The notes beneath the pieces are model-generated. The model ran no database searches. It saw only the letters and a list, made by a program, of their open reading frames with translations, and was not told where the DNA came from. From Terriglobia bacterium (GTDB lineage Bacteria; Acidobacteriota; Terriglobia; UBA7540), in the NCBI GenBank assembly GCA_050014795.1, contig JBEKCQ010000055.1, forward strand, positions 1 through 24,000: a stretch of 24,000 nucleotides of DNA. Reading direction: 5' to 3'. This document shows positions 1 to 24,000 of this stretch, one piece after another (the stretch's first letter is position 1; each line of letters starts with the position of its first letter). The translations under genes were made by a program, and so were the position numbers.

Positions 1-235
1 CCGCGCCACCCGTCGGCTCTTCGTACACGGCGAAGGTGAGGCGCACCGCCACGCTGCCCAGCGGCTCACCGCGCGCATCCAGTACCCTCCCGCTGAACTT
101 GATGAGGCGCGGCACCGCGGCCACGCTCGCTGGCGCCGAGCTGACATCACTCGCAGGCTGACTTTGCGCGCACACCATCGGCACCGAGAACAAACACACC
201 ACGACCGCCCATGTCCACGGATGAGTCCGGCTCAA
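1..235 (-). CDS. secreted protein, N-terminal part (CDS runs off the window start)
   Basis: Absent from the ORF track because it leaves the window. The reverse strand reads GGAGGTG (241-247), a 5-nt spacer, then TTG (235-233). The translation SRTHPWTWAVVVCLFSVPMVCAQSQPAS... looks like a signal peptide. It continues ...VPRLIKFSGRVLDARGEPLGSVAVRLTF..., like the start of a carboxypeptidase-regulatory-like beta-sandwich. The frame stays open to position 1. Confidence 0.5.
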   Translation of the reverse strand, partial: MSRTHPWTWAVVVCLFSVPMVCAQSQPASDVSSAPASVAAVPRLIKFSGRVLDARGEPLGSVAVRLTFAVYEEPTGGA

Positions 236-408
236 GGAAGCACCTCCCCGGTCCTAGACTTACACAGGTAGTTGAGCCGGAGTCTAGGCTCGCCGCACGC
301 GCTTGTCAATGCAGTCCTCTGACATCTGTCAGCTCAGGGCAAAAGTCCCGATGCTACGCAAGAATGTGGGGAATTGGATGAAGTAGCCCTTCGCGCCTGG
401 GGCAAAGG

Positions 409-1236
409 CTAAAAGAAGATGATGCCCGCGTAACCGACCACGGCGGAGCGGTCGCCGCTGGTGTCGGCGGAGGTGGCATACTTAACGAGCTCGGCGTGCT
501 GCGCGCCCAGTTCTTTCACCGCGGTGAGCATGGCGATGGCGGGACCGTAACCACACATCGAAATGTCTTCGCGCCGCAGCACGTCATTGAGGCCCTCGGG
601 GTCGAGCGCCAGCATCTTATCAATCGCCTTACGGTCTTTCAGGCGCGTGATGCTGTCGGGTTCGTAGTGGTTCATGTCGCTCGAGGCGATGATGAGGAAA
701 GGCTTCTTGACGCGCCCCGCGGCTTGCGCCAGGCCTTTGCCCAGTGATTCCAGGCTCGGATACCCGCCCACGCCAATGGCGATAGGAACGAAGCTGAAAT
801 CCTTCACCGTCCGCTGCAAGAAAGGGAGCTGGACTTCCAGCGAGTGTTCGTCCGCGTGGGCGGCGGAATCCTCCATGACGAGGTGACATCCCTGGTGCAC
901 GGCCGCAGCGAGGGCGCTATCGATGGGGACTTTGCCCAGGGGCGTCAGCCACGTGCCCGTGGACATCATCGCCAGGGGCGCGCCGCGACCGGTGTGGTTG
1001 GGGCAGAGGATAACATAAGAGGAACGCGCGGGCAGCCGGCGGAAGACTGCTCCGGCCACGGGGCCCGAGTACATGTAGCCGGCGTGCGGCACCACGCAAC
1101 CCAGCGCGTTTTCCACCTTCTCGCCGGGCCTCGGCTCAGGCGCCAAGTACGTGTCCAGATCGCGCGCCAGGATCTCCGGTCTCGCGGGATAGAAACGGCC
1201 CGCGACGGCAGGCTGGCGTATCGCGGGTTGCTGCAT
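409..1236 (-). CDS. amrB: AmmeMemoRadiSam system protein B (MEMO1 family)
   Basis: Family motifs AGRFYP, VPHAGYMYSG, EHSLEVQLPFL and SSDMNHY are present. I placed the start at the internal Met (MQQPAIRQPAVAGRFYP) rather than the track start at 1272. Confidence 0.85.
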   Translation of the reverse strand: MQQPAIRQPAVAGRFYPARPEILARDLDTYLAPEPRPGEKVENALGCVVPHAGYMYSGPVAGAVFRRLPARSSYVILCPNHTGRGAPLAMMSTGTWLTPLGKVPIDSALAAAVHQGCHLVMEDSAAHADEHSLEVQLPFLQRTVKDFSFVPIAIGVGGYPSLESLGKGLAQAAGRVKKPFLIIASSDMNHYEPDSITRLKDRKAIDKMLALDPEGLNDVLRREDISMCGYGPAIAMLTAVKELGAQHAELVKYATSADTSGDRSAVVGYAGIIFF

Positions 1237-1349
1237 ACCGCAAATGCTAGTCTCCCCCCGGACCCCTGTCAAGCGCCGGGGCGGAGGCGGTCAGTCCCGC
1301 GCGCTACGAGAATCCTAGGTGTTCACTCGGAAAGAGAAAGGGTGGAAGG

Positions 1350-1646
1350 CTAGTGGCTATCTTGGTCCACGCTGATCTTCAAGGAGCGGAGGAACAGCGC
1401 GTCCTGGTTGGTCAGGTGGAAGTCGCCTTCGCGGTGCTCCCCAGGCGCGACCTTCTGCCGGTGGAGGAGGTTGGTCTCGCCCCGCTTGTTGAAGCCGATG
1501 GTGACCTCGAGGATCAGAAACAGGTCGTAGCCCGCGGCGCGAATCCGCCCCATGACCTCAGAGACTTGCTCCGAGTCCGCCAGCGATTCGTTGATGGCGT
1601 ACCCTAGTTCCTTCACCAGGCGCCTGAAATTCTCGTCCAGCTCCAA
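1350..1646 (-). CDS. hypothetical protein (98 aa)
   Basis: TTG-initiated ORF with strongly G/C-biased third codon positions. The antisense ORF 1353..1607 looks like its shadow. I recognise no motif. Confidence 0.55.
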   Translation of the reverse strand: MELDENFRRLVKELGYAINESLADSEQVSEVMGRIRAAGYDLFLILEVTIGFNKRGETNLLHRQKVAPGEHREGDFHLTNQDALFLRSLKISVDQDSH

Positions 1647-1811
1647 GGGCCACCCGCCGACTCTGAGTTCCCGACTCCGGTAAAAATTCTATGACTGGCT
1701 TCGGAGGAGTGTCAAGGCAAAACGGCGGTGCCGATTTGACTGTCCCACGAATCCTTCTTAAGATACCCAGGGCCGAAGTGCCACGGGCCAGAGAAGTTTT
1801 GAGGTGGGAGT

Positions 1812-2057
1812 TTGAGTAAGCTCAGCGGTCTGTTAACTCGTTGGTTCCGCCACGCCCAACGGCTTTTTCACGTGCTGGTGGGCTTGGCTTTCTTGTTTCT
1901 CACCCTCGCGGGTGTCACGGTTTCGTTTGGCGAGTGGCAATACTACCAGCAGACTCCTGCGGTGGGTCTGGTGCGTTTTTATGTGTTGGCGGGCTTCACC
2001 GTTCTGCTGTTCATTTTTTGCCTCTACTCCTTCGTAAAGGCGCGCAGCGTGCGGTGA
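1812..2057 (+). CDS. small membrane protein (81 aa, two predicted TM helices)
   Basis: TTG start directly preceded by GAGGTGGGAG (1801-1810). Two hydrophobic stretches: LFHVLVGLAFLFLTLAGVTV and FYVLAGFTVLLFIFCLYSFV. Confidence 0.5.
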   Translation: MSKLSGLLTRWFRHAQRLFHVLVGLAFLFLTLAGVTVSFGEWQYYQQTPAVGLVRFYVLAGFTVLLFIFCLYSFVKARSVR

Positions 2058-2132
2058 CGTCCAGGGAACACGTTACAGGGCACAGGGAACTGGCTGGAGT
2101 CCTTATTCTGTTCCCTGTTCCCTCTTCGAGCC

Positions 2133-3734
2133 ATGAAATCCAACGACGAGAAGAATCGGTTCAAGACCGCCTCGAGGCCGGATGTGAAGCTCCTCTATAA
2201 ACCCGAGGATCTGGCGGAGTGGGACTGGGAACGTCAGCTCGGCTTCCCGGGGGAGTATCCCTACACACGTGGCATCTATCCCACCGGCTACCGCGGCCGG
2301 CTGTGGACCATGCGCCAGTACGCCGGCTTCGGCACGGCGCTGGAGTCCAATGCCCGGTTCCGCTACCTGCTGGCGCAAGGTCAGACCGGGCTTTCCGTAG
2401 CGTTCGACCTCCCCACGCAGATCGGCCTGGATTCGGACCATCCCCTGGCGCGCGGCGAAGTGGGTCGCGTCGGTGTCGCCATCGACTCGCTCGAAGATAT
2501 GGAAACCTTGTTCCAGGGTATCCCCCTCGAGCAGGTCTCCACTTCGATGACCATCAACGCCACCGCGGCCGTCCTGCTGGCGCTCTATTTTGCTGTGGCG
2601 GAAAAACAGGGCGCAGACCTCAAGAAGCTCGCGGGGACGGTGCAGAACGACATTCTCAAGGAGTATGTCGCGCGCGGGACGTACATTTACCCGCCCGAAC
2701 CGGCATTACGGTTGGTCACTGACATCTTCGCGTTTTGCCACGAGCGCGCGCCGGAATGGAACACAATTTCCATCAGCGGCTATCACATTCGCGAGGCGGG
2801 TTCCACCGCCATCCAGGAGGTGGCCTTCACCCTGGCGAACGGCATCGCCTATGTCGAGGCGGCGCGGGCCCGGGGGCTCGCCGTGGACGACATCGCGCCT
2901 CGCCTCTCGTTCTTCCTGAACGCCCATAACGATTTGCTGGAAGAAATCGCCAAGTTCCGCGCCGCGCGACGCCTCTGGGCGCGCCTCATGCGCGAGCGCT
3001 TCCAGGCCCAGAATCCTCGCTCTTGGATGTTCCGGTTCCACACGCAGACCGCGGGGAGTGCGCTCACGGCGCAGCAACCCGACGTGAACCTCGTGCGGGT
3101 AACCCTCCAGGCGCTGGCCGCCGTGCTGGGAGGAACCCAGTCGCTCCACACGAATGCTCGCGACGAGGCTCTGGCGTTACCTTCCGAGGCTTCGGTGCTG
3201 CTCGCCCTGCGTACGCAACAGATCCTGGCCCACGAGAGCGGCGTCACGAACACTGTGGATCCGCTGGCGGGCTCCTATGCCGTCGAAGCGCTCACTAACC
3301 AGGTTGAACAGGGCGCGGAAGAATACCTGCGCAAGATCGACGCGCTGGGCGGCGTGCTGCGTGCCATCGAGACTGGCTACATCCAACGCGAGATTCAACA
3401 GGCAGCGTACGAATACCAGAAGGGCGTGGAATCCGGCGAGCGTGTGGTGGTCGGGGTCAACCGCTACGGGGCGGAAGACGCGCCTTCCCCGCCCCTGCTG
3501 CAGATTGATCCACAGATTGAGCGCGCCCAGGTGGAACGCGTACAGAAGTTGCGTGCGCGGCGTGACGGGGCGCAAGTCGCGACCGCCCTGAAAGAGATCG
3601 AGGCCACCGCGCGCTCCCAGCGAAACCTGATGCCGGCCATCCTCGAAGCCGTGAAAGCCCACGCGACGGTGGGCGAGATTTCCGACGCCCTGCGGAACGT
3701 TTTCGGCGAGTACCAGGAAAGCGTAGTCCTTTAG
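2133..3734 (+). CDS. methylmalonyl-CoA mutase family protein, catalytic (TIM-barrel) large-subunit domain only
   Basis: Signature [16 protein letters not shown], plus [23 protein letters not shown] and [12 protein letters not shown]. At 533 aa it has no C-terminal B12-binding domain. Confidence 0.9.
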
Positions 3735-3927
3735 CTAGGGGAATCAACCGGTTTGCCTGCTGAGATTTGCGATCCTTGCCTTTTCGAACGCGACGCACCA
3801 GTCATGTCTATGATCGTCGAAGTTCGAACGAAATTACGGTAAAGAGCAGAGAATAGATGGCTGCCGATACTGTAATGCGTTTGGGCTTTCGCAGTGCGAA
3901 CAGCGAATCCCCCCAAATGTTCTTTCC

Positions 3928-3956
3928 TAGACTTTCTCAATCGGACGCGGTATAAT
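3928..3956 (+). promoter_or_regulatory. sigma-70-like promoter candidate for vapBC (TAGACT-N17-TATAAT)
   Basis: TAGACT at 3928-3933, a 17-nt spacer and a perfect TATAAT at 3951-3956, about 20-27 nt upstream of the vapB start, within a locally AT-richer intergenic stretch. Confidence 0.4.
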
Positions 3957-3976
3957 AAGTCCCGTAGAAATGGGAT

Positions 3977-4261
3977 TTGATTATGGGACATTGTAGAACC
4001 CACGTTGTTCTACCCGAAGCGCTGGTGGCTGAAATTGACGGGCTGGTCGGCCAGAGGAGGAGAAGCGCCTTCCTCGCCGAAGTTGCCACGCGGGAGGTTC
4101 GCCGCCGCCGTTTGCTGGCGATTCTCAATAAGGATGCACCGGCGTGGAAGCCCACCGACCACCCCGACATCGAGAAAGCCGGAGGGGCTGCAGGCTGGGT
4201 GCGGAAAATACGGCGCGAGGCCGATAGGTCGTCGCGGCGCCGTTTGCGGCCGCGACGCTGA
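3977..4261 (+). CDS. vapB: ribbon-helix-helix antitoxin (VapB-like)
   Basis: The N-terminal THVVLPEALVAEIDGLVGQRRRSAFLAEVATREV fits an RHH/CopG fold. The stop TGA (4259-4261) overlaps the ATG of the PIN gene by 1 nt. The start could be TTG 3977 or ATG 3983. Confidence 0.7.
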   Translation: MIMGHCRTHVVLPEALVAEIDGLVGQRRRSAFLAEVATREVRRRRLLAILNKDAPAWKPTDHPDIEKAGGAAGWVRKIRREADRSSRRRLRPRR

Positions 4262-4650
4262 TGACGATTTTGCTAGATACTTCCGTCATCATTGATGCCT
4301 TACGTAATCGCCGCGGCCGGCGTGAGCTGCTTCGGTCGCTCCTCGAACAGGGGCACGACCTGGCTTGCTGTGCGATCAATGTGGCTGAAGTGCATTCCGG
4401 CGTGCGGCCGCATGAGGCCAGCGCGACAAGCGAATTCATTGACAGCCTCGGGTATATCCAGATCAGTCGGGCAGCGGCCCGTCACGCGGGACAAATGAGG
4501 CTGGAGTGGCAACGCAAGGGGAGGACTCTGAGCCTGCCGGACGCCCTCATTGGTGCTGTAGCGCTCGACGAAGGTTTGGCCGTCGCCACGGATGACGTCC
4601 GGGACTTTTCGTTGCTCCATGTGAAGATGTGGCCCATGCCGGGAGTTTAA
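4261..4650 (+). CDS. vapC: PIN-domain toxin (VapC family ribonuclease)
   Basis: MTILLDTSVIID (first acidic residue), INVAEV, and DALIGAVAL...ATDDVRDF (C-terminal acidic residues). Translationally coupled to the upstream RHH gene. Confidence 0.85.
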   Translation: MTILLDTSVIIDALRNRRGRRELLRSLLEQGHDLACCAINVAEVHSGVRPHEASATSEFIDSLGYIQISRAAARHAGQMRLEWQRKGRTLSLPDALIGAVALDEGLAVATDDVRDFSLLHVKMWPMPGV

Positions 4651-4655
4651 CCATA

Positions 4656-6044
4656 ATGGCGACCCTGCAATTTCTCGGCGCGACAGGCACCGTCACCGGC
4701 TCCCGGTATCTTCTGGAGGCGGACGGCGAGCGCCTGATGATCGATTGCGGTCTTTTCCAGGGCGCCAAGGAATTACGCCTGCGCAACTGGAATCCCTCCC
4801 CCGTGCCGGCCTCGAGCATTCAGTGGCTCGTCCTGACGCACGCGCATCTGGACCACATCGGCTACATTCCGCGCCTGATCAAAGACGGCTTTCGCGGGCA
4901 GGTCCTGACGTCGGCGCCCACCGTGGACCTGGCGCGCGTGGTCCTGCCGGACTCAGGTCACCTCCAGGAAGAAGAAGCCGAATACGCCAACTTCAAAGGC
5001 TACAGTAAACACAAGCCCGCCTTGCCGCTCTACACGTATGAAGAAGCGGTGAAATCGCTCGAATCGTTCCGCGCCATCAACGATTCGCCACCGCTGGAGC
5101 TTTCTTCGCACTTCACCCTGCGCTTCCATCGCGCCGGACATATCCTGGGCGCGCGCATGATCGAAGTGAACGTGCGCGACAACGGCAGCACACGCCGGGT
5201 GCTCTTCAGTGGCGACCTCGGCCGCTTCCCGCAATTGATCCTCTACGAACCGGTCGTGCCGGACGGCGTCGATTACCTGCTGCTGGAATCCACCTACGGA
5301 GACCGCTTGCATCCGCAGGACGACTTTCGCGCCCGGCTGGCCTCAATCGTGGAAGCCACCGCCGGACGCGGCGGCACGCTCGTGATTCCTTCCTTTGCCG
5401 TGGGGAGAACCCAGGAACTACTCTACATCTTTCGCGAAATGATCGAGCAAGGGGTGATGCACTCGCTTCCCATCCACGTGGACAGCCCGATGGCGATCGA
5501 CGTCACCGAACTCTACCTGCGTCACAAGGAAGAGCACGACCTGGAAACACTGGCTATCGAATCGCGGGGAATCAAGCCGTTCTCGCCCCCGGACGTCCAC
5601 TTCGCGCGCAGTCGCGAGGAATCGGTGGCGCTGAACCAGGTGCGCTATCCGATGATTATCATCTCGGCCAGCGGCATGGCCACCGGCGGCCGCGTCCTGC
5701 ATCATCTGGAGCGCTGCCTGCCCGACCACCGCAACACCGTCCTCTTTGTGGGATTTCAGGCGGCGGGAACCCGCGGGCAGATCATCAAGTCAGGCGCGGA
5801 GTCCGTCAAGATGCACGGCCACGAAGTGCGGATACGCGCCCGCATCGAGTCTATGGAGAACCTGAGCGCCCACGCTGACTACGGGGAAATGCTCCGGTGG
5901 CTCGGGCAGTACCAGAAGCCCCCGCGCCAGACTCTGCTCGTCCACGGCGAGCCCCCCGCCGCCGAGGCGCTGAAGGAGAAGATTACCCAGCAGCTTCGCT
6001 GGAGCGCCTCCATTCCGTCCTACCTCGAGAAAATCACATTGTGA
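4656..6044 (+). CDS. MBL-fold metallo-hydrolase, beta-CASP RNA-metabolising family
   Basis: LVLTHAHLDHIG (HxHxDH), ESTYGDR, PSFAVGRTQELLY and a C-terminal LLVHGEP. I placed the start at ATG 4656 (MATLQFLGATGTVTGS), just after the vapC stop. Confidence 0.85.
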   Translation: MATLQFLGATGTVTGSRYLLEADGERLMIDCGLFQGAKELRLRNWNPSPVPASSIQWLVLTHAHLDHIGYIPRLIKDGFRGQVLTSAPTVDLARVVLPDSGHLQEEEAEYANFKGYSKHKPALPLYTYEEAVKSLESFRAINDSPPLELSSHFTLRFHRAGHILGARMIEVNVRDNGSTRRVLFSGDLGRFPQLILYEPVVPDGVDYLLLESTYGDRLHPQDDFRARLASIVEATAGRGGTLVIPSFAVGRTQELLYIFREMIEQGVMHSLPIHVDSPMAIDVTELYLRHKEEHDLETLAIESRGIKPFSPPDVHFARSREESVALNQVRYPMIIISASGMATGGRVLHHLERCLPDHRNTVLFVGFQAAGTRGQIIKSGAESVKMHGHEVRIRARIESMENLSAHADYGEMLRWLGQYQKPPRQTLLVHGEPPAAEALKEKITQQLRWSASIPSYLEKITL

Positions 6045-6080
6045 AGAATCTGTAGCGGCGGTCTCCGACCGCCGAGGCAC

Positions 6081-6680
6081 TCATGCCGGTGGACCGGATG
6101 CAGGAGGTGGTGTGGGCTCGCCGGGCGCCAAGCCCAACTGGTTCGCGATCGTGCGCATGGCTTCGATGCAGAAAGTAATGTGCTCGTCGAGGGGGAGGCT
6201 GAGTTCCTCGGCGCCTTTAATGATGTCCTCGCGGCTCACGGCGCGCGCGAAGGCTTTGTCTTTCATCCGTTTGCGAACCGACTTGGCTTCGAGGGTGGCG
6301 ATGCGGTCGGGCCGGACGAGCGCGCAAGCCGTGATGAATCCCGCCAGCTCGTCGCACGCATAAAGCGCCTTGGCCAGCAACGTGTCGCGCGGCACGCCGG
6401 AGTAATCGGCGTGCCCCAGGATGGCGCGGCGGATTTCTTCCGAAACACCCTTCTCTTTCAGAATTTCGCTGCCCTTCACCGGGTGGTCCGGCGCGGTGGG
6501 GTAGAGTTCGTAATCAAAGTCATGTATCAATCCCACGACACCCCACTTCTCTTCGTCCTCGCCGAACTTCCGGGCATAGGCGCGCAGGCAAGCCTCGACA
6601 GCCAGCGCGTGCTTGCGCAGGTTCTCGTTCTTGGTGTACTCGCAAAGCAGGTCCCACGCCGCTTGACGGTTCATTGGCAT
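6081..6680 (-). CDS. HD/HDIG-domain phosphohydrolase
   Basis: H...GLIHDFDY and GHADYSG motifs. The start at Met18 of the track ORF (MPMNRQAAWDLL) is preceded by GGAG on the reverse strand. Confidence 0.85.
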   Translation of the reverse strand: MPMNRQAAWDLLCEYTKNENLRKHALAVEACLRAYARKFGEDEEKWGVVGLIHDFDYELYPTAPDHPVKGSEILKEKGVSEEIRRAILGHADYSGVPRDTLLAKALYACDELAGFITACALVRPDRIATLEAKSVRKRMKDKAFARAVSREDIIKGAEELSLPLDEHITFCIEAMRTIANQLGLAPGEPTPPPASGPPA

Positions 6681-6962
6681 CGCTCCTTCGATCGTGCGCG
6701 CCATTATACGCCGGGAAGCACCCCTGCCCAAGGCGAAGGCCCATAGCCCGACACCCCGCCTTAGGTGCCCTTTGTTTTCGAATACGATACGCTTCGCCTT
6801 GAATTGGAACTTTGACCAGCCGGAGGATTCTGTTGCTCACGCGCTGTAGCCAGCGATAGAATCTGCCCGAGTCGGCGCTTTCAGGAGAAGGTTCCGACAG
6901 TATCTGAGGCTTTCACCCGCTGCCGAGTCTCGCATGGCAATCTGCCCCAGGAGGTCCCTCCT

Positions 6963-8429
6963 ATGAGAATCTGCCCGAAGTGCGGCGCCCAATCCCCTGA
7001 CGAGTACAATTTCTGTGGCCAATGCGCCGCGCCGCTGCCTGCCAAGGAAGTCGGACCCGAGGCAGTCGCGCCCCCGGTTGCGCCTGCTGCACCCGAGGTG
7101 CCACAGTCTTCGGTGCTTCCGGTTGCGCCGCCGCTCGGCTCACTCGGGACACGCCTGGTAGCGCACCTGATTGATCTTGTATTTCTCGTCCTAGCCTTCT
7201 GGTTGACCGGCAACGCCTATGGCGCACTGCTCGGCGGTTTGACGCCGAGTGGGTTCAATCTCACCGGCCTCCCCGCGCTCATCATCATCGGGGTGGCCTG
7301 TCTCGGGTTTTTCATTTACCTAGTCGTTTTCGAAGGGCTCGTGGGCGCGACACCCGGAAAGTTCCTCCTGGGCCTGCGCGTGAGAACCGTCGAAGGCGCT
7401 CCCTGCAAGTTCTCCCAGGCCGCGGTCCGCAACATCCTGCGCATTGTGGATGCGATTGCCGTTTACCTGGTGGCGCTCGTCGTGGCGTTGATCTCGAAAA
7501 AGAAGCAGCGTATAGGCGACTTGGCGGCACGGACCATCGTCGTTCAAGAGGCTCCCGGCGCGGCCAAGCGGGTGGGCGCGGTGCTTTTTCTGCTGGTTTG
7601 CCTGGTCGGCACCATTCTCGCTTCTCTGTACGTACGCCACCACTCCCGCGTTCCCATCCTGACCTTTGGCATCGCCAACCTGCGCCTCGCAGATTCGGAC
7701 ACGGCCCCGCCACGCACGAGCGCGGAATACAAGCCCGAGGAGGAGGTAAGGATCTTCTACGAGGTGCCAGGATACGAACTCGACAAGGATTCCTACATTG
7801 CCGTCATCACCCGGAACCAGGTGCTCGCCCCCGACGGCAAACCGTTCTTCGAAACCAAGACGATTGAGGTGAGGCAAAAGGCGGGAGACGACTCGGGACC
7901 GGTCAAGTGCAATTTCCACATCACCCTTCCACCCTGGGCGCCGCCCGGCCAGTACACCATCAGTATCCAGGCCGAGGACCAGATCGCCCACAAGACGGAG
8001 GCGGCGGCGGTAGTGTTCACGGTCAAGGCCCCGCCGGTTGAGACTAGCGCCACGCTGGTGGCCAAGAACATCGAACTGGCGAACAGCAGTGACGGCGCGA
8101 CGCTTAGCCCGCCCGTGTTCACTCCCGGGCAAAGCATCTGGCTGCGCTTCCGCGTCCTGGGGGTAAAGGCCAACGAGCAAGGACAAGTCCGCCTGACAGA
8201 GGACTGGGGCGTCATCGGCCCCGATGGCAAACCCCTCTTCGAACAGAGTGACACTTCCCTGGTGAACGAGCAGTACGTCTATCCGCCGCCGTTTGTCCCC
8301 GTCACGGACCACGTCAGCACACCCTCCAGCCTTGAGCCGGGGGAGTACAAGTTTCACGTGGTGCTACACGACAAGATGAGCGGCGCGGACTTCACACTCG
8401 ATCAGCCGTTCACGATTACGAAGCCCTGA
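6963..8429 (+). CDS. zinc-ribbon / RDD-family membrane protein with duplicated C-terminal beta-rich domain
   Basis: N-terminal CPKCG...CGQC zinc ribbon and a Pro/Ala linker. An RDD-type TM region follows (RLVAHLIDLVFL ... GDLAARTIVV). Two related C-terminal repeats are present (APDGKPFFETKTIEV... and GPDGKPLFEQSDTSLV...). Confidence 0.8.
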   Translation: MRICPKCGAQSPDEYNFCGQCAAPLPAKEVGPEAVAPPVAPAAPEVPQSSVLPVAPPLGSLGTRLVAHLIDLVFLVLAFWLTGNAYGALLGGLTPSGFNLTGLPALIIIGVACLGFFIYLVVFEGLVGATPGKFLLGLRVRTVEGAPCKFSQAAVRNILRIVDAIAVYLVALVVALISKKKQRIGDLAARTIVVQEAPGAAKRVGAVLFLLVCLVGTILASLYVRHHSRVPILTFGIANLRLADSDTAPPRTSAEYKPEEEVRIFYEVPGYELDKDSYIAVITRNQVLAPDGKPFFETKTIEVRQKAGDDSGPVKCNFHITLPPWAPPGQYTISIQAEDQIAHKTEAAAVVFTVKAPPVETSATLVAKNIELANSSDGATLSPPVFTPGQSIWLRFRVLGVKANEQGQVRLTEDWGVIGPDGKPLFEQSDTSLVNEQYVYPPPFVPVTDHVSTPSSLEPGEYKFHVVLHDKMSGADFTLDQPFTITKP

Positions 8430-8493
8430 GTGCGGCTCGTCGCCGCGTTGACAGGTTCGGCGAGTTGCGTTACTTTCGTGGTGTCGGTTCCTT

Positions 8494-8571
8494 AGGCCCG
8501 TAGCTCAGCCCGGTTAGAGCGCTACCTTGACACGGTAGAGGTCTGGGGTTCGAGTCCCCACGGGCCTACCA
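8494..8571 (+). tRNA. tRNA-Val (anticodon GAC), CCA encoded
   Basis: Hand-folded cloverleaf: acceptor AGGCCCG/CGGGCCT, D stem GCTC/GAGC, anticodon stem CTACC/GGTAG. The anticodon loop is TTGACAC, the T stem is TGGGG/CCCCA with TTCGAGT loop, discriminator A, then CCA. Confidence 0.9.
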
Positions 8572-8588
8572 TACGGCGTTTCAGCCCA

Positions 8589-8610
8589 TGTAGCGGAAAA
8601 TGTAGCGGGT
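8589..8610 (+). repeat. 22-nt motif TGTAGCGG-AAAA-TGTAGCGGGT, copy 1 (18 nt after the tRNA end)
   Basis: An internal tandem of TGTAGCGG with 12-nt period. It matches 17747-17768 at 18 of 22 positions, differing only in the 4-nt spacer. Confidence 0.5.
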
Positions 8611-8813
8611 ACCTGTGTTGATTGGCTTTGACTGGTTTGGGTTGGCCACGCGCAGATTCGTCACAAGAGCAAAGCTGATCGTAAGATTATATGTACTCGC
8701 CATTTATGGTTGTGTAGAATTCAGTTTAGCTGGAGACGCGGATTGTCATATAACATTCGGGACCCGGAGTAGCCGTGGCAGAGTTCTTGGCGTGCCTTCG
8801 GACGAGGCGGTGC

Positions 8814-9263
8814 ATGGGCGAGCGGCAACGGTCTCGACGTGGGAAGCGAACCGAAGCACAGATCAGCTTCAACATGTCTCGGGTGCGGAGCAGCGGGTCC
8901 AGGATCGAGCGGATGTTGGAGGAGGCTCTCCGGAAGGCTGGCGTCAGACCGAAGAAACAGGCTGCAATTGTTGGGCGACCAGACTTTGTTTTCCGTGCGG
9001 CGCGCGTGGCTGTGTTTTGCGACAGTCACTTCTGGCACGGGTACAAATGGAAAGAAAGGAAGCATGAGATAAAAAGCAATCGCAAATTCTGGTTAGAAAA
9101 GATCCAGCACAATATCAAACGGGATCGATATGTCAACCGCACGTTGAGAAGAGCAGGATGGCTGGTCGTTCGCTTCTGGCAACATCAGATCCTGCATTCG
9201 CCCAGCAAGTGCGCGGCCAAAGTCAAGCAGGTTGTTACAGCTCGAAGGACCGGACTAATTTAG
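8814..9263 (+). CDS. vsr: very-short-patch repair endonuclease (Vsr, T:G mismatch)
   Basis: RSKNMSR-like ISFNMSRVRSSGSRIE, GRPDFVF, AVFCDSHFWHG, NRKFWLEKIQHNIKRDR and GWLVVRFWQH all match Vsr family blocks. The start at ATG 8814 follows GAGG. Confidence 0.85.
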   Translation: MGERQRSRRGKRTEAQISFNMSRVRSSGSRIERMLEEALRKAGVRPKKQAAIVGRPDFVFRAARVAVFCDSHFWHGYKWKERKHEIKSNRKFWLEKIQHNIKRDRYVNRTLRRAGWLVVRFWQHQILHSPSKCAAKVKQVVTARRTGLI

Positions 9264-9265
9264 AA

Positions 9266-10357
9266 ATGGCAATCGTTGCGCTTGACCTTTTTTGCGGTTG
9301 CGGTGGGGTGACCTACGGACTTGCAAGAGCTGGAATCAAGGTCGCCTTGGGTATAGACATCGACGAGCGCTGCAGGTTTACCTTCAGACTGAACAACCCT
9401 GGGACAAACTTCCTTGTGGCTGACATCCGCGATGTTTCGGCACAGACATTACTGAAACACGTCCCCCATCTTACCGAAAGTGACTTCTTGCTGATCGCAG
9501 CATGCGCTCCTTGCCAGCCTTTCTCCTCTCAAAACAGGTCCAAGAACAAGACGTCAGGTCGTGCGATCCTGAACGAAGTAGAAAGAATAGTGCGAGAGTT
9601 GCGTCCCGAGTTCTTGTTTCTTGAAAATGTAACAGGAATACAAAAGGTTCCCGGCTTCAGTGCATTTCATCGCCTGTTGCGAGCTTTACATAACCTCAAG
9701 TACAAAGTGGAGTTTCGCAGTATTGACGCACTCTGGTATGGAATCCCGCAGAGGCGAAAGCGCCTGGTCCTCCTGGCCTCTGTTTACGGAAAGATTCCTT
9801 GGCCTGAGCAGACTCACGGTTTTGGTCCTGGGCTGCAAACGCCGGTCACGGTTCGTGAAGCGATAGCGCACTACCCGCCTTTGCAGGCGGGTGAGGCACA
9901 TCCAACAGTGCCTAACCATATCGCAGCCCGTTTGAGCCCACGCAATCTGGAGAGGATTCGCGCCACGGCTTGTGACGGCGGTAGCCGTAGCGAGTGGCCT
10001 AGACGCTTAGCTTTGTCCTGTCACGATACGCACGATGGTCACGAAGACGTGTACGGGCGGCTCCGCTGGGATGCTCTCGCGCCAACCCTCACAACCAAAT
10101 GCACAAGCATTTCCAATGGAAGATTCGGTCATCCAGACCAAGATCGCGCAATTTCTGCGCGGGAGGCTGCAGCTTTGCAGGGTTTCGACGATCGATTCGT
10201 TTTTTATGGGGGACTGCGTCAGATATCCGTTCAGATAGGAAATTCCGTTCCACCTGTTCTCGCCGAAAGATTCGGGAATGCATTCAAAGCCGAGGCTGAG
10301 GCGCTGAACGCGAACAAGAAGAGAATGAAATGGGCCTTACTCCTGGCTGGCCGATGA
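9266..10357 (+). CDS. dcm: DNA (cytosine-5)-methyltransferase
   Basis: Motif I DLFCGCGG, motif IV APCQPFS (catalytic Cys), motif VI ENV, motif VIII QRRKRL, motif X GNSVPP. The ATG lies 2 nt after the vsr stop. Confidence 0.9.
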   Translation: MAIVALDLFCGCGGVTYGLARAGIKVALGIDIDERCRFTFRLNNPGTNFLVADIRDVSAQTLLKHVPHLTESDFLLIAACAPCQPFSSQNRSKNKTSGRAILNEVERIVRELRPEFLFLENVTGIQKVPGFSAFHRLLRALHNLKYKVEFRSIDALWYGIPQRRKRLVLLASVYGKIPWPEQTHGFGPGLQTPVTVREAIAHYPPLQAGEAHPTVPNHIAARLSPRNLERIRATACDGGSRSEWPRRLALSCHDTHDGHEDVYGRLRWDALAPTLTTKCTSISNGRFGHPDQDRAISAREAAALQGFDDRFVFYGGLRQISVQIGNSVPPVLAERFGNAFKAEAEALNANKKRMKWALLLAGR

Positions 10358-10380
10358 GTTGACTAGGCAGATGAGGATAC

Positions 10381-12171
10381 CTACAAAAGGTACTGGCCTA
10401 GGTGTTCCAGAGCGTTATCGTGAACAGCCTTGATGACTTCATTTATTTTGTTTTCTACTGAATCAAAGGTCAGAGCCATCCCCTTCTTCTCCATAGCATG
10501 TAAGGCTTCCATAATTATAATGTCAACAAATCGCTGAAAGTGATACTCGCGCCATCTGGGCGATTCGGCTCCGTGCTGCCTATAGATTGCTGCAGCAAGT
10601 GGTCTGGAAGTGTTGATCCAATAGATTCCTGCGCCAACGTCTTGTGGCCGCTGGTAAACCGGGTTATGACGCGAACTCAGATCGACAGTTTGGGTGATTC
10701 CGAGAGGGTCGGGACTGTAGCTTGAAAGAAGGACTACGGGATGCCGCGTTCCTTTCTTTGGCTGGTCGCCCGCCCCTCCGCCTTTTGCGGCACCTTCACC
10801 ACCAGTGCCCCCTTTCGTTCTTGAGGAAGGACTTGTTCCACCCCCCGATCCGTCGATGCCCGTTCCCCCCGAACCAGATCCGGGTTCGGGCCCACCGAGC
10901 ACTTGAGTTAAGAGTCTATCCATAAACTGATTCTTCCAAGTGTTCAGGATTTTGTTAAATTCGTCTGTCAGCCTCAGGTTCTGAAGCGTCCGCTCTTTTG
11001 CTTCTTCCTTTTCAATCTTCTTCCCGACCTCATCAACTTGCTCTGCGATCCACCTTAAAAGCGCCCGCGTTCTGCGGTTATCTATCAGTTTTTCTCGGTC
11101 GTTCTTGACAGAATCTTCTTTTGGATCCTCAAGAATAGGGCAGAAGCATTCACCAAAAATGAACTCAGCCTGCGCGTACTGTTTGATATGCACGAGTTCT
11201 TGGATTCTATACGAGGCAATGACACCGATCTCCCCGAGGATGTCAATGCAGTTCAGTTCTGAAACGCGACTATTCCGCCCGAAAGGCTCCTTTGCAACCA
11301 TTAAGGAAAGATCGCCGGCATGGAACTTCTTGCTTGCGAACTCGATTTCCTCAACGTCCCCGTCTTCTTCGTACGGAAGGACCCGCGGAATCGGGATAGC
11401 CGGGAGGCTTTCAAATCCGGGACGGAGCTCGATTTGCTCACCCACGAGACGCTCCCAAACGAGCTCCCCGTTGTGCAACACTCTTATCGGTTTCCGTTGG
11501 ACGATCTTCCGAGCCTGCGGGTGCAACTTCATTTTCTCACAGAGTCGCGAAACCCGAATTGGACTCCGGACGCCGTCTGGCCGAATTCCACGGACGACCG
11601 TGAAACCAGTTCCTCCCGTCAAGATGCTATCTTTTGTCCTTTCTGGGAGGTCGAGCTCTCCTATCTCCGCCAGCGTCAGCGCTTCTCTTGGTGCGCAGGA
11701 CCTGTTTTGGAGCCCACGGGCGAATCCGTACCTCCTGTTCTCACTAAACCCAAACACATTCAGCATCCCGCCGCGATACGTAATGAAATAGGAGCGTTCA
11801 AACATTTGGCGCATATAGAACTTGCCACCGTTGCCGTGCCCGCCGTAGGTTCGTTTCTTGAGGCCGCGCGAAGCAGCCTTCGGGTCCCCCCAACGTTTCA
11901 AAGCCTTGTCTATATCGTCTGCAGTCATCCCGCAAAAGTCGATACACTCGAAGCTTGCAGGCTCAGTGTGTCCGGCATCCGTGAAGTTCAGCACAATGTG
12001 CTGTTGGTCATCGGGGATCGCCGGTTCCTCCCGGATGTAGGCATCGACCGAGTTCTTTATCCACTCGGGTAGGCCTTTTTCGTGGTTGAACTTGAACTCA
12101 TTTCCGATGATATCCAGAAGGTGATCGTCGATCACATTAGGCTGTTCGATTATGGAGACTTTAAGTGCCAC
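10381..12171 (-). CDS. GHKL (HATPase_c_3 / MORC-like) ATPase with Gly-rich linker and uncharacterised C-terminal domain
   Basis: Bergerat-fold motifs: N-box EWIKNSVDA, G1-like IDFCGMT, G2 YGGHGNGGKFY. A roughly 50-aa Gly/Ser/Thr linker (GGPEPGSGSGGTGIDGSGGGTSPSS...GGGAGD) precedes a roughly 115-aa C-terminal domain. The GTG start follows GAGGAGGAAA and overlaps the upstream gene by 11 nt. Confidence 0.75.
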   Translation of the reverse strand: MALKVSIIEQPNVIDDHLLDIIGNEFKFNHEKGLPEWIKNSVDAYIREEPAIPDDQQHIVLNFTDAGHTEPASFECIDFCGMTADDIDKALKRWGDPKAASRGLKKRTYGGHGNGGKFYMRQMFERSYFITYRGGMLNVFGFSENRRYGFARGLQNRSCAPREALTLAEIGELDLPERTKDSILTGGTGFTVVRGIRPDGVRSPIRVSRLCEKMKLHPQARKIVQRKPIRVLHNGELVWERLVGEQIELRPGFESLPAIPIPRVLPYEEDGDVEEIEFASKKFHAGDLSLMVAKEPFGRNSRVSELNCIDILGEIGVIASYRIQELVHIKQYAQAEFIFGECFCPILEDPKEDSVKNDREKLIDNRRTRALLRWIAEQVDEVGKKIEKEEAKERTLQNLRLTDEFNKILNTWKNQFMDRLLTQVLGGPEPGSGSGGTGIDGSGGGTSPSSRTKGGTGGEGAAKGGGAGDQPKKGTRHPVVLLSSYSPDPLGITQTVDLSSRHNPVYQRPQDVGAGIYWINTSRPLAAAIYRQHGAESPRWREYHFQRFVDIIIMEALHAMEKKGMALTFDSVENKINEVIKAVHDNALEHLGQYLL

Positions 12172-12811
12172 GAGTTTCCTCCTCGTTGCCCGATCTTGCA
12201 GATGACGTCTTCAGCCTAATCATATCTGCAAACCTCTCCACCATAAACTGATGAAACCGAGCAACAGCGACTAAGGAAAGGTCATCGGGGTTCGCATCCG
12301 ATATCTCATCCAGTGCGGATTTCACTGTTTCCAAACGCCCAATGAAATCGTTCCTCGTGGTGCGAACGCTAACACCCAGGTACTCGAACAAGTCTGAATC
12401 AATGATCTCGTCTTGCTTATTCGCGAGAAACAATTTGAAGCCCTCGAGGTGCTTTATCCTTTCTAGTTCTATCTGGGCGCCGCGTTCGATTCGGTGGCCC
12501 AGACGGGCCGAAGGGGGGCGACCCCCCTCAATAGCCTGAAGTCTTTGTACTTCTGCTAAACCGTGGGATGTCAGGGAGAACATCTTGTTCGAGGCCGAAA
12601 CCATCCCCTTTTTTCGATAATCGTAAAGGGGCTTGTGAACAATATCTCCTGAGTCTGGAAACTCAGGATGTCCTTTCAAGTGGAAGTCGCTAGCGTAGTC
12701 CCTGAACGCTTGTACGACTATATCCTCGTATCGAACCTTCCGGCGCCCCCCGTCAGAAAGGCGGTACAGACTGAGCAAAACCTTTTGCGCCATCGACAAC
12801 TGAGAGCTCAC
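12161..12811 (-). CDS. hypothetical protein (216 aa), possible N-terminal winged-helix; operon partner of the GHKL ATPase
   Basis: GTG start with an upstream GGAGGAGG/GGAAG. The N-terminus MAQKVLLSLYRLSDGGRRKVRYEDIVVQAF looks wHTH-like. There is no catalytic motif I can name. The 11-nt overlap with the GHKL gene implies co-translation. Confidence 0.6.
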   Translation of the reverse strand: MSSQLSMAQKVLLSLYRLSDGGRRKVRYEDIVVQAFRDYASDFHLKGHPEFPDSGDIVHKPLYDYRKKGMVSASNKMFSLTSHGLAEVQRLQAIEGGRPPSARLGHRIERGAQIELERIKHLEGFKLFLANKQDEIIDSDLFEYLGVSVRTTRNDFIGRLETVKSALDEISDANPDDLSLVAVARFHQFMVERFADMIRLKTSSARSGNEEETRGT

Positions 12812-12972
12812 GGCCGTTCTTCCGCCTCCTCCGACTCTGAGATATGTCCTCTTGTGCGCGAAACCAATCTTAACATATGCTCATGTCGCTGGAGAGGAAA
12901 GGCGCAGCCTCGATAGCAGCTCTCTTCCCCCCGTTTTCAAGCACGAAGAGCCTGATTGCGAAGGGCATTTGT

Positions 12973-14628
12973 ATGAATGATATTCCGGACCTTCCGGCGC
13001 ACTTGTCCCAGCGGCTAATCGGGGAACTCGACCTTTCCACACGGGCTTATAACGCTCTGAGCAAACACGGCGTGCGCACAATCAGCGATCTTGTCAAATT
13101 AAGCGACGAGGAAATGCTGCGCCTACCCTGGTTTGGTACGAAATGCCTGAATGAGGTGCACCAACTAACTCAGTCGCTCCTGCTGAGCTCAGCAAGGGAT
13201 CATGCAACTCCCAAGGAAGGCTTTGACCTTGCCGAATTAGCGCAATCGCATCCGAAAGACGCGTCCACATCCCTGCCGACGGATTATAGTCTGAGTGAGT
13301 GGGCGGTCCCAACACCGGCCAAGGGAGACTTGGATACGCCGATTGAACGCCTGCATTTGTCGCCTCGGGCGGCGAAAGTGCTTGGCTACCTTGGGATCAA
13401 GACGATTCGACAATTGCTTCGTTGCCCCAAGAATGCACTGCGCAAACAACCGAACTTTGGGCGTGTAAGCTTGTATGAGTTGGAGCGCAAAGTCTTCGAC
13501 AGCCTTGAGGGAAGTCACCAGCACGACTTCTCTCTAGGGACCAAGGCATTCACGGCAAGACTGCTTGCCTGCCTCCCCGAGCGCCAACAGAGGGTGATCG
13601 CAGATAGATACGGGCTGTGGGACGGTATTGCGGAGACACTGCAGGACATCGGAGACAAGTTGGGTCTGACGCGTGAGCGTATACGTCAAATAGAAGATAA
13701 GAGCCTTCGTCGAATTCGTGGTCGATTTGGTCTCCACATTGTAGTCGCATTTCTGCGCGCGACGTTCAGCGAGGCGCTCTCCCATCGACTTAGCGGGTGC
13801 GCTGGAATCCTAAGCGAAGACGAAGCCATGCAGGGCATGGCGAATGATTGCACCCTCGAAGAGGCGGCGCTGGCAGTTGCCTTTATGCGGGACATATGCC
13901 CGACCGAGGATGACATATTCGGGCTCTGTCTACGCAAAGTGGGGGACGGCGTCTATTGCGTAGAGCCAGAAACGGCCGAACGCTATGAGAAGGTACTCGG
14001 ATTGATCGAGAGCGGACTCGAAGGGCGTGGGGGGCCAGTAGCGGAAGGGAAACTCTGTGACGAAGTGCTGGAACGAACAAGGGCCTCTGAGCATCTTGAC
14101 TGGAGGCCGCTTATCCAGCGAGTTCTCGCCGTCTCGCCCTCTTTAACTCGCCTACGAAATGGAACTGTATGTCTCTCTGGGTGGACTGAGGTTCGCGGTC
14201 GCGATTACCCCAGTCTGGCAGTAACAGCGCTCGTCGCCCTGGGCCGTCCCGCTCACTACAAGGAGATTTGGGAGAAGGCCATGGCGCTCTATCCGCGACT
14301 AGGTGAGCTTAGTATACATGCGATTCATAACCGCCTGACTTCCAGATCGGACAAGTTCGTGTGGGTCGGGAAAGGAACTTATGGACTGAAAGCATGGGGA
14401 CTCAAAAGACCTCCGTATATAAAGGACAAACTAACGGAGCTGCTTTCGGAGGCCAAGTACCCGCTCCCTTATTGGCATCTCAAGGTCAAGGTGCTGGAGG
14501 TGTGCAACTGTAAGGAGGAATCGGTGCGCATGACGTTGGACCTGAATCCCCGCATTTTCAGGAAATTCGCAGACGACCAATATGGTCTTCGCGAGCACTA
14601 CGAGCGAAGGACCCATCGCCAAGGCTAG
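12973..14628 (+). CDS. multi-HTH protein: 2x RNA polymerase alpha-CTD-like (HhH) + sigma-70 region 4 + C-terminal HARE-HTH-like domain
   Basis: Module 1 LDLSTRAYNALSKHGVRTISDLVKLSDEEMLRLPWFGTKCLNEV and module 2 LHLSPRAAKVLGYLGIKTIRQLLRCPKNALRKQPNFGRVSLYEL resemble RpoA-CTD. LPERQQRVIADRYGLWDGIAETLQDIGDKLGLTRERIRQIEDKSLRRIR is a textbook sigma-70 region 4. The C-terminal ALGRPAHYKEIWEKAMALYPRLGELSIHAIHNRLTSRSDKFVWVGKGTYGLKAWG resembles HARE-HTH / RpoE-delta N-domain. The start is ATG 12973 (MNDIPD); the track alternative is 12877. Confidence 0.7.
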   Translation: MNDIPDLPAHLSQRLIGELDLSTRAYNALSKHGVRTISDLVKLSDEEMLRLPWFGTKCLNEVHQLTQSLLLSSARDHATPKEGFDLAELAQSHPKDASTSLPTDYSLSEWAVPTPAKGDLDTPIERLHLSPRAAKVLGYLGIKTIRQLLRCPKNALRKQPNFGRVSLYELERKVFDSLEGSHQHDFSLGTKAFTARLLACLPERQQRVIADRYGLWDGIAETLQDIGDKLGLTRERIRQIEDKSLRRIRGRFGLHIVVAFLRATFSEALSHRLSGCAGILSEDEAMQGMANDCTLEEAALAVAFMRDICPTEDDIFGLCLRKVGDGVYCVEPETAERYEKVLGLIESGLEGRGGPVAEGKLCDEVLERTRASEHLDWRPLIQRVLAVSPSLTRLRNGTVCLSGWTEVRGRDYPSLAVTALVALGRPAHYKEIWEKAMALYPRLGELSIHAIHNRLTSRSDKFVWVGKGTYGLKAWGLKRPPYIKDKLTELLSEAKYPLPYWHLKVKVLEVCNCKEESVRMTLDLNPRIFRKFADDQYGLREHYERRTHRQG

Positions 14629-14813
14629 GCTCGTCTGTTTCTGCAAGCGCACAATCGCATTGAGGGTATGACCTGCAATCGAGCTCATATTCAAGCACTC
14701 ACGCGCAGGGTTCGCCTCGCGCCCCTCCCTGCTGAGCAAAAGCTTGAAGTACCGCAATGATAGACGTAATCTTACGGAAACTCGCGACCCAGATAGCTGC
14801 AAAGGAGAGGAGG

Positions 14814-15611
14814 ATGGGCCACCAAATGCTACTTAATCGTGACGAAATCATGAGCAATGAGGTCATCCGGAATGGCGCCGAGAGTGCCTATCGCGCTGCA
14901 AGCTACGACCTGCGAGTCGGAAGAATCCTCACAACCTCTGGGGAGGAAAAGACGACCTTCATAATTCCGCCTCAAGGCATGGTTGACGTAATCTCACAGG
15001 AGAGGGTCATTTTGAAAGGGAGCATCGCCGGGTATGCTACGGTGAAAACGAGCTTGTGCCGGAATGGCATCCTCGCGATAAACATCGGGATTATTGACCC
15101 CGGTTATGAAGGGCTCATCTCCAGCACCCTCATAAACTTCAGCAAATGCCCATTCGCTCTCAGAGCCGGCGACCCTTTCCTTCGACTCACATTCCATCAG
15201 TACACTGCGCCCCGAACCCTTCCGGCTGCTCCATCCAAGGGGGATGAGGAATACGTTCAAGAACGAAAGAAGATGGTGCAAGAACGATTCTCTGCCACGT
15301 TTCTGGATGTCCCTCAGACGATTGAAAACTTGACCCCACCCTTAATCAAAAGGGTTCTAGATGATTGGAAGAGTGCTCTTTACAAGTGGGCACCGCTTTT
15401 TGCCTTCGTTATTGCTCTGCTCGCCTTTCTTGTGAACGTTGGTGCCACTCGCTTCGGGCAGCCCAAGGTGTCGAAGGAGCAATTAAAGGCAGAGGTGGTT
15501 GCCGAAATTCGCGATGAGAACCACAGGATTTTTGAAGAACGCCTGCAGCAAGTGGAGCGGCAGACTCAGCAATTACTTACTGAGAGGGAGCATCAGAAAA
15601 AGGTACAGTGA
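14814..15611 (+). CDS. dCTP deaminase/dUTPase-fold (Dcd-like) protein with C-terminal TM helix and coiled coil
   Basis: ASYDLRVG, VKTSLCRNG and IGIIDPGYEG...ALRAGDPFLRLTF align without effort to E. coli Dcd blocks (ATVDVRLG, GRSSLARLG, RIDPGWSG...ALRPGMLIGALSF). A hydrophobic helix WAPLFAFVIALLAFLVNVGA (nt 15387-15446) is followed by a charged heptad-like tail. The ATG 14814 is preceded by AAGGAGAGGAGG. Confidence 0.75.
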   Translation: MGHQMLLNRDEIMSNEVIRNGAESAYRAASYDLRVGRILTTSGEEKTTFIIPPQGMVDVISQERVILKGSIAGYATVKTSLCRNGILAINIGIIDPGYEGLISSTLINFSKCPFALRAGDPFLRLTFHQYTAPRTLPAAPSKGDEEYVQERKKMVQERFSATFLDVPQTIENLTPPLIKRVLDDWKSALYKWAPLFAFVIALLAFLVNVGATRFGQPKVSKEQLKAEVVAEIRDENHRIFEERLQQVERQTQQLLTEREHQKKVQ

Positions 15612-15637
15612 TAGAATAGTACGGAAAGGAAGTGTAG

Positions 15638-16630
15638 GTGGACAGCTTCGATTCCGTCGACGAGATTCAAAAGTGGGTTCTGGAATCATTGCTGGCACGG
15701 GGTGGCTCAACTCGGCCACGTGGTTCGGCCACACTTGAACTATTCCCAGTCTCGTTCATGCTTCGACATCCACGAATGAGATGTGTTACGAACCCGGCGA
15801 GACGATGGATTTTGCCATTGGCCCTGGGGGAATTTTGCTGGCACCTCTCCGGCTCAAATGATGTTCACTTCATCGAATATTACTCCAAACGCTGGAGAGA
15901 ATTCGCAGAGAGCGGTTCCTCGACCATCTGTGGCAGCTCTTATGGTCATAAGATATTTTCCCGAAGCGCCGGTGAACCCAGTCAATGGGACCGGCTTGTC
16001 GAGCTACTGCGAGTCGACCAACAATCGAGGCGTGCAGTGCTTGGTCTCTTCGACCCGGCTCGTGGCCTCAATCAAGATGAGAGAGATGTTGCCTGCGCCT
16101 GCTCCTTGCAGCTCATGATTCGGTCTGGTCGGCTCTTAGCCTTTGTCTACATGCGGAGCAATGATGCCATCTGGGGTCTGCCTTACGACATTTTCTTTTT
16201 CACTATGCTCCAGGAGTTGCTTGCCTGCGAGCTTGGCTTAGAACTTGGCTATTATTATCACTTCGCGGCTTCGCTTCACCTCTACGAACGTCACTTTGAA
16301 CTTGCCCACCGAATCGTTGAGACCGAGCCAGGTTCGCACTTTGAAATGCCACCGATGAGTGTGCACAAACAGGTTGACGATTTTCTGCGATTGGAGGCCG
16401 TACTCAGGTCCAGGCACGAGCTGTTACCCCGGCAGGTCGGAACGCTACATCCCTACTGGCGTGATTTGCTGGCCGTACTCGAGTGGTATAGTCAGGCAAA
16501 GGGTGCCGGGGGTTATCAAGCGGTGGCTGAGAAGGTTCCTACACCGTCCCCATATGGTCTGCTGTTGAGAAATATGTTGCCCAAAGCAGAGGCGGGAACG
16601 CGTGCCTATGCGGCGGATTATTCAGATTGA
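15638..16630 (+). CDS. thymidylate synthase (ThyA) family enzyme, predicted deoxycytidylate-specific (hydroxymethylase or methylase type)
   Basis: Gap-free block YMRSNDAIWGLPYDIFFFTMLQELLACELGLELGYYYHFAASLHLYERH against E. coli ThyA [50 protein letters not shown]. Also a catalytic Cys block VACACSLQLMI, SRRAV (phosphate-binding Arg pair) and LGEFCWHL (Glu). The GTG start follows GGAAAGGAAG. There is a roughly 90-aa C-terminal extension. Confidence 0.8.
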   Translation: MDSFDSVDEIQKWVLESLLARGGSTRPRGSATLELFPVSFMLRHPRMRCVTNPARRWILPLALGEFCWHLSGSNDVHFIEYYSKRWREFAESGSSTICGSSYGHKIFSRSAGEPSQWDRLVELLRVDQQSRRAVLGLFDPARGLNQDERDVACACSLQLMIRSGRLLAFVYMRSNDAIWGLPYDIFFFTMLQELLACELGLELGYYYHFAASLHLYERHFELAHRIVETEPGSHFEMPPMSVHKQVDDFLRLEAVLRSRHELLPRQVGTLHPYWRDLLAVLEWYSQAKGAGGYQAVAEKVPTPSPYGLLLRNMLPKAEAGTRAYAADYSD

Positions 16631-17099
16631 GGCTCACGCAAAGTTCCTGCAAATAGCTAAGCGCGTGAGTTTAGGGTCGAACTGTGTGCGTGGCCAAGTT
16701 GGAGTCGTGCTTGTCCAGGGGGGCAAGATTGTTTCGACGGGCTGGAACGGGGTGCCGACATCATTTCGCGATTGCCTTTCCGCAGGCTGTCCGCGATGCA
16801 AGCACCGGACTTCCACGGGAAGAGGGTATGACCGGTGTATCTGCGTCCACGCTGAACAGAGCGCCATTGCTACGGCTGCCCGCAACGGAATTCCTCTGAG
16901 GAGTGCAACAATGTATGTGAATCTCCGCCCTTGCCTTGGGTGCCTGAATCTGGCACTCACAGCCGGTGTTCGGAAAATCGTCTATGAAGTATCATGGACA
17001 TATCCAAGCAACATAGAGGCAGCCTATGAGAGGATTGCCAAAAGGCTGTCGTCTTTCCTTCGCGTCGATTCTCGTCGGAATAAGGCTGGAATTCGATGA
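16602..17099 (+). CDS. dCMP deaminase (ComEB / deoxycytidylate deaminase family, zinc-dependent)
   Basis: CVHAEQSAI (HAE) and RPCLGC (PCxxC) zinc motifs, plus an upstream Cys cluster CLSAGCPRCKH typical of dCMP deaminases. It is a single 165-aa domain. The start (GTG 16602 or ATG 16608) overlaps the 3' end of the ThyA-like gene. Confidence 0.85.
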   Translation: MPMRRIIQIEAHAKFLQIAKRVSLGSNCVRGQVGVVLVQGGKIVSTGWNGVPTSFRDCLSAGCPRCKHRTSTGRGYDRCICVHAEQSAIATAARNGIPLRSATMYVNLRPCLGCLNLALTAGVRKIVYEVSWTYPSNIEAAYERIAKRLSSFLRVDSRRNKAGIR

Positions 17100-17230
17100 T
17101 TGCAGCCGTCCGGTGAACCCACCTTCCGCGTTAAGAATTACACCTGATAGTTTCCCGGAGACGTGCATGACATGCGGCTTGTGCGCTGAGCGCCCACGTC
17201 ATGGTGGTCGGTTCGGTTGCCCTTCTGGTC

Positions 17231-17527
17231 TCAATTCGTTAGATGGCTGCCTACATCGGCGTTCTGTGCGAAGGCCTGCTTGTGGTGAAATGCCCGCCTG
17301 AATGCTTCGAGCTTCCGGATTGCGTCCCGCCGGTACTCGTCGATGACCTTGGCGTACGTCTGCAAGATGCCAGCAGATGAGTGCCCCATCATTTGAGCCA
17401 CGAAGAGATCCGGCGTCCCTGAAGCACTCAGCCTGCTGGCCACTGTGGCTTGGAGGTTGTGGCTAGCGTTGATGCCGCCCCTACTGGCGGCCGTCGCCCA
17501 TCTTACTGTGACTGGGACGACGTGTAG
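17231..17527 (-). pseudogene. tyrosine recombinase 3' remnant (C-terminal ~98 codons only)
   Basis: The reverse strand reads ...INASHNLQATVASRLSASGTPDLFVAQMMGHSSAGILQTYAKVIDEY.... This is a degenerate HxLRHT box (SHNLQAT) followed by the GHSS...Y catalytic-Tyr box. An in-frame stop at 17528-17530 bounds the frame, and no N-terminal two-thirds exists before the next gene. Confidence 0.65.
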
Positions 17528-17686
17528 TCAGGGGCACATTAGGTGCCGGCATCGGCTAGCGGCTTCGATGGCTTCCCTCTTAACTCAAAGCAACAAAAGG
17601 TGTTATGCGCCAACCAAGGGCGGGCGCTACCCTGCCTAGGTAGCGGGCAGCGCTTTTCCCCGGTGTTGCGGCCCAAACCTAACCCT

Positions 17687-18811
17687 TTATTGTACAACAA
17701 GTTGCGGCCTTCTTTCCTGCCCGCCAATTCCAGATTGGAGGGCAGTTGTAGCGGCTTTTGTAGCGGGTTCAGCCACTTTCCCAGGTGCCAGAATCAGTTC
17801 TACGGCCTTTCTTTTCAATTCGTTAGCGGGGTGCATGTAGCGGCGTGTCATCACAATTGACGCGTGCCCCGCCAGTTCTTGAATCACTGCCAGCGGCACA
17901 CCGGCGTCACTGAGACGCGAGCAAAAGGTGTGGCGCAGCTGGTGAAAAGTGATATGCGGAATTTCGGCAATCTTAACCGCCCGGCAGAAGGAATGTTTGA
18001 TATCTCCAACATGCTCCTTGGAGTTCTTTGGTGAAGGGAACACCCACTCGCCCTCGACCTCTTCGCGCCACTGTTGCAGCGTTGCGCGCAGCACCGCGTT
18101 CACGTACATCACCCGCCCTTGGCCTGCCCTGGTCTTCGACTTCCGCACGATCAGAATGCCGTTGTCCAGGTCGATGTCGGCCCAGCGTAGTCGAAGGATT
18201 TCGCCGCGCCGGAGGCCCGTATACACGGCCACCAAGATAATCGGCTTCAGGTGCGGTGCGAGGAAATGCAGTTCCGGGTGGTCACAGGCCTGCAGGAGCT
18301 TCGCCTCTTCCTCATACGAAAGGACGCGCTCGACTGGCGGTCCGTCCAGCTTGAATAGTTTGGCGTCACGGGCGCCGTTGGTTTCGACCAACTCCCACTT
18401 CACCGCCGTGCTCAGCATGCTTTTGACCAGGCCGACCTCACGGTTGATTGAAGATTTCTTCAAGCCCGCGTCCAGGCGCTTCTGCTTGAATTTCTCCACG
18501 GTGTAAGCTGAGATTTCATTCAACCTGTACCGCCCGAGGAACGGAACCAAGGCACGCGGGACGTAGTACCTTTCTACCGTGAAGGCCGGTTTGTTGGCTT
18601 CGCTGTATTTCAGGTAGCGAGCGGCAAAGTCAGAAAACTTCGGATTCTCCTTCTTCGCCAGGCCGTGTTTCCCAAGGGCCAGCTGGGCCTTGTGAACCGA
18701 CTCAATCCTGAGTGCCATCTTGCGGCTTGTCAGTTTCGTTGGCCGCTGGATATGCTGGCCTTCGAACCAGAAGTGGTACCACCAGACTCCCCCGCGCTTG
18801 TAGATGCTCAT
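17687..18811 (-). CDS. int: site-specific tyrosine integrase
   Basis: MSIYKRGGVWWYHFWFEGQ N-terminus, Arg box GLRRGEILRLRW, HQLRHTFCSRL, and LAGHASIVMTRRYMH (catalytic Tyr). The ATG 18811 is preceded by GAGGGAGAAG. Confidence 0.9.
   Translation of the reverse strand: MSIYKRGGVWWYHFWFEGQHIQRPTKLTSRKMALRIESVHKAQLALGKHGLAKKENPKFSDFAARYLKYSEANKPAFTVERYYVPRALVPFLGRYRLNEISAYTVEKFKQKRLDAGLKKSSINREVGLVKSMLSTAVKWELVETNGARDAKLFKLDGPPVERVLSYEEEAKLLQACDHPELHFLAPHLKPIILVAVYTGLRRGEILRLRWADIDLDNGILIVRKSKTRAGQGRVMYVNAVLRATLQQWREEVEGEWVFPSPKNSKEHVGDIKHSFCRAVKIAEIPHITFHQLRHTFCSRLSDAGVPLAVIQELAGHASIVMTRRYMHPANELKRKAVELILAPGKVAEPATKAATTALQSGIGGQERRPQLVVQ
17747..17768 (+). repeat. 22-nt motif TGTAGCGG-CTTT-TGTAGCGGGT, copy 2 (inside the integrase 3' coding end)
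   Basis: Matches 8589-8610 at 18 of 22 positions. On the reverse strand it encodes PATKAATT, about 20 codons before the int stop. Confidence 0.5.
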
Positions 18812-18995
18812 TTTCTTCTCCCTCAACGGGCTGACGATGCTGATCGACGAATTCCTCCAGGTCACTTTCGCGGAATCGCACCAGGCGGCCAATCTTGCGG
18901 TGGGAAATCCGCCTCTGGGCGACCCAGAGGTAGAGCGTTTGCGGTTTCACCCCCAGCTTGGCGGCGGCTTCTGCAATGGTTAGAAGCTTTTCCAT
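18702..18995 (-). CDS. xis: excisionase / HTH_17 (MerR-like) DNA-binding protein
   Basis: MEKLLTIAEAAAKLGVKPQTLYLWVAQRRISHRKIGRLVRFRESDLEEFV is a typical excisionase-family HTH. The ATG 18995 is preceded by GGGGGTGGG. The reading frame continues 110 nt past the int start. Confidence 0.75.
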   Translation of the reverse strand: MEKLLTIAEAAAKLGVKPQTLYLWVAQRRISHRKIGRLVRFRESDLEEFVDQHRQPVEGEENEHLQARGSLVVPLLVRRPAYPAANETDKPQDGTQD

Positions 18996-19250
18996 TGCCC
19001 ACCCCCAAGGGTTCTGCGCCCCACACGCCCCTGGGCAAAGCCCCCTAGCACCCCGCCAGGGGCAACACCCGGCCCGCCAGCACCCCCCGGCAGGGGTTGG
19101 CTTGGCCCCAGAATCAGCGGCGCCGTGGGCCGCATTTGGCCGCCAAGGCCCCTGCAAGCCGTGGGCTGCTGCCCCCGCAGCCACAGCAACGGGAAACTGC
19201 CCCAGCGGGTCTGCAAGCGGCATTTTCGGGCATTCGGCTTGGGCCATATA

Positions 19251-19295
19251 CCACTGCTAAATATAGCACATTTTGTGCTGTTTATAAAGCAGTGG
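19251..19295. promoter_or_regulatory. imperfect 45-nt palindrome upstream of the xis-int leader
   Basis: CCACTGCT (19251-19258) pairs with AGCAGTGG (19288-19295). There is an inner AGCAC/GTGCT pair around TTTT. It sits at the sharp boundary between a G/C-rich leader and an AT-rich spacer. Confidence 0.35.
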
Positions 19296-19529
19296 ATAGC
19301 AGTTTCTTTACTAGTATGACATTTTGACCCTTCGGTCATTTTGCCCGTTTGAATAACCACCAATGAATCCCCGAATCCGTTTATGATTTTCCCCTTTAGG
19401 GATTTGCGTTCCAATCGACACCTCCTCTGCCTCAGCTGTTGGTCAAACTACCTGTTGCTCTAGCAGCCTGACCACAGGCTATGGGCATCGTAGGCGAGCG
19501 GTTTTGCAGGGTACAGGCAATGAATGGGG

Positions 19530-20447
19530 CTAATTCTTGAAGGTGACTTGGGAGCGGGCTTTTCGGGCTCGTCTAATCCCCTTCTCAATCGTGTTGTATT
19601 CATGGCGTCGCTCCAAGGCGAGGAGCGCCGTAGCGAGGTGTTTGGGTTGCCAGGTCTCTGGCTTTTCCCACGATGCAGCCACGTCCTGCCTGCCGTAAAG
19701 AATCTCAGCGAACGCTTCACCTCCGAGTATGTATGACCCTCCCCGCATTCGGGACACCTGCTTCCACAATCTCTCTCGAACGCTTTTTAGCACTCCGGCC
19801 TTGGTGACGGCTTTGGACTTCTCTTGTTCAATCGCAGCTCTGACGACATTGTGAAGGTTTAGGCATTCGGCGACCAGAACCTTGAACCTTCTCATCAGCC
19901 ACTTGTCTTCCTCGCTTCCCCTGCGCCGCCCTTTGGGTCGCTTAGGGGAAGCCTTCCATCCTTCAAATATTTCCACGAACTCCTCATCGAATTTAGGGTG
20001 ATGAAACTGGTCGCAGTAAAGAACCTGGAGCACGTTTTTCCAAGTCTGCGCGTAGGCAGCGTATCCGACCGTTACCAGTTGGGACCAAATGGTGTCTTCA
20101 CCGGCAGCCGGGACCTCCCACAAAGCTTCTTGAAACATGTCTGCCAGGTTTATCCCGAGGCCAGATGGAAGGGCCTTGTTCGTCTTAGCGATCTGCGGTG
20201 GAGGCGCTGGGAATGTCATCACGATTTGCACGACACGATGTCTATCGCGCAATGAGAGCTGCGGGGGCGGACATTCGCTCACAAGCCAATTGCGGAGTTC
20301 GGCCTCTATCGAGCGTGGAAACCTCATCGGTACTCCTAGGTCCTTGCGCCACGCTTGCTGCATTTCGGCGTCTGGACCACGCCACTTTTTGCCCCGAGGT
20401 TCTTTCTCCTGCTCGTGATTGGCCTTTGAATCTAGTGGCTCTGCCAT
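19530..20447 (-). CDS. hypothetical protein (305 aa)
   Basis: Long ORF with ordinary amino-acid composition, on the same strand as xis-int and divergent from the primase gene. I recognise no motif. Confidence 0.6.
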   Translation of the reverse strand: MAEPLDSKANHEQEKEPRGKKWRGPDAEMQQAWRKDLGVPMRFPRSIEAELRNWLVSECPPPQLSLRDRHRVVQIVMTFPAPPPQIAKTNKALPSGLGINLADMFQEALWEVPAAGEDTIWSQLVTVGYAAYAQTWKNVLQVLYCDQFHHPKFDEEFVEIFEGWKASPKRPKGRRRGSEEDKWLMRRFKVLVAECLNLHNVVRAAIEQEKSKAVTKAGVLKSVRERLWKQVSRMRGGSYILGGEAFAEILYGRQDVAASWEKPETWQPKHLATALLALERRHEYNTIEKGIRRARKARSQVTFKN

Positions 20448-20746
20448 GACGAATCCCCCTCCACAAGATGTGCTGTTTGGAGTCTACACGAGACGAGAAC
20501 GATTCGGCACTGCTCCCTGCTAGGTGCGAAATGCAGGGCATGTTTTGACCCCATTACGTGAATTCACGCCTTTCCCCCCCTCTGATATTCCTCCTCATGG
20601 CAAGAACATTTCTCGAGTAGGCGAGACAGTTCTTCGGCCGAAAGTAAATTGAATTGGAAGCGGCGCCAGGCAGCGCCGGCAGTTTTTCCCACCTCCTGGG
20701 TTCTGCCACGCTGCCTGGCGTCGGCCAAAAAACTCAGGAGGGGTTC

Positions 20747-23122
20747 ATGCGTAGACCAACTTCAACGGAAGTGGCAGCTTTCCGCTCGCTCTTTGTGGCT
20801 CGACCTGACGCCTATGTCCTGTGGCGGGCCGGAAATCCCGTGGCCGTACACCGCCCACTGGACAAGCAGGTCTTGGAGGGTCATTTAGCGGGCGATGGCC
20901 GGGTGGGCACGTATCTGCTTCTGCGAGGAAACCTGACGCCGTTCCTGGTTTTCGATCTCGATGAGCCGAACAAAAGTCTGGTGCTGAAGATACGGAAGCG
21001 CCTCAAGCGACATCGCATACCCGCATATGTTGAGCGGTCGAAATCCAAGGGTTTCCACATCTGGGTATTCTTCGAAAAACCGCTTCACGCGAAATTGGCG
21101 CGCCGGTTCGCGAGCGCCTTGATCGCTGACCTAGGCAACACGAAAATCGAGATTTTCCCAAAACAGGATTGCGTTCCGAAGGAAGGGCTGGGCAATTGCA
21201 TTTGGCTGCCGTTGCATTCGCCGGACGTTGTCAGACGGCGCACAGTCTTTCTCGACAGCAACTTCCATTCGATTCCCGATCAATGGGGCTTCCTGGCTGA
21301 AGTGCGGCGCGTGGGGGAAAGGCGAGTCCGGCGGGCTTTGGAAACAATGGCGCTGGAGGCGCCAGCGAACAGCAGCCCAGCTTCCAATCAGATCCAGCGG
21401 TTTCCCAGAACGAAGCAGTTCCCGCGACTCCGGAATCATGCGCCCAAACTGGCTCCTTGTGCTCAGGCGATACTGCTGCAAGGGGCTGACGAGGGCAATC
21501 GAAATGTGGCCCTGTTTACACTCGCGAAACATCTGCGGGGCGCCAGCTTAGACCAAGCCGCCGCCGGAGAGTTGGTACGCGCTGCCAACATGAACTGCCG
21601 CCCTCCCTTGTCGGAGCAAGAGGTCCGGGGCATCATTCAATCAGTTTTCGCCAAAGGCTACACATCACTCGGCTGTGACAAGCCGTTCATCGCCTCCCTG
21701 TGCAGTGACCAGTGTCCCGTGAAAAGAGCCAATGAGAAAAGGGTTGGGACGTCTGCAATTCGGATTCTCGACCAGGCCGAAGCTCGGCCGCGTATTCATC
21801 CTTCGCAGGCTTATGTGGACGGGAAGTTGTGGTACGGCTTGAACGCCGGGAGAGAGGAGGTGTGGGTAAACAGCGACAGGCAGGCCAATTCAATGGAAGA
21901 AATGCTCGATAGGTTCACCTTGGAGAGAAAGCCCACCAAGATGAGGTGGAGCACGGCCGGCGTCAAGAGGTTCCTGCGGGAAAGCGGGTCCGTCAGCCCA
22001 GCTGAACTCTTCTTGAAGATACGCGGCTTGCTGGAGGATCACATTCGCTTTCGGTCCCGCTGGCAGCCCACACTAGTTGCCCTGTGGACGATGGGGACAT
22101 ACGTCCATCAGGCCTTTGCGTATTATGGCTACCTCTGGCTAACATCGCCGGGACGCCGTTCGGGCAAATCTCTACTGCTGGAGATCATTTCTTGCCTTGC
22201 CTATAACGCGACGCCGGTGATGACAGACCCCTCCGAGGCTTCGCTTTACCGGGATACCGCAGCCAACTCTAGCACGCAGGTCCTGGACGAGGTCGAATCG
22301 CTCCGGCGGGCCGATCAGGAGAAGCACTCTGGTTTGATGGCCATGCTCAACTGCGGGTTCAAGGCAGGCGCAAAAGTACCCCGGTTTGACATCAGTACAA
22401 ATCGCGTGGAGGACCTCGACGCCTACTGCCCTCGAGCGTTAGCCGGAATTAGTCGCCTGCATCCAGTCCTAGCTGATCGGTGTTTTAAGATATTCCTGAA
22501 GCGCAAGAGGCCGGACGACAAGGTCAAACGCTTTTCCGAGAGAAGATTGGCTTCAAAGCTCCAGGGGATGCGTGACGACCTGCATGTGTTTGGTCTGCTC
22601 TATGCACCCCCCGTTGGGGAACGCTACGACGAATCTGATTCTCTAGTCTTGCCACCCGAAGTCGATGACCGTGCGCGGGATATATTGGAACCGCTGTTCG
22701 CCATTGCCTGGGTCGTCGACAATGCAGGTCCTGAGCTGGCTATAGCGGAGGTTCTGACGGTAGCCGCCAGGGCTATTGCGCGGGATCGCGCAAGTGATGA
22801 AGGCGAAGATGAAGAGATAACTGCGGCGCTGGAGATCCTGGTGCAGGACTATCCCGAAGGCAAAGACAAGTGGATTCTGAGATCCGACAGGGCGGTAGGA
22901 ATTTTCAAGAGTCATGAGTCGCTGGAATGGATGGAGTACCCTCGACAGGCTGCGAACCTATTGCGCCGCCTGGGCTTCAGGTCAGCACCGCACCGAATCG
23001 GGCGAAAGGTAACACGCGGCTACCAAATCCGCAGGCATGTCTTGATCGACATGTGCAAGTGCTATGGCGTGAACTTGGCTAATTCTCAAAATGAGGCGTT
23101 ACCGGCGTTACAGGCGCGGTAG
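20747..23122 (+). CDS. replication protein: archaeo-eukaryotic primase (prim-pol) domain + PriCT-like + DUF3631-like P-loop C-terminal domain
   Basis: AEP motifs LVFDLDEP (DxD), SKGFHIWVFF (sxH) and EIFPKQD. PriCT-like NRNVALFTLAKHL...SEQEVRGIIQSV. C-terminal SPGRRSGKSLLLE (P-loop-like) and QVLDEVESL (Walker B-like). The ATG 20747 is preceded by AGGAGG. Confidence 0.85.
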   Translation: MRRPTSTEVAAFRSLFVARPDAYVLWRAGNPVAVHRPLDKQVLEGHLAGDGRVGTYLLLRGNLTPFLVFDLDEPNKSLVLKIRKRLKRHRIPAYVERSKSKGFHIWVFFEKPLHAKLARRFASALIADLGNTKIEIFPKQDCVPKEGLGNCIWLPLHSPDVVRRRTVFLDSNFHSIPDQWGFLAEVRRVGERRVRRALETMALEAPANSSPASNQIQRFPRTKQFPRLRNHAPKLAPCAQAILLQGADEGNRNVALFTLAKHLRGASLDQAAAGELVRAANMNCRPPLSEQEVRGIIQSVFAKGYTSLGCDKPFIASLCSDQCPVKRANEKRVGTSAIRILDQAEARPRIHPSQAYVDGKLWYGLNAGREEVWVNSDRQANSMEEMLDRFTLERKPTKMRWSTAGVKRFLRESGSVSPAELFLKIRGLLEDHIRFRSRWQPTLVALWTMGTYVHQAFAYYGYLWLTSPGRRSGKSLLLEIISCLAYNATPVMTDPSEASLYRDTAANSSTQVLDEVESLRRADQEKHSGLMAMLNCGFKAGAKVPRFDISTNRVEDLDAYCPRALAGISRLHPVLADRCFKIFLKRKRPDDKVKRFSERRLASKLQGMRDDLHVFGLLYAPPVGERYDESDSLVLPPEVDDRARDILEPLFAIAWVVDNAGPELAIAEVLTVAARAIARDRASDEGEDEEITAALEILVQDYPEGKDKWILRSDRAVGIFKSHESLEWMEYPRQAANLLRRLGFRSAPHRIGRKVTRGYQIRRHVLIDMCKCYGVNLANSQNEALPALQAR

Positions 23123-23329
23123 AAATAGTTGATTTCCAGTACTAGACGAAGCGTTACGGCCTTGGGCTGTGACGCATGACTTAGGCGGCCAAAACACCTT
23201 GTTTCCTGCAATCGTAACGCTGGTAACGGTTGAATGCCGGCCAGCGCGGGGCGCAGGGGGAAGCAATGCGCCAACGATTGGCTCAATTCGTAGCCAAGAA
23301 TGTTCCTTTGGTCTTGAAGGGGGTGGACA

Positions 23330-23806
23330 ATGTATCGTTTCAAATCCGGACAATTCAAAAACATGCGCATCGAATTCGTTATGCTTCGGTACGCCCCCGC
23401 TCTCTATAGACTGGTAGAATGGGCTGAGGACAAGCCACATCTGGCACGAATAGTGGCAGACTTCAACAGACTGAGGGCAGCATTGCGTCACGCACCGGTC
23501 CGTGTCGCATGCGCTGGCAGAAACTGTGAACGTGAGCCAAAGTGGATGACATTGCCGCTGGACTACAACTACGATCTGTTGCCGTCCCCATACTTCTGGT
23601 GCGATAAGCATGCCCCCGCAGAAGACGTAACGGGCATCACGCAAAAACTGGAGATTCACTTTGATGTTCAACGGCTCTACCCGGCGAAGCGAGACCGAAG
23701 CGCTATCCATCACTCCGTCTTGAGGGCGCTGGGAATCAAGAAAGCGAGCAGGGTGACAGAACAGTTCGCTCTCAAGTTCTTCTGCAGACTTTCGCATTTC
23801 TTTTAG
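23330..23806 (+). CDS. hypothetical protein (158 aa), Cys/His-containing
   Basis: The ATG is preceded by GGGGGTGGACA, almost the same RBS context as xis. The composition is more protein-like than the overlapping 244-aa antisense ORF. It contains CAGRNC...WCDKH. Confidence 0.45.
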   Translation: MYRFKSGQFKNMRIEFVMLRYAPALYRLVEWAEDKPHLARIVADFNRLRAALRHAPVRVACAGRNCEREPKWMTLPLDYNYDLLPSPYFWCDKHAPAEDVTGITQKLEIHFDVQRLYPAKRDRSAIHHSVLRALGIKKASRVTEQFALKFFCRLSHFF

Positions 23807-24000
23807 ATGTTGACTGCCCTTCCCTTCGCGGTGATCTTCCATACGCCGCCCGTATGCTTTTCAATCCAACCTTCCCGTTGAGGGTGCCTATATGCCCGCT
23901 TCAGAGTGATATGCCAGCGCGGAACACCCCGAGAGGGAACAAGCGCAAGGTCAGATTCGGTTAGAGTGCCTGCAAGGCTCTTCTCCAACTCAGGTATAAG
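23803..24000 (-). CDS. winged-helix (Mrr_N-like) DNA-binding protein, possibly truncated by window end
   Basis: The C-terminal PRWHITLKRAYRHPQREGWIEKHTGGVWKITAKGR resembles the recognition helix and wing of Mrr_N-type wHTH domains. The frame stays open upstream of the TTG at 23988 to the window edge. Confidence 0.4.
   Translation of the reverse strand, partial: LIPELEKSLAGTLTESDLALVPSRGVPRWHITLKRAYRHPQREGWIEKHTGGVWKITAKGRAVNI

Follow-up and report, generated by a model that had tools for sequence, protein, structure and literature searches.

ATPases of the MORC and paraMORC families that occur with Dcm and Vsr genes have been described as parts of restriction-modification systems (PMC2292703). 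In phages with modified cytosine, the genes for dCMP deaminases co-localise with Asp-type homologues of thymidylate synthase (TS), and these deaminases act on 5-modified dC nucleotides (bioRxiv 10.1101/2024.12.05.627091). The anti-phage activity of a TS-domain system, DS-4, has been validated, and the product names in supplementary Table S3 of that study, taken here as a list of predicted defence genes, include 'thymidylate synthase' and 'dCTP deaminase' (PMC13092281).

The window, which is the whole stretch of 24,000 nucleotides analysed here, contains an island whose left edge and integration target is a tRNA-Val (GAC) gene (8494..8571, plus strand, found by ARAGORN). Eight intact ORFs lie between this gene and an integrase remnant. 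All eight genes of the preliminary description are real, and its domain calls hold with two corrections, to the Dcd-like and ThyA-like proteins. The motif TGTAGCGG-N4-TGTAGCGGGT (8589..8610, no strand assigned) adjoins the tRNA gene, with a second copy at 17747-17768; two matches were found and none was expected by chance. This repeat probably binds the integrase or is associated with att, and would mark where each tandem segment starts. At its decayed right end, segment 1 has a C-terminal fragment of a tyrosine integrase (17231..17443, minus strand), which matches the 3' region of the intact gene in an alignment (repeat D3). This intact tyrosine integrase (17687..18892, minus strand; PF00589, E 5e-35) belongs to the second tandem segment, outside both cassettes described below. 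The G+C content of the eight-gene block is 0.51-0.56; the corresponding values are 0.59-0.64 for the DNA upstream and 0.55-0.58 for the integrase region.

The eight genes form two conserved cassettes. Cassette 1 (8814-14628) begins with the very-short-patch (T:G mismatch) endonuclease Vsr (8814..9263, plus strand; PF03852, E 7.5e-16), which scores 108 bits against TIGR00632 (cut-off 97.85) and has a DSHFWH motif in its translation. The C5 cytosine DNA methyltransferase Dcm (9266..10357, plus strand; PF00145, E 2.5e-49) shows the motifs FCGCGG, PCQPFS, ENV, QRR and GNSVPP and is 57-67% identical to Dcm in sister GHKL cassettes. The third protein (10381..12171, minus strand, 596 residues) was identified by Bergerat motifs and Foldseek as a MORC-like GHKL + S5 ATPase. 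Its Bergerat-fold motifs are E36xxxN40xxD43, D78xxG81 and GGHGNGGKFYMRQMF, and its layout includes a linker rich in Gly and, at the C-terminus, a conserved domain. It has zero matches in Pfam, NCBIfam and PADLOC, and none of its 762 homologues matches a Pfam model. The top Foldseek matches of its AlphaFold model (pLDDT 76) are the ATPase modules of MORC2 and MORC3 (E 4e-11). The gene of the partner protein (12161..12811, minus strand, 216 residues) shares 11 nt with the GHKL gene. The partner consists of an N-terminal winged helix and a helical domain (AlphaFold pLDDT 86), for which the fold search gave weak PadR/MukF-like matches and no nuclease fold. Domain searches of the last protein (12877..14628, plus strand, 583 residues) revealed two RNA_pol_A_CTD domains and Sigma70_r4, together with a HARE-HTH domain that is weak here (E 0.0097) and is matched in 27 of 41 orthologues, at best with 2e-9.

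These five genes, for Vsr, Dcm, the GHKL ATPase, its winged-helix partner and the alphaCTD-sigma4-HARE-HTH protein, are a recurrent set, found at 80 metagenome loci with identities of 45-85%. The partner gene adjoins the GHKL gene in 75 of the 80 loci and the HARE-HTH protein gene does so in 54. Of the 34 contigs that are 10 kb or longer, 28 have Dcm, GHKL and partner together and 18 have all five genes; the gene order is rearranged between clades. Genes for the Dcd-like, ThyA-like and deaminase proteins were found at none of the 80 loci (437 kb of flanking DNA).

Cassette 2 (14814-17099) begins with DcdL (14814..15611, plus strand; PF22769, E 3.9e-12), in which a domain of dUTPase/Dcd fold is followed by one transmembrane helix and then a coiled coil. 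There are 119 cluster representatives of equal length at E <= 1e-30. The position of the Dcd catalytic Glu is occupied by Thr/Ser (IDPGYEGLISSTLINF, alignment). The best PDB matches are archaeal 'dCTP deaminase' entries of 155 residues, also without this Glu, and dUTPases come next. With the catalytic Glu absent, deaminase activity, or even action on cytosine, cannot be taken as given. DcdL looks like a membrane-anchored pyrophosphatase of dUTPase type, with a cytosine specificity suggested by its context, and it could also bind nucleotides without hydrolysing them.

The second protein, ThyL (15638..16630, plus strand; PF00303, E 1.2e-25), is of the (deoxy)cytidylate 5-hydroxymethylase type represented by MilA and T4 gp42. 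In a profile search against the PDB its best solved relative is the CMP 5-hydroxymethylase MilA (1.8e-65), followed by T4 dCMP hydroxymethylase (9e-22) and ThyA (about 1e-21). The residues C153, E65, R131/R132, S174, D184, H214 and Y216 are invariant, and Asp184 occupies the position of Asn177 in E. coli ThyA. According to published specificity rules, Lys133/Ala176 correspond to ribose, Arg/Ser to deoxyribose and Asp186 to cytosine (PMC5175136). ThyL carries Arg, Ser and Asp, the determinants of deoxyribose and cytosine. It appears nearest to the CMP/dCMP 5-hydroxymethylases MilA and T4 gp42, although the sequence does not separate a methylase from a hydroxymethylase. The end of its gene is overlapped by that of a zinc deaminase of the dCMP/cytidine deaminase family (16608..17099, plus strand; PF00383, E 4.5e-19), which has HAE and PCxxC motifs and is 49-53% identical to the deaminases that follow ThyL at two other loci (L003 and L012). 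The two corrections to the preliminary description thus concern 'Dcd-like', a protein that lacks the catalytic Glu and whose action on cytosine is suggested by context, and 'dCMP-type ThyA', which is much nearer to MilA than to ThyA.

About 25 genomes, spread over many phyla, carry DcdL and ThyL as a tight pair. Among the 31 genome loci with a ThyL at least 40% identical, about 25 have DcdL immediately upstream of it, in Acidobacteriota, Myxococcota, Cyanobacteria, Bacteroidota, Alpha- and Gammaproteobacteria and Bacillota; the gene calls at related loci are longest-ORF approximations. ThyL is the most conserved component of this cassette. The slot beside the pair is filled by two non-homologous deaminase families, of dCMP-deaminase and CDA type. 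In a sister form, a gene for HMUDK_hel (5-hmdU-DNA-kinase-like) stands right after ThyL in place of the deaminase, and Dcm is not a neighbour; one such locus has a MazG/MazG_C neighbour. Another locus (L229) has a deoxynucleoside-kinase-like gene upstream. Other neighbours include Gabija-like AAA_15/OLD, DISARM DrmE, SIR2_2, ImmA/IrrE regulators and conjugation genes. Cassette 2 is rare and patchy, and is carried on islands and conjugative elements. Viral contigs contain no cassette 2; their ThyL relatives are at most 40% identical and without DcdL, to which only three weak partial matches were found.

The preliminary description had proposed that the 8.8-17.1 kb block may be one system in which the GHKL, partner and HARE-HTH genes accompany all five cytosine genes. 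The comparisons do not support this. At the 80 loci these three genes go with Dcm and Vsr alone, and none of them occurs in the approximately 25 DcdL-ThyL genomes. The two cassettes therefore assort independently, an outcome that the preliminary description had itself named as counting against its reading. Cassette 2 is absent from all nearest relatives of cassette 1, and the two may have come to lie side by side in this window only recently, with no functional significance.

A narrower idea, a link between the five cytosine genes, does have a basis in the co-occurrence data. Of 25 DcdL-ThyL loci, 12 have a C5 methylase no more than 10 kb away, as does none of 28 ThyA-like loci without DcdL, a control that is small and phylogenetically unlike the test set (Fisher p = 2e-5). 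The three commonest neighbours of the pair are C5 methylase (11), cytosine/dCMP deaminase (9) and Vsr (6). These are the sole strongly recurrent ones; N6 methylase is not among the 25 commonest families, and at a single locus an N6/N4 methylase takes the place of a C5 methylase. The operon Dcm-HNH-Vsr-DcdL-ThyL-deaminase is present on several contigs, where its genes all point in one direction and abut or overlap. Next to the Dcm genes of the pair loci, the restriction partners vary and comprise HNH, MvaI/BcnI, HpaII, AspBHI/Mrr, paraMORC and UvrD-PD-(D/E)XK, and the association is spread over many lineages of the ThyL tree. Within the pair loci the deaminase tracks Dcm (7/9 with and 5/16 without, p = 0.04), and in about half of the loci there is no Dcm in the vicinity. 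In unrelated bacteria, cassettes of this second kind repeatedly adjoin systems with a cytosine methylase and Vsr; no description of this association was found in the literature searched.

These comparisons allow us to propose, with about an even chance of being correct as a whole, two independently mobile cassettes on a tRNA-Val island, one for 5mC restriction and the other an anti-phage arm that converts dC nucleotides. The substrates, products, trigger and defence role are what we infer, with the pathway predicted from homology. Cassette 1 would be a five-gene restriction-modification-like system built on 5-methylcytosine. Dcm would mark self DNA, and the only recognisable nuclease is Vsr. 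The MORC-like ATPase and its winged-helix partner may provide ATP-driven handling of DNA, and the alphaCTD-sigma4-HARE-HTH protein may read DNA and possibly contact RNA polymerase. Cassette 2 would be a compact operon in which DcdL is predicted to convert dCTP to dCMP, ThyL to convert dCMP to 5-hydroxymethyl-dCMP, and the deaminase to turn either this compound or dCMP into the uracil form. The gp56, gp42 and Cd enzymes of phage T4 follow the same logic. Since cassette 2 encodes no kinase, the products would be trapped as monophosphates. Its most likely role would be to drain or corrupt the dC nucleotide pool beside C5-methylase/Vsr restriction systems of many types. A sink for dCTP that is always on would be toxic, and the window has no evident sensor or trigger. 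In addition, nucleotide depletion alone leaves the preference for C5-methylase neighbours unexplained, and the HMUDK_hel form is a hint that hydroxymethyl-pyrimidines are handled in DNA, as opposed to depletion of the pool.

This preference would be accounted for, whatever the nuclease type, if cassette 2 acted on C5-modified dC nucleotides made by phages (5hm-dCTP, 5m-dCTP). By established logic, a C5 substituent must block a restriction enzyme whose partner is a C5 methylase, so cytosine-replacing phages stripped of their modified nucleotides would lose protection from the neighbouring enzyme. DcdL, pyrophosphatase-like without the deaminase Glu, would hydrolyse these nucleotides and the deaminase destroy them, with ThyL possibly running a redox-neutral hydroxymethylation backwards. 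Enzymes of the dCMP-deaminase family that prefer 5m-dCTP or 5hm-dCTP are known (bioRxiv 10.1101/2024.12.05.627091). However, the reversal is speculation, the sequences reveal no preference for modified substrates, and the sister form lacks a Dcm neighbour; we consider this quite unlikely. The opposite direction, closest to the earlier idea, is that 5-hydroxymethyl-pyrimidine nucleotides from cassette 2 are phosphorylated by host kinases and incorporated into host or element DNA, as a replication-coupled mark beside Dcm methylation. The enzyme trio mirrors phage pathways of cytosine replacement. The 5-hmdU-DNA-kinase and MazG families belong to DNA hypermodification pathways, and both occur at the sister loci; the kinase-like gene at L229 would also fit. 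However, a nucleotide kinase is absent from the window and most loci, and T4 gp1 kinase was co-expressed in an assay to bring 5-modified dCMP into the dNTP pool (bioRxiv 10.1101/2024.12.05.627091). The same mark would also reach phage DNA that replicates in the cell, and cassette 2 encodes nothing that excludes dCTP or dTTP from host replication, which leaves self-marking unlikely.

It is very unlikely that cassette 2 is a housekeeping accessory of Dcm comparable to Vsr, clearing 5-methyl-dC nucleotides set free when methylated DNA is turned over (5m-dCTP to 5m-dCMP to dTMP) or offering an alternative route from dCTP to dTMP via 5-methyl-dCMP. The association of cassette 2 with Dcm and Vsr and the tracking of Dcm by the deaminase agree with it; for phage Xp12 a route from 5m-dC to dT has been proposed, and 5m-dCMP was the product of five of the seven phage-linked TS homologues tested (bioRxiv 10.1101/2024.12.05.627091). 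However, ThyL, the most conserved part, would make C5-modified dCMP and not remove it, and its closest characterised relatives are hydroxymethylases. A rare and patchy cassette, borne on islands and conjugative elements and in about half of its loci without Dcm, is also a poor fit. Finally, the two cassettes and the Dcm/Vsr genes might be unrelated passengers that cluster only through the accumulation of defence and mobile genes in shared islands, which would make the cytosine theme a coincidence. The two cassettes are together nowhere outside this window, scans for promoters and terminators gave no sign of co-transcription, and the loci without Dcm or with the N6/N4 methylase point the same way. 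We consider coincidence quite unlikely, since C5 methylase, deaminase and Vsr recur where N6 methylase does not, the methylase count differs from that of the control, the genes abut or overlap in a fused operon, and the association extends to six nuclease types and many ThyL lineages.

The eight intact genes at 8.8-17.1 kb of the window had been described as one system acting on cytosine. This part of the preliminary description is not supported, and the block consists of two cassettes that occur apart in all other loci examined. Scanning with a ThyL alignment, one genome per species, gave 53 loci and scanning metagenomes with a GHKL alignment gave 80; all of them were then searched with every protein of the window. 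The genes of the GHKL ATPase and its winged-helix (wHTH) partner are adjacent in 75 of the 80 GHKL loci, where 51 also have Dcm and 42 have Vsr. Wherever the contig is long enough, this pair is accompanied by Dcm, Vsr and the HARE-HTH protein; of the 34 contigs of at least 10 kb, 28 carry Dcm, GHKL and partner together and 18 carry the complete set of five. DcdL, ThyL and the deaminase are absent from all 80 GHKL loci and from their 437 kb of flanks. In about 25 loci, which represent at least seven phyla, the DcdL gene immediately precedes that of ThyL, and GHKL, partner and HARE-HTH protein are absent from these. As the two gene sets occur apart in the loci examined, the block is divided into cassette 1 (8814-14628; Vsr, Dcm, GHKL ATPase, partner and an alphaCTD-sigma4-HARE-HTH protein) and cassette 2 (14814-17099; the "Dcd-like" DcdL, the "ThyA-like" ThyL and a dCMP/cytidine deaminase). 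They were seen side by side in the window only. A single eight-gene system was rejected, being found in none of the 80 GHKL loci, 53 ThyA-like genome loci and 77 viral loci.

The presence of the eight genes themselves is confirmed. Vsr and Dcm pass curated thresholds and have their catalytic motifs. Vsr scores 108.2 bits with TIGR00632 (cut-off 97.85) and 58.2 with PF03852 (cut-off 27); it has the catalytic motif DSHFWHG and is the sole recognisable nuclease of cassette 1. Dcm reaches 168.9 bits with PF00145 (cut-off 22) and 135 with TIGR00675 (cut-off 100.65). It is assigned to its class by the PF00145 score above cut-off together with motifs I (FCGCGG), IV (PCQPFS, with the catalytic Cys), VI (ENV), VIII (QRRKR) and X (GNSVPP) in its translation.

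The GHKL protein of 596 aa carries the Bergerat motifs E36xxxN40xxD43, D78xxG81 and G110-G116, invariant in 23 sequences. It has no match at E <= 0.01 in Pfam, NCBIfam or PADLOC, and its family profile has no significant match among PDB sequences. The closest folds to its AlphaFold model (pLDDT 76) are the ATPase modules of MORC2 and MORC3, followed by Hsp90, topoisomerase IV and SMCHD1. Foldseek aligns the model with the MORC2/MORC3 modules over 427-508 columns (E 4e-11), with TM-scores of 0.31-0.36 and an rmsd of about 9-10 Å. At the level of sequence, the marks of MORC membership (Pfam HATPase_c_3 and the MORC-specific motif) are not found in this protein. The partner (216 aa) consists of a winged-helix domain and a helical domain, and its gene overlaps the GHKL gene by 11 nt; its fold search gave weak winged-helix matches only (E 0.015) and no nuclease fold. 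No named defence system was found for either protein in PADLOC and NCBIfam searches.

The fifth protein (583 aa) contains sigma-70 region 4 and two copies of the alpha C-terminal domain of RNA polymerase, with 99.6 bits for RNA_pol_A_CTD, 54.7 for Sigma70_r4 and 16.7, below threshold, for HARE-HTH. Among its orthologues, these domains are found in 39, 41 and 27 of 41 sequences, respectively, with a best HARE-HTH value of 2e-9, and the family belongs to the three-domain alphaCTD-sigma4-HARE-HTH class. Such bacterial proteins were reportedly treated by Aravind & Iyer in 2012 (Cell Cycle). The present protein has the same set of domains (alpha C-terminal domains of RNA polymerase, sigma region 4 and HARE-HTH), and here it is a constant part of the five-gene cassette with Dcm, Vsr and GHKL.

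GHKL ATPases of the MORC/paraMORC type were described by Iyer, Abhiman & Aravind (2008, PMC2292703) from restriction-modification loci that also encode cytosine methylases and Vsr-fold nucleases, and cassette 1 is most likely of this kind. In both, mobile islands encode a GHKL ATPase (here putatively followed by an S5-fold transducer domain) together with a methylase of cytosine and an endonuclease of the Vsr superfamily. However, cassette 1 has no helicase partner, has the wHTH and alphaCTD-sigma4-HARE-HTH proteins as fixed partners, and no model in Pfam, NCBIfam or PADLOC covers its GHKL family. Mza (Gao et al. 2020), an anti-phage system, also encodes a sigma-70-region-4 protein with a GHKL ATPase, which is MutL-like. 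The MzaA model NF041931 matches the sigma4 segment of the 583-aa protein with 45.6 bits against a cut-off of 800, but GHKL and partner match no Mza models and the Z1 and AIPR genes are absent. Restriction of foreign DNA and boosted T:G repair are possible alternative functions for cassette 1.

The order of the cassette 1 genes differs between the clades with 70-85% and 45-50% identity. In 36 loci of the distant clade (L075-L137; L-numbers denote related loci), the partner gene is immediately preceded by a sixth conserved small gene of about 72 aa (ERFKRLAxxRTN...LGNxSN..., for example L077:9157-9378), which neither the window nor its close relatives have. Five loci have a gene of cluster c8 (281-388 aa) in place of the HARE-HTH protein. 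With more than 700 homologues, cassette 1 represents a widespread five-gene system without a family model. It unites a MORC-like ATPase, a predicted modified-cytosine reader and RNA-polymerase-derived domains, and is thus relevant to the bacterial origins of chromatin factors of the MORC and ASXL types.

The domain calls first made for cassette 2 hold in general, with two corrections: "Dcd-like" lacks the dCTP-deaminase Glu, and "ThyA" is closest to MilA. The DcdL gene probably starts at 14814. The IDPG motif is kept, and in IDPGYEGLISSTLINF a Thr/Ser occupies the position of the dCTP-deaminase catalytic Glu in 24 of 24 family members, as assigned through the alignment with Glu-containing 4xjc and the sequences of E. 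coli Dcd and dUTPase. We take this position to be that of the catalytic Glu138 of E. coli Dcd, which follows the IDPG motif. DcdL scores 59.2 bits with the dCTP deaminase equivalog TIGR02274, below the cut-off of 92.8, and 47 bits with the fold-level Pfam DCD model, above the cut-off of 27. A true dCTP deaminase was rejected on account of the absent Glu and the equivalog score. The best solved relatives are archaeal proteins of 155 aa, deposited as dCTP deaminase and also without the Glu, followed by dUTPases. DcdL has a conserved transmembrane helix and a coiled coil, and 119 cluster representatives at E <= 1e-30 are of similar length throughout. We infer that DcdL is a pyrophosphatase-type enzyme.

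ThyL matches the CMP 5-hydroxymethylase MilA with E of 1.8e-65 over the full length, including the C-terminal extension, while the values for T4 dCMP hydroxymethylase and ThyA are about 1e-21. Its scores with the NCBIfam ThyA equivalogs are all far under the cut-offs. Asp184 is invariant at the position of ThyA Asn177 (uracil recognition); this substitution and the best match to MilA rule out ThyA itself. The invariant residues C153, E65, H214, Y216 and D184 align with MilA C155, E68, H216, Y218 and D186, giving the Cys nucleophile, the catalytic Glu, the His/Tyr ribose contacts and the Asp for cytosine of a (deoxy)cytidylate 5-hydroxymethylase. The best solved relatives, MilA and BcmA, are CMP 5-hydroxymethylases of nucleoside-antibiotic pathways, and the specificity rules were established for MilA, which carries Lys133 and Ala176 (PMC5175136). 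ThyL differs in having Arg and Ser at these positions. By the same rules, its invariant Arg131/Arg132, Ser174 and Asp184 indicate deoxyribose and cytosine in the substrate, so that the sequence predicts dCMP and not CMP. The product may be the 5-hydroxymethyl nucleotide, since the closest characterised relative is a hydroxymethylase and a 5-hmdU-DNA-kinase-like (HMUDK_hel) gene is found in sister loci. In contrast to the MilA pathways, no MilB-type N-glycosidase and no antibiotic gene cluster is found near ThyL.

The deaminase (165 aa) has HAE and PCxxC motifs. Like the anti-phage dCTP deaminase (Tal et al. 2022; NF041025), it is expected to act on the dC pool, and it matches the deaminase core of that model only (profile positions 337-385); the kinase-like N-terminal domain is absent and the score for NF041025/PADLOC dCTPase is 65 bits, below the cut-off of 400. 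PADLOC and NCBIfam searches gave no named defence system for DcdL or ThyL.

The unity around cytosine that had been proposed for the block survives in part: DcdL-ThyL-deaminase recurs beside Dcm/Vsr. A C5 methylase lies within 10 kb, mostly one or two genes off, in 12 of 25 DcdL-ThyL loci and in 0 of 28 ThyA-like loci without DcdL, a small and phylogenetically different control set (p = 2e-5). The association is dispersed over the ThyL tree. In a Pfam census of 142 neighbours, the only strongly recurrent families are C5 methylase (11), cytidine/dCMP deaminase (9) and Vsr (6), and no N6 methylase is among the top 25 neighbour families. The deaminase slot is taken by two distinct deaminase families, and six kinds of nuclease adjoin these Dcm genes (HNH, MvaI/BcnI, HpaII, AspBHI/Mrr, paraMORC and UvrD-PD-(D/E)XK). 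The closer ThyL homologues (54-62% identity) occur in two recurrent contexts. In one, Dcm-HNH-Vsr-DcdL-ThyL-deaminase form a co-directional operon whose genes abut or overlap; in the other, DcdL-ThyL is followed by the HMUDK_hel gene and Dcm is absent. The Dcm and Vsr of the window belong to the GHKL-cassette lineage, with 57-67% identity to those copies, and this Dcm is only about 28% identical to that of the HNH operon. Cassette 2 of the window therefore adjoins a C5-methylase system other than that of its closest relatives, which points to a tie of cassette 2 with cytosine methylation in general and not with one nuclease. A role of DcdL-ThyL-deaminase as a recurrent satellite of Dcm/Vsr systems is partly supported. 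No description of the DcdL-ThyL pair or its Dcm/Vsr link was found in the full-text literature, which was covered in part, and an earlier description is possible.

The sister form with HMUDK_hel is found in L002, L009, L215-L217 and L221-L225, where a protein of 316-370 aa with the 5-hmdU DNA kinase helical domain is encoded after ThyL; L223 has a MazG/MazG_C neighbour, and L224 and L225 have an N6_N4 methylase upstream. Genes of ImmA/IrrE-type metalloproteases, some with or beside HTH_3, repeatedly flank the Dcm-Vsr-DcdL-ThyL-deaminase operons (L012:11458-15343; L218:1184-2430 and 7155-7946; L003:5679-6872) and could be stress-responsive regulators. Further genes of L012 encode a DUF7002 protein and a fusion of a kinase with an adenylosuccinate-synthetase-like domain. 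In L007, an AspBHI/Mrr-type restriction enzyme (11236-12546) adjoins a Dcm-Vsr pair and the DcdL-ThyL-deaminase cassette; this family is 5mC-dependent, and it is puzzling to find a nuclease that depends on methylation paired with a methylase. In L030, the gene just upstream of DcdL-ThyL (6472-8649) encodes 726 aa, with a DCD domain at the C-terminus (E 3.5e-29) preceded by an uncharacterised region of 500 aa, so that two Dcd-fold genes are consecutive.

The neighbours of the cassettes include Gabija-like, DISARM, SIR2, ImmA/IrrE, relaxase and coupling-protein genes. The relatives of ThyL on viral contigs (IMG/VR) have at most 40% identity and an adjacent dCMP deaminase in 35 of 71 cases; DcdL, Dcm and Vsr are never beside them, and DcdL itself gave only three weak matches on such contigs. 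In isolated phage genomes, the ThyL relatives have at most 37% identity. Phage cargo was rejected for cassette 2 in view of these distant viral relatives without DcdL and the near-absence of viral DcdL. The defence and conjugation neighbours together with the viral scarcity indicate that cellular islands and conjugative elements carry both cassettes as cargo. The ThyA-like genes of plasmids (Leptospira, Pantoea, Streptococcus) were set aside, belonging to other subfamilies with different partners. Behind those of L055 (Leptospira) and L056 (Pantoea), with 34-37% identity to ThyL, come one or two hypothetical genes and an ImmA/IrrE gene, in what seems to be a further TS-fold cassette whose partners differ. 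The ThyA-like genes of L039-L052, from Bacillota and Bacteroidota, form a more distant clade and lie in a conserved cluster with an HMUDK_hel-family gene and three further conserved genes (clusters c5, c4 and c8 of the analysis of that clade), which recalls the TS-containing DS-4 system of the DefensePredictor paper.

The T4 deoxycytidylate pathway consists of gp56 dCTPase, gp42 dCMP hydroxymethylase, Cd dCMP deaminase and gp1 kinase. Cassette 2 would cover three of these four steps: dCTP hydrolysis by a dNTP pyrophosphatase-like protein, dCMP hydroxymethylation by an Asp-type TS-fold enzyme, and dCMP deamination. Unlike in T4, a kinase for the step from product to triphosphate is missing, and the genes are carried by cells and islands, not phages. 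The dUTPase/Dcd fold and membrane anchor of DcdL show that it is not a gp56 homologue, and ThyL is nearer MilA than gp42.

We propose, tentatively and with more doubt than confidence, that DcdL-ThyL(-deaminase) is an unrecognised nucleotide-level arm of cytosine-methylation restriction, in which the host would convert dCTP in T4-like fashion to 5-hydroxymethyl-pyrimidine nucleotides, functionally coupled to Dcm/Vsr. The coupling might starve or corrupt the dC pool for phages escaping restriction, strip C5-modified cytosine nucleotides from phages, or write hydroxymethyl-pyrimidines into DNA as a second self mark. In modified-cytosine phages, the genes of Asp-type TS homologues lie close to those of dCMP deaminases, whose substrates are 5-modified dC nucleotides (10.1101/2024.12.05.627091). 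DS-4, a TS-containing system, is validated as anti-phage, and an E. coli 'thymidylate synthase' of 326 aa was flagged by DefensePredictor (PMC13092281). DS-4 comprises TS, dNMP kinase, a hypermodification-type protein and TIR, whereas the window has the TS-fold gene alone; an HMUDK_hel partner is in sister loci and not in the window. On the basis of the phage co-localisation and the validated TS system, a pool-level anti-phage function accompanying 5mC-based restriction is favoured for cassette 2.

Other readings of the same genes were weighed. Destruction of phage-made modified dC nucleotides would agree with the substrates of the phage deaminases; it is decidedly improbable. Marking of DNA with hydroxymethyl-pyrimidines, for which the HMUDK_hel sister loci are of interest and to which the gap at the kinase step is relevant, is unlikely. 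Housekeeping of 5-methyl-dC nucleotides would suit the neighbouring C5 methylases; for genes carried on islands and conjugative elements, it is very improbable. Coincidental clustering of the cassettes with Dcm/Vsr could be entertained from the DcdL-ThyL loci, about half of them, that lack a nearby C5 methylase; with the dispersed recurrence of the others, its probability is low.

If the nucleotide-level arm is true, the composite system would have DNA-level and pool-level effectors, both on cytosine C5. With a functional link, bacteria would have borrowed the enzyme logic of T-even restriction evasion (dCTPase, dCMP hydroxymethylase and dCMP deaminase) and joined it to the restriction class that C5-modified phage DNA defeats. 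This would add a layer to the cytosine-modification arms race and, next to dCTP deaminase and dGTPase, a new type of defence at the level of the nucleotide pool. A possible yield would be enzymes that select modified deoxycytidine nucleotides, which are useful in epigenetic sequencing. Both cassettes are small and directly testable by cloning.

The window is part of a metagenome contig (ENA ERZ27250144). A tRNA-Val gene (8494-8571) lies to the left of the eight genes, and the G+C content is 0.59-0.64 upstream, 0.51-0.56 in the block and 0.55-0.58 beyond it. A C-terminal fragment of a tyrosine-type integrase (17231-17443, minus strand), 3' of the block, shows homology (repeat D3) with the 3' portion of the intact integrase gene (17687-18892) at the start of the second segment; an integrase of its own has apparently been lost from segment 1. 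The motif TGTAGCGG-N4-TGTAGCGGGT occurs at 8589-8610, right after tRNA-Val, and at 17747-17768, within the 3' end of the intact integrase gene, with none expected by chance. This repeat fits two tandem elements using one attachment region, and the layout suggests that they integrated in tandem. A further copy of the tRNA-Val 3' end, sought as the right border, was not found in a 21-kb stretch of the contig. Promoter and terminator counts were at chance level and uninformative on operon structure. An excisionase-like helix-turn-helix sequence (MEKLLTIAEAAAKLGVKPQTLYLWV...; 18892-19100, minus strand) lies upstream of the integrase inside ORF 18702-19247; the public gene call picked another, overlapping ORF. 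The PrimPol/AEP-type protein of 822 aa (20654-23122; precomputed Pfam AEP-TOTE, PriCT_1 and DUF3631, and PADLOC PrimPol models) is the replication module of the second segment. A PrimPol-like gene is also present in the sister GHKL-cassette loci L068 and L102, in L068 together with an integrase.

Follow-up and report, generated by a model that had tools for sequence, protein, structure and literature searches.

A GHKL ATPase and winged-helix gene pair forms the core of a mobile cassette linked to DNA methyltransferases

Introduction

What is the role of a GHKL-type ATPase and a small winged-helix protein encoded together beside a dcm-vsr pair, when neither carries a recognisable nuclease? The question was raised by the initial annotation of a 24,000-nt stretch of DNA from a Terriglobia bacterium (assembly GCA_050014795.1, contig JBEKCQ010000055.1, positions 1 to 24,000), hereafter the window. 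The combination of GHKL-S5 ATPases with DCM and VSR is well established for restriction-modification systems (PMC2292703, Iyer, Abhiman and Aravind 2008). ATPases of this kind were predicted in restriction-modification neighbourhoods in 2008 and few have been studied since; the eukaryotic MORC silencers are thought to have descended from them. HARE-HTH domains have been proposed to discriminate DNA modification (PMC3417536, PMC10853773), and the DNA-binding half of PglW consists of an alpha-CTD and a triple winged helix (PMC12839542).

Results

Two open reading frames, here called A and B, were found as initially annotated, with the same coordinates, 11-nt overlap and internal GAGGAGG (Table 1). 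Both are genuine genes, since 93 and 762 database relatives were obtained for A and B, respectively (for B at E ≤ 1e-3, the best with E = 0 and 82% identity); none of the A homologues is annotated. GGAGGAGG stands ahead of the start of A itself, and in most homologous loci the A stop lies only a few nt from the B start. The intergenic region between A and the divergent gene C is presumably shared regulatory DNA; a scan of positions 8500-15000 for consensus promoters and terminators gave nothing above chance.

Table 1. Coordinates of features in the window, with the basis of each assignment.
Feature	Position (nt)	Strand	Residues and basis
tRNA-Val(GAC)	8494..8571	plus	ARAGORN; left boundary of the low-GC island with the cassette
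vsr, very-short-patch T:G mismatch endonuclease	8775..9263	plus	TIGR00632, 108 bits, over cutoff
dcm, C5-cytosine DNA methyltransferase	9158..10357	plus	PF00145 E=2.5e-49; TIGR00675; PADLOC MTase_II E=6e-78
Gene B	10381..12171	minus	596-aa ORF, GTG start
B C-terminal domain	10384..10740	minus	478-596; AlphaFold2, three short strands and four helices
B Gly/Ser/Lys-rich linker	10750..10893	minus	427-474; 48 residues, disordered, pLDDT below 50
B 59-residue single helix	10900..11076	minus	366-424; AlphaFold2 secondary structure
B S5-fold transducer-like middle domain	11137..11559	minus	about 205-345; Foldseek, conservation
B GHKL (Bergerat) ATP-binding domain	11572..12171	minus	1-200; invariant columns, Foldseek
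Gene A	12161..12811	minus	216-aa ORF, GTG start
A/B overlap	12161-12171	minus	11 nt
B ribosome-binding site GAGGAGG	12184-12178	minus	within A 3' end, 6 nt ahead of GTG at 12171; read from sequence
A helical domain	12206-12484	minus	110-202; C-terminal
A winged helix-turn-helix	12527-12811	minus	1-95; N-terminal
A-C divergent intergenic region	12812..12876		65 bp, by coordinates
Gene C	12877..14628	plus	583 aa; NCBI start M33 gives 551 aa
C domains		plus	RNAP alpha-CTD-like HhH 45-96 and 151-206; sigma-70 region 4 HTH 229-281; HARE-HTH 448-507; Pfam
Tyrosine integrase	17687-18892		further along the island
AEP primase	20654-23122		further along the island

Neither single-sequence nor profile searches with A, B or the C-terminal domain of B produced a meaningful match in Pfam, NCBIfam, PADLOC, PHROGs or PDB sequences. 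The AlphaFold2 model of B (mean pLDDT 78) matched MORC2 (9cdh, E = 6e-9) in Foldseek, together with Hsp90, TRAP1, MORC3 and SMCHD1 (E-values up to 1e-7), at a probability of 1.00 and over about 430-600 columns, and GHKL proteins were its top matches in a viral structure library. MORC2, MORC3 and SMCHD1 act as clamps that dimerise in an ATP-dependent manner; they compact or silence DNA and are responsive to epigenetic marks. The motifs quoted in the initial annotation, ExxxNxxDA and GGHGNGGKF, are present in B and invariant among 58 homologues (E36xxxN40xxD43A and G110-GHGNGGK117-F). In sets of 58 and 61 sequences, the latter across both subfamilies described below, motifs I (E36/N40/D43), II (D78/G81), III (G110-K117) and IV (T191/G195) show invariance or a conservation of at least 95%; the ATP-lid region (residues 93-115) has low pLDDT in the model. 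HATPase_c_3 (PF13589) gave weak, sub-threshold matches in 13/58 B relatives (best E 0.0018); its gathering threshold was not reached, and B of the window had no match at E ≤ 0.1. By motifs and modelled fold, B belongs to the GHKL (Bergerat-fold) ATPases and is predicted to bind and hydrolyse ATP.

The roughly 300-aa middle region noted earlier exists, and is better described as a putative S5-type transducer domain followed by a long helix. The limits of the middle domain are our reading of the secondary structure in the model; alignments of 430-450 columns to the ATPase modules of MORC2, MORC3 and SMCHD1 cross it with an rmsd of 8-10 Å. The stretch that follows (340-362) is conserved, with R359 at 100%, and the helix, a putative coiled-coil arm, ends in an N406/L409/W412 motif conserved in both subfamilies. 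A flexible Gly-rich linker and a compact C-terminal domain had also been proposed, and the model has disorder and a compact fold in those places. Conserved residues of the C-terminal domain are P478, S483, P489, Q507, W518, N520, W540, R541, Y543 and R547. The initial annotation could not assign this domain. Its profile gave 167 matches in 1.84 billion (1.84e9) representative proteins, confined to the C-termini of this family, with the domain C-terminal in every near-full-length match, and gave no match to PDB sequences; by this profile search the domain is family-specific, found nowhere else.

The AlphaFold2 model of A (pLDDT 87.7, topology H-H-beta-H-beta-beta) points to a winged helix joined to a helical domain, with weak fold matches (E 0.04-0.3) to the winged helices of PadR, DtxR, Cdc6 and MukE/F. 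The sensitive sequence and fold searches that had been suggested for the two proteins thus returned folds (GHKL and a putative S5 domain for B, a weakly matched winged helix for A) and no sequence match.

The synteny survey compared 48 non-redundant loci from the subfamily of the window, each flanked by 4.5 kb or more on either side. A adjoins B on the same strand in 45/48 of these loci, and a sister subfamily (28% identity) in which the gene order is B-A has A beside B in 71/80, so the proposed co-expression holds up across the family despite the inverted order. In the sister subfamily, two Big_2 Ig-like domains stand in for the Gly-rich linker of B. The B family was found in at least 187 of 185,579 species genomes (about 0.1%), with hosts in Terriglobia, Nitrospirota, Patescibacteria, Verrucomicrobiota, Planctomycetota, Actinomycetota, Myxococcota and Ignavibacteria. 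The A-B pair of the supposed two-gene operon is genuine, but conservation extends beyond these two genes. Partners of the pair include a small protein, s75 (71-75 aa), for which no similar small ORF was found in the window. The cassette family was not recognised by Pfam, NCBIfam, PADLOC or RefSeq naming, and no published description of the A-B-C gene set was found in the literature searched.

Gene C had been taken for a neighbouring sigma/HARE-HTH gene. It is instead a conserved third component, present in 34/48 loci of the window's subfamily and, in many, co-directional with B and overlapping it; some of the 14/48 loci without a detectable C have a small Mrr_N protein in its stead. The HARE-HTH domain (PF05066) of C scored 16.7 bits in the window against a cutoff of 25.9, and the C homologues P0403 (26.8) and P0418 (30.6) passed the gathering score at the aligned position. 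PADLOC and NCBIfam models showed partial similarity of C to the DNA-binding half of PglW and to MzaA sigma4, and larger C variants are built from repeated HTH modules. C was considered as a true sigma factor and rejected; it cannot act as one because regions 2 and 3 are absent. Identity to the window proteins in most phylum-level comparisons was 21-33% for C, 32-50% for A and 41-52% for B, with Terriglobia relatives closer, and judged by these values C is the fastest-evolving component.

Catalytic PCQ, ENV, QRR and GN motifs were read directly in the window Dcm translation, and the true start of dcm is likely the Met at about 9266, just past the vsr stop. The convergent arrangement of dcm with gene B was verified, with the gap of 23 nt (10358-10380). 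Vsr is a dcm accessory that repairs T:G damage from 5-methylcytosine. In the window's subfamily, Dcm was found in 34/48 loci and Vsr in 27/48; the Dcm start often lies at the B stop codon, giving the order A-B-Dcm-Vsr, and three loci have a Dcm-Vsr fusion directly after B. The 14/48 loci without Dcm within 5 kb include s71-A-B-C-Fic loci and Ignavibacteria C-A-B-HNH loci; constitutive restriction would be toxic to these hosts unless they encode a methyltransferase at another site. In the sister subfamily a PF01555 N6/N4 methyltransferase (or Dcm) was found in 61/80 loci, with Dcm in only one. Vsr was detected in 1/86 fetched sister-subfamily and viral loci, which use N6/N4 methyltransferases. 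The initial annotation had asked for a gene-neighbourhood survey and named unlinked homologues as evidence against its reading; across the 48 and 80 loci, methyltransferases were the commonest partner (71-76%). A and B are the core of a widespread, unannotated mobile cassette that nearly always lies beside a DNA methyltransferase.

Mantel correlations were r = 0.90 for A with B, 0.75 for B with Dcm and 0.77 for C with Dcm, values inflated by shared ancestry. The partial correlation of C with Dcm given B was modest (0.34), against 0.09-0.17 for A with Dcm given B. Judged by these sequence comparisons, the dcm-vsr pair co-diversifies with the cassette.

The cassette is mobile, being found on integrative islands, on a phage contig and on a conjugative plasmid. 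In the window, GC drops from 0.62 to 0.52 at tRNA-Val, and no att repeat of the tRNA-Val end was found within the window. Thirteen loci contain serine recombinases, and PIN/AbrB pairs, Shedu SduA_C and SoFic-like Fic genes are found as neighbours of the cassette. On a viral contig, one cassette is flanked by terminase and portal; another is carried by the conjugative plasmid pCTYH.Ch1_3 of a cultured Ensifer adhaerens isolate. B had no match in a phage GenBank collection.

No nuclease signature conserved in A, B or C was found by sequence, profile or whole-protein fold searches, and the residues of the B C-terminal domain conserved across both subfamilies include no metal-binding acidic cluster; the initial annotation had likewise seen no effector motif. 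A possible PD-(D/E)xK site in B near D310/E341 was rejected, as its third position is not Lys. Clustering of 81 and 80 loci gave no recurrent helicase or nuclease neighbour, apart from HNH in five Ignavibacteria loci and single cases. The Ignavibacteria HNH protein had a single weak match to SUVH9 (E = 1.4), which would correspond to an SRA-like reading.

Discussion

The cassette is best read as a new form of the paraMORC restriction-modification theme. In MORC and paraMORC1-5 (PMC2292703), as in the cassette, the GHKL domain is N-terminal and keeps its ATP motifs, the C-terminal extension is specific to the family, linkage to DCM and Vsr recurs, and the spread is patchy and laterally mobile; their S5 domain has a putative counterpart in B. 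However, about 70% of the MORC neighbourhoods in that study have a superfamily-II helicase, with RE-fold, HNH, HKD or TIR nucleases, and those of paraMORCs are comparable, whereas the cassette has neither helicase nor nuclease and is partnered by A, s75 and the multi-HTH C; B also falls below the HATPase_c_3 threshold and has a C-terminal domain of its own. VcSduA, a Shedu type I-D/paraMORC3 protein for which anti-phage defence has been shown by experiment (PMC12137116), likewise has a GHKL ATPase, but fused to a DUF4263 PD-(D/E)xK nuclease domain that B lacks.

Other known systems are more distant. The alpha-CTD and HTH array of C is homologous to PglW at about 780-1040 (E down to 4e-15), and BREX type 2/Pgl also has methylation-based self/non-self discrimination with a nuclease that was long not evident (PMC12839542). 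Yet the scanned proteins of the window and related loci match no PglZ, BrxC, PglX or other BREX model apart from the partial PglW matches of C, and the BREX ATPase is AAA+/P-loop where that of the cassette is GHKL. For MZA, given as mzaABCDE (Gao et al. 2020, as cited in PMC9523054), no PADLOC model was matched by B, P0102, P0062 or P0273, hence no MzaB-type GHKL match, and no full-length MzaA sigma factor, MzaC, MzaD or MzaE was found. MutL, with its GHKL-S5 head, long disordered linker and C-terminal domain, resembles B and the putative S5 domain of B in layout and also works alongside Vsr, but B has no DNA_mis_repair or MutL_C match (Pfam, NCBIfam) and has the extra 59-residue helix. MORC2, MORC3 and SMCHD1, the best structural matches to the ATPase module, share 12-14% identity with B, which lacks CW, hinge or other eukaryotic reader domains; the functional parallel is one we infer.

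With moderate confidence, we read the cassette as a mobile exclusion system of restriction-modification-like type, gated by methylation, with an ATP-driven DNA clamp as its basis and a probable role in defence. B, with its MutL-like layout of ATPase head, long helix, flexible tether and private C-terminal domain, would dimerise and act as an ATP-gated clamp. A, made in a fixed ratio with B by translational coupling, may be its adaptor or DNA-contact subunit, and C, an array of DNA-binding modules, would target the complex to DNA and read its methylation state. Dcm would mark the host's own DNA and Vsr would only mend T:G damage derived from 5-methylcytosine. C and A would bind unmethylated incoming DNA, which the B clamp would trap or compact, leading to a block of replication or transcription or to hand-over to a nuclease supplied in trans.

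If the role is defensive, the cassette either contains a concealed nuclease of a new fold or keeps DNA out without cutting it, and either outcome would widen the known repertoire of methylation-based immunity. The family is broad, ranging from Patescibacteria to Acidobacteriota and tied to methyltransferases of two chemical classes, and would offer a tractable bacterial model of a MORC-like clamp that reads DNA modification; the Ensifer adhaerens plasmid copy, from a cultured isolate, makes the question directly testable. That immunity is entirely nuclease-free, with a MORC/SMCHD1-like clamp loaded by winged-helix and HARE-HTH readers onto unmarked DNA and silencing or blocking it by entrapment or compaction, is a tentative proposal that we consider rather unlikely. 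In that case the ring would be closed by the Gly-rich tether (or Ig-domain spacer) together with the private C-terminal domain, and eukaryotic MORC-type epigenetic silencing would have in the cassette a prokaryotic counterpart and perhaps an antecedent.

It is similarly doubtful that the cassette encodes a classical restriction enzyme that cuts unmethylated DNA, with B as ATP-dependent motor, as in the designs of paraMORC3 and paraMORC5 or of MutL, and a cryptic nuclease in the B C-terminal domain, the A helical domain or C at about 290-445/510-583. In MutL, paraMORC3, paraMORC4 and paraMORC5 the part C-terminal to GHKL-S5 holds a nuclease, known or suspected (PMC2292703), and the Shedu protein VcSduA combines GHKL with PD-(D/E)xK (PMC12137116); restriction nucleases often evade HMM detection, and tight methyltransferase linkage is expected of a true restriction-modification system. 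D488, D511, Q507, R508 and N520 are invariant in the B C-terminal domain of the window's subfamily, but D488 and D511 fall below 90% across both subfamilies, and the residues at or above 90% (Q507, W518, N520, R541, Y543, R547) form no metal-binding acidic cluster. The A helical domain is all-alpha, unlike PD-(D/E)xK, HNH and GIY-YIG folds, larger C variants merely repeat HTH modules, no Pfam, PADLOC or PDB profile matched any nuclease, and a separate HNH gene in some loci fits a core without a nuclease of its own. A further explanation, to which we assign little likelihood, is that A, B and C sense invading DNA or hijacked RNA polymerase and trigger an adjacent Fic AMPylase, PIN RNase or HNH protein in abortive defence, the methyltransferases being independent neighbours or having another role. 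Variable slots are indeed present (Fic after C, PIN/AbrB directly upstream of B in eight sister-subfamily loci, HNH after B in Ignavibacteria), and the Fic protein matches SoFic and PDC-S04 defence models. However, no other partner comes close in frequency to the methyltransferases, which are often coupled to B or A at the level of translation and co-diversify with the core; PIN/AbrB and Fic are also widespread as free-standing genes of toxin-antitoxin or defence type that cluster in islands, and the window carries no Fic, PIN or HNH effector.

Two readings without defence were also weighed. The sigma region 4 and alpha-CTD modules of C are of kinds that, in RNA polymerase, make contact with promoter DNA and the beta-flap; eukaryotic MORC and SMCHD1, the best fold matches of B, are silencers, and the cassette is always on mobile elements. 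It is nevertheless improbable that the cassette is a regulator encoded by the element, in which C would be a sigma-like transcription factor and A and B would remodel or silence DNA in a chromatin-like way, controlling expression or maintenance of the mobile island, with methylation serving as the epigenetic switch. Sigma regions 2 and 3 are absent from C, and C itself is missing from 14/48 loci; the flanking cargo varies by locus and therefore provides no common regulon; and both the methyltransferase class swap and neighbours of defence type (Shedu, SoFic-like Fic, PIN/AbrB, HNH) are characteristic of conflict systems. There is only a slight chance that B and A are a portable MutL surrogate that stimulates the adjacent Vsr at 5mC-deamination T:G mismatches, like the MutL of E. 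coli, and travels with dcm-vsr into hosts without a compatible MutL. The B layout, the Vsr adjacency and the Dcm-Vsr fusions would suit it, as would the many Patescibacteria hosts with reduced genomes, and a functional MutL-Vsr interaction is established according to work cited in PMC2292703. Against it, the sister subfamily keeps A and B with N6/N4 methyltransferases and hardly any Vsr, Fic-type and HNH-type loci lack both Dcm and Vsr, C and s75 are left unexplained, and MutL_C and DNA_mis_repair signatures are absent.

A topoisomerase was rejected, as the Toprim domain and the catalytic-Tyr winged helix are absent. An Hsp90/HtpG-like chaperone had fold E-values equal to those of MORC, and was set aside on rarity, mobility and methyltransferase linkage: B is not a housekeeping gene, because it occurs in so small a share of species genomes and on mobile elements.

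Genes A and B

Both genes are real. Of the candidates scored, 762 were relatives of B, the 596-aa putative GHKL-S5 ATPase, at E ≤ 1e-3, the best non-identical one being 82% identical over the full length; A, the 216-aa winged-helix-like protein, had 93 relatives. Every named relative of either protein was a "hypothetical protein", and none carried a precomputed Pfam domain. The minus strand across the A/B junction reads ...GGC AAC GAG GAG GAA ACT CGT GGC ACT TAA, so the stop codon of A was placed at 12163-12161 and the GTG of B at 12171-12169. The same read confirmed the 11-nt overlap described in the initial annotation and put the GAGGAGG ribosome-binding site of B at 12184-12178, 6 nt before its GTG. 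Upstream of A was its own GGAGGAGG. The 23-nt gap noted between the dcm and B stop codons was also verified.

Features of the 24-kb stretch. Coordinates are from mechanical ORF calls for protein-coding genes.
Feature	Coordinates	Strand	Remarks
tRNA-Val(GAC)	8494-8571		left edge of low-GC island
vsr	8775-9263	plus	T:G mismatch endonuclease
dcm	9158-10357	plus	C5-cytosine methyltransferase; ORF overlaps vsr by 106 nt
B	10381-12171	minus	596 aa, GTG start
A	12161-12811	minus	216 aa, GTG start
C	12877-14628	plus	583-aa protein with alpha-CTD, sigma4 and a probable HARE-HTH
dCTP-deaminase-like protein	14757-15611	plus	C-terminal hydrophobic/coiled-coil tail
Thymidylate-synthase-like protein	15638-16630	plus	
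dCMP deaminase	16602-17099	plus	
Tyrosine integrase	17687-18892	minus	island gene
305-aa ORF, unannotated	19530-20447	minus	island gene
AEP-TOTE primase	20654-23122		island gene, with PriCT_1 and DUF3631

HMM alignments to Dcm began at residue 36-42. The Met codon at ~9266, just past the vsr stop, is probably the true dcm start. Here vsr precedes dcm, opposite to their order in E. coli.

Conserved gene neighbourhood

Gene maps were first drawn for the loci of six diverged B homologues. A small A-like gene lay directly 5' of B, and C (RNA_pol_A_CTD, Sigma70_r4 and sometimes HARE-HTH) adjoined the pair, often on the same strand and overlapping the 3' end of B; most of the six also carried Vsr and a C5 methylase. 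A survey of one genome per species then found B relatives in 187 of 185,579 species, and the best 80 loci were examined, all of them from MAGs. The hosts of these 80 were Terriglobia, Nitrospirota, many Patescibacteria, Verrucomicrobiota, Planctomycetota, Solirubrobacterales, Myxococcota, Ignavibacteria and Clostridia. ORFs were called mechanically and annotated with HMMs built iteratively from the window proteins; neighbour families were defined by home-built HMMs and BLAST clusters, with a Pfam check on representatives only.

Components were counted in 48 non-redundant loci with flanks of at least 4.5 kb. A stood directly before B in 45 of the 48, and C and Dcm were each detected in 34, Vsr in 27 and s75, a small protein of 71-75 aa, in 24; 14 loci lacked a nearby Dcm and 14 lacked a detectable C. 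The A/B pairing of the initially annotated two-gene operon was therefore upheld, but its limits were drawn too narrowly, since C, Dcm, Vsr and s75 recur in a larger unit. In many loci Dcm starts at the B stop codon, giving the order A-B-Dcm-Vsr, and three loci carry a Dcm-Vsr fusion. Other arrangements were C-A-B followed by an HNH protein of ~245 aa without Dcm (Ignavibacteria), s71-A-B-C-Fic without Dcm (Nitrospirota-type loci), and, in Solirubrobacterales loci without C, an Mrr_N winged-helix protein of 164-223 aa 5' of A.

The highly conserved s75 protein (motif ERFKRLA..RTN..L..LRVLGNCSNRS.Y.Y) is encoded just 5' of A or B in both B subfamilies, including an Ensifer plasmid (L005:7130-7357, L010:7163-7378, L178:6689-6916 and ~60 more loci). 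Pfam had no match for it, and neither the window nor the Terriglobia relative L001 encodes it. The protein probably represents a fourth component of the system.

In most loci outside Terriglobia, identity to the window protein was 41-52% for B, 32-50% for A and 21-33% for C, with Dcm falling into two tiers (~40% and ~23-31%); the Terriglobia loci L001 and L012 were closer in every component. Mantel tests on pairwise distances, which shared ancestry inflates, gave 0.90 for A~B, 0.86 for C~B, 0.75 for B~Dcm and 0.77 for C~Dcm. These correlations are supportive of a methylase inherited with the cassette. Partial Mantel values given B, subject to the same inflation, were 0.34 for C~Dcm versus 0.09-0.17 for A~Dcm; C would thus track Dcm slightly better than A does, which lends some support to a role of C in specificity.

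The sister subfamily

A profile of the B C-terminal domain, excised from the alignment and run against 1.84 billion representative proteins, matched 167 proteins at E ≤ 1e-3, and had no match in the PDB. The domain was C-terminal in every near-full-length match (590-800 aa); the short matches are presumably gene fragments from short contigs. By this distribution, the domain is private to the B family.

The same search brought up sister proteins 745-796 aa long, among them P0273, which shares 28% identity with B over the ATPase head and helix and 34% over the C-terminal domain. Because two Big_2 Ig-like domains stand in P0273 at the position of the Gly-rich linker, the linker of B may serve as a spacer or tether. 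From metagenomes, 80 sister-subfamily loci were obtained, in which the gene order is inverted, with B followed immediately by A in 71. The next gene encodes a PF01555 N6/N4 DNA methyltransferase (E = 7.5e-37; PADLOC Type II MTase, E = 5e-106). Of the 80 loci, 61 had a methyltransferase, and the methyltransferase linkage anticipated for B homologues was thus borne out in both subfamilies. Among the 86 loci from the metagenome and viral scans, Dcm and Vsr were each found once. The slot 5' of the sister B is variable, being filled by s75, weak HARE-HTH proteins, Mrr_N proteins, RHH-type proteins, C, or a PIN/AbrB pair.

Judged by this gene content and order, A and B form the invariant core, with a DNA methyltransferase as a constant partner whose chemical class is interchangeable; such a swap would be expected of a self-marking module in a system resembling restriction-modification. 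Since Vsr travels with Dcm rather than with A and B, it is most likely a 5mC damage-repair accessory and not an effector.

Structure of A, B and C

Neither A nor B matched Pfam, PADLOC or NCBIfam at E ≤ 0.1, PHROGs gave nothing meaningful, and no PDB sequence was matched in single-sequence or profile searches. Structures were predicted from alignments of 58 (B) and 34 (A) sequences. The B model (mean pLDDT 78.4) has an N-terminal alpha/beta domain and a mixed middle domain, followed by a long single helix (residues 366-424), a disordered stretch (427-474) and a compact C-terminal domain (478-596), in which four helices accompany three short strands. A Foldseek search of the PDB returned MORC2 (9cdh, E = 6e-9), Hsp90, TRAP1, MORC3 and SMCHD1, each with probability 1.00, and the alignments to the MORC/SMCHD1 ATPase modules (~430-450 columns) spanned the GHKL domain and the putative S5-type transducer. 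The best matches in a viral structure library were Hsp90-like proteins, rIIA and topoisomerase II ATPases. The Bergerat motifs E36xxxN40xxD43, D78xxG81, G110GHGNGGK117 and T191...G195 were invariant in the 58-sequence alignment; with the distant sister subfamily added they remained at least 95% conserved, and R359 was 100% conserved. PF13589 (HATPase_c_3, the MORC/MutL-type model) gave below-threshold matches in 13 of the 58 members (best E 0.0018). The "clear Bergerat fold" of the initial annotation is therefore correct, but it is fold and motif evidence that shows it.

The A model (pLDDT 87.7) has a winged-helix topology at residues 1-95 and a helical domain at 110-202. Its fold matches were weak (PadR, DtxR, IclR, Cdc6 and MukE/F winged helices, E 0.04-0.3); calling A wHTH-like is reasonable but falls short of proof.

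C matched only sigma4 and alpha-CTD in the PDB, and sigma regions 2 and 3 were not found in it. In its homologues, HARE-HTH scored over the Pfam cutoff. Homology links the alpha-CTD/HTH array of C to the half of PglW that binds DNA (E down to 4e-15), and its sigma4 region to MzaA. C is modular (L005:9841-12252), with one to four copies of alpha-CTD, sigma4, and between one and three of the HARE-HTH-containing region; the larger homologues (L034 and L059; up to 1027 aa) are built by repetition of the alpha-CTD and HARE-HTH-region modules. Patescibacteria versions have an added GyrA C-terminal beta-pinwheel, which places a DNA-wrapping domain beside a GyrB-like ATPase without a cleavage domain.

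Search for an effector

The residues of the B C-terminal domain conserved in both subfamilies are P478, S483, P489, Q507, W518, I519, N520, W540, R541, Y543 and R547. D488 and D511 are invariant in the window's subfamily and fall below 90% conservation across both; the pattern does not look like a metal-dependent nuclease signature, and an interaction or dimerisation surface would fit better. The conserved E29, D30, K76 and D140 of A, together with structural Gly and Pro residues, lie in the winged helix and the all-helical domain, and C contains DNA-binding modules only. On these grounds the earlier reading of "no recognisable nuclease" holds under much deeper searching. The separate HNH genes of a few variants also suggest a core without its own nuclease.

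In the Dcm-less Ignavibacteria loci, the ~245 aa protein with a C-terminal HNH motif is encoded directly after B (L075:11786-12520, L080:6640-7380, L081:5011-5745). A Y..D...LIYEG.. pattern in its N-terminal half recalls SRA, the one match behind this likeness being to SUVH9 at E = 1.4. SRA domains flip 5mC, and, if the SRA reading is true, these loci would be modification-dependent variants. In a Moranbacteria locus (L041:11773-12624), a 283-aa protein with a weak sigma4-like N-terminal HTH and a C-terminal HNH nuclease follows an apparently truncated B; it may be a C-slot variant with a nuclease.

Proposed mechanism and comparison with known systems

The ATPase domains of MutL, MORC, Hsp90 and type II topoisomerases form dimers when ATP binds and work as gated clamps. 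The mechanism proposed here is based on this behaviour and on the proposal for restriction-modification-linked paraMORCs (PMC2292703). B would dimerise via its C-terminal domain and/or long helix, and, as in MutL, ATP would make the tethered ATPase heads shut. A, produced at a constant ratio to B, would link B to DNA, while C, or the Mrr_N and HARE-HTH proteins that take its place, would recruit the complex to DNA and read whether that DNA is methylated. The host would be shielded by the cassette methyltransferase, and incoming unmethylated DNA would be clamped and either blocked without cleavage or handed to a nuclease. We put the chance that the cassette is a defence or exclusion system, gated by a methyltransferase and with an A-B clamp at its core, at about even. 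As for the effector step, a nuclease-free one is regarded as rather unlikely, and one relying on a cryptic nuclease is likewise considered improbable.

The nearest described kind is the paraMORC restriction-modification assemblage (PMC2292703), which shares with the cassette the GHKL plan, probably with its S5 domain, a private C-terminal extension, DCM/VSR linkage and mobility. Helicases and nucleases are typical of paraMORC operons, whereas neither was recognised in the cassette. The partners A, s75 and C are new. MutL has only its layout in common with B, and what BREX/Pgl has in common with the cassette is limited to its methylation logic and a DNA-binding array like that of PglW. No description of this gene set was found in the literature searched, which is not proof of absence.

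Mobility

GC content drops from ~0.62 to 0.52 right after tRNA-Val. No att repeat was found within the 24-kb window, so the right end of the island probably lies beyond 24000. Three pyrimidine-nucleotide genes follow directly 3' of C on the same strand and could represent a nucleotide-depletion defence or a base-hypermodification pathway; no conserved linkage to the cassette was found, such genes turning up in 1-2 of the 92 sequences searched (the first 91 loci fetched, and the window).

Serine recombinases flank 13 loci, and PIN/AbrB pairs, ParB-methylases and Shedu SduA_C nucleases recur nearby; the Fic genes match two defence models, SoFic and PDC-S04. On a 44-kb viral contig (L093:9962-13841; IMG/VR UViG_3300033149_006035), a sister B-A-methyltransferase module lies between the terminase large subunit and the portal/head protease, and therefore phages also carry it. 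A tblastn search of 72,556 plasmids gave one copy, which was the only one found in a cultured isolate, on the conjugative plasmid pCTYH.Ch1_3 of Ensifer adhaerens CTYH.Ch1 (L178, NZ_CP118613.1 59223-62548). RefSeq lists all three of its genes as "hypothetical protein": s75 (E = 3e-25 to the home-built HMM), B of 800 aa (E = 9e-48) and A of 229 aa (E = 1.7e-10). Lying 4 kb 5' of this cassette, and separated from it by genes for an AAA ATPase and a hypothetical protein, is an N6/N4 methyltransferase of the cognate type (54211-55464; 53% identical).

Follow-up and report, generated by a model that had tools for sequence, protein, structure and literature searches.

A conserved bacterial gene pair, DcdL-ThyL, as a possible counterpart of phage cytosine-replacement cassettes beside restriction-type genes

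The core of the locus described here is a pair of adjacent genes, DcdL and ThyL, that is conserved as a unit beyond chance. The comparison set consists of 82 de-duplicated related loci, 59 of which have enough flanking sequence for the pairing to be counted. DcdL lies directly upstream of ThyL in 55 of these 59, across at least six phyla, and the stop and start codons of the two genes often overlap. The pair is thus widespread, and a full-text literature search, which left out the 2013 Iyer/Aravind base-modification paper, found no prior description of its architecture. Together with an optional third gene, Deam, it may constitute a cell- or mobile-element-borne equivalent of the cytosine-replacement cassette of phages, with a part in restriction-type conflict; we put the probability of this reading at roughly 45%.

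Within the window (the whole stretch of 24,000 nt that was analysed), the cassette consists of three plus-strand genes at 14814-17099, read as ORFs in the order DcdL, ThyL, Deam (Table 1). DcdL and ThyL are 26 nt apart, and ThyL overlaps Deam by 29 or 23 nt. The ORF coordinates confirm the packed same-strand layout, gap and overlap given in the initial annotation, and its three family assignments (a Dcd/dUTPase fold, a ThyA-family enzyme with an Asp substitution and a dCMP deaminase) agree with the Pfam matches and with an invariant Asp184 in ThyL. The ATG of DcdL at 14814 is preceded by GGAGAGGAGG, and a longer ORF opens at 14757. A promoter and terminator scan returned 0 promoters, and terminators at chance level.

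Table 1. Features of the cassette and its surroundings in the window.
Feature	Coordinates	Strand	Details
tRNA-Val	8494-8571		island context
Vsr very-short-patch repair endonuclease	8775..9263	+	context, outside operon; likely true start near 8874
C5 cytosine DNA methyltransferase, Dcm type	9158..10357	+	PF00145 2.5e-49; PADLOC MTase_II 6.4e-78
Two overlapping genes	10381..12811	-	596 aa + 216 aa; between Dcm and cassette
DcdL	14814..15611	+	265 aa; Pfam DCD PF22769, 3.9e-12
ThyL	15638..16630	+	330 aa; Thymidylat_synt PF00303, 1.2e-25
Deam	16608..17099	+	163 aa (165 from GTG at 16602); dCMP_cyt_deam_1 PF00383, 4.5e-19

The surroundings have the character of an island. GC content is ~0.62 before tRNA-Val and 0.52-0.57 from tRNA-Val to the end of the window, which also carries two integrase genes or fragments and a PrimPol. 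No second copy of the tRNA-Val 3' end occurs within the 24,000 nt, so the right end of the island would lie beyond position 24000. The Vsr of the window groups with Vsr ORFs of six other loci by an FVHGCFWHGH-type motif. The two overlapping genes on the minus strand have no match in Pfam, PADLOC, NCBIfam or PDB; their homologues number 762, at ~50% identity and across phyla. When the 596-aa protein is aligned to a HATPase_c_3 protein, its segments EWxKNSxDAY, DFxGMT and GGHGNGGKF fall on the N, G1 and G2 boxes, at an hhalign probability of only 1%. From this motif reading and weak match the protein appears GHKL-ATPase-like, and it and the 216-aa protein are candidate restriction components. 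A 583-aa alpha-CTD/sigma-4 protein upstream of the trio is left out of the cassette because its adjacency is not conserved elsewhere. As previously claimed, domain searches of the window's larger ORFs found no kinase, glycosyltransferase or phage structural domain.

DcdL is predicted to act as a dCTP/dUTP pyrophosphatase rather than as a deaminase. Its match to TIGR02274 (4e-16) falls under the family cut-off. The top Foldseek matches to its AF2 model (pLDDT 90) are the archaeal dUTPases 8y1w and 9ln0, with a TM-score of 0.80 on the target, and the best sequence matches of the core are likewise archaeal dUTPases of the Dcd family. The nucleotide-binding motifs IDPGY, K-T-S and LR are retained. 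The Glu138 position (E. coli Dcd numbering), assigned by manual alignment to E. coli Dcd, holds Thr in the window protein and T, Y, F or V over 29 homologues. This replacement of the deaminase glutamate, taken with dUTPases as the closest structures, argues against deamination. Some 130 residues extend beyond the dUTPase core, forming a transmembrane-like helix (approximately residues 193-211) and a coiled coil at the C-terminus, and a hydrophobic 19-mer (KD of at least 1.6) occurs at a fixed offset in 29/29 homologues. The protein is accordingly modelled by us as a putative membrane-anchored enzyme of the trimeric-dUTPase fold, which would represent a new enzyme architecture. At E <= 1e-30 the family falls into 433 clusters of 50% identity, almost all of them full length. 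Neither the 71 phage loci nor a set of 50,697 phage genomes contains DcdL. No PADLOC or NCBIfam model covers either DcdL or ThyL.

ThyL belongs to the MilA clade of the thymidylate-synthase family and is a predicted dCMP C5-hydroxymethylase, with a methylase also possible, as sequence cannot separate the two products. Against the ThyL family profile, MilA (5jnh) scores 8e-66 across residues 8-300, a stretch that takes in the C-terminal five-helix domain, compared with ~1e-21 for both T4 gp42 and ThyA; ThyL and MilA are 36% identical (BLASTP, 1e-49). Phage thymidylate-synthase homologues are 28-40% identical to ThyL, which has an extra C-terminal domain. Invariant in 30 homologues are the catalytic Cys153 and Asp184 (in the motif PYD184, at the position of E. 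coli ThyA Asn177), as well as Glu65, Arg131/Arg132, Ser174, Asp176, His214 and Tyr216. With this invariant Asp, ThyL cannot be a thymidylate synthase of the dUMP type. The ribose-specific Lys133 and Ala176 of MilA are replaced by invariant Arg132 and Ser174, a deoxyribose signature; according to the MilA paper, Ser and Arg at these positions abolish the use of CMP and retain that of dCMP.

Deam, the optional third gene, is predicted from its sequence to encode a zinc enzyme of the dCMP-deaminase family. Its best PHROG is phrog_174 (dCMP deaminase, 3e-35), with a weaker match to the ComEB model TIGR02571 (7.8e-14). HAE and PCxxC motifs can be read in the sequence, with a Cys-rich insert ahead of HAE; this insert is the zinc cap by which dCMP deaminases are restricted to free nucleotides. 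Deam also matches models of anti-phage dCTP deaminases (PADLOC 2.5e-22, NCBIfam 5.8e-18) in the deaminase core only, covering positions 432-485 of a 630-position profile and scoring 65 bits against a cut-off of 400.

The trio had been put forward as a conserved unit. The synteny survey upholds this for DcdL-ThyL, but the deaminase is optional, lying downstream in ~30% of loci and divergently in 19%, with none in about half. In 5/55 loci (9%) its place is taken by an HMUDK_hel base-hypermodification protein. The cassette is sporadically distributed on islands, plasmids and conjugative elements, in a pattern of horizontal transfer between phyla. What plasmids carry is only a sister cassette, in which a MilA-like thymidylate-synthase homologue accompanies an amino-acid:DNA transferase (AADT; PF18746/PF18724, 1e-120). 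Thymidylate-kinase-family neighbours are confined to loci lacking DcdL (L126 and L121), and the DcdL-less variants carry two such genes. The neighbour survey found no nucleotide kinase beside any DcdL-linked cassette, and an hmC glucosyltransferase is absent from the window and from the recurrent neighbours.

The only recurrent neighbours of the cassette are C5 cytosine methyltransferases and Vsr. A methyltransferase of this type lies within a few kb in 13 of the 28 well-flanked loci, compared with 3/71 phage loci, and Vsr is found within the flank in 11 of the 28, compared with 0/71. The methyltransferases are themselves diverse, with a median identity of 30% and many arrangements. Some of these genes share single operons with the cassette: one reads Vsr-C protein-M-R(MvaI_BcnI)-DcdL-ThyL and has a 1-nt spacer, and another reads Dcm-HNH-Vsr-DcdL-ThyL-Deam. 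Additional ThyL-linked loci reached through DcdL searches have restriction-type neighbours in 5/5 cases, and integrases or conjugation genes repeatedly adjoin the cassette. The defence-type cargo on a tRNA island noted in the initial annotation is therefore mobile and defence-like in context, but specifically of the C5-methyltransferase/Vsr kind rather than generic. At one locus (L005) the cassette adjoins an AspBHI-type enzyme, a family known to cut 5mC- and 5hmC-containing DNA. A role in 5-aza-cytidine detoxification for cells with C5 methyltransferases was rejected by reasoning only, because 5-aza-dCMP would trap a thymidylate-synthase-type enzyme.

In the replacement reading, DcdL would hydrolyse dCTP, and probably also dUTP, to the monophosphate, as its fold and residues suggest. 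ThyL, with methylene-tetrahydrofolate, would then add a one-carbon unit to C5 of dCMP, most likely yielding 5-hydroxymethyl-dCMP, and Deam, where present, could deaminate dCMP, its 5-substituted form or the triphosphate, giving nucleotides of the uracil or thymine series. With the cassette on, 5-substituted dC nucleotides would take the place of canonical dCTP, so that new DNA would carry C5-substituted cytosine, and the DNA of the cell or element could be protected from C5-sensitive nucleases or labelled as self. The occurrence of HMUDK_hel as a third gene and the AADT cassettes of plasmids favour hydroxymethyl-pyrimidine in DNA over a dead-end sink. The weakest step is the passage of 5-hydroxymethyl-dCMP into DNA, which would need a host kinase, and the missing kinase, both in the window and in the DcdL-linked cassettes, is counted against replacement. 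So is the conserved membrane anchor of DcdL, for which the scheme offers no explanation. No bacterium is known to have a hydroxymethylcytosine genome, and the AspBHI-type enzyme at L005 would clash with global self-modification. DS-4, the only experimentally tested bacterial thymidylate-synthase cassette, scored as anti-phage, and defence without self-modification may thus be possible. A broader proposal, and an unlikely one, is that DcdL-ThyL serves as a nucleotide-pool accessory arm of C5-methylcytosine restriction-modification, acting through hmC self-marking or by removing or overriding the cytosine modifications of phages, which would open their DNA to the C5-sensitive nuclease, with the membrane-anchored DcdL as the control point.

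The trio had originally been read as a depletion defence, in which DcdL hydrolyses dCTP, ThyL and Deam make non-recyclable 5-hydroxymethyl-dCMP and dUMP, and the phage is starved of dCTP. The missing kinase, by which 5-hydroxymethyl-dCMP could become a dead end, is consistent with such a role, as is the position of the cassette on mobile or defence islands beside restriction systems; ThyL and Deam acting as sinks would also block re-phosphorylation of dCMP. Depletion of dCTP is moreover a known defence principle, with the deaminase core of Deam matching anti-phage enzymes, and the DS-4 thymidylate-synthase cassette is validated as anti-phage. However, the score of Deam is far under the cut-off and confined to that core, PADLOC has no match for the other two proteins, and no host-sparing trigger or inhibitor is evident. 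Depletion also leaves the neighbourhood unexplained, as this is specific to C5 methyltransferases and Vsr rather than to defence in general, and the HMUDK_hel and DNA-transferase partners found in sister cassettes have DNA as their target, not nucleotide pools. Starvation of the phage is therefore not the best-supported explanation, and we consider it rather unlikely. The same neighbourhood is accounted for if the cassette counters phage modification: DcdL would hydrolyse the 5-hydroxymethyl- or 5-methyl-dCTP of the phage, reversal of ThyL or the action of Deam would remove 5-hydroxymethyl-dCMP, and the resulting plain-cytosine phage DNA would be cut by the neighbouring enzyme. It would explain why the partners are specifically restriction systems with a nuclease that C5 substitution blocks. 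DcdL is of pyrophosphatase rather than deaminase type, HMUDK_hel could act on 5-hydroxymethyl-pyrimidine in phage DNA, and each component may be seen as eliminating 5-substituted cytosine at a level of its own. All precedents in these enzyme families nevertheless run in the forward direction, with no evidence for hydroxymethylases working backwards in cells, and a methyl group is not removable by reversal of ThyL, which makes this explanation improbable.

Two further readings concern metabolism. One, already raised as an alternative, is that the cassette makes an antimetabolite of the 5-hydroxymethylcytosine type or a nucleoside antibiotic, in the manner of MilA/BcmA; in its favour, MilA is the closest characterised relative of ThyL. 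Several points speak against it: the ribose-specifying pair is replaced by Arg and Ser, no MilB/BcmB-type hmCMP N-glycosidase is a neighbour in the window or in the 82 loci, no other biosynthetic gene recurs nearby, and what is conserved is a cassette of two genes situated in restriction loci. It is very improbable. Hardly any more credible is a housekeeping pathway, either from dCTP through dCMP and 5-methyl-dCMP to dTMP or as plain thymidylate synthesis. Phage Xp12-type enzymes with a cis deaminase do make dTTP from 5-methyl-dC nucleotides (bioRxiv 2024.12.05.627091), but about half of the loci have no deaminase, the sporadic, horizontally transferred distribution on islands, plasmids and conjugative elements does not suit a housekeeping function, the Asp of ThyL speaks against dUMP as substrate, and the MilA clade points to hydroxymethylation.

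If 5-hydroxymethyl-dC does reach the DNA of cells or mobile elements, pre-replicative cytosine replacement would no longer be restricted to phages, and restriction-modification would gain a second, SAM-independent layer of self-marking. Folate-dependent, pre-replicative marking of this kind would be the first cellular self-marking based on hmC. If instead the dC pool is starved or edited during infection, the cassette would represent a new multi-enzyme nucleotide immunity that cooperates with restriction enzymes. In addition, at least 433 protein clusters (50% identity) are now annotated merely as 'dCTP deaminase' or 'thymidylate synthase', and a MilA-like enzyme predicted to use dCMP may serve for making 5-hydroxymethyl-dC nucleotides.

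Among known systems, the T4 set gp56, gp42 and Cd offers the parallel that was originally drawn, and it holds at the level of function, since the same three activities are predicted for DcdL, ThyL and Deam. It does not extend to homology of DcdL: T4 gp56 is of the all-alpha MazG/PRA-PH type, whereas DcdL has the Dcd/dUTPase beta fold with a membrane anchor and is an analogue at best. The T4 module is phage-borne and is accompanied by the gp1 kinase and a glucosyltransferase; the window cassette has neither, and DcdL-ThyL is found next to restriction systems, on mobile elements and in the chromosomes of bacteria. T4 needs its kinase, and in E. coli the entry of 5-hydroxymethyl- or 5-methyl-dC into DNA required T4 gp1 (bioRxiv 2024.12.05.627091). 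More broadly, the order ThyL-Deam is shared with phage cytosine-replacement cassettes, the deaminase being next door in 37/71 phage homologue loci and HMUDK_hel in 11/71. A thymidylate synthase with Asp and a cis deaminase marks cytosine-modified phage genomes (70% vs 6%), and a metavirome cassette combines PRA-PH/MazG, thymidylate synthase (Asp) and dCMP deaminase (both bioRxiv 2024.12.05.627091).

MilA, the closest solved relative of ThyL, has in common with it the catalytic Cys, Glu, His, Tyr and Asp and the C-terminal helical domain; it differs in the pair Lys133/Ala176 (CMP), for which ThyL has the Arg/Ser dCMP switch pair, and in its MilB-type glycosidase partner, missing here. DS-4 (DefensePredictor, Science 2026), which is anti-phage in E. 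coli, is likewise a bacterial thymidylate-synthase-homologue cassette in a conflict role, consisting of this homologue, a dNMP kinase, HMUDK_hel, TIR and Nmad2. Its HMUDK_hel is 29% identical (1e-31) to that of some DcdL-ThyL loci. In our own alignment, however, the DS-4 enzyme shares only 24% identity with ThyL, and Asn (uracil type) occupies its specificity position. DS-4 also lacks DcdL, and its kinase, TIR and Nmad2 are all missing from the window. The depletion defences of the DcdV/AvcD-type dCTP deaminases and the dGTPases resemble the cassette in action on the dC pool, and Deam shares the cytidine-deaminase zinc core. DcdV/AvcD-type enzymes are, however, single large proteins with an N-terminal kinase-like domain, in contrast to the short Deam (163 aa), and DcdL is unrelated to them in fold. 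The archaeal Dcd-family dUTPases (Thermococcus pacificus 8y1w and P45 9ln0) share their motifs with DcdL, and the deaminase Glu is missing in both; the C-terminal transmembrane-like helix and coiled coil, together with the pairing with ThyL, set DcdL apart from them.

The genes DcdL, ThyL and Deam (genes 1, 2 and 3 of the trio at 14814-17099) are one form of a mobile, conserved cassette of two or three enzymes. It is well supported that the enzymes work on deoxycytidine nucleotides and that a functional tie links the cassette to C5-methylcytosine restriction loci. Pfam assigns the products of the trio, in order, to DCD/dUTPase, Thymidylat_synt and dCMP_cyt_deam_1. The parts list of the initial annotation (a Dcd/dUTPase-fold protein, a ThyA-family enzyme with an Asp substitution, here Asp184, and a dCMP deaminase) is correct, as are its parallel with phage T4 and its description of three tightly packed genes on one strand, an arrangement more general than was then noted. 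It also stated that no kinase, glycosyltransferase or phage structural gene is present, and a domain search found none of these among the larger ORFs of the window.

Positions of the trio, its neighbours in the window and selected features of related loci (L-numbers denote loci retrieved for comparison; Dcm, C5 cytosine methyltransferase)
Locus	Feature	Positions	Strand	Remarks
Window	tRNA-Val	8494-8571		GC falls from here to window end
Window	596-aa gene	10381-12171	-	between Dcm and trio; overlaps 216-aa gene
Window	216-aa gene	12161-12811	-	overlaps 596-aa gene
Window	583-aa protein	12877-14628	+	two RNA-polymerase alpha C-terminal domains, sigma-70 region 4, weak HARE-HTH; directly upstream of trio
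Window	DcdL	14814-15611	+	ATG after GGAGAGGAGG; longer ORF from 14757
Window	ThyL	15638-16630	+	26-nt gap after DcdL
Window	Deam	16602 (GTG) or 16608 (ATG) to 17099	+	29- or 23-nt overlap with ThyL
Window	integrase C-terminal fragment	17231-17443	-	right of trio
Window	full integrase	17687-18892	-	right of trio
Window	HTH_17 excisionase-like gene	18702-19247	-	right of trio
Window	AEP-TOTE PrimPol with PriCT_1 and DUF3631	20654-23122	+	right of trio
L005	AspBHI_N + Mrr_cat nuclease	7233-8546	-	between cassette and Dcm/Vsr pair
L017	726-aa protein	2472-4652		just upstream of DcdL-ThyL-deaminase cassette
L126	DcdL-less ThyL variant	3505-11385
L175	plasmid sister cassette	6019-8580
L176	plasmid sister cassette	5986-9000
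L177	plasmid sister cassette	5986-8959
L178	distant DcdL paralogue without ThyL	3814-8188
L180	distant DcdL paralogue without ThyL	3814-8205
L187	distant DcdL paralogue without ThyL	3816-8250

Related loci were collected from genomes (19), metagenomes (80) and further retrieved contigs, and were merged at a ThyL identity of at least 90% into 82 groups. DcdL lies directly upstream of ThyL on the same strand in 55 of the 59 groups with enough flank, and the stop and start codons of the two genes frequently overlap. The third position is more variable: a deaminase follows directly in 20/64 groups or is divergent and upstream of DcdL in 8/43, an HMUDK_hel protein (PF18723, 1e-107) lies downstream in 5/55, and any third gene is present in 22/37. 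The conserved unit is therefore the DcdL-ThyL pair. The trio proposed initially is real, and is the commonest three-gene form of the cassette, but its deaminase is optional. Carriers include Acidobacteriota, Myxococcota, Alpha- and Gammaproteobacteria, Cyanobacteria, Binatia and Verrucomicrobiota, and in some genomes, such as that of Melittangium boletus, the pair stands alone amid housekeeping genes. Candidate carriers in culture are M. boletus, Sphingomonas sp. ASV193, Antarcticirhabdus aurantiaca R10, Henriciella marina, Marinobacter sp. DUT-3 and Sphingorhabdus contaminans.

The core of DcdL aligns best with 155-aa archaeal proteins that were deposited as 'dCTP deaminase' but are labelled dUTPases in the structure library (8y1w, 9ln0), and its AF2 model (pLDDT 90) superposes on these at a TM-score of 0.80. 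The IDPGY, K-T-S and LR motifs are kept across the family, while the position aligned by hand with the catalytic Glu138 of E. coli Dcd is occupied by T, Y, F or V. Because of the dUTPase matches, the retained motifs and the replaced Glu138, DcdL appears to be of the nucleotide pyrophosphatase type and not a deaminase; the fold assigned initially stands, but the account of this first enzyme needed correction. In the model the core is followed by a long helix with a 19-residue hydrophobic stretch and then by a coiled coil. This stretch (hydropathy >= 1.6) recurs ~94 residues past the IDP motif in all 29 aligned homologues, and the transmembrane-like helix predicts a membrane-tethered dUTPase-fold enzyme. 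The family comprises 433 clusters (50% identity) at E <= 1e-30, nearly all full length. The distant paralogues in L178, L180 and L187 lie in a different conserved cluster, with genes for a radical SAM protein, a HAD hydrolase and an FAD/Trp-halogenase-like oxidoreductase, which may constitute another nucleotide-modification pathway. The 726-aa protein in L017 carries a genuine dCTP deaminase domain at its C-terminus (TIGR02274, 8.5e-37), after an unassigned N-terminal region of 520 aa.

A ThyL profile built from 30 homologues matches the CMP 5-hydroxymethylase MilA at 8e-66 over almost its full length, including the extra C-terminal helical domain of MilA, whereas it matches T4 dCMP hydroxymethylase and true thymidylate synthases only at ~1e-21. 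The pairwise identity of ThyL and MilA is 36%. The catalytic Cys153, Glu65, the Arg-Arg phosphate clamp, the RSxD motif, His214/Tyr216 and Asp184, which occupies the Asn177 position, are invariant in ThyL homologues. The MilA paper attributes the CMP preference of that enzyme to Lys133 and Ala176, and reports that an A176S/K133R mutant loses activity on CMP and retains it on dCMP. Since ThyL and all its homologues carry Arg and Ser at these two positions, in addition to the MilA match, ThyL is predicted to be a MilA-clade enzyme acting on dCMP. Judged by clade, its chemistry is likely hydroxymethylation, with methylation as a sequence-compatible alternative.

Deam contains the zinc motifs HAE and PCxxC, with a Cys-rich insert ahead of HAE. 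Such an insert forms a cap that limits dCMP deaminases to free nucleotides. Deam matches the phage dCMP deaminase family (3e-35) more strongly than ComEB (7.8e-14). It has only the deaminase core in common with the anti-phage dCTP deaminases, whose models it matches far under cut-off.

The surroundings of the trio match a mobile island. GC content falls from tRNA-Val onward to the window end. A search for an att repeat of this tRNA within the window gave none. Vsr and a C5 methyltransferase come first to the right of tRNA-Val, then two genes to which the family search gave no assignment, then the 583-aa protein and the trio. The larger of the unassigned products (596 aa) has 762 homologues at ~50% identity in distant phyla (Acidobacteriota, Nitrospirota, CPR) and, on a reading of motifs only, would carry GHKL-ATPase-like motifs; it is a candidate for the restriction component that goes with the adjoining Dcm and Vsr. 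The 583-aa protein partially matches the PglW and MzaA defence models and is not conserved beside DcdL-ThyL in other loci. At 17231-23122, what looks like a second mobile element borders the trio.

An all-against-all clustering of 689 flanking ORFs yielded few recurrent families: the deaminase (23 loci), a C5 methyltransferase (17), Vsr (14), an HNH nuclease (4), HMUDK_hel, integrases and a resolvase. Of the well-flanked groups, 13/28 have a C5 methyltransferase in the flank and 11/28 have Vsr, compared with 3/71 and 0/71 of phage loci carrying ThyL homologues. The methyltransferases have a median pairwise identity of 30%, compared with 49% for ThyL, and are found upstream or downstream and on either strand. 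This diversity and variable placement argue that the genes were brought together repeatedly, and against a single block handed down by descent. The nucleases adjoining them are of HNH, MvaI/BcnI-family and AspBHI_N + Mrr_cat types. Loci found independently from the DcdL side (L181, L183-L186) agree with this picture. L181 is a single operon of Vsr, a C-protein-like HTH protein, C5 methyltransferase, MvaI/BcnI nuclease, DcdL and ThyL, in which 1 nt separates the stop codon of the nuclease gene from the start of DcdL. In L185 the trio comes after a type I system, with Vsr 5 kb away, and in L184 it adjoins type IV secretion genes; L186 has DUF4420, Z1 and HATPase_c_3 genes plus an integrase, and L183 a weak RE_NgoFVII match and a PrimPol.

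The 71 phage homologues share the PYD motif of ThyL but are only 28-40% identical to it and do not have its C-terminal domain. DcdL is never present at these loci and is absent from 50,697 sequenced phages. A dCMP deaminase is next door in 37/71 and an HMUDK_hel protein in 11/71. A thymidylate synthase (Asp) with a deaminase in cis marks cytosine-modified phage contigs (70% vs 6%), on which a MazG-like PRA-PH domain co-localises, and some of those deaminases convert 5-methyl-dCTP to dTTP (bioRxiv 2024.12.05.627091). A sister cassette on plasmids of Leptospira interrogans, Brucella intermedia and Pantoea agglomerans (L175-L177) consists of a MilA-like thymidylate-synthase homologue (35% identity), an aGPT-Pplase3/AADT amino-acid:DNA transferase (1e-120) and a convergent ImmA/IrrE metallopeptidase (regulator), and resembles a DNA hypermodification module carried by plasmids. 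The DcdL-less variants L126 and L121 combine ThyL and a deaminase with two thymidylate-kinase-family genes. They adjoin a 1227-aa protein with protein-kinase and ORC/CDC6-like STAND domains. Based on the phage, plasmid and DcdL-less contexts, bacterial ThyL-type enzymes recurrently accompany proteins that either channel a 5-hydroxymethyl-pyrimidine into DNA or work on it once it is in DNA.

In the pathway that we propose, DcdL would convert dCTP (or dUTP) to the monophosphate, ThyL would convert dCMP to 5-hm-dCMP, and Deam would perform a subsequent deamination. The cassette could then be the cellular counterpart of phage cytosine replacement, providing 5-substituted deoxycytidine for DNA synthesised during its expression and serving restriction-type self/non-self conflict or mobile-element protection. 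We hold this reading, the most likely of those considered, tentatively, at a probability of roughly 0.45: the cassette has no linked kinase, the reading offers no explanation for the membrane anchor of DcdL, and at L005 the cassette adjoins an AspBHI-type nuclease, of a family that is 5mC/5hmC-dependent, which is difficult to square with constitutive self-hydroxymethylation. The lack of a kinase and the defence setting are consistent with the initial proposal of defence by dCTP/dCMP depletion. That proposal is one among several live readings, and a rather doubtful one; it leaves unaccounted for both the DNA-acting partners and the specificity for C5 methyltransferase and Vsr. Counter-modification would explain this specificity neatly but requires a reverse reaction or unusual substrate use, and seems improbable. 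Participation in antibiotic biosynthesis is unlikely, as is a housekeeping role.

The points of interest are the restriction linkage, the predicted membrane-tethered dUTPase-fold enzyme and direct testability. Literature searches returned no paper on the DcdL-ThyL architecture, which is undescribed as far as the literature searched shows. One comparison is DS-4, a five-gene system validated as anti-phage in E. coli, which comprises a thymidylate-synthase homologue, a dNMP kinase, an HMUDK_hel 'DNA base hypermodification protein', a TIR protein and Nmad2; aGPT-Pplase, MazG and dUTPase domains were predicted in the same study, unvalidated (DefensePredictor, Science 2026). The DS-4 thymidylate-synthase homologue is 24% identical to ThyL, with Asn at the specificity position in our alignment, and its HMUDK_hel protein is 29% identical to the ThyL-linked one; every other part differs from the present cassette. 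Although it leaves the mechanism unexplained, DS-4 is proof that such cassettes can be defensive, and the present cassette belongs with these thymidylate-synthase-homologue nucleotide- and DNA-modification cassettes in genetic conflict.

Follow-up and report, generated by a model that had tools for sequence, protein, structure and literature searches.

DcdL, a 265-aa membrane-anchored protein of the Dcd/dUTPase fold, travels on mobile DNA with a hydroxymethylase-like enzyme, a dCMP deaminase and 5-methylcytosine restriction, and this company points to an undescribed module that rewires the deoxycytidine nucleotide pool of the cell. Judged from its residues, the likeliest activity of DcdL is that of a dNTP pyrophosphatase, because Asp95 is kept and because the closest structures are dUTPases that also lack the catalytic Glu of Dcd. 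As a tentative reading, DcdL would be a dCTP/dUTP pyrophosphatase, possibly gated by the membrane, whose products enter a deoxycytidylate-converting module that accompanies 5mC restriction systems. Biologically, the module could deplete dCTP, clean the pool of modified dCTP, or make 5hmC. The original prediction was a Dcd-like protein at the membrane; the operon partners and the link to C5-methyltransferase restriction are newly added here. No description of the DcdL family or of the cassette was found in the literature searched. The features of the window (the whole stretch of 24,000 nucleotides analysed) are listed in Table 1.

Table 1. Features of the DcdL gene and of the island around it in the window.
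Feature	Positions	Strand	Evidence
tRNA-Val(GAC), left boundary of the lower-GC island	8494..8571	+	ARAGORN
Vsr very-short-patch-repair endonuclease	8814..9263	+	Pfam Vsr on called gene in locus L004
C5 cytosine DNA methyltransferase (Dcm type)	9266..10357	+	TIGR00675 E 4e-39; PADLOC type II MTase E 6e-78; Pfam DNA_methylase
Two overlapping genes (596 aa and 216 aa), candidate restriction component	10381..12811	-	Position beside Vsr-Dcm
583-aa protein directly 5' of DcdL	12877..14628	+	Pfam: two RNA polymerase alpha-CTD-like domains, sigma-70 region 4, weak HARE-HTH
Shine-Dalgarno AAGGAG	14802..14807	+	6 nt 5' of ATG at 14814; read from sequence
DcdL, 265-aa membrane-anchored Dcd/dUTPase-fold protein	14814..15611	+	ORF and translation; Pfam DCD E 3e-12
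Dcd/dUTPase-fold beta core, residues 1 to about 129-134	14814..15215	+	AlphaFold2 (pLDDT 91.8), Foldseek
Asp95 codon (IIDPGYEG), equivalent of dUTPase catalytic Asp	15096..15098	+	Motif G-I/L-I-D-x-x-Y-x-G
Thr105 codon, site of E. coli Dcd Glu138	15126..15128	+	HMMER alignment to E. coli Dcd 2j4h
C-terminal arm and linker helices, running into the membrane helix	15243..15386	+	AlphaFold2 helices 144-158 and 166-214
Predicted transmembrane helix WAPLFAFVIALLAFLVNVGA, residues 192-211	15387..15446	+	Kyte-Doolittle mean 2.3 over 19 residues
Charged heptad-like helical tail, residues 219-265, predicted outside the cytoplasm	15468..15608	+	AlphaFold2 helix 221-264
TS-like protein with dCMP 5-hydroxymethylase signature (MilA/T4 gp42-like)	15638..16630	+	PF00303 E 1e-25
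dCMP deaminase-family protein	16608..17099	+	PF00383 E 4.5e-19; start overlaps the TS-like gene end
Tyrosine integrase of the island	17687..18892	-	PF00589 E 5e-35

The DcdL family and its fold

The same 265-aa gene is called in a public assembly. Its translation contains all the motifs quoted in the original prediction: ASYDLRVG, KTSLCRNG and IIDPGYEG for nucleotide binding, and GLISSTLINFSK. Searches found 91 homologues. The family is real, with at least 119 clusters (50% identity) at E<1e-30, and it is widespread among soil bacteria. Residue conservation was counted over 223 DcdL relatives. The profile scan of contigs with a narrower DcdL alignment gave only three loci.

Public pipelines name DcdL homologues "deoxycytidine triphosphate deaminase" or "dUTPase". 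The Pfam DCD model (PF22769) matches DcdL with 47.2 bits, above its threshold of 27. The scores are below the cut-off for the dCTP deaminase equivalog TIGR02274 (59.4 against 92.8 bits), and for the dUTPase models PF00692 (20.8 against 22) and TIGR00576 (21.4 against 102.6).

The AlphaFold2 single-chain model of DcdL consists of the beta core and the helices listed in Table 1. Foldseek placed the dUTPases 8y1w and 9ln0/9ln3 at the top, followed by Dcd:dUTPases and Dcd, and the sequence search of solved structures ranked the matches in the same order. Dcd structures matched with a probability of 1.00. The Dcd fold proposed originally is borne out by these structural matches and by the PF22769 score.

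The closest solved relatives of DcdL are archaeal Dcd-like dUTPases: the P45 dUTPase (9ln0/9ln3), which we take to be the Pyrococcus furiosus enzyme, and those of Thermococcus pacificus (8y1w) and Sulfolobus tokodaii (2zdc). In sequence and structure, the archaeal dUTPases match DcdL with E values of about 1e-13 and about 1e-10 and a TM-score of 0.8 on the target. They share the DPG(W/Y)xG motif with its Asp. Like DcdL, which has Thr at the site of the Dcd catalytic Glu, the T. pacificus and P45 enzymes lack this Glu and have Met there, and they are nonetheless deposited as dUTPases. However, the identity is only 27%, and the archaeal enzymes are soluble proteins of about 155 aa, whereas DcdL is membrane-anchored. 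They have Arg-Ser-Ser at motif 2 and Arg...Gln at motif 4, in place of Lys-Thr-Ser and x...Arg124 in DcdL. The membrane helix, the coiled-coil tail and the restriction-island link of DcdL are all absent from them.

E. coli Dcd and the bifunctional Dcd:dUTPases of M. jannaschii, M. tuberculosis and B. halodurans have in common with DcdL the fold, the PF22769 match, the IDPG motif and a Glu63-type residue in the "TLE" strand. DcdL is unlike Dcd in its membrane anchor and in its score below the TIGR02274 cut-off. Dcd Glu138 is replaced by Thr, Phe or Ala in the DcdL family, and the Arg115 position is not conserved.

The hydropathy of the predicted transmembrane helix agrees with the 20-residue hydrophobic helix claimed originally, and a comparable segment is present in 211 of the 223 relatives; the remaining 12 are all 212 aa or shorter. 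A charged tail follows the segment in essentially all full-length members. The helix and tail had been regarded as unusual, and indeed neither was found in any solved Dcd/dUTPase match. No membrane-anchored member of the dUTPase superfamily was found among the matched solved structures or in the searched literature. Lys and Arg are richer in the N-side flank of the helix (mean 3.1) than in the C-side flank (1.6) among 87 aligned members. This positive-inside bias suggests an N-in topology. The arm that leads into the helix is conserved at Y147 (193/223), F163 (216/223) and L164 (201/223). The tail was originally described as a coiled coil. It is helical and heptad-like in the model. Over 201 tails, hydrophobic residues occupy 46% of the heptad a/d positions and 16% of the other positions, but this heptad signal is only modestly above that of shuffled tails.

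Active site of DcdL

The alignment places Thr105 at the site of E. coli Dcd Glu138. The loss of the catalytic Glu after the DPG motif, first read from the single protein, extends to the whole family: a check for a correctly placed catalytic Glu or Asp in this strand found neither residue at aligned positions 100-109 in any of the 223 relatives. Two acidic residues elsewhere were considered as substitutes for Glu138 and rejected. Glu63, present in 221 of the 223 relatives, aligns with the generic "TLE" Glu of Dcd and archaeal dUTPases, and position 99 is acidic in only about half of the family. At the sites of Dcd Ser111 and Arg115, DcdL has Thr79 and Arg83. The Ser111 position is Thr or Asn across the family, and the Arg115 position is most often Asn (106/223) or Asp (32/223) and only 24 times Arg. 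With the Glu missing from the whole family, DcdL cannot work as a deaminase of the Dcd type. An ordinary Dcd was rejected for this reason and for the score below the TIGR02274 equivalog cut-off.

The catalytic Asp of dUTPases, D90 in E. coli Dut and D83 in M. tuberculosis, is the first Asp of I-D-x-D-Y (PMC5519681). This motif 3 Asp coordinates the attacking water, and the D83N mutant binds the substrate normally, indicating that catalysis, but not binding, depends on the Asp (PMC5519681). Its equivalent in DcdL, Asp95, sits in G-I-I-D-P-G-Y-E-G and is conserved in 222 of the 223 relatives. The original prediction noted correctly that the second Asp of IDSDY is absent, since DcdL has IDPGY, but it took that residue as catalytic. 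It is the first Asp that is catalytic, and this one is kept. The earlier inference of a disabled active site is therefore a weak point, as it rested on the wrong dUTPase residue. Two options were offered at that time: a sensor or scaffold, and a hydrolase using a different base. The hydrolase is favored, because the catalytic-type Asp95 is conserved and the nearest dUTPases lack the Glu; the non-catalytic sensor is only partly supported.

The other near-invariant residues, besides Glu63, are Asn108 (222/223), Arg124 (219/223) and Lys/Arg78 (218/223). In motif 2 of DcdL, Lys/Arg78 is kept and Ser is replaced by Thr or Asn79. In motif 4, the Arg is lost and the Gln is replaced by Arg124. The Gly-rich P-loop-like motif V, whose loss nearly inactivates Dut (PMC5519681), is not present in the DcdL sequence; the C-terminal arm has Tyr147 and F-S-x-T-F-L instead.

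Partner enzymes and restriction neighborhoods

The TS-like gene starts 27 nt 3' of DcdL. The best PDB sequence match of its product is the CMP 5-hydroxymethylase MilA (E 6e-44). In the TS family, Asp at the position of ThyA N177 specifies cytosine, an acidic residue at L143 specifies a hydroxymethyl product, Arg126 and Ser167 specify 2'-deoxy substrates, and a retained Asp169 indicates that the enzyme is not a 5-hydroxylase (PMC5175136, PMC13326640). The protein in the window keeps Cys146, Arg126/127, Ser167 and Asp169 and has L143D and N177D. It has the full residue set of a pyrimidine 5-hydroxymethylase, the Cys nucleophile included. Along with this Cys, L143D, N177D, Arg126, Ser167 and Asp169 were found in all 21 TS-like proteins examined (the window protein and 20 DcdL-adjacent homologues). 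By these residues, the TS-like protein carries the signature of a 2'-deoxy-, cytosine-specific 5-hydroxymethylase. Two other assignments were rejected: a 5-hydroxycytosine synthase, since those enzymes are D169N and Asp169 is kept here, and a ribo-CMP enzyme like MilA.

MilA, from mildiomycin biosynthesis, is the closest solved relative of the TS-like protein and likewise has Asp at the L143 and N177 positions; their alignment enters the C-terminal extension, up to residue 287 of 330. Lys133 and Ala176 of MilA favor ribo-CMP, whereas the window protein has Arg and Ser at these sites, as deoxy-specific enzymes do (PMC5175136). No nucleoside-antibiotic genes are seen near the TS-like gene in the window.

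The best PDB match of the deaminase is T4 dCMP deaminase (1vq2). It carries the Cys/His-rich insert that characterizes the mononucleotide dCMP-deaminase clade (PMC3239186), and with this capping insert a DNA deaminase working with Dcm and Vsr is unlikely. The deaminase matches the PADLOC dCTPase model (E 2.5e-22) and the NCBIfam anti-phage dCTP deaminase model (E 6e-18), but the match covers only positions 432-485 of 630, and its 65 bits are far below the equivalog cut-off of 400. PADLOC, searched at E 0.01, gave no match to DcdL or the TS-like protein, and neither is a known defense system in NCBIfam; a known defense system was rejected for both proteins on these results.

Across loci, the TS-like gene lies directly 3' of DcdL in 24 of the 28 loci with downstream DNA, and stop and start codons sometimes overlap. 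At least 14 loci have a dCMP deaminase, and at least 12 have a C5 methyltransferase, with a Vsr restriction cassette nearby. The restriction partners are of at least five kinds: HNH, MvaI/BcnI, HATPase_c_3-Z1-DUF4420, PD-(D/E)xK helicase, and an unknown type. CBASS, an OLD-family ATPase, integrases and type IV secretion genes are other neighbors, and many loci are on integrative or conjugative elements. As these gene neighborhoods show, C5-methyltransferase/Vsr restriction cassettes on integrative and conjugative elements have the module as an accessory. At the S. meliloti pSymA locus, DcdL, the deaminase, Vsr and Dcm are present and the TS-like gene is absent. In one locus, the DcdL module and the restriction genes form a single tight operon. 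Such a shared operon suggests constitutive expression, which is compatible with a harmless sanitizer and a gated toxin alike. Another locus (L031) encodes DcdL, the TS-like protein and then a full-length homologue of 5-hmdU DNA kinase (PF18723, E 3e-103). Apart from this homologue, no nucleotide kinase was found in 15 examined neighborhoods, and the loci examined have no dNMP kinase, glycosyltransferase or dedicated polymerase.

In the window, the GC content drops from about 0.62 to about 0.52 at roughly position 9000. The 596-aa and 216-aa proteins beside Vsr-Dcm have no Pfam, NCBIfam or PADLOC match. The N-terminal EWIKNSVDAY of the 596-aa protein resembles the GHKL N-box (non-significant, E 0.078). 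Assignment to HATPase_c_3 was rejected, as the BLASTP matches were not significant (E 0.078-0.7) and leave a hint at the motif level only. The 583-aa protein shows partial matches to segments of PglW and MzaA. An AEP primase-like gene lies further on, past the integrase. No attachment-site repeat of the tRNA-Val end was found within the window.

A pattern scan of IMG/VR, which reaches close relatives only, detected no close relative of DcdL. In deposited phages, tblastn found only soluble Dcd-like proteins of about 160 aa with 25-37% identity, such as RcZahn gp88. A phage origin of the membrane-anchored form was rejected on these two results. The best phage match of the TS-like protein is only 31% identical.

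Proposed mechanism, alternatives and known pathways

DcdL is most likely a trimeric dNTP pyrophosphatase located at the inner membrane, from the Dcd clade within the dUTPase superfamily. Asp95 would activate water, and dCTP and/or dUTP, or C5-modified dCTP, would be hydrolyzed to the monophosphate and pyrophosphate. The dCMP would be taken by the downstream TS-like hydroxymethylase and by the overlapping dCMP deaminase, with a net flow from dCTP to 5hm-dCMP and to dUMP or 5hm-dUMP. These monophosphates would be a sink, because the nearby genes include no nucleotide kinase. In the predicted topology, the catalytic domain is on the cytoplasmic side and the tail of about 55 aa points outwards. 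The conserved arm (Tyr147, Phe163) passes into the membrane helix without a break. From this we infer that lid closure is under the control of the membrane and tail region, which holds the enzyme off until a trigger. The module would then be a second line of defense against phages and would act by collapsing or corrupting the dCTP pool. Several points speak against this reading. Motif 2 is Lys-Thr/Asn instead of Arg-Ser, motif 4 has lost its Arg and has Arg124 for Gln, and motif V is missing; neither DcdL nor the TS-like protein is covered by a PADLOC model; simple dCTP depletion leaves the specific link to C5 methyltransferases unexplained; topology and gating are predictions. A more specific version, which we consider quite unlikely, is that the tails form a trimeric periplasmic coiled-coil "feeler" of roughly Lpp length. 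It would sense envelope perturbation by phage or incoming DNA and signal through the helix to the lid, switching on dCTP hydrolysis. The partners would convert dCMP irreversibly to 5hm-dCMP and 5hm-dUMP, and the replication of invaders that had escaped restriction would be starved or poisoned.

The conserved presence of C5 methyltransferase and Vsr, whatever the nuclease type, is accounted for solely if DcdL is a sanitizer, which we regard as rather unlikely. It would hydrolyze 5-methyl- or 5-hydroxymethyl-dCTP, or toxic analogues (5-aza-dCTP, for example), and the deaminase would turn the resulting monophosphates into dTMP or 5hm-dUMP. This could stop phages that evade 5mC restriction through cytosine replacement, or shield cells with C5 methyltransferases from side effects of 5mC turnover or of cytosine analogues. 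The pSymA locus, which lacks only the TS-like gene, fits such a function, and co-transcription with restriction genes suits a constitutively active, harmless enzyme. Phage enzymes of the dCMP-deaminase family selective for 5mC and 5hmC nucleotides exist (bioRxiv 10.1101/2024.12.05.627091). A sanitizer has no role for the TS-like enzyme, though, which is present in most loci with the signature of a forward dCMP hydroxymethylase, and the strictly conserved membrane anchor is unexplained. The known pool sanitizers Dut, MazG and DCTPP1 are soluble. Another alternative is pre-replicative DNA modification of the T-even style. Here DcdL would take away dCTP and provide dCMP, from which the TS-like enzyme would produce 5hm-dCMP. 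Host kinases would phosphorylate 5hm-dCMP up to the triphosphate, and the DNA of the element or host would come to contain 5hmC, or 5hmU following deamination, for example as anti-restriction during transfer. The trio matches the three activities of the T4 pathway, which are dCTPase, dCMP hydroxymethylase and dCMP deaminase. The location of many loci on integrative or conjugative elements and the 5-hmdU DNA kinase homologue in L031, an enzyme acting on modified DNA, are in favor as well. Phages also co-localize TS(N177D), a deaminase and a pyrophosphohydrolase (bioRxiv 10.1101/2024.12.05.627091). However, modified dNMPs are incorporated well only with a co-expressed phage dNMP kinase (PMC13326640), and the DcdL loci examined lack such a kinase as well as a glycosyltransferase and a dedicated polymerase. 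Searches of deposited phage genomes and, for close relatives, of IMG/VR did not turn up the membrane-anchored form, and modification at the pool level would change the whole host chromosome too. We regard this scheme as rather unlikely as well.

That DcdL is a non-catalytic nucleotide sensor or membrane effector, in which a bound nucleotide would act on the membrane helix and coiled coil by way of the C-terminal arm, either for signaling or for damage to the membrane, is improbable in our view. The loss of the Dcd Glu, the divergence of dUTPase motifs 2, 4 and 5, and the helix and tail in nearly all members would fit it, and a nucleotide-binding domain joined to a membrane helix is a known design of immunity effectors. 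CBASS and Pycsar effectors have nucleotide-binding domains fused to membrane helices. Nevertheless, Asp95 is near-invariant, and its Dut equivalent is needed for catalysis while D83N binds normally (PMC5519681). The tight operon coupling to two dCMP-using enzymes suggests a metabolic step, and one membrane helix per subunit would be a weak pore-former. It is very unlikely that DcdL is an ordinary dCTP deaminase or a housekeeping dUTPase with a buried, not membrane-spanning, hydrophobic segment, as the Pfam DCD match above threshold and the names given by public pipelines might suggest. The deaminase version is already contradicted by the absence of the catalytic Glu in all 223 relatives. The scores are below the equivalog cut-offs of TIGR02274 and the dUTPase models, a charged tail comes after the 19-residue segment (hydropathy 2.3) in essentially every member of full length, and the gene resides on mobile islands beside restriction genes, not in core metabolism.

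To our knowledge, hydroxymethylase chemistry is known mainly from T-even-type phages, with MilA in antibiotic biosynthesis as the known bacterial exception. The partnership of DcdL would put this phage chemistry into bacterial mobile elements. Depletion or corruption of the dCTP pool, if this is what the module does, would amount to nucleotide-depletion immunity in a new multi-enzyme form that brings its own membrane sensor. If modified dCTP is cleaned, the module would directly oppose cytosine hypermodification by phages, and if 5hmC is made, it would represent DNA modification at the pool level outside viruses.

In the T-even pathway (gp56 dCTPase/dUTPase, gp42 and Cd) and its metaviromic counterparts, the three predicted steps are likewise encoded together. 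With L143D and N177D, the TS-like protein shows the signature of gp42 and MilA, and T4 Cd is the best solved match of the deaminase. The phage dCTPases, however, are MazG-like; those of RB69 and DLP3 match the dCTP pyrophosphatase structure 7mu5 and are neither Dcd-like nor membrane-bound. In metaviromes, it is a PRA-PH-type pyrophosphohydrolase that co-localizes with TS/deaminase genes (bioRxiv 10.1101/2024.12.05.627091). In contrast to the T-even genes, DcdL loci have no dNMP kinase or glucosyltransferase and are on bacterial chromosomes or plasmids beside restriction genes.

The anti-phage dCTP-depleting deaminases, the kinase-domain proteins of Tal et al. and AvcD, would act alike, with dCTP going to dUMP by dephosphorylation and deamination, and the window deaminase resembles their deaminase domain. 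These proteins are single polypeptides with an N-terminal kinase/NTPase-like domain, and the match of the window deaminase is to the deaminase domain only. Unlike them, the DcdL module would remove phosphate by a separate Dcd-fold membrane protein, and it has an added hydroxymethylase-like enzyme.

Fold, active site and predicted membrane anchor of DcdL

The translation of the DcdL gene, which encodes a 265-aa protein of the Dcd/dUTPase fold, exactly matches the description in the original prediction. A Shine-Dalgarno sequence (AAGGAG) is located 6 nt 5' of its ATG, and the identical 265-aa gene is called in a public metagenome assembly containing the same DNA. The N-terminal half matches the dCTP deaminase-like family PF22769 in Pfam (47.2 bits; cut-off 27). 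The Pfam dUTPase model stays slightly under its threshold (20.8 vs. 22), and the NCBIfam dCTP deaminase equivalog falls far short (59.4 vs. 92.8). In the HMMER alignment, Thr105 (SSTLIN) is opposite Glu138, the catalytic residue of E. coli Dcd (VLEFYN). None of 223 relatives, pooled from two database searches and aligned, has Glu or Asp at positions 100-109. The predicted absence of the catalytic Glu was thus confirmed. Because this defining residue is missing, DcdL is not an ordinary Dcd enzyme. It belongs to the Dcd clade of the dUTPase superfamily.

When 1.84 billion representative proteins were scanned in full, 119 clusters matched at E<1e-30 and 457 at E<1e-10. Most listed matches are 250-290 aa long, and the match usually covers the C-terminal arm and membrane segment and often reaches the tail. 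Named sources include Acidobacteriota (Sulfotelmatobacter, Bryobacterales, Blastocatellia), Polyangiaceae and Cyclobacteriaceae, and a 30% identical member is encoded on Sinorhizobium meliloti pSymA. The homologue on one short metagenomic contig (L025) matches as three pieces in different frames, which suggests frameshifts, due either to pseudogenization or to sequencing errors.

The best Foldseek matches in PDB are the Thermococcus pacificus dUTPase (8y1w) and dUTPase P45 (9ln0/9ln3), with E about 1e-10 and TM-score 0.8 on the target, followed by bifunctional Dcd:dUTPases and E. coli Dcd. A sequence search of solved structures returned the identical order. Both top matches have Dcd-like sequences without the Dcd Glu (LTLMLYN in P45), yet they are deposited as dUTPases. 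Therefore, the loss of Glu in DcdL excludes deamination, but not catalysis. The dUTPase base had also been considered missing, as the second Asp of IDSDY is absent. It is the first Asp, however, that coordinates the attacking water (Asp90 in E. coli, Asp83 in M. tuberculosis), and the M. tuberculosis D83N mutant binds the substrate normally and is practically inactive (PMC5519681). This residue corresponds to Asp95 of DcdL in G-I-I-D-P-G-Y-E-G, conserved in 222 of the 223 relatives. At the position of Dcd Arg115, which had been counted as retained, only 24 of the 223 have Arg.

Other near-invariant positions are Glu63 (221/223), Gly92 (223), Asn108 (222), Phe109 (218), Arg124 (219), Lys/Arg78 (218) and Tyr/Trp/Phe98 (223). 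The C-terminal arm is conserved as well, at Tyr147 (193/223), Phe163 (216/223) and Leu164 (201/223). Such conservation points to selection for a working nucleotide site. The site appears to differ from that of standard dUTPases: motif 2 is Lys-Thr/Asn instead of Arg-Ser, motif 4 has lost its Arg and has the invariant Arg124 in place of Gln, and the Gly-rich motif V is absent from DcdL.

The predicted hydrophobic helix was upheld. It covers residues 192-211, with a mean hydropathy of 2.3 over 19 residues, and a comparable segment is present in 211 of the 223 relatives. All 12 exceptions are at most 212 aa long and are probably fragments. The AlphaFold2 model, based on 87 homologues (pLDDT 91.8), has a beta core (1-129) and helices at 144-158, 166-214 (a long helix including the hydrophobic segment) and 221-264. 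The tail is heptad-like: a/d positions are hydrophobic in 46% compared with 16% elsewhere, a pattern that only moderately exceeds that of shuffled tails.

The protein has no signal peptide, and its single hydrophobic helix comes after a folded domain of about 190 aa. The Lys and Arg residues that flank this helix average 3.1 on the N-terminal side and 1.6 on the C-terminal side among 87 aligned members. Most simply, the catalytic domain would lie in the cytoplasm and the tail, 54-90 aa long, outside. The automatic JGI label "cell division protein FtsB" given to some homologues reflects the same layout, in which a coiled coil comes after a membrane helix. The C-terminal arm of dUTPase-fold trimers covers the active site, in canonical dUTPases that of the neighbouring subunit (PMC5519681). 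In the DcdL model, the conserved arm continues straight into the membrane helix, and the membrane and tail region could control the closure of this lid.

Partner enzymes and genomic context

DcdL is in an operon with a thymidylate-synthase-like (TS-like) protein and a dCMP deaminase-family protein. The TS-like protein is far closer to the CMP 5-hydroxymethylase MilA (E 6e-44) than to any thymidylate synthase (E 1e-17). It was aligned together with 20 homologues adjoining DcdL genes against E. coli ThyA. All 21 proteins keep Glu58, Trp80, Tyr94, Arg126/127, Cys146, Arg166, Ser167, Asp169, His207 and Tyr209, and have Asp at both the Leu143 and Asn177 positions (ThyA numbering). In this family, Asp at 177 specifies a cytosine substrate and an acidic residue at 143 a hydroxymethyl rather than methyl product; Arg126 and Ser167 specify a 2'-deoxy substrate, while Lys and Ala in MilA specify ribo-CMP, and proteins retaining Asp169 are not 5-hydroxycytosine synthases (PMC5175136; PMC13326640). 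By these rules, the residue combination predicts a dCMP 5-hydroxymethylase. The best solved match of the deaminase is T4 dCMP deaminase. It carries the HAE and PCxxC zinc motifs and a Cys/His insert, which caps the site in the mononucleotide-specific deaminase clade (PMC3239186).

The island in the window begins at tRNA-Val and is a region of lower GC. Its gene order is Vsr, C5 cytosine methyltransferase, two overlapping genes on the opposite strand, a protein with alpha-CTD and sigma-70 modules, DcdL, the TS-like gene 27 nt downstream, the overlapping deaminase gene, a tyrosine integrase and an AEP primase-like gene. No second copy of the tRNA-Val 3' end was found within the window; the far boundary therefore lies beyond it. 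The 583-aa protein between the restriction genes and DcdL combines sigma-70 region 4 with two RNA polymerase alpha C-terminal-domain-like modules and has a weak match to HARE-HTH. It also partially matches segments of MzaA and of PglW, a BREX kinase. In another locus (L034), DcdL and its two partners are followed by a small sigma-70 region-4 protein. The overlapping genes adjoining Vsr-Dcm have no match in Pfam, NCBIfam or PADLOC. The EWIKNSVDAY sequence near the N-terminus of the 596-aa protein recalls the GHKL ATPase N-box; this protein also has a long linker rich in Gly.

Coordinates of features in the window and in other DcdL loci
Feature	Sequence	Position	Strand	Remark
Island	window	8494-24000		right part of window
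tRNA-Val	window	8494-8571		island start; GC falls from about 0.62 to about 0.52
Overlapping gene pair	window	10381-12811	-	596 aa and 216 aa
Alpha-CTD/sigma-70 protein	window	12877-14628	+	583 aa
DcdL	window	14814-15611	+	265 aa
DcdL hydrophobic helix	window	15387-15446	+
TS-like gene	window	15638-16630	+
Deaminase gene	window	16608-17099	+
Direct repeat, copy 1	window	17231-17262		between deaminase and integrase genes
Direct repeat, copy 2	window	17815-17846		3' part of integrase; 32 nt, imperfect, 78% identity, spacing 584 nt
Tyrosine integrase	window	17687-18892	-	within island
AEP-TOTE/PriCT_1/DUF3631 primase-like gene	window	20654-23122	+	within island
DUF7002 and fusion genes	L001	8315-10607	-	3' of the three genes
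HAD, DcdL, halogenase-like	L003	5269-8191
HAD, DcdL, halogenase-like	L027	4814-9188
CBASS-like pair	L018	1722-4275	+	CD-NTase and patatin phospholipase
DcdL homologue	L025	488-1238		three pieces
5-hmdU DNA kinase homologue	L031	8913-9881	+
dnaN-dnaA	L031	9994-12773	-

Neighbourhoods were surveyed at 38 DcdL loci from genome, metagenome and plasmid collections. Of the 28 distinct loci whose sequence extends downstream of DcdL, 24 have the TS-like gene directly 3' of it, and the stop and start codons overlap in some (L032, L036). A dCMP deaminase gene occurs in at least 14 loci. The module is associated with C5-methyltransferase/Vsr restriction cassettes on mobile elements: at least 12 distinct loci have the methyltransferase no more than a few kilobases away, and at least 6 have Vsr. 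The nuclease partner varies. It is HNH in L001, L002 and L018, a 1395-aa PD-(D/E)xK helicase in L038, and an MvaI/BcnI nuclease sharing one tight operon with a controller protein and DcdL in L036. A HATPase_c_3-Z1-DUF4420 set accompanies L029 and, partly, L024. The candidate in the window is the overlapping gene pair, a likely but unproven restriction component.

Other neighbours include CBASS, OLD-family ATPase, integrase, Rep, primase and type IV secretion genes. In L018, a CBASS-like pair lies directly 5' of a deaminase/DcdL/TS-like/Vsr/HNH/Dcm cluster, which places the module in a defence island. The pSymA locus has DcdL, deaminase, Vsr and Dcm without the TS-like gene. In L003 and L027, DcdL is immediately preceded by a HAD-family hydrolase and followed by an FAD-dependent tryptophan-halogenase-like enzyme; a radical SAM gene is near, and the TS-like, deaminase and methyltransferase genes are lacking. 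L035 is a solitary copy. In L001, the three genes are followed by a DUF7002 protein and a 536-aa fusion of P-loop kinase-like (AAA_33) and adenylosuccinate synthetase-like domains, which could be another nucleotide-directed conflict gene. PADLOC has no models for DcdL or the TS-like protein, and searches of viral collections yielded no membrane-anchored homologue.

Possible function and comparison with known systems

We infer that DcdL hydrolyses dCTP, and probably dUTP too, to the monophosphate, and that dCMP would be converted to 5hm-dCMP and to dUMP or 5hm-dUMP. No gene for a nucleotide kinase was seen adjoining the module; with no cognate kinase, the products would be a sink, and the deoxycytidine pool would be drained or corrupted. 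The anchor and tail may regulate the enzyme.

The original prediction, which is partly supported, named a nucleotide sensor or scaffold at the membrane, or a hydrolase using a different base. Its view of a Glu-less Dcd fold stands, but a non-catalytic sensor is quite improbable: the divergent motifs fit such a role, while the invariant Asp95 conflicts with it. It is unlikely that the module instead clears C5-modified dCTP. This best accounts for the link to C5 methyltransferases, but leaves the hydroxymethylase without a role. Real 5hmC synthesis for DNA modification is likewise doubtful, as a dNMP kinase and a viral context are missing. It is supported by L031, where the DcdL and TS-like genes precede a full-length homologue of 5-hmdU DNA kinase (PF18723, E 3e-103). 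This homologue adjoins chromosomal dnaN-dnaA, in a context that looks cellular rather than viral, a hint that a bacterium may hypermodify pyrimidines at the DNA level.

The literature searched yielded no account of a membrane-anchored dUTPase-fold protein or of the three-enzyme cassette. Although the enzymes are from known families, the architecture and the grouping of three enzymes linked to restriction appear undescribed. For specialists in phage defence and nucleotide metabolism, the points of note are a membrane-tethered protein that is Glu-less yet retains the Asp, and its constant pairing with a dCMP hydroxymethylase-like protein adjoining 5mC restriction systems.

DcdL scores below the dUTPase models and is distinguished from dUTPases by the lack of motif V. 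Its closest likeness is to archaeal Dcd-like dUTPases, from which it differs in the phosphate-binding residues and in having the membrane helix and tail. The closest functional analogies of the module are the anti-phage dCTP deaminases and the T4 set of gp56 (dCTPase), gp42 (dCMP hydroxymethylase) and Cd (dCMP deaminase), and the module is a member of neither group.

What the first reader, a model, noticed from the sequence alone, without database searches (positions are those of the whole stretch)
15638..16630. ThyA-family enzyme carries Asp at the position of the dUMP-specifying Asn (predicted cytosine specificity)
The block RSNDAIWGLPYD aligns without gaps to E. coli ThyA [12 protein letters not shown] (R166...N177). 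This puts Asp184 (GAC, nt 16187-16189) at the position of Asn177. In thymidylate synthases that Asn reads the uracil O4/N3. T4 dCMP hydroxymethylase has Asp there, and Asn-to-Asp mutants of ThyA switch preference toward dCMP. The phosphate-binding residues (SRRAV pair, RS), the catalytic Cys block (VACACSLQ, with Cys153 by Gln spacing) and the folate-contacting Asp176 are retained, so an active dCMP-modifying enzyme is plausible. A roughly 90-aa C-terminal extension (from about aa 240) has no counterpart in ThyA as I recall it.
Basis: partly seen in the sequence, partly recalled or inferred. Interest (0 to 1): 0.75.

Follow-up and report, generated by a model that had tools for sequence, protein, structure and literature searches.

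The report
Bacterial dCMP hydroxymethylase gene cassette
A gene auto-labelled "thymidylate synthase" is most likely an enzyme that adds a hydroxymethyl group to the DNA building block dCMP, as phage T4 does, and it belongs to a small, widespread, apparently undescribed bacterial gene cassette whose partner is a membrane-anchored nucleotide-splitting protein.

Summary
ORF 15638-16630 encodes a 330-aa ThyA-fold protein with Asp184 (GAC, 16187-16189) at the position of E. coli ThyA Asn177. That Asp is invariant in 32/32 close and 46/46 distant homologs.

The protein is not a ThyA. Its nearest characterised relative, over the full length including the "C-terminal extension", is MilA, a CMP 5-hydroxymethylase (E 6e-44; TM 0.85-0.88).

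It carries the published hydroxymethylase signature (D150-x-x-C153 and S100-x-Y102). It also has the deoxyribose-type residues (S174, R131) in place of MilA's ribose-type Ala/Lys, and it keeps D176. The predicted reaction is therefore dCMP to 5-hydroxymethyl-dCMP. No activity was measured.

The new part is the context. The gene is translationally coupled to an upstream DCD-fold protein in 27-29 of 32 loci across many phyla. That protein lacks the deaminase Glu, resembles archaeal dUTPases most closely, and always carries a transmembrane helix and a coiled coil. A dCMP deaminase follows in 12/32 loci, including here. Dcm/Vsr modules are enriched nearby (13/32 against 2/47), also here.

The cassette sits on a decayed tRNA-Val island. 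Its likely role, diverting or marking the dC nucleotide pool in genetic conflict, is an inference.

The parts
15638..16630 (+). TS-fold, MilA-clade pyrimidine hydroxymethylase-like gene (330 aa); predicted dCMP 5-hydroxymethylase
   Evidence: PF00303 E 1e-25. Best PDB match is MilA at E 6e-44. AF2 model pLDDT 92; Foldseek to MilA gives TM 0.85-0.88 over 317 columns.
16187..16189 (+). Asp184 codon (GAC) at the position of ThyA Asn177, T4 dCH Asp179 and MilA Asp186; the cytosine determinant
   Evidence: Invariant in 28/28, 32/32 and 46/46 homologs. PMC5175136, PMC6400193.
16085..16096 (+). D150-V-A-C153: Asp three residues before the catalytic Cys (ThyA Leu143 position); hydroxymethylase signature
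   Evidence: D150 and C153 are present in 32/32 type A homologs. Signature defined in PMC6400193 and PMC13326640.
15935..15943 (+). S100-S-Y102: the Ser-x-Tyr half of the dCH signature
   Evidence: S100 is present in 30/32 and Y102 in 32/32 type A homologs. PMC6400193.
16028..16033 (+). R131-R132 (ThyA R126/R127). R131 sits at the position of MilA Lys133, so this is the deoxyribose-type residue
   Evidence: PMC5175136.
16154..16165 (+). R173-S174-N175-D176. S174 sits at the position of MilA Ala176 (deoxy type). D176 equals ThyA D169 and is retained, so this is not the 5-hydroxy-dCMP synthase D169N type
   Evidence: PMC5175136 and PMC13326640.
16364..16570 (+). C-terminal helical domain (aa 243-311), equivalent to MilA helices alpha9-alpha13; the last ~19 aa are disordered
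   Evidence: helices 243-257, 264-268, 272-290, 294-299, 307-311. (full-length MilA alignment). (MilA extra domain).
14814..15611 (+). Partner gene: DCD/dUTPase-fold domain plus transmembrane helix plus coiled coil (265 aa; the longest ORF starts at 14757). Predicted membrane-anchored pyrimidine dNTP pyrophosphatase-like protein
   Evidence: PF22769. Lacks Dcd Glu138 and dUTPase Asp90 equivalents. Best structures are archaeal dUTPases 8y1w and 9ln0. Found immediately upstream of the TS-like gene in 27-29 of 32 loci.
15390..15446 (+). Transmembrane segment of the partner (APLFAFVIALLAFLVNVGA)
   Evidence: Kyte-Doolittle 19-mer score of 2.33; an equivalent segment is present in 34/34 family members.
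16602..17099 (+). dCMP deaminase-family gene (165 aa; HAE at aa 83, PCLGC at aa 110). It overlaps the TS-like stop by 29 nt (23 nt if it starts at ATG 16608)
   Evidence: PF00383 E 4.5e-19. Best PDB match is T4 Cd, 1vq2. Motifs. A deaminase is present in 12/32 type A loci and 0/47 type B loci.
8775..9263 (+). Vsr mismatch endonuclease gene (recurrent neighbour)
   Evidence: PF03852 E 7.5e-16. Vsr occurs in 6 type A neighbourhoods.
9158..10357 (+). C5-cytosine DNA methyltransferase (Dcm type; recurrent neighbour)
   Evidence: PF00145 E 2.5e-49. PADLOC MTase_II. Found within 4 kb in 13/32 type A loci against 2/47 type B loci, p = 7e-5.
8494..8571 (+). tRNA-Val marking the left border of the low-GC island
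   Evidence: GC drops from ~0.62 to 0.51-0.56 after 9 kb.
17231..17443 (-). Integrase C-terminal fragment; probable right end of the decayed island that carries the cassette

Best explanation
The ORF encodes a MilA-clade member of the thymidylate-synthase superfamily. It most likely uses methylene-tetrahydrofolate to convert dCMP into 5-hydroxymethyl-dCMP. The inferred mechanism is as follows. Cys153 attacks C6 of the base. Asp184 reads and protonates the cytosine N3/N4 face. After folate elimination, a water molecule activated by Asp150, with help from Ser100 and Tyr102, adds to the exocyclic methylene, so no hydride transfer occurs. Ser174 and Arg131 favour deoxyribose over ribose. The gene is the second member of a tightly coupled operon. 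The first gene encodes a membrane-anchored trimeric-barrel (DCD/dUTPase-fold) protein that cannot be a canonical dCTP deaminase and most resembles archaeal dUTPases. I infer that it hydrolyses a pyrimidine dNTP, most plausibly dCTP, to the monophosphate and so feeds the hydroxymethylase. The third gene, present in about 40% of loci, is a T4-Cd-like dCMP deaminase that could convert 5hm-dCMP to 5hm-dUMP or dCMP to dUMP. Together the three genes mirror the T4 set gp56 + gp42 + Cd, but they lack a kinase and a glucosyltransferase and they sit on bacterial genomic islets. The most likely biological role is irreversible diversion or marking of the dC nucleotide pool in a conflict with phages or other mobile DNA. 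What is shown: homology, residue signatures, fold, operon conservation and island location. What is inferred: all substrates, all products and the biological role.
For: Enzyme identity: the MilA match (E 6e-44) is far stronger than the ThyA matches (1e-17 or weaker). Foldseek gives TM 0.85-0.88 to MilA over 317 columns, against TMq 0.55-0.63 for ThyAs. NCBIfam ThyA equivalog scores are far below cutoff, 73 bits against 327. Signatures: D184, D150, C153, S174 and R131 are present in 32/32 type A homologs and S100 in 30/32. Their meaning comes from PMC5175136, PMC6400193 and PMC13326640. Operon: the DCD-like gene lies directly upstream with gaps of -4 to +24 nt in nearly all of 27 measured loci, which come from Acidobacteriota, Myxococcota, Bacteroidota, Proteobacteria, Cyanobacteria and others. 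Partner: it lacks Glu138, and its best structural matches are the Thermococcus and P45 dUTPases; a transmembrane segment is present in 34/34 members. Deaminase: it has HAE and PCxxC motifs and resembles T4 Cd, and it is enriched at 12/32 against 0/47. Mobile context: a low-GC island at tRNA-Val with integrase remnants, and a sporadic phyletic spread. Precedent: a distantly related TS-like hydroxymethylase operon, DS-4, protected E. coli from phages experimentally (PMC13092281; 24% identity, E 1e-23).
Against: No biochemical data exist for any member of this family. The signature rules come from T4 dCH and MilA mutagenesis and may not transfer. The partner also lacks the classical dUTPase catalytic Asp, and that position varies across the family, so it could be a non-catalytic nucleotide sensor. 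No dNMP kinase is present, so the fate of 5hm-dCMP is unclear. Apart from Dcm/Vsr, the neighbourhoods are mostly housekeeping genes and not classical defence islands. The TS-like and DCD-like proteins hit no PADLOC model. The membrane anchor and the Dcm/Vsr linkage are not explained by the model.
Confidence: 0.55

Rival explanations
1. The cassette is a DNA-modification module. The 5hm-dCMP, or 5hm-dUMP after deamination, is phosphorylated by host kinases and incorporated into the DNA of the host or the island as 5hmC or 5hmU. This would act as an epigenetic or self-marking layer alongside Dcm methylation and Vsr repair.
For: Dcm/Vsr modules are specifically enriched next to the cassette, and no other methylase class recurs. 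A 5-hmdU DNA kinase gene lies directly downstream of the TS-like gene in L080 and appears in two GTDB loci. The distantly related type B cassettes carry an aGPT-Pplase/amino-acid:DNA transferase, which is a DNA hypermodification enzyme.
Against: No dedicated dNMP kinase, glycosyltransferase or polymerase is present. Phage T4 needs its own kinase for hm-dCMP (established knowledge). Most loci consist of only the bare two-gene pair. 5hmC has not been reported in bacterial chromosomes (my knowledge). A membrane anchor is not expected for such a pathway.
Confidence: 0.2
2. The enzyme is a dCMP methyltransferase that makes 5-methyl-dCMP. With the deaminase this gives a ThyA-independent route to dTMP (dCTP to dCMP to 5m-dCMP to dTMP), or it supplies 5-methyl-dCTP.
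For: ThyA Asn-to-Asp mutants methylate dCMP (PMC13326640). The 5mC theme fits the Dcm/Vsr association. dCMP deaminases of other organisms accept 5-methyl-dCMP (established knowledge).
Against: D150 and S100 form the hydroxymethylase signature, and T4 dCH D145N is inactive. The hydrophobic Leu143/Trp83 pair is absent, and so is the ThyA C-terminal tail that closes the folate site for hydride transfer. The closest characterised relative, MilA, is a hydroxymethylase.
Confidence: 0.1
3. The enzyme acts like MilA or BcmA in making a nucleoside natural product or antimetabolite, with 5-hydroxymethylcytosine as a building block.
For: MilA is the nearest characterised relative by a wide margin, including its unusual C-terminal domain.
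Against: The ribose-specifying Ala176/Lys133 pair is replaced by Ser/Arg in 32/32 members. No MilB-like N-glycosidase or tailoring genes are present in the window or recur in 32 loci. The conserved partner is a dNTP-binding fold. The cassette occurs as a two- to three-gene islet in many phyla.
Confidence: 0.08
4. It is an ordinary thymidylate synthase, as it is annotated in all source databases.
For: It matches PF00303, and the sources name it 'thymidylate synthase'.
Against: Asn177 is replaced by an invariant Asp and Leu143 by an invariant Asp. The ThyA C-terminal tail is absent. All NCBIfam ThyA equivalog scores are far below cutoff. MilA is a much closer relative than any ThyA.
Confidence: 0.03

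Closest known systems
MilA, CMP 5-hydroxymethylase of mildiomycin biosynthesis (Streptomyces rimofaciens; PDB 5b6d, 5jnh, 5jp9, 5b6e); BcmA is its relative
   Same: Closest by both sequence and structure: E 6e-44, about 33% identity, TM 0.85-0.88 over the full length. It shares the C-terminal five-helix domain, the Asp at the N177 position, and the Asp three residues before the catalytic Cys.
   Different: MilA has Ala176/Lys133, which give it its CMP preference. This family has Ser174/Arg131 invariantly, which is the combination that converts MilA to dCMP use. It has no MilB partner and no antibiotic gene cluster. It is paired instead with a DCD-fold membrane protein.
Phage T4 gp42 dCMP hydroxymethylase, together with the T4 module gp56 dCTPase and Cd dCMP deaminase
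   Same: Same predicted chemistry and the same signature residues: Asp179 corresponds to D184, Asp145-x-x-Cys148 to D150-x-x-C153, and Ser94-x-Tyr96 to S100-x-Y102. The three-gene logic is the same (dNTPase, hydroxymethylase, deaminase), and the deaminase's best solved relative is T4 Cd.
   Different: It is encoded in bacterial chromosomes and islands, not in phages; the best phage homologs are only 31-37% identical. It has the MilA-type C-terminal domain. The dNTPase is a DCD-fold membrane protein, whereas to my knowledge gp56 belongs to a different, all-alpha NTP pyrophosphatase fold. There is no dNMP kinase and no glucosyltransferase.
DS-4 (DefensePredictor, Science 2026): TS + dNMP kinase + 5-hmdU-DNA-kinase-like + TIR operon, experimentally anti-phage in E. 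coli
   Same: It is a bacterial accessory operon built around a TS-superfamily enzyme that has Asp at the Leu143 position and a long helical C-terminus. The two TS proteins are distant homologs (24% identity, E 1e-23).
   Different: The DS-4 TS keeps Asn at position 177, so it is uracil type. Its partner genes are entirely different. None of them occurs in this window, although an HMUDK gene does occur in a few type A loci.
Anti-phage dCTP deaminase / AvcD nucleotide-depletion systems
   Same: The theme is the same, an attack on the dC nucleotide pool, and the deaminase domain matches the deaminase core of those proteins.
   Different: Those are single large proteins with an N-terminal kinase-like or P-loop domain. 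Here the deaminase is a standalone 165-aa dCMP-deaminase type (65 bits against a cutoff of 400) and is dispensable. The core of this cassette is a dNTPase-like protein plus a hydroxymethylase.
Archaeal DCD-family dUTPases (Thermococcus pacificus dUTPase 8y1w; P45 dUTPase 9ln0), as the closest relatives of the partner protein
   Same: They are the best sequence and structure matches of the partner's N-terminal domain (E 3e-13; Foldseek E 1.5e-11, TMt 0.80). Both lack the Dcd catalytic Glu.
   Different: The partner carries about 130 extra residues: a linker, a transmembrane helix and a coiled coil, present in 34/34 members. Its substrate is unknown.

Membership tests
Thymidylate synthase ThyA (EC 2.1.1.45) | TS fold with catalytic Cys146, the phosphate-binding Arg quartet and Glu58 | tested here: met
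   PF00303 E 1e-25. C153, R28, R131, R132, R173 and E65 align to the ThyA residues.
Thymidylate synthase ThyA (EC 2.1.1.45) | Asn177 reading uracil O4/N3 | tested here: not met
   Asp184 occupies this position and is invariant in the family.
Thymidylate synthase ThyA (EC 2.1.1.45) | Hydrophobic Leu143/Trp83 that exclude water, and a C-terminal tail that closes over the folate for hydride transfer | tested here: not met
   Leu143 is replaced by D150 and Trp83 by F89. [quoted passage not shown]
Thymidylate synthase ThyA (EC 2.1.1.45) | Score above the curated equivalog cutoffs | tested here: not met
   The best NCBIfam ThyA model gives 73 bits against a cutoff of 327.
dCMP hydroxymethylase (functional class of T4 gp42, EC 2.1.2.8) | Asp at the ThyA-N177 position (T4 Asp179) | tested here: met
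   D184. PMC6400193.
dCMP hydroxymethylase (functional class of T4 gp42, EC 2.1.2.8) | [quoted passage not shown] | tested here: met
   D150-V-A-C153, present in 32/32 type A homologs.
dCMP hydroxymethylase (functional class of T4 gp42, EC 2.1.2.8) | Ser or Thr two residues before the catalytic Tyr | tested here: met
   S100-S-Y102; Ser is present in 30/32 type A homologs.
dCMP hydroxymethylase (functional class of T4 gp42, EC 2.1.2.8) | Deoxyribose-type Ser (ThyA S167) and Arg (ThyA R126') | tested here: met
   S174 and R131, both present in 32/32. The rule comes from PMC5175136.
dCMP hydroxymethylase (functional class of T4 gp42, EC 2.1.2.8) | Formation of 5hm-dCMP and THF from dCMP and CH2-THF | not testable with these tools
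   This needs an enzyme assay.
MilA/BcmA CMP hydroxymethylases | Overall sequence and fold, including the C-terminal five-helix domain | tested here: met
MilA/BcmA CMP hydroxymethylases | Ala176 and Lys133, which confer ribose (CMP) preference | tested here: not met
   Ser174 and Arg131 occupy these positions.
MilA/BcmA CMP hydroxymethylases | Co-location with a MilB/BcmB-type hmCMP N-glycosidase and antibiotic tailoring genes | tested here: not met
   No such domain occurs in the window or among 142 neighbour ORFs of 32 loci.
5-hydroxy-dCMP synthases (RB69 gp48 / DLP3 gp80 type) | Asn in place of ThyA Asp169 | tested here: not met
   D176 is retained in 32/32. The rule comes from PMC13326640.
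dCTP deaminase Dcd (for the upstream partner) | Catalytic Glu138 together with Ser111 and Arg115 | tested here: not met
   The Glu position is Thr in the window and variable across the family; the Arg115 position is also variable.
Trimeric dUTPase (for the upstream partner) | Motif 3 catalytic Asp (E. coli Dut Asp90) | tested here: not met
   The position is Gly in the window and variable (G/S/E/H/T/C/Q/D) in the family. The archaeal DCD-family dUTPases that are its closest relatives also have Gly at this position.
Anti-phage dCTP deaminase (NF041025 / PADLOC dCTPase) (for the downstream deaminase) | Full-length architecture of about 440-630 aa, with an N-terminal domain plus the deaminase | tested here: not met
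   Only the deaminase core matches (aa 75-128). The score is 65 bits against a cutoff of 400, and the protein is 165 aa long.
DS-4 defence system (DefensePredictor) | TS + dNMP kinase + 5hmdU-kinase-like + TIR operon | tested here: not met
   None of those partner domains is present in the window. The DS-4 TS has Asn at position 177.

The most novel reading that the evidence does not exclude
The two-gene core is a previously undescribed bacterial conflict system. It consists of a membrane-anchored DCD-fold dNTPase-like protein with an external coiled coil and a MilA-clade dCMP hydroxymethylase. The membrane protein would sense or localise to phage or foreign-DNA entry and release dCMP from dCTP. 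The hydroxymethylase, optionally helped by a deaminase, would lock that dCMP irreversibly as 5hm-dCMP or 5hm-dUMP. This would either starve invading replication of dCTP or load newly made DNA with 5-hydroxymethyl-pyrimidines that downstream factors act on, such as Dcm/Vsr-linked nucleases or 5-hmdU DNA kinases. In effect, bacteria would be turning the T4 hmC pathway against invaders.
Probability: 0.3. Interest if true: 0.8.

Novelty: new variant of a known kind. Interest (0 to 1): 0.62.

Why it matters
Hundreds of proteins in public databases are labelled "thymidylate synthase" although every diagnostic residue says they act on dCMP and add a hydroxymethyl group. That is a systematic annotation error, and it affects metabolic reconstructions. 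If the prediction holds, dCMP hydroxymethylation occurs outside phage genomes and antibiotic pathways: it would be a widespread, horizontally mobile bacterial trait. The fixed pairing with a membrane-anchored dUTPase-like protein, and the specific linkage to cytosine-C5 methylase/Vsr modules, point to an unexplored piece of cytosine-nucleotide biology. It could be a new nucleotide-pool immune mechanism, or a route to 5hmC or 5hmU in bacterial DNA. A distantly related TS-like operon, DS-4, has just been shown to protect E. coli from phages without a known mechanism, so this simpler cassette could be a tractable model. The enzymes may also be useful for making 5hm-dC nucleotides.

Tried and rejected
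- **Plain ThyA:** rejected on residues, fold and model scores.
- **5-hydroxy-dCMP synthase:** rejected because D176 is retained.
- **CMP-specific MilA orthologue in an antibiotic cluster:** rejected because of Ser174/Arg131 and the absence of MilB or tailoring genes.
- **Upstream gene as a canonical dCTP deaminase, as annotated:** rejected because the Glu138 equivalent is missing throughout the family.
- **Known defence system:** the TS-like and DCD-like proteins have no PADLOC hit. DS-4 and the predicted dUTPase/aGPT-Pplase systems of DefensePredictor have different architectures.
- **Recent phage or plasmid origin:** the best phage hits are 31-37% identical and the best plasmid hits 32-37%.
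- **Generic defence-island context:** not supported. Apart from Dcm/Vsr and the deaminase, the neighbours are heterogeneous housekeeping genes.
- **The αCTD/σ-region-4 protein and the two unknown minus-strand genes as conserved members:** rejected, since they were not found in the other 79 loci.
- **Regulatory RNA or antitoxin-like element:** Rfam found only the tRNA, and promoter and terminator scans were at background.
- **att repeats of the tRNA 3' end:** none found. The only repeat is a 32-nt imperfect repeat inside the integrase copies.
- **Source contig look-up for the exact protein:** failed.
- **Literature:** five full-text searches found no description of this cassette. The library holds only open-access papers and preprints, so this absence is weak evidence.
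- **First attempt at the pooled neighbour scan:** it exceeded the residue limit and was repeated without the seven largest ORFs.
Full report
**Observation**

The ORF at 15638-16630 (+) is real. It has a GTG start preceded by GGAAAGGAAG and it matches Pfam Thymidylat_synt with E 1.2e-25. The block RSNDAIWGLPYD is aa 173-184, and codon 16187-16189 is GAC, which gives Asp184.

In a MAFFT alignment with E. coli ThyA, the residues correspond as follows:
- D184 aligns with N177.
- C153 aligns with C146.
- R173/S174 align with R166/S167.
- D176 aligns with D169.
- R131/R132 align with R126/R127.
- R28 aligns with R21.
- E65 aligns with E58.
- Y102 aligns with Y94.
- H214/Y216 align with H207/Y209.

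Every numbered residue came out as the expected letter, which checks the sequence. The HMMER alignments to PDB ThyA chains show the same register.

The Asp is not a one-off. It is invariant in 28 database homologs at 45-60% identity and in all 78 homologs recovered from named genomes.

**What the protein is**

It is not a thymidylate synthase in the strict sense. All NCBIfam ThyA equivalog models score far below their cutoffs; the best gives 73 bits against 327.

The closest solved protein by a wide margin is MilA, the CMP 5-hydroxymethylase of mildiomycin biosynthesis. MilA scores E 6e-44 with aa 26-287 aligned, whereas true ThyAs score 1e-17 or weaker. An AlphaFold2 model built on the family alignment is confident, with pLDDT 92 and pTM 0.91. 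It superposes on MilA over its full length (TM 0.85-0.88, 317 columns, 33% identity). ThyAs cover only about 230-270 columns, with TMq 0.55-0.63.

**Predicted chemistry**

Three published residue rules can be read off the alignment.

1. *Base.* Asp at the ThyA-N177 position marks cytosine-using enzymes (T4 dCH Asp179, MilA Asp186, BcmA). Uracil users have Asn (PMC5175136). ThyA N177D prefers dCMP (PMC13326640), and T4 dCH D179N is nearly dead (PMC6400193).
2. *Product.* Hydroxymethylases have Asp or Glu three residues before the catalytic Cys. This residue activates the substrate water, and T4 D145N is inactive. They also have Ser or Thr two residues before the catalytic Tyr. ThyA has Leu143 and Val at these positions (PMC6400193; PMC13326640). 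The window protein has D150-V-A-C153 and S100-S-Y102. In its own subfamily D150 is present in 32/32 members and S100 in 30/32. Asp176, the equivalent of ThyA D169, is retained, so the D169N signature of the newly described 5-hydroxy-dCMP synthases is absent.
3. *Sugar.* MilA and BcmA have Ala176/Lys133. Deoxyribose users have Ser/Arg, and MilA A176S/K133R loses CMP activity while keeping dCMP activity. The window family has Ser174/Arg131 in 32/32 members.

Taken together, the predicted reaction is dCMP + CH2-THF + H2O giving 5-hydroxymethyl-dCMP + THF. This is inference from signatures; nothing was assayed.

**Genomic context in the window**

The gene is the middle one of three co-directional, closely spaced genes.

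*Upstream gene.* It runs from the likely start ATG 14814 (with an AGGAGAGGAGG ribosome-binding site) to 15611; the longest ORF starts at 14757. It encodes a DCD/dUTPase-fold domain (PF22769), followed by a hydrophobic helix and a long coiled coil.

*Downstream gene.* At 16602-17099, overlapping the TS-like stop, lies a 165-aa dCMP-deaminase-family protein with intact HAE and PCxxC motifs. Its best solved relative is the phage T4 Cd deaminase.

*The island.* The three genes lie in a low-GC island (0.51-0.56, against about 0.62 for the flanking DNA). The island starts right after tRNA-Val at 8494-8571. It also holds:
- Vsr (8775-9263) and a Dcm-type C5 methylase (9158-10357).
- Two overlapping unknown genes on the other strand.
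- An odd protein made of two RNAP αCTD copies plus σ70 region 4.

An integrase fragment (17231-17443) closes this island. A second integrase and an AEP-type primase element follow it.

**Conservation of the cassette**

A degenerate-pattern scan of one genome per GTDB species returned 79 loci from many phyla. Comparing the neighbours shows two architectures.

*Type A.* This is the window's group: 32 loci with TS identity of 38-58%. The DCD-like gene lies immediately upstream. By tblastn or clustering it is present in 29 loci, and one further locus is cut by a contig end. The stop-to-start distances are mostly -4 to +24 nt in 27 measured pairs, which indicates translational coupling.

A scan of 142 neighbouring ORFs against Pfam and PADLOC found these recurrent companions:
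- dCMP deaminases (12).
- C5 DNA methylases (11).
- Vsr (6).
- A few M78-peptidase/HTH pairs.
- 5-hmdU DNA kinase (2).

The rest are unrelated housekeeping genes.

Using type B as a rough control, Dcm lies within 4 kb in 13/32 type A loci against 2/47 (Fisher p = 7e-5). The deaminase is found in 12/32 against 0/47 (p = 4e-6). Four additional contexts with independent gene calls show the bare two-gene pair wedged between housekeeping genes. In Melittangium boletus, for example, it sits between ruvABC/yebC and rtcBA. In one of the four, a 5-hmdU DNA kinase gene follows directly.

*Type B.* These loci have 31-40% identity and include Bordetella bronchiseptica, Pseudomonas huaxiensis and Sorangium cellulosum. 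The TS-like gene also has Asp at the N177 position (46/46), but Ala or Gly replaces Ser100. It is linked to an unknown 267-aa gene and an aGPT-Pplase3/amino-acid:DNA-transferase gene, with a divergent M78-peptidase-like gene and a small gene on the other strand. Type B is a different system, and I note it only in passing.

**The partner protein**

It is annotated "dCTP deaminase" or "dUTPase" by the sources. The Dcd catalytic Glu138 position is Thr here and varies across the family, as does the Arg115 position. The classical dUTPase Asp90 position is also variable.

Its best matches by sequence (E 3e-13) and by structure (Foldseek E 1.5e-11, TMt 0.80) are the Thermococcus pacificus dUTPase (8y1w) and the "P45" thermostable dUTPase (9ln0). 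These are DCD-family enzymes that hydrolyse dUTP without deamination and also lack the Glu. Bifunctional DCD-DUT enzymes and E. coli Dcd come next.

The deoxyribose-contacting IDPGY motif and the K-T-S phosphate loop are conserved. All 34 family members examined have a strongly hydrophobic 19-mer at about residues 181-211, with more Lys/Arg on its N-terminal side, followed by a coiled coil and often a Pro/Ala-rich tail.

I therefore read the partner as a bitopic membrane protein with a cytoplasmic trimeric dNTP-binding, probably dNTP-pyrophosphatase, domain. That dCTP is the substrate is inferred only from the partner enzyme's predicted need for dCMP.

**Mechanistic proposal**

The proposed pathway is:
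1. dCTP to dCMP, by the DCD-like dNTPase.
2. dCMP to 5hm-dCMP, by the MilA-clade hydroxymethylase.
3. 5hm-dCMP to 5hm-dUMP, by the optional deaminase.

This is the same enzyme logic as T4 gp56 + gp42 + Cd, but it lacks the kinase and the glucosyltransferases that T4 needs to put hmC into DNA. A dCTPase alone would be futile, because CMP kinase and NDK rebuild dCTP. Adding C5 hydroxymethylation or deamination makes the drain irreversible. That offers a rationale for the fixed pairing, though it is my inference.

Several observations fit an accessory function in genetic conflict:
- The sporadic, multi-phylum distribution.
- The small size of the cassette.
- Its location on an island.
- The link to Dcm/Vsr.

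There is also an experimental precedent for a TS-like hydroxymethylase operon acting in defence. DS-4 of DefensePredictor (TS + dNMP kinase + 5hmdU-kinase-like + TIR) protected E. coli from phages (PMC13092281). Its TS is a distant homolog (24% identity, E 1e-23), but it keeps Asn177 and has Asp at position 143, so it is a uracil-type hydroxymethylase.

**What argues against the proposal or remains open**
- No member of the family has been assayed.
- The partner may be a sensor and not an enzyme.
- The neighbourhoods are not classical defence islands.
- PADLOC has no model for either core protein.
- The membrane anchor and the specific Dcm/Vsr association are unexplained.

The main rival is that 5hm-pyrimidines end up in DNA. 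That reading is encouraged by the HMUDK genes in a few loci and by the Dcm/Vsr theme, and it would be more surprising still. The other rivals are a dCMP methyltransferase, a MilA-like natural-product role, and a plain ThyA. The residue evidence contradicts each of them to an increasing degree.

**Comparison with what is known, and novelty**

At the enzyme level this is a new member of a known kind: a MilA-clade enzyme with T4-dCH-type signatures that is mis-annotated as thymidylate synthase. At the operon level I found no description of this cassette. PADLOC 2.0, NCBIfam, the DefensePredictor lists and five full-text searches all came up empty. The paper library is open-access only, so that absence is weak evidence. 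I rate the finding as a new variant of a known kind.

**Verdict**

The more interesting result is the conserved cassette: membrane dNTPase-like protein, hydroxymethylase, optional deaminase, and its linkage to Dcm/Vsr. My confidence falls with each level of inference:

| Claim | Confidence |
|---|---|
| Enzyme assignment | about 0.7 |
| Three-step pathway | about 0.45 |
| Conflict or defence role | about 0.3 |

Interest: 0.62.

Noticed in passing
window 12877-14628 (+): A 583-aa protein with two RNA-polymerase alpha C-terminal domains, a sigma-70 region 4 and about 300 aa of unknown C-terminus. It gives weak partial hits to MzaA (MZA anti-phage system) and BREX PglW. It lies immediately upstream of the cassette but is not conserved in the other loci.
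   Followed up: partly
window 10381-12171 (-) and 12161-12811 (-): An overlapping two-gene operon (596 aa and 216 aa) between the Dcm gene and the cassette. It has no hit in Pfam, NCBIfam, PADLOC, PHROGs or PDB sequences. It may be the restriction partner of the Dcm/Vsr module, or something new.
   Followed up: partly
L031-L079 (e.g. L068:5944-10108, Bordetella bronchiseptica; L069, Pseudomonas huaxiensis; L075, Sorangium cellulosum): A second conserved cassette ('type B'). It contains a TS-like gene with Asp at the N177 position (46/46) but Ala/Gly in place of Ser100. With it come an unknown ~267-aa gene, an aGPT-Pplase3/amino-acid:DNA-transferase gene, and a divergent M78-peptidase-like gene plus a ~110-aa gene. 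A cytosine-type TS paired with an enzyme known from thymidine hypermodification is odd.
   Followed up: partly
window 17231-17443 (-), 17687-18892 (-), 20654-23122 (+): An integrase C-terminal fragment lies next to a full tyrosine integrase, with a 32-nt imperfect repeat at 17231-17262 and 17815-17846. An AEP-TOTE/PriCT/DUF3631 primase follows. This looks like two islands inserted in tandem at tRNA-Val, the first one decayed.
   Followed up: partly
L080:9049-9999 (+); also two of the GTDB type A loci: A 5-hmdU DNA kinase (HMUDK_hel) gene lies directly downstream of the DCD-like and TS-like pair. This hints that in some variants a 5-hydroxymethyl-pyrimidine reaches DNA and is processed further.
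   Followed up: no
L046 and L047 (Streptococcus), about 6001-8800: Two TS-like paralogs (303 and 328 aa) lie in tandem, separated by a 201-aa gene, in yet another architecture without the DCD-like partner.
   Followed up: no
window 14757-14813: The longest ORF of the DCD-like gene starts at ATG 14757. The ribosome-binding site (AGGAGAGGAGG), the public gene call (P0121, 265 aa) and the family alignment all favour ATG 14814 or the ATG at 14826.
   Followed up: yes
supplement of PMC13092281 (not in the window): DefensePredictor gave a high defence score to a second E. coli protein, WP_000174035.1 (326 aa), which is annotated as thymidylate synthase and was not tested. I could not determine whether it belongs to type A or type B.
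   Followed up: no
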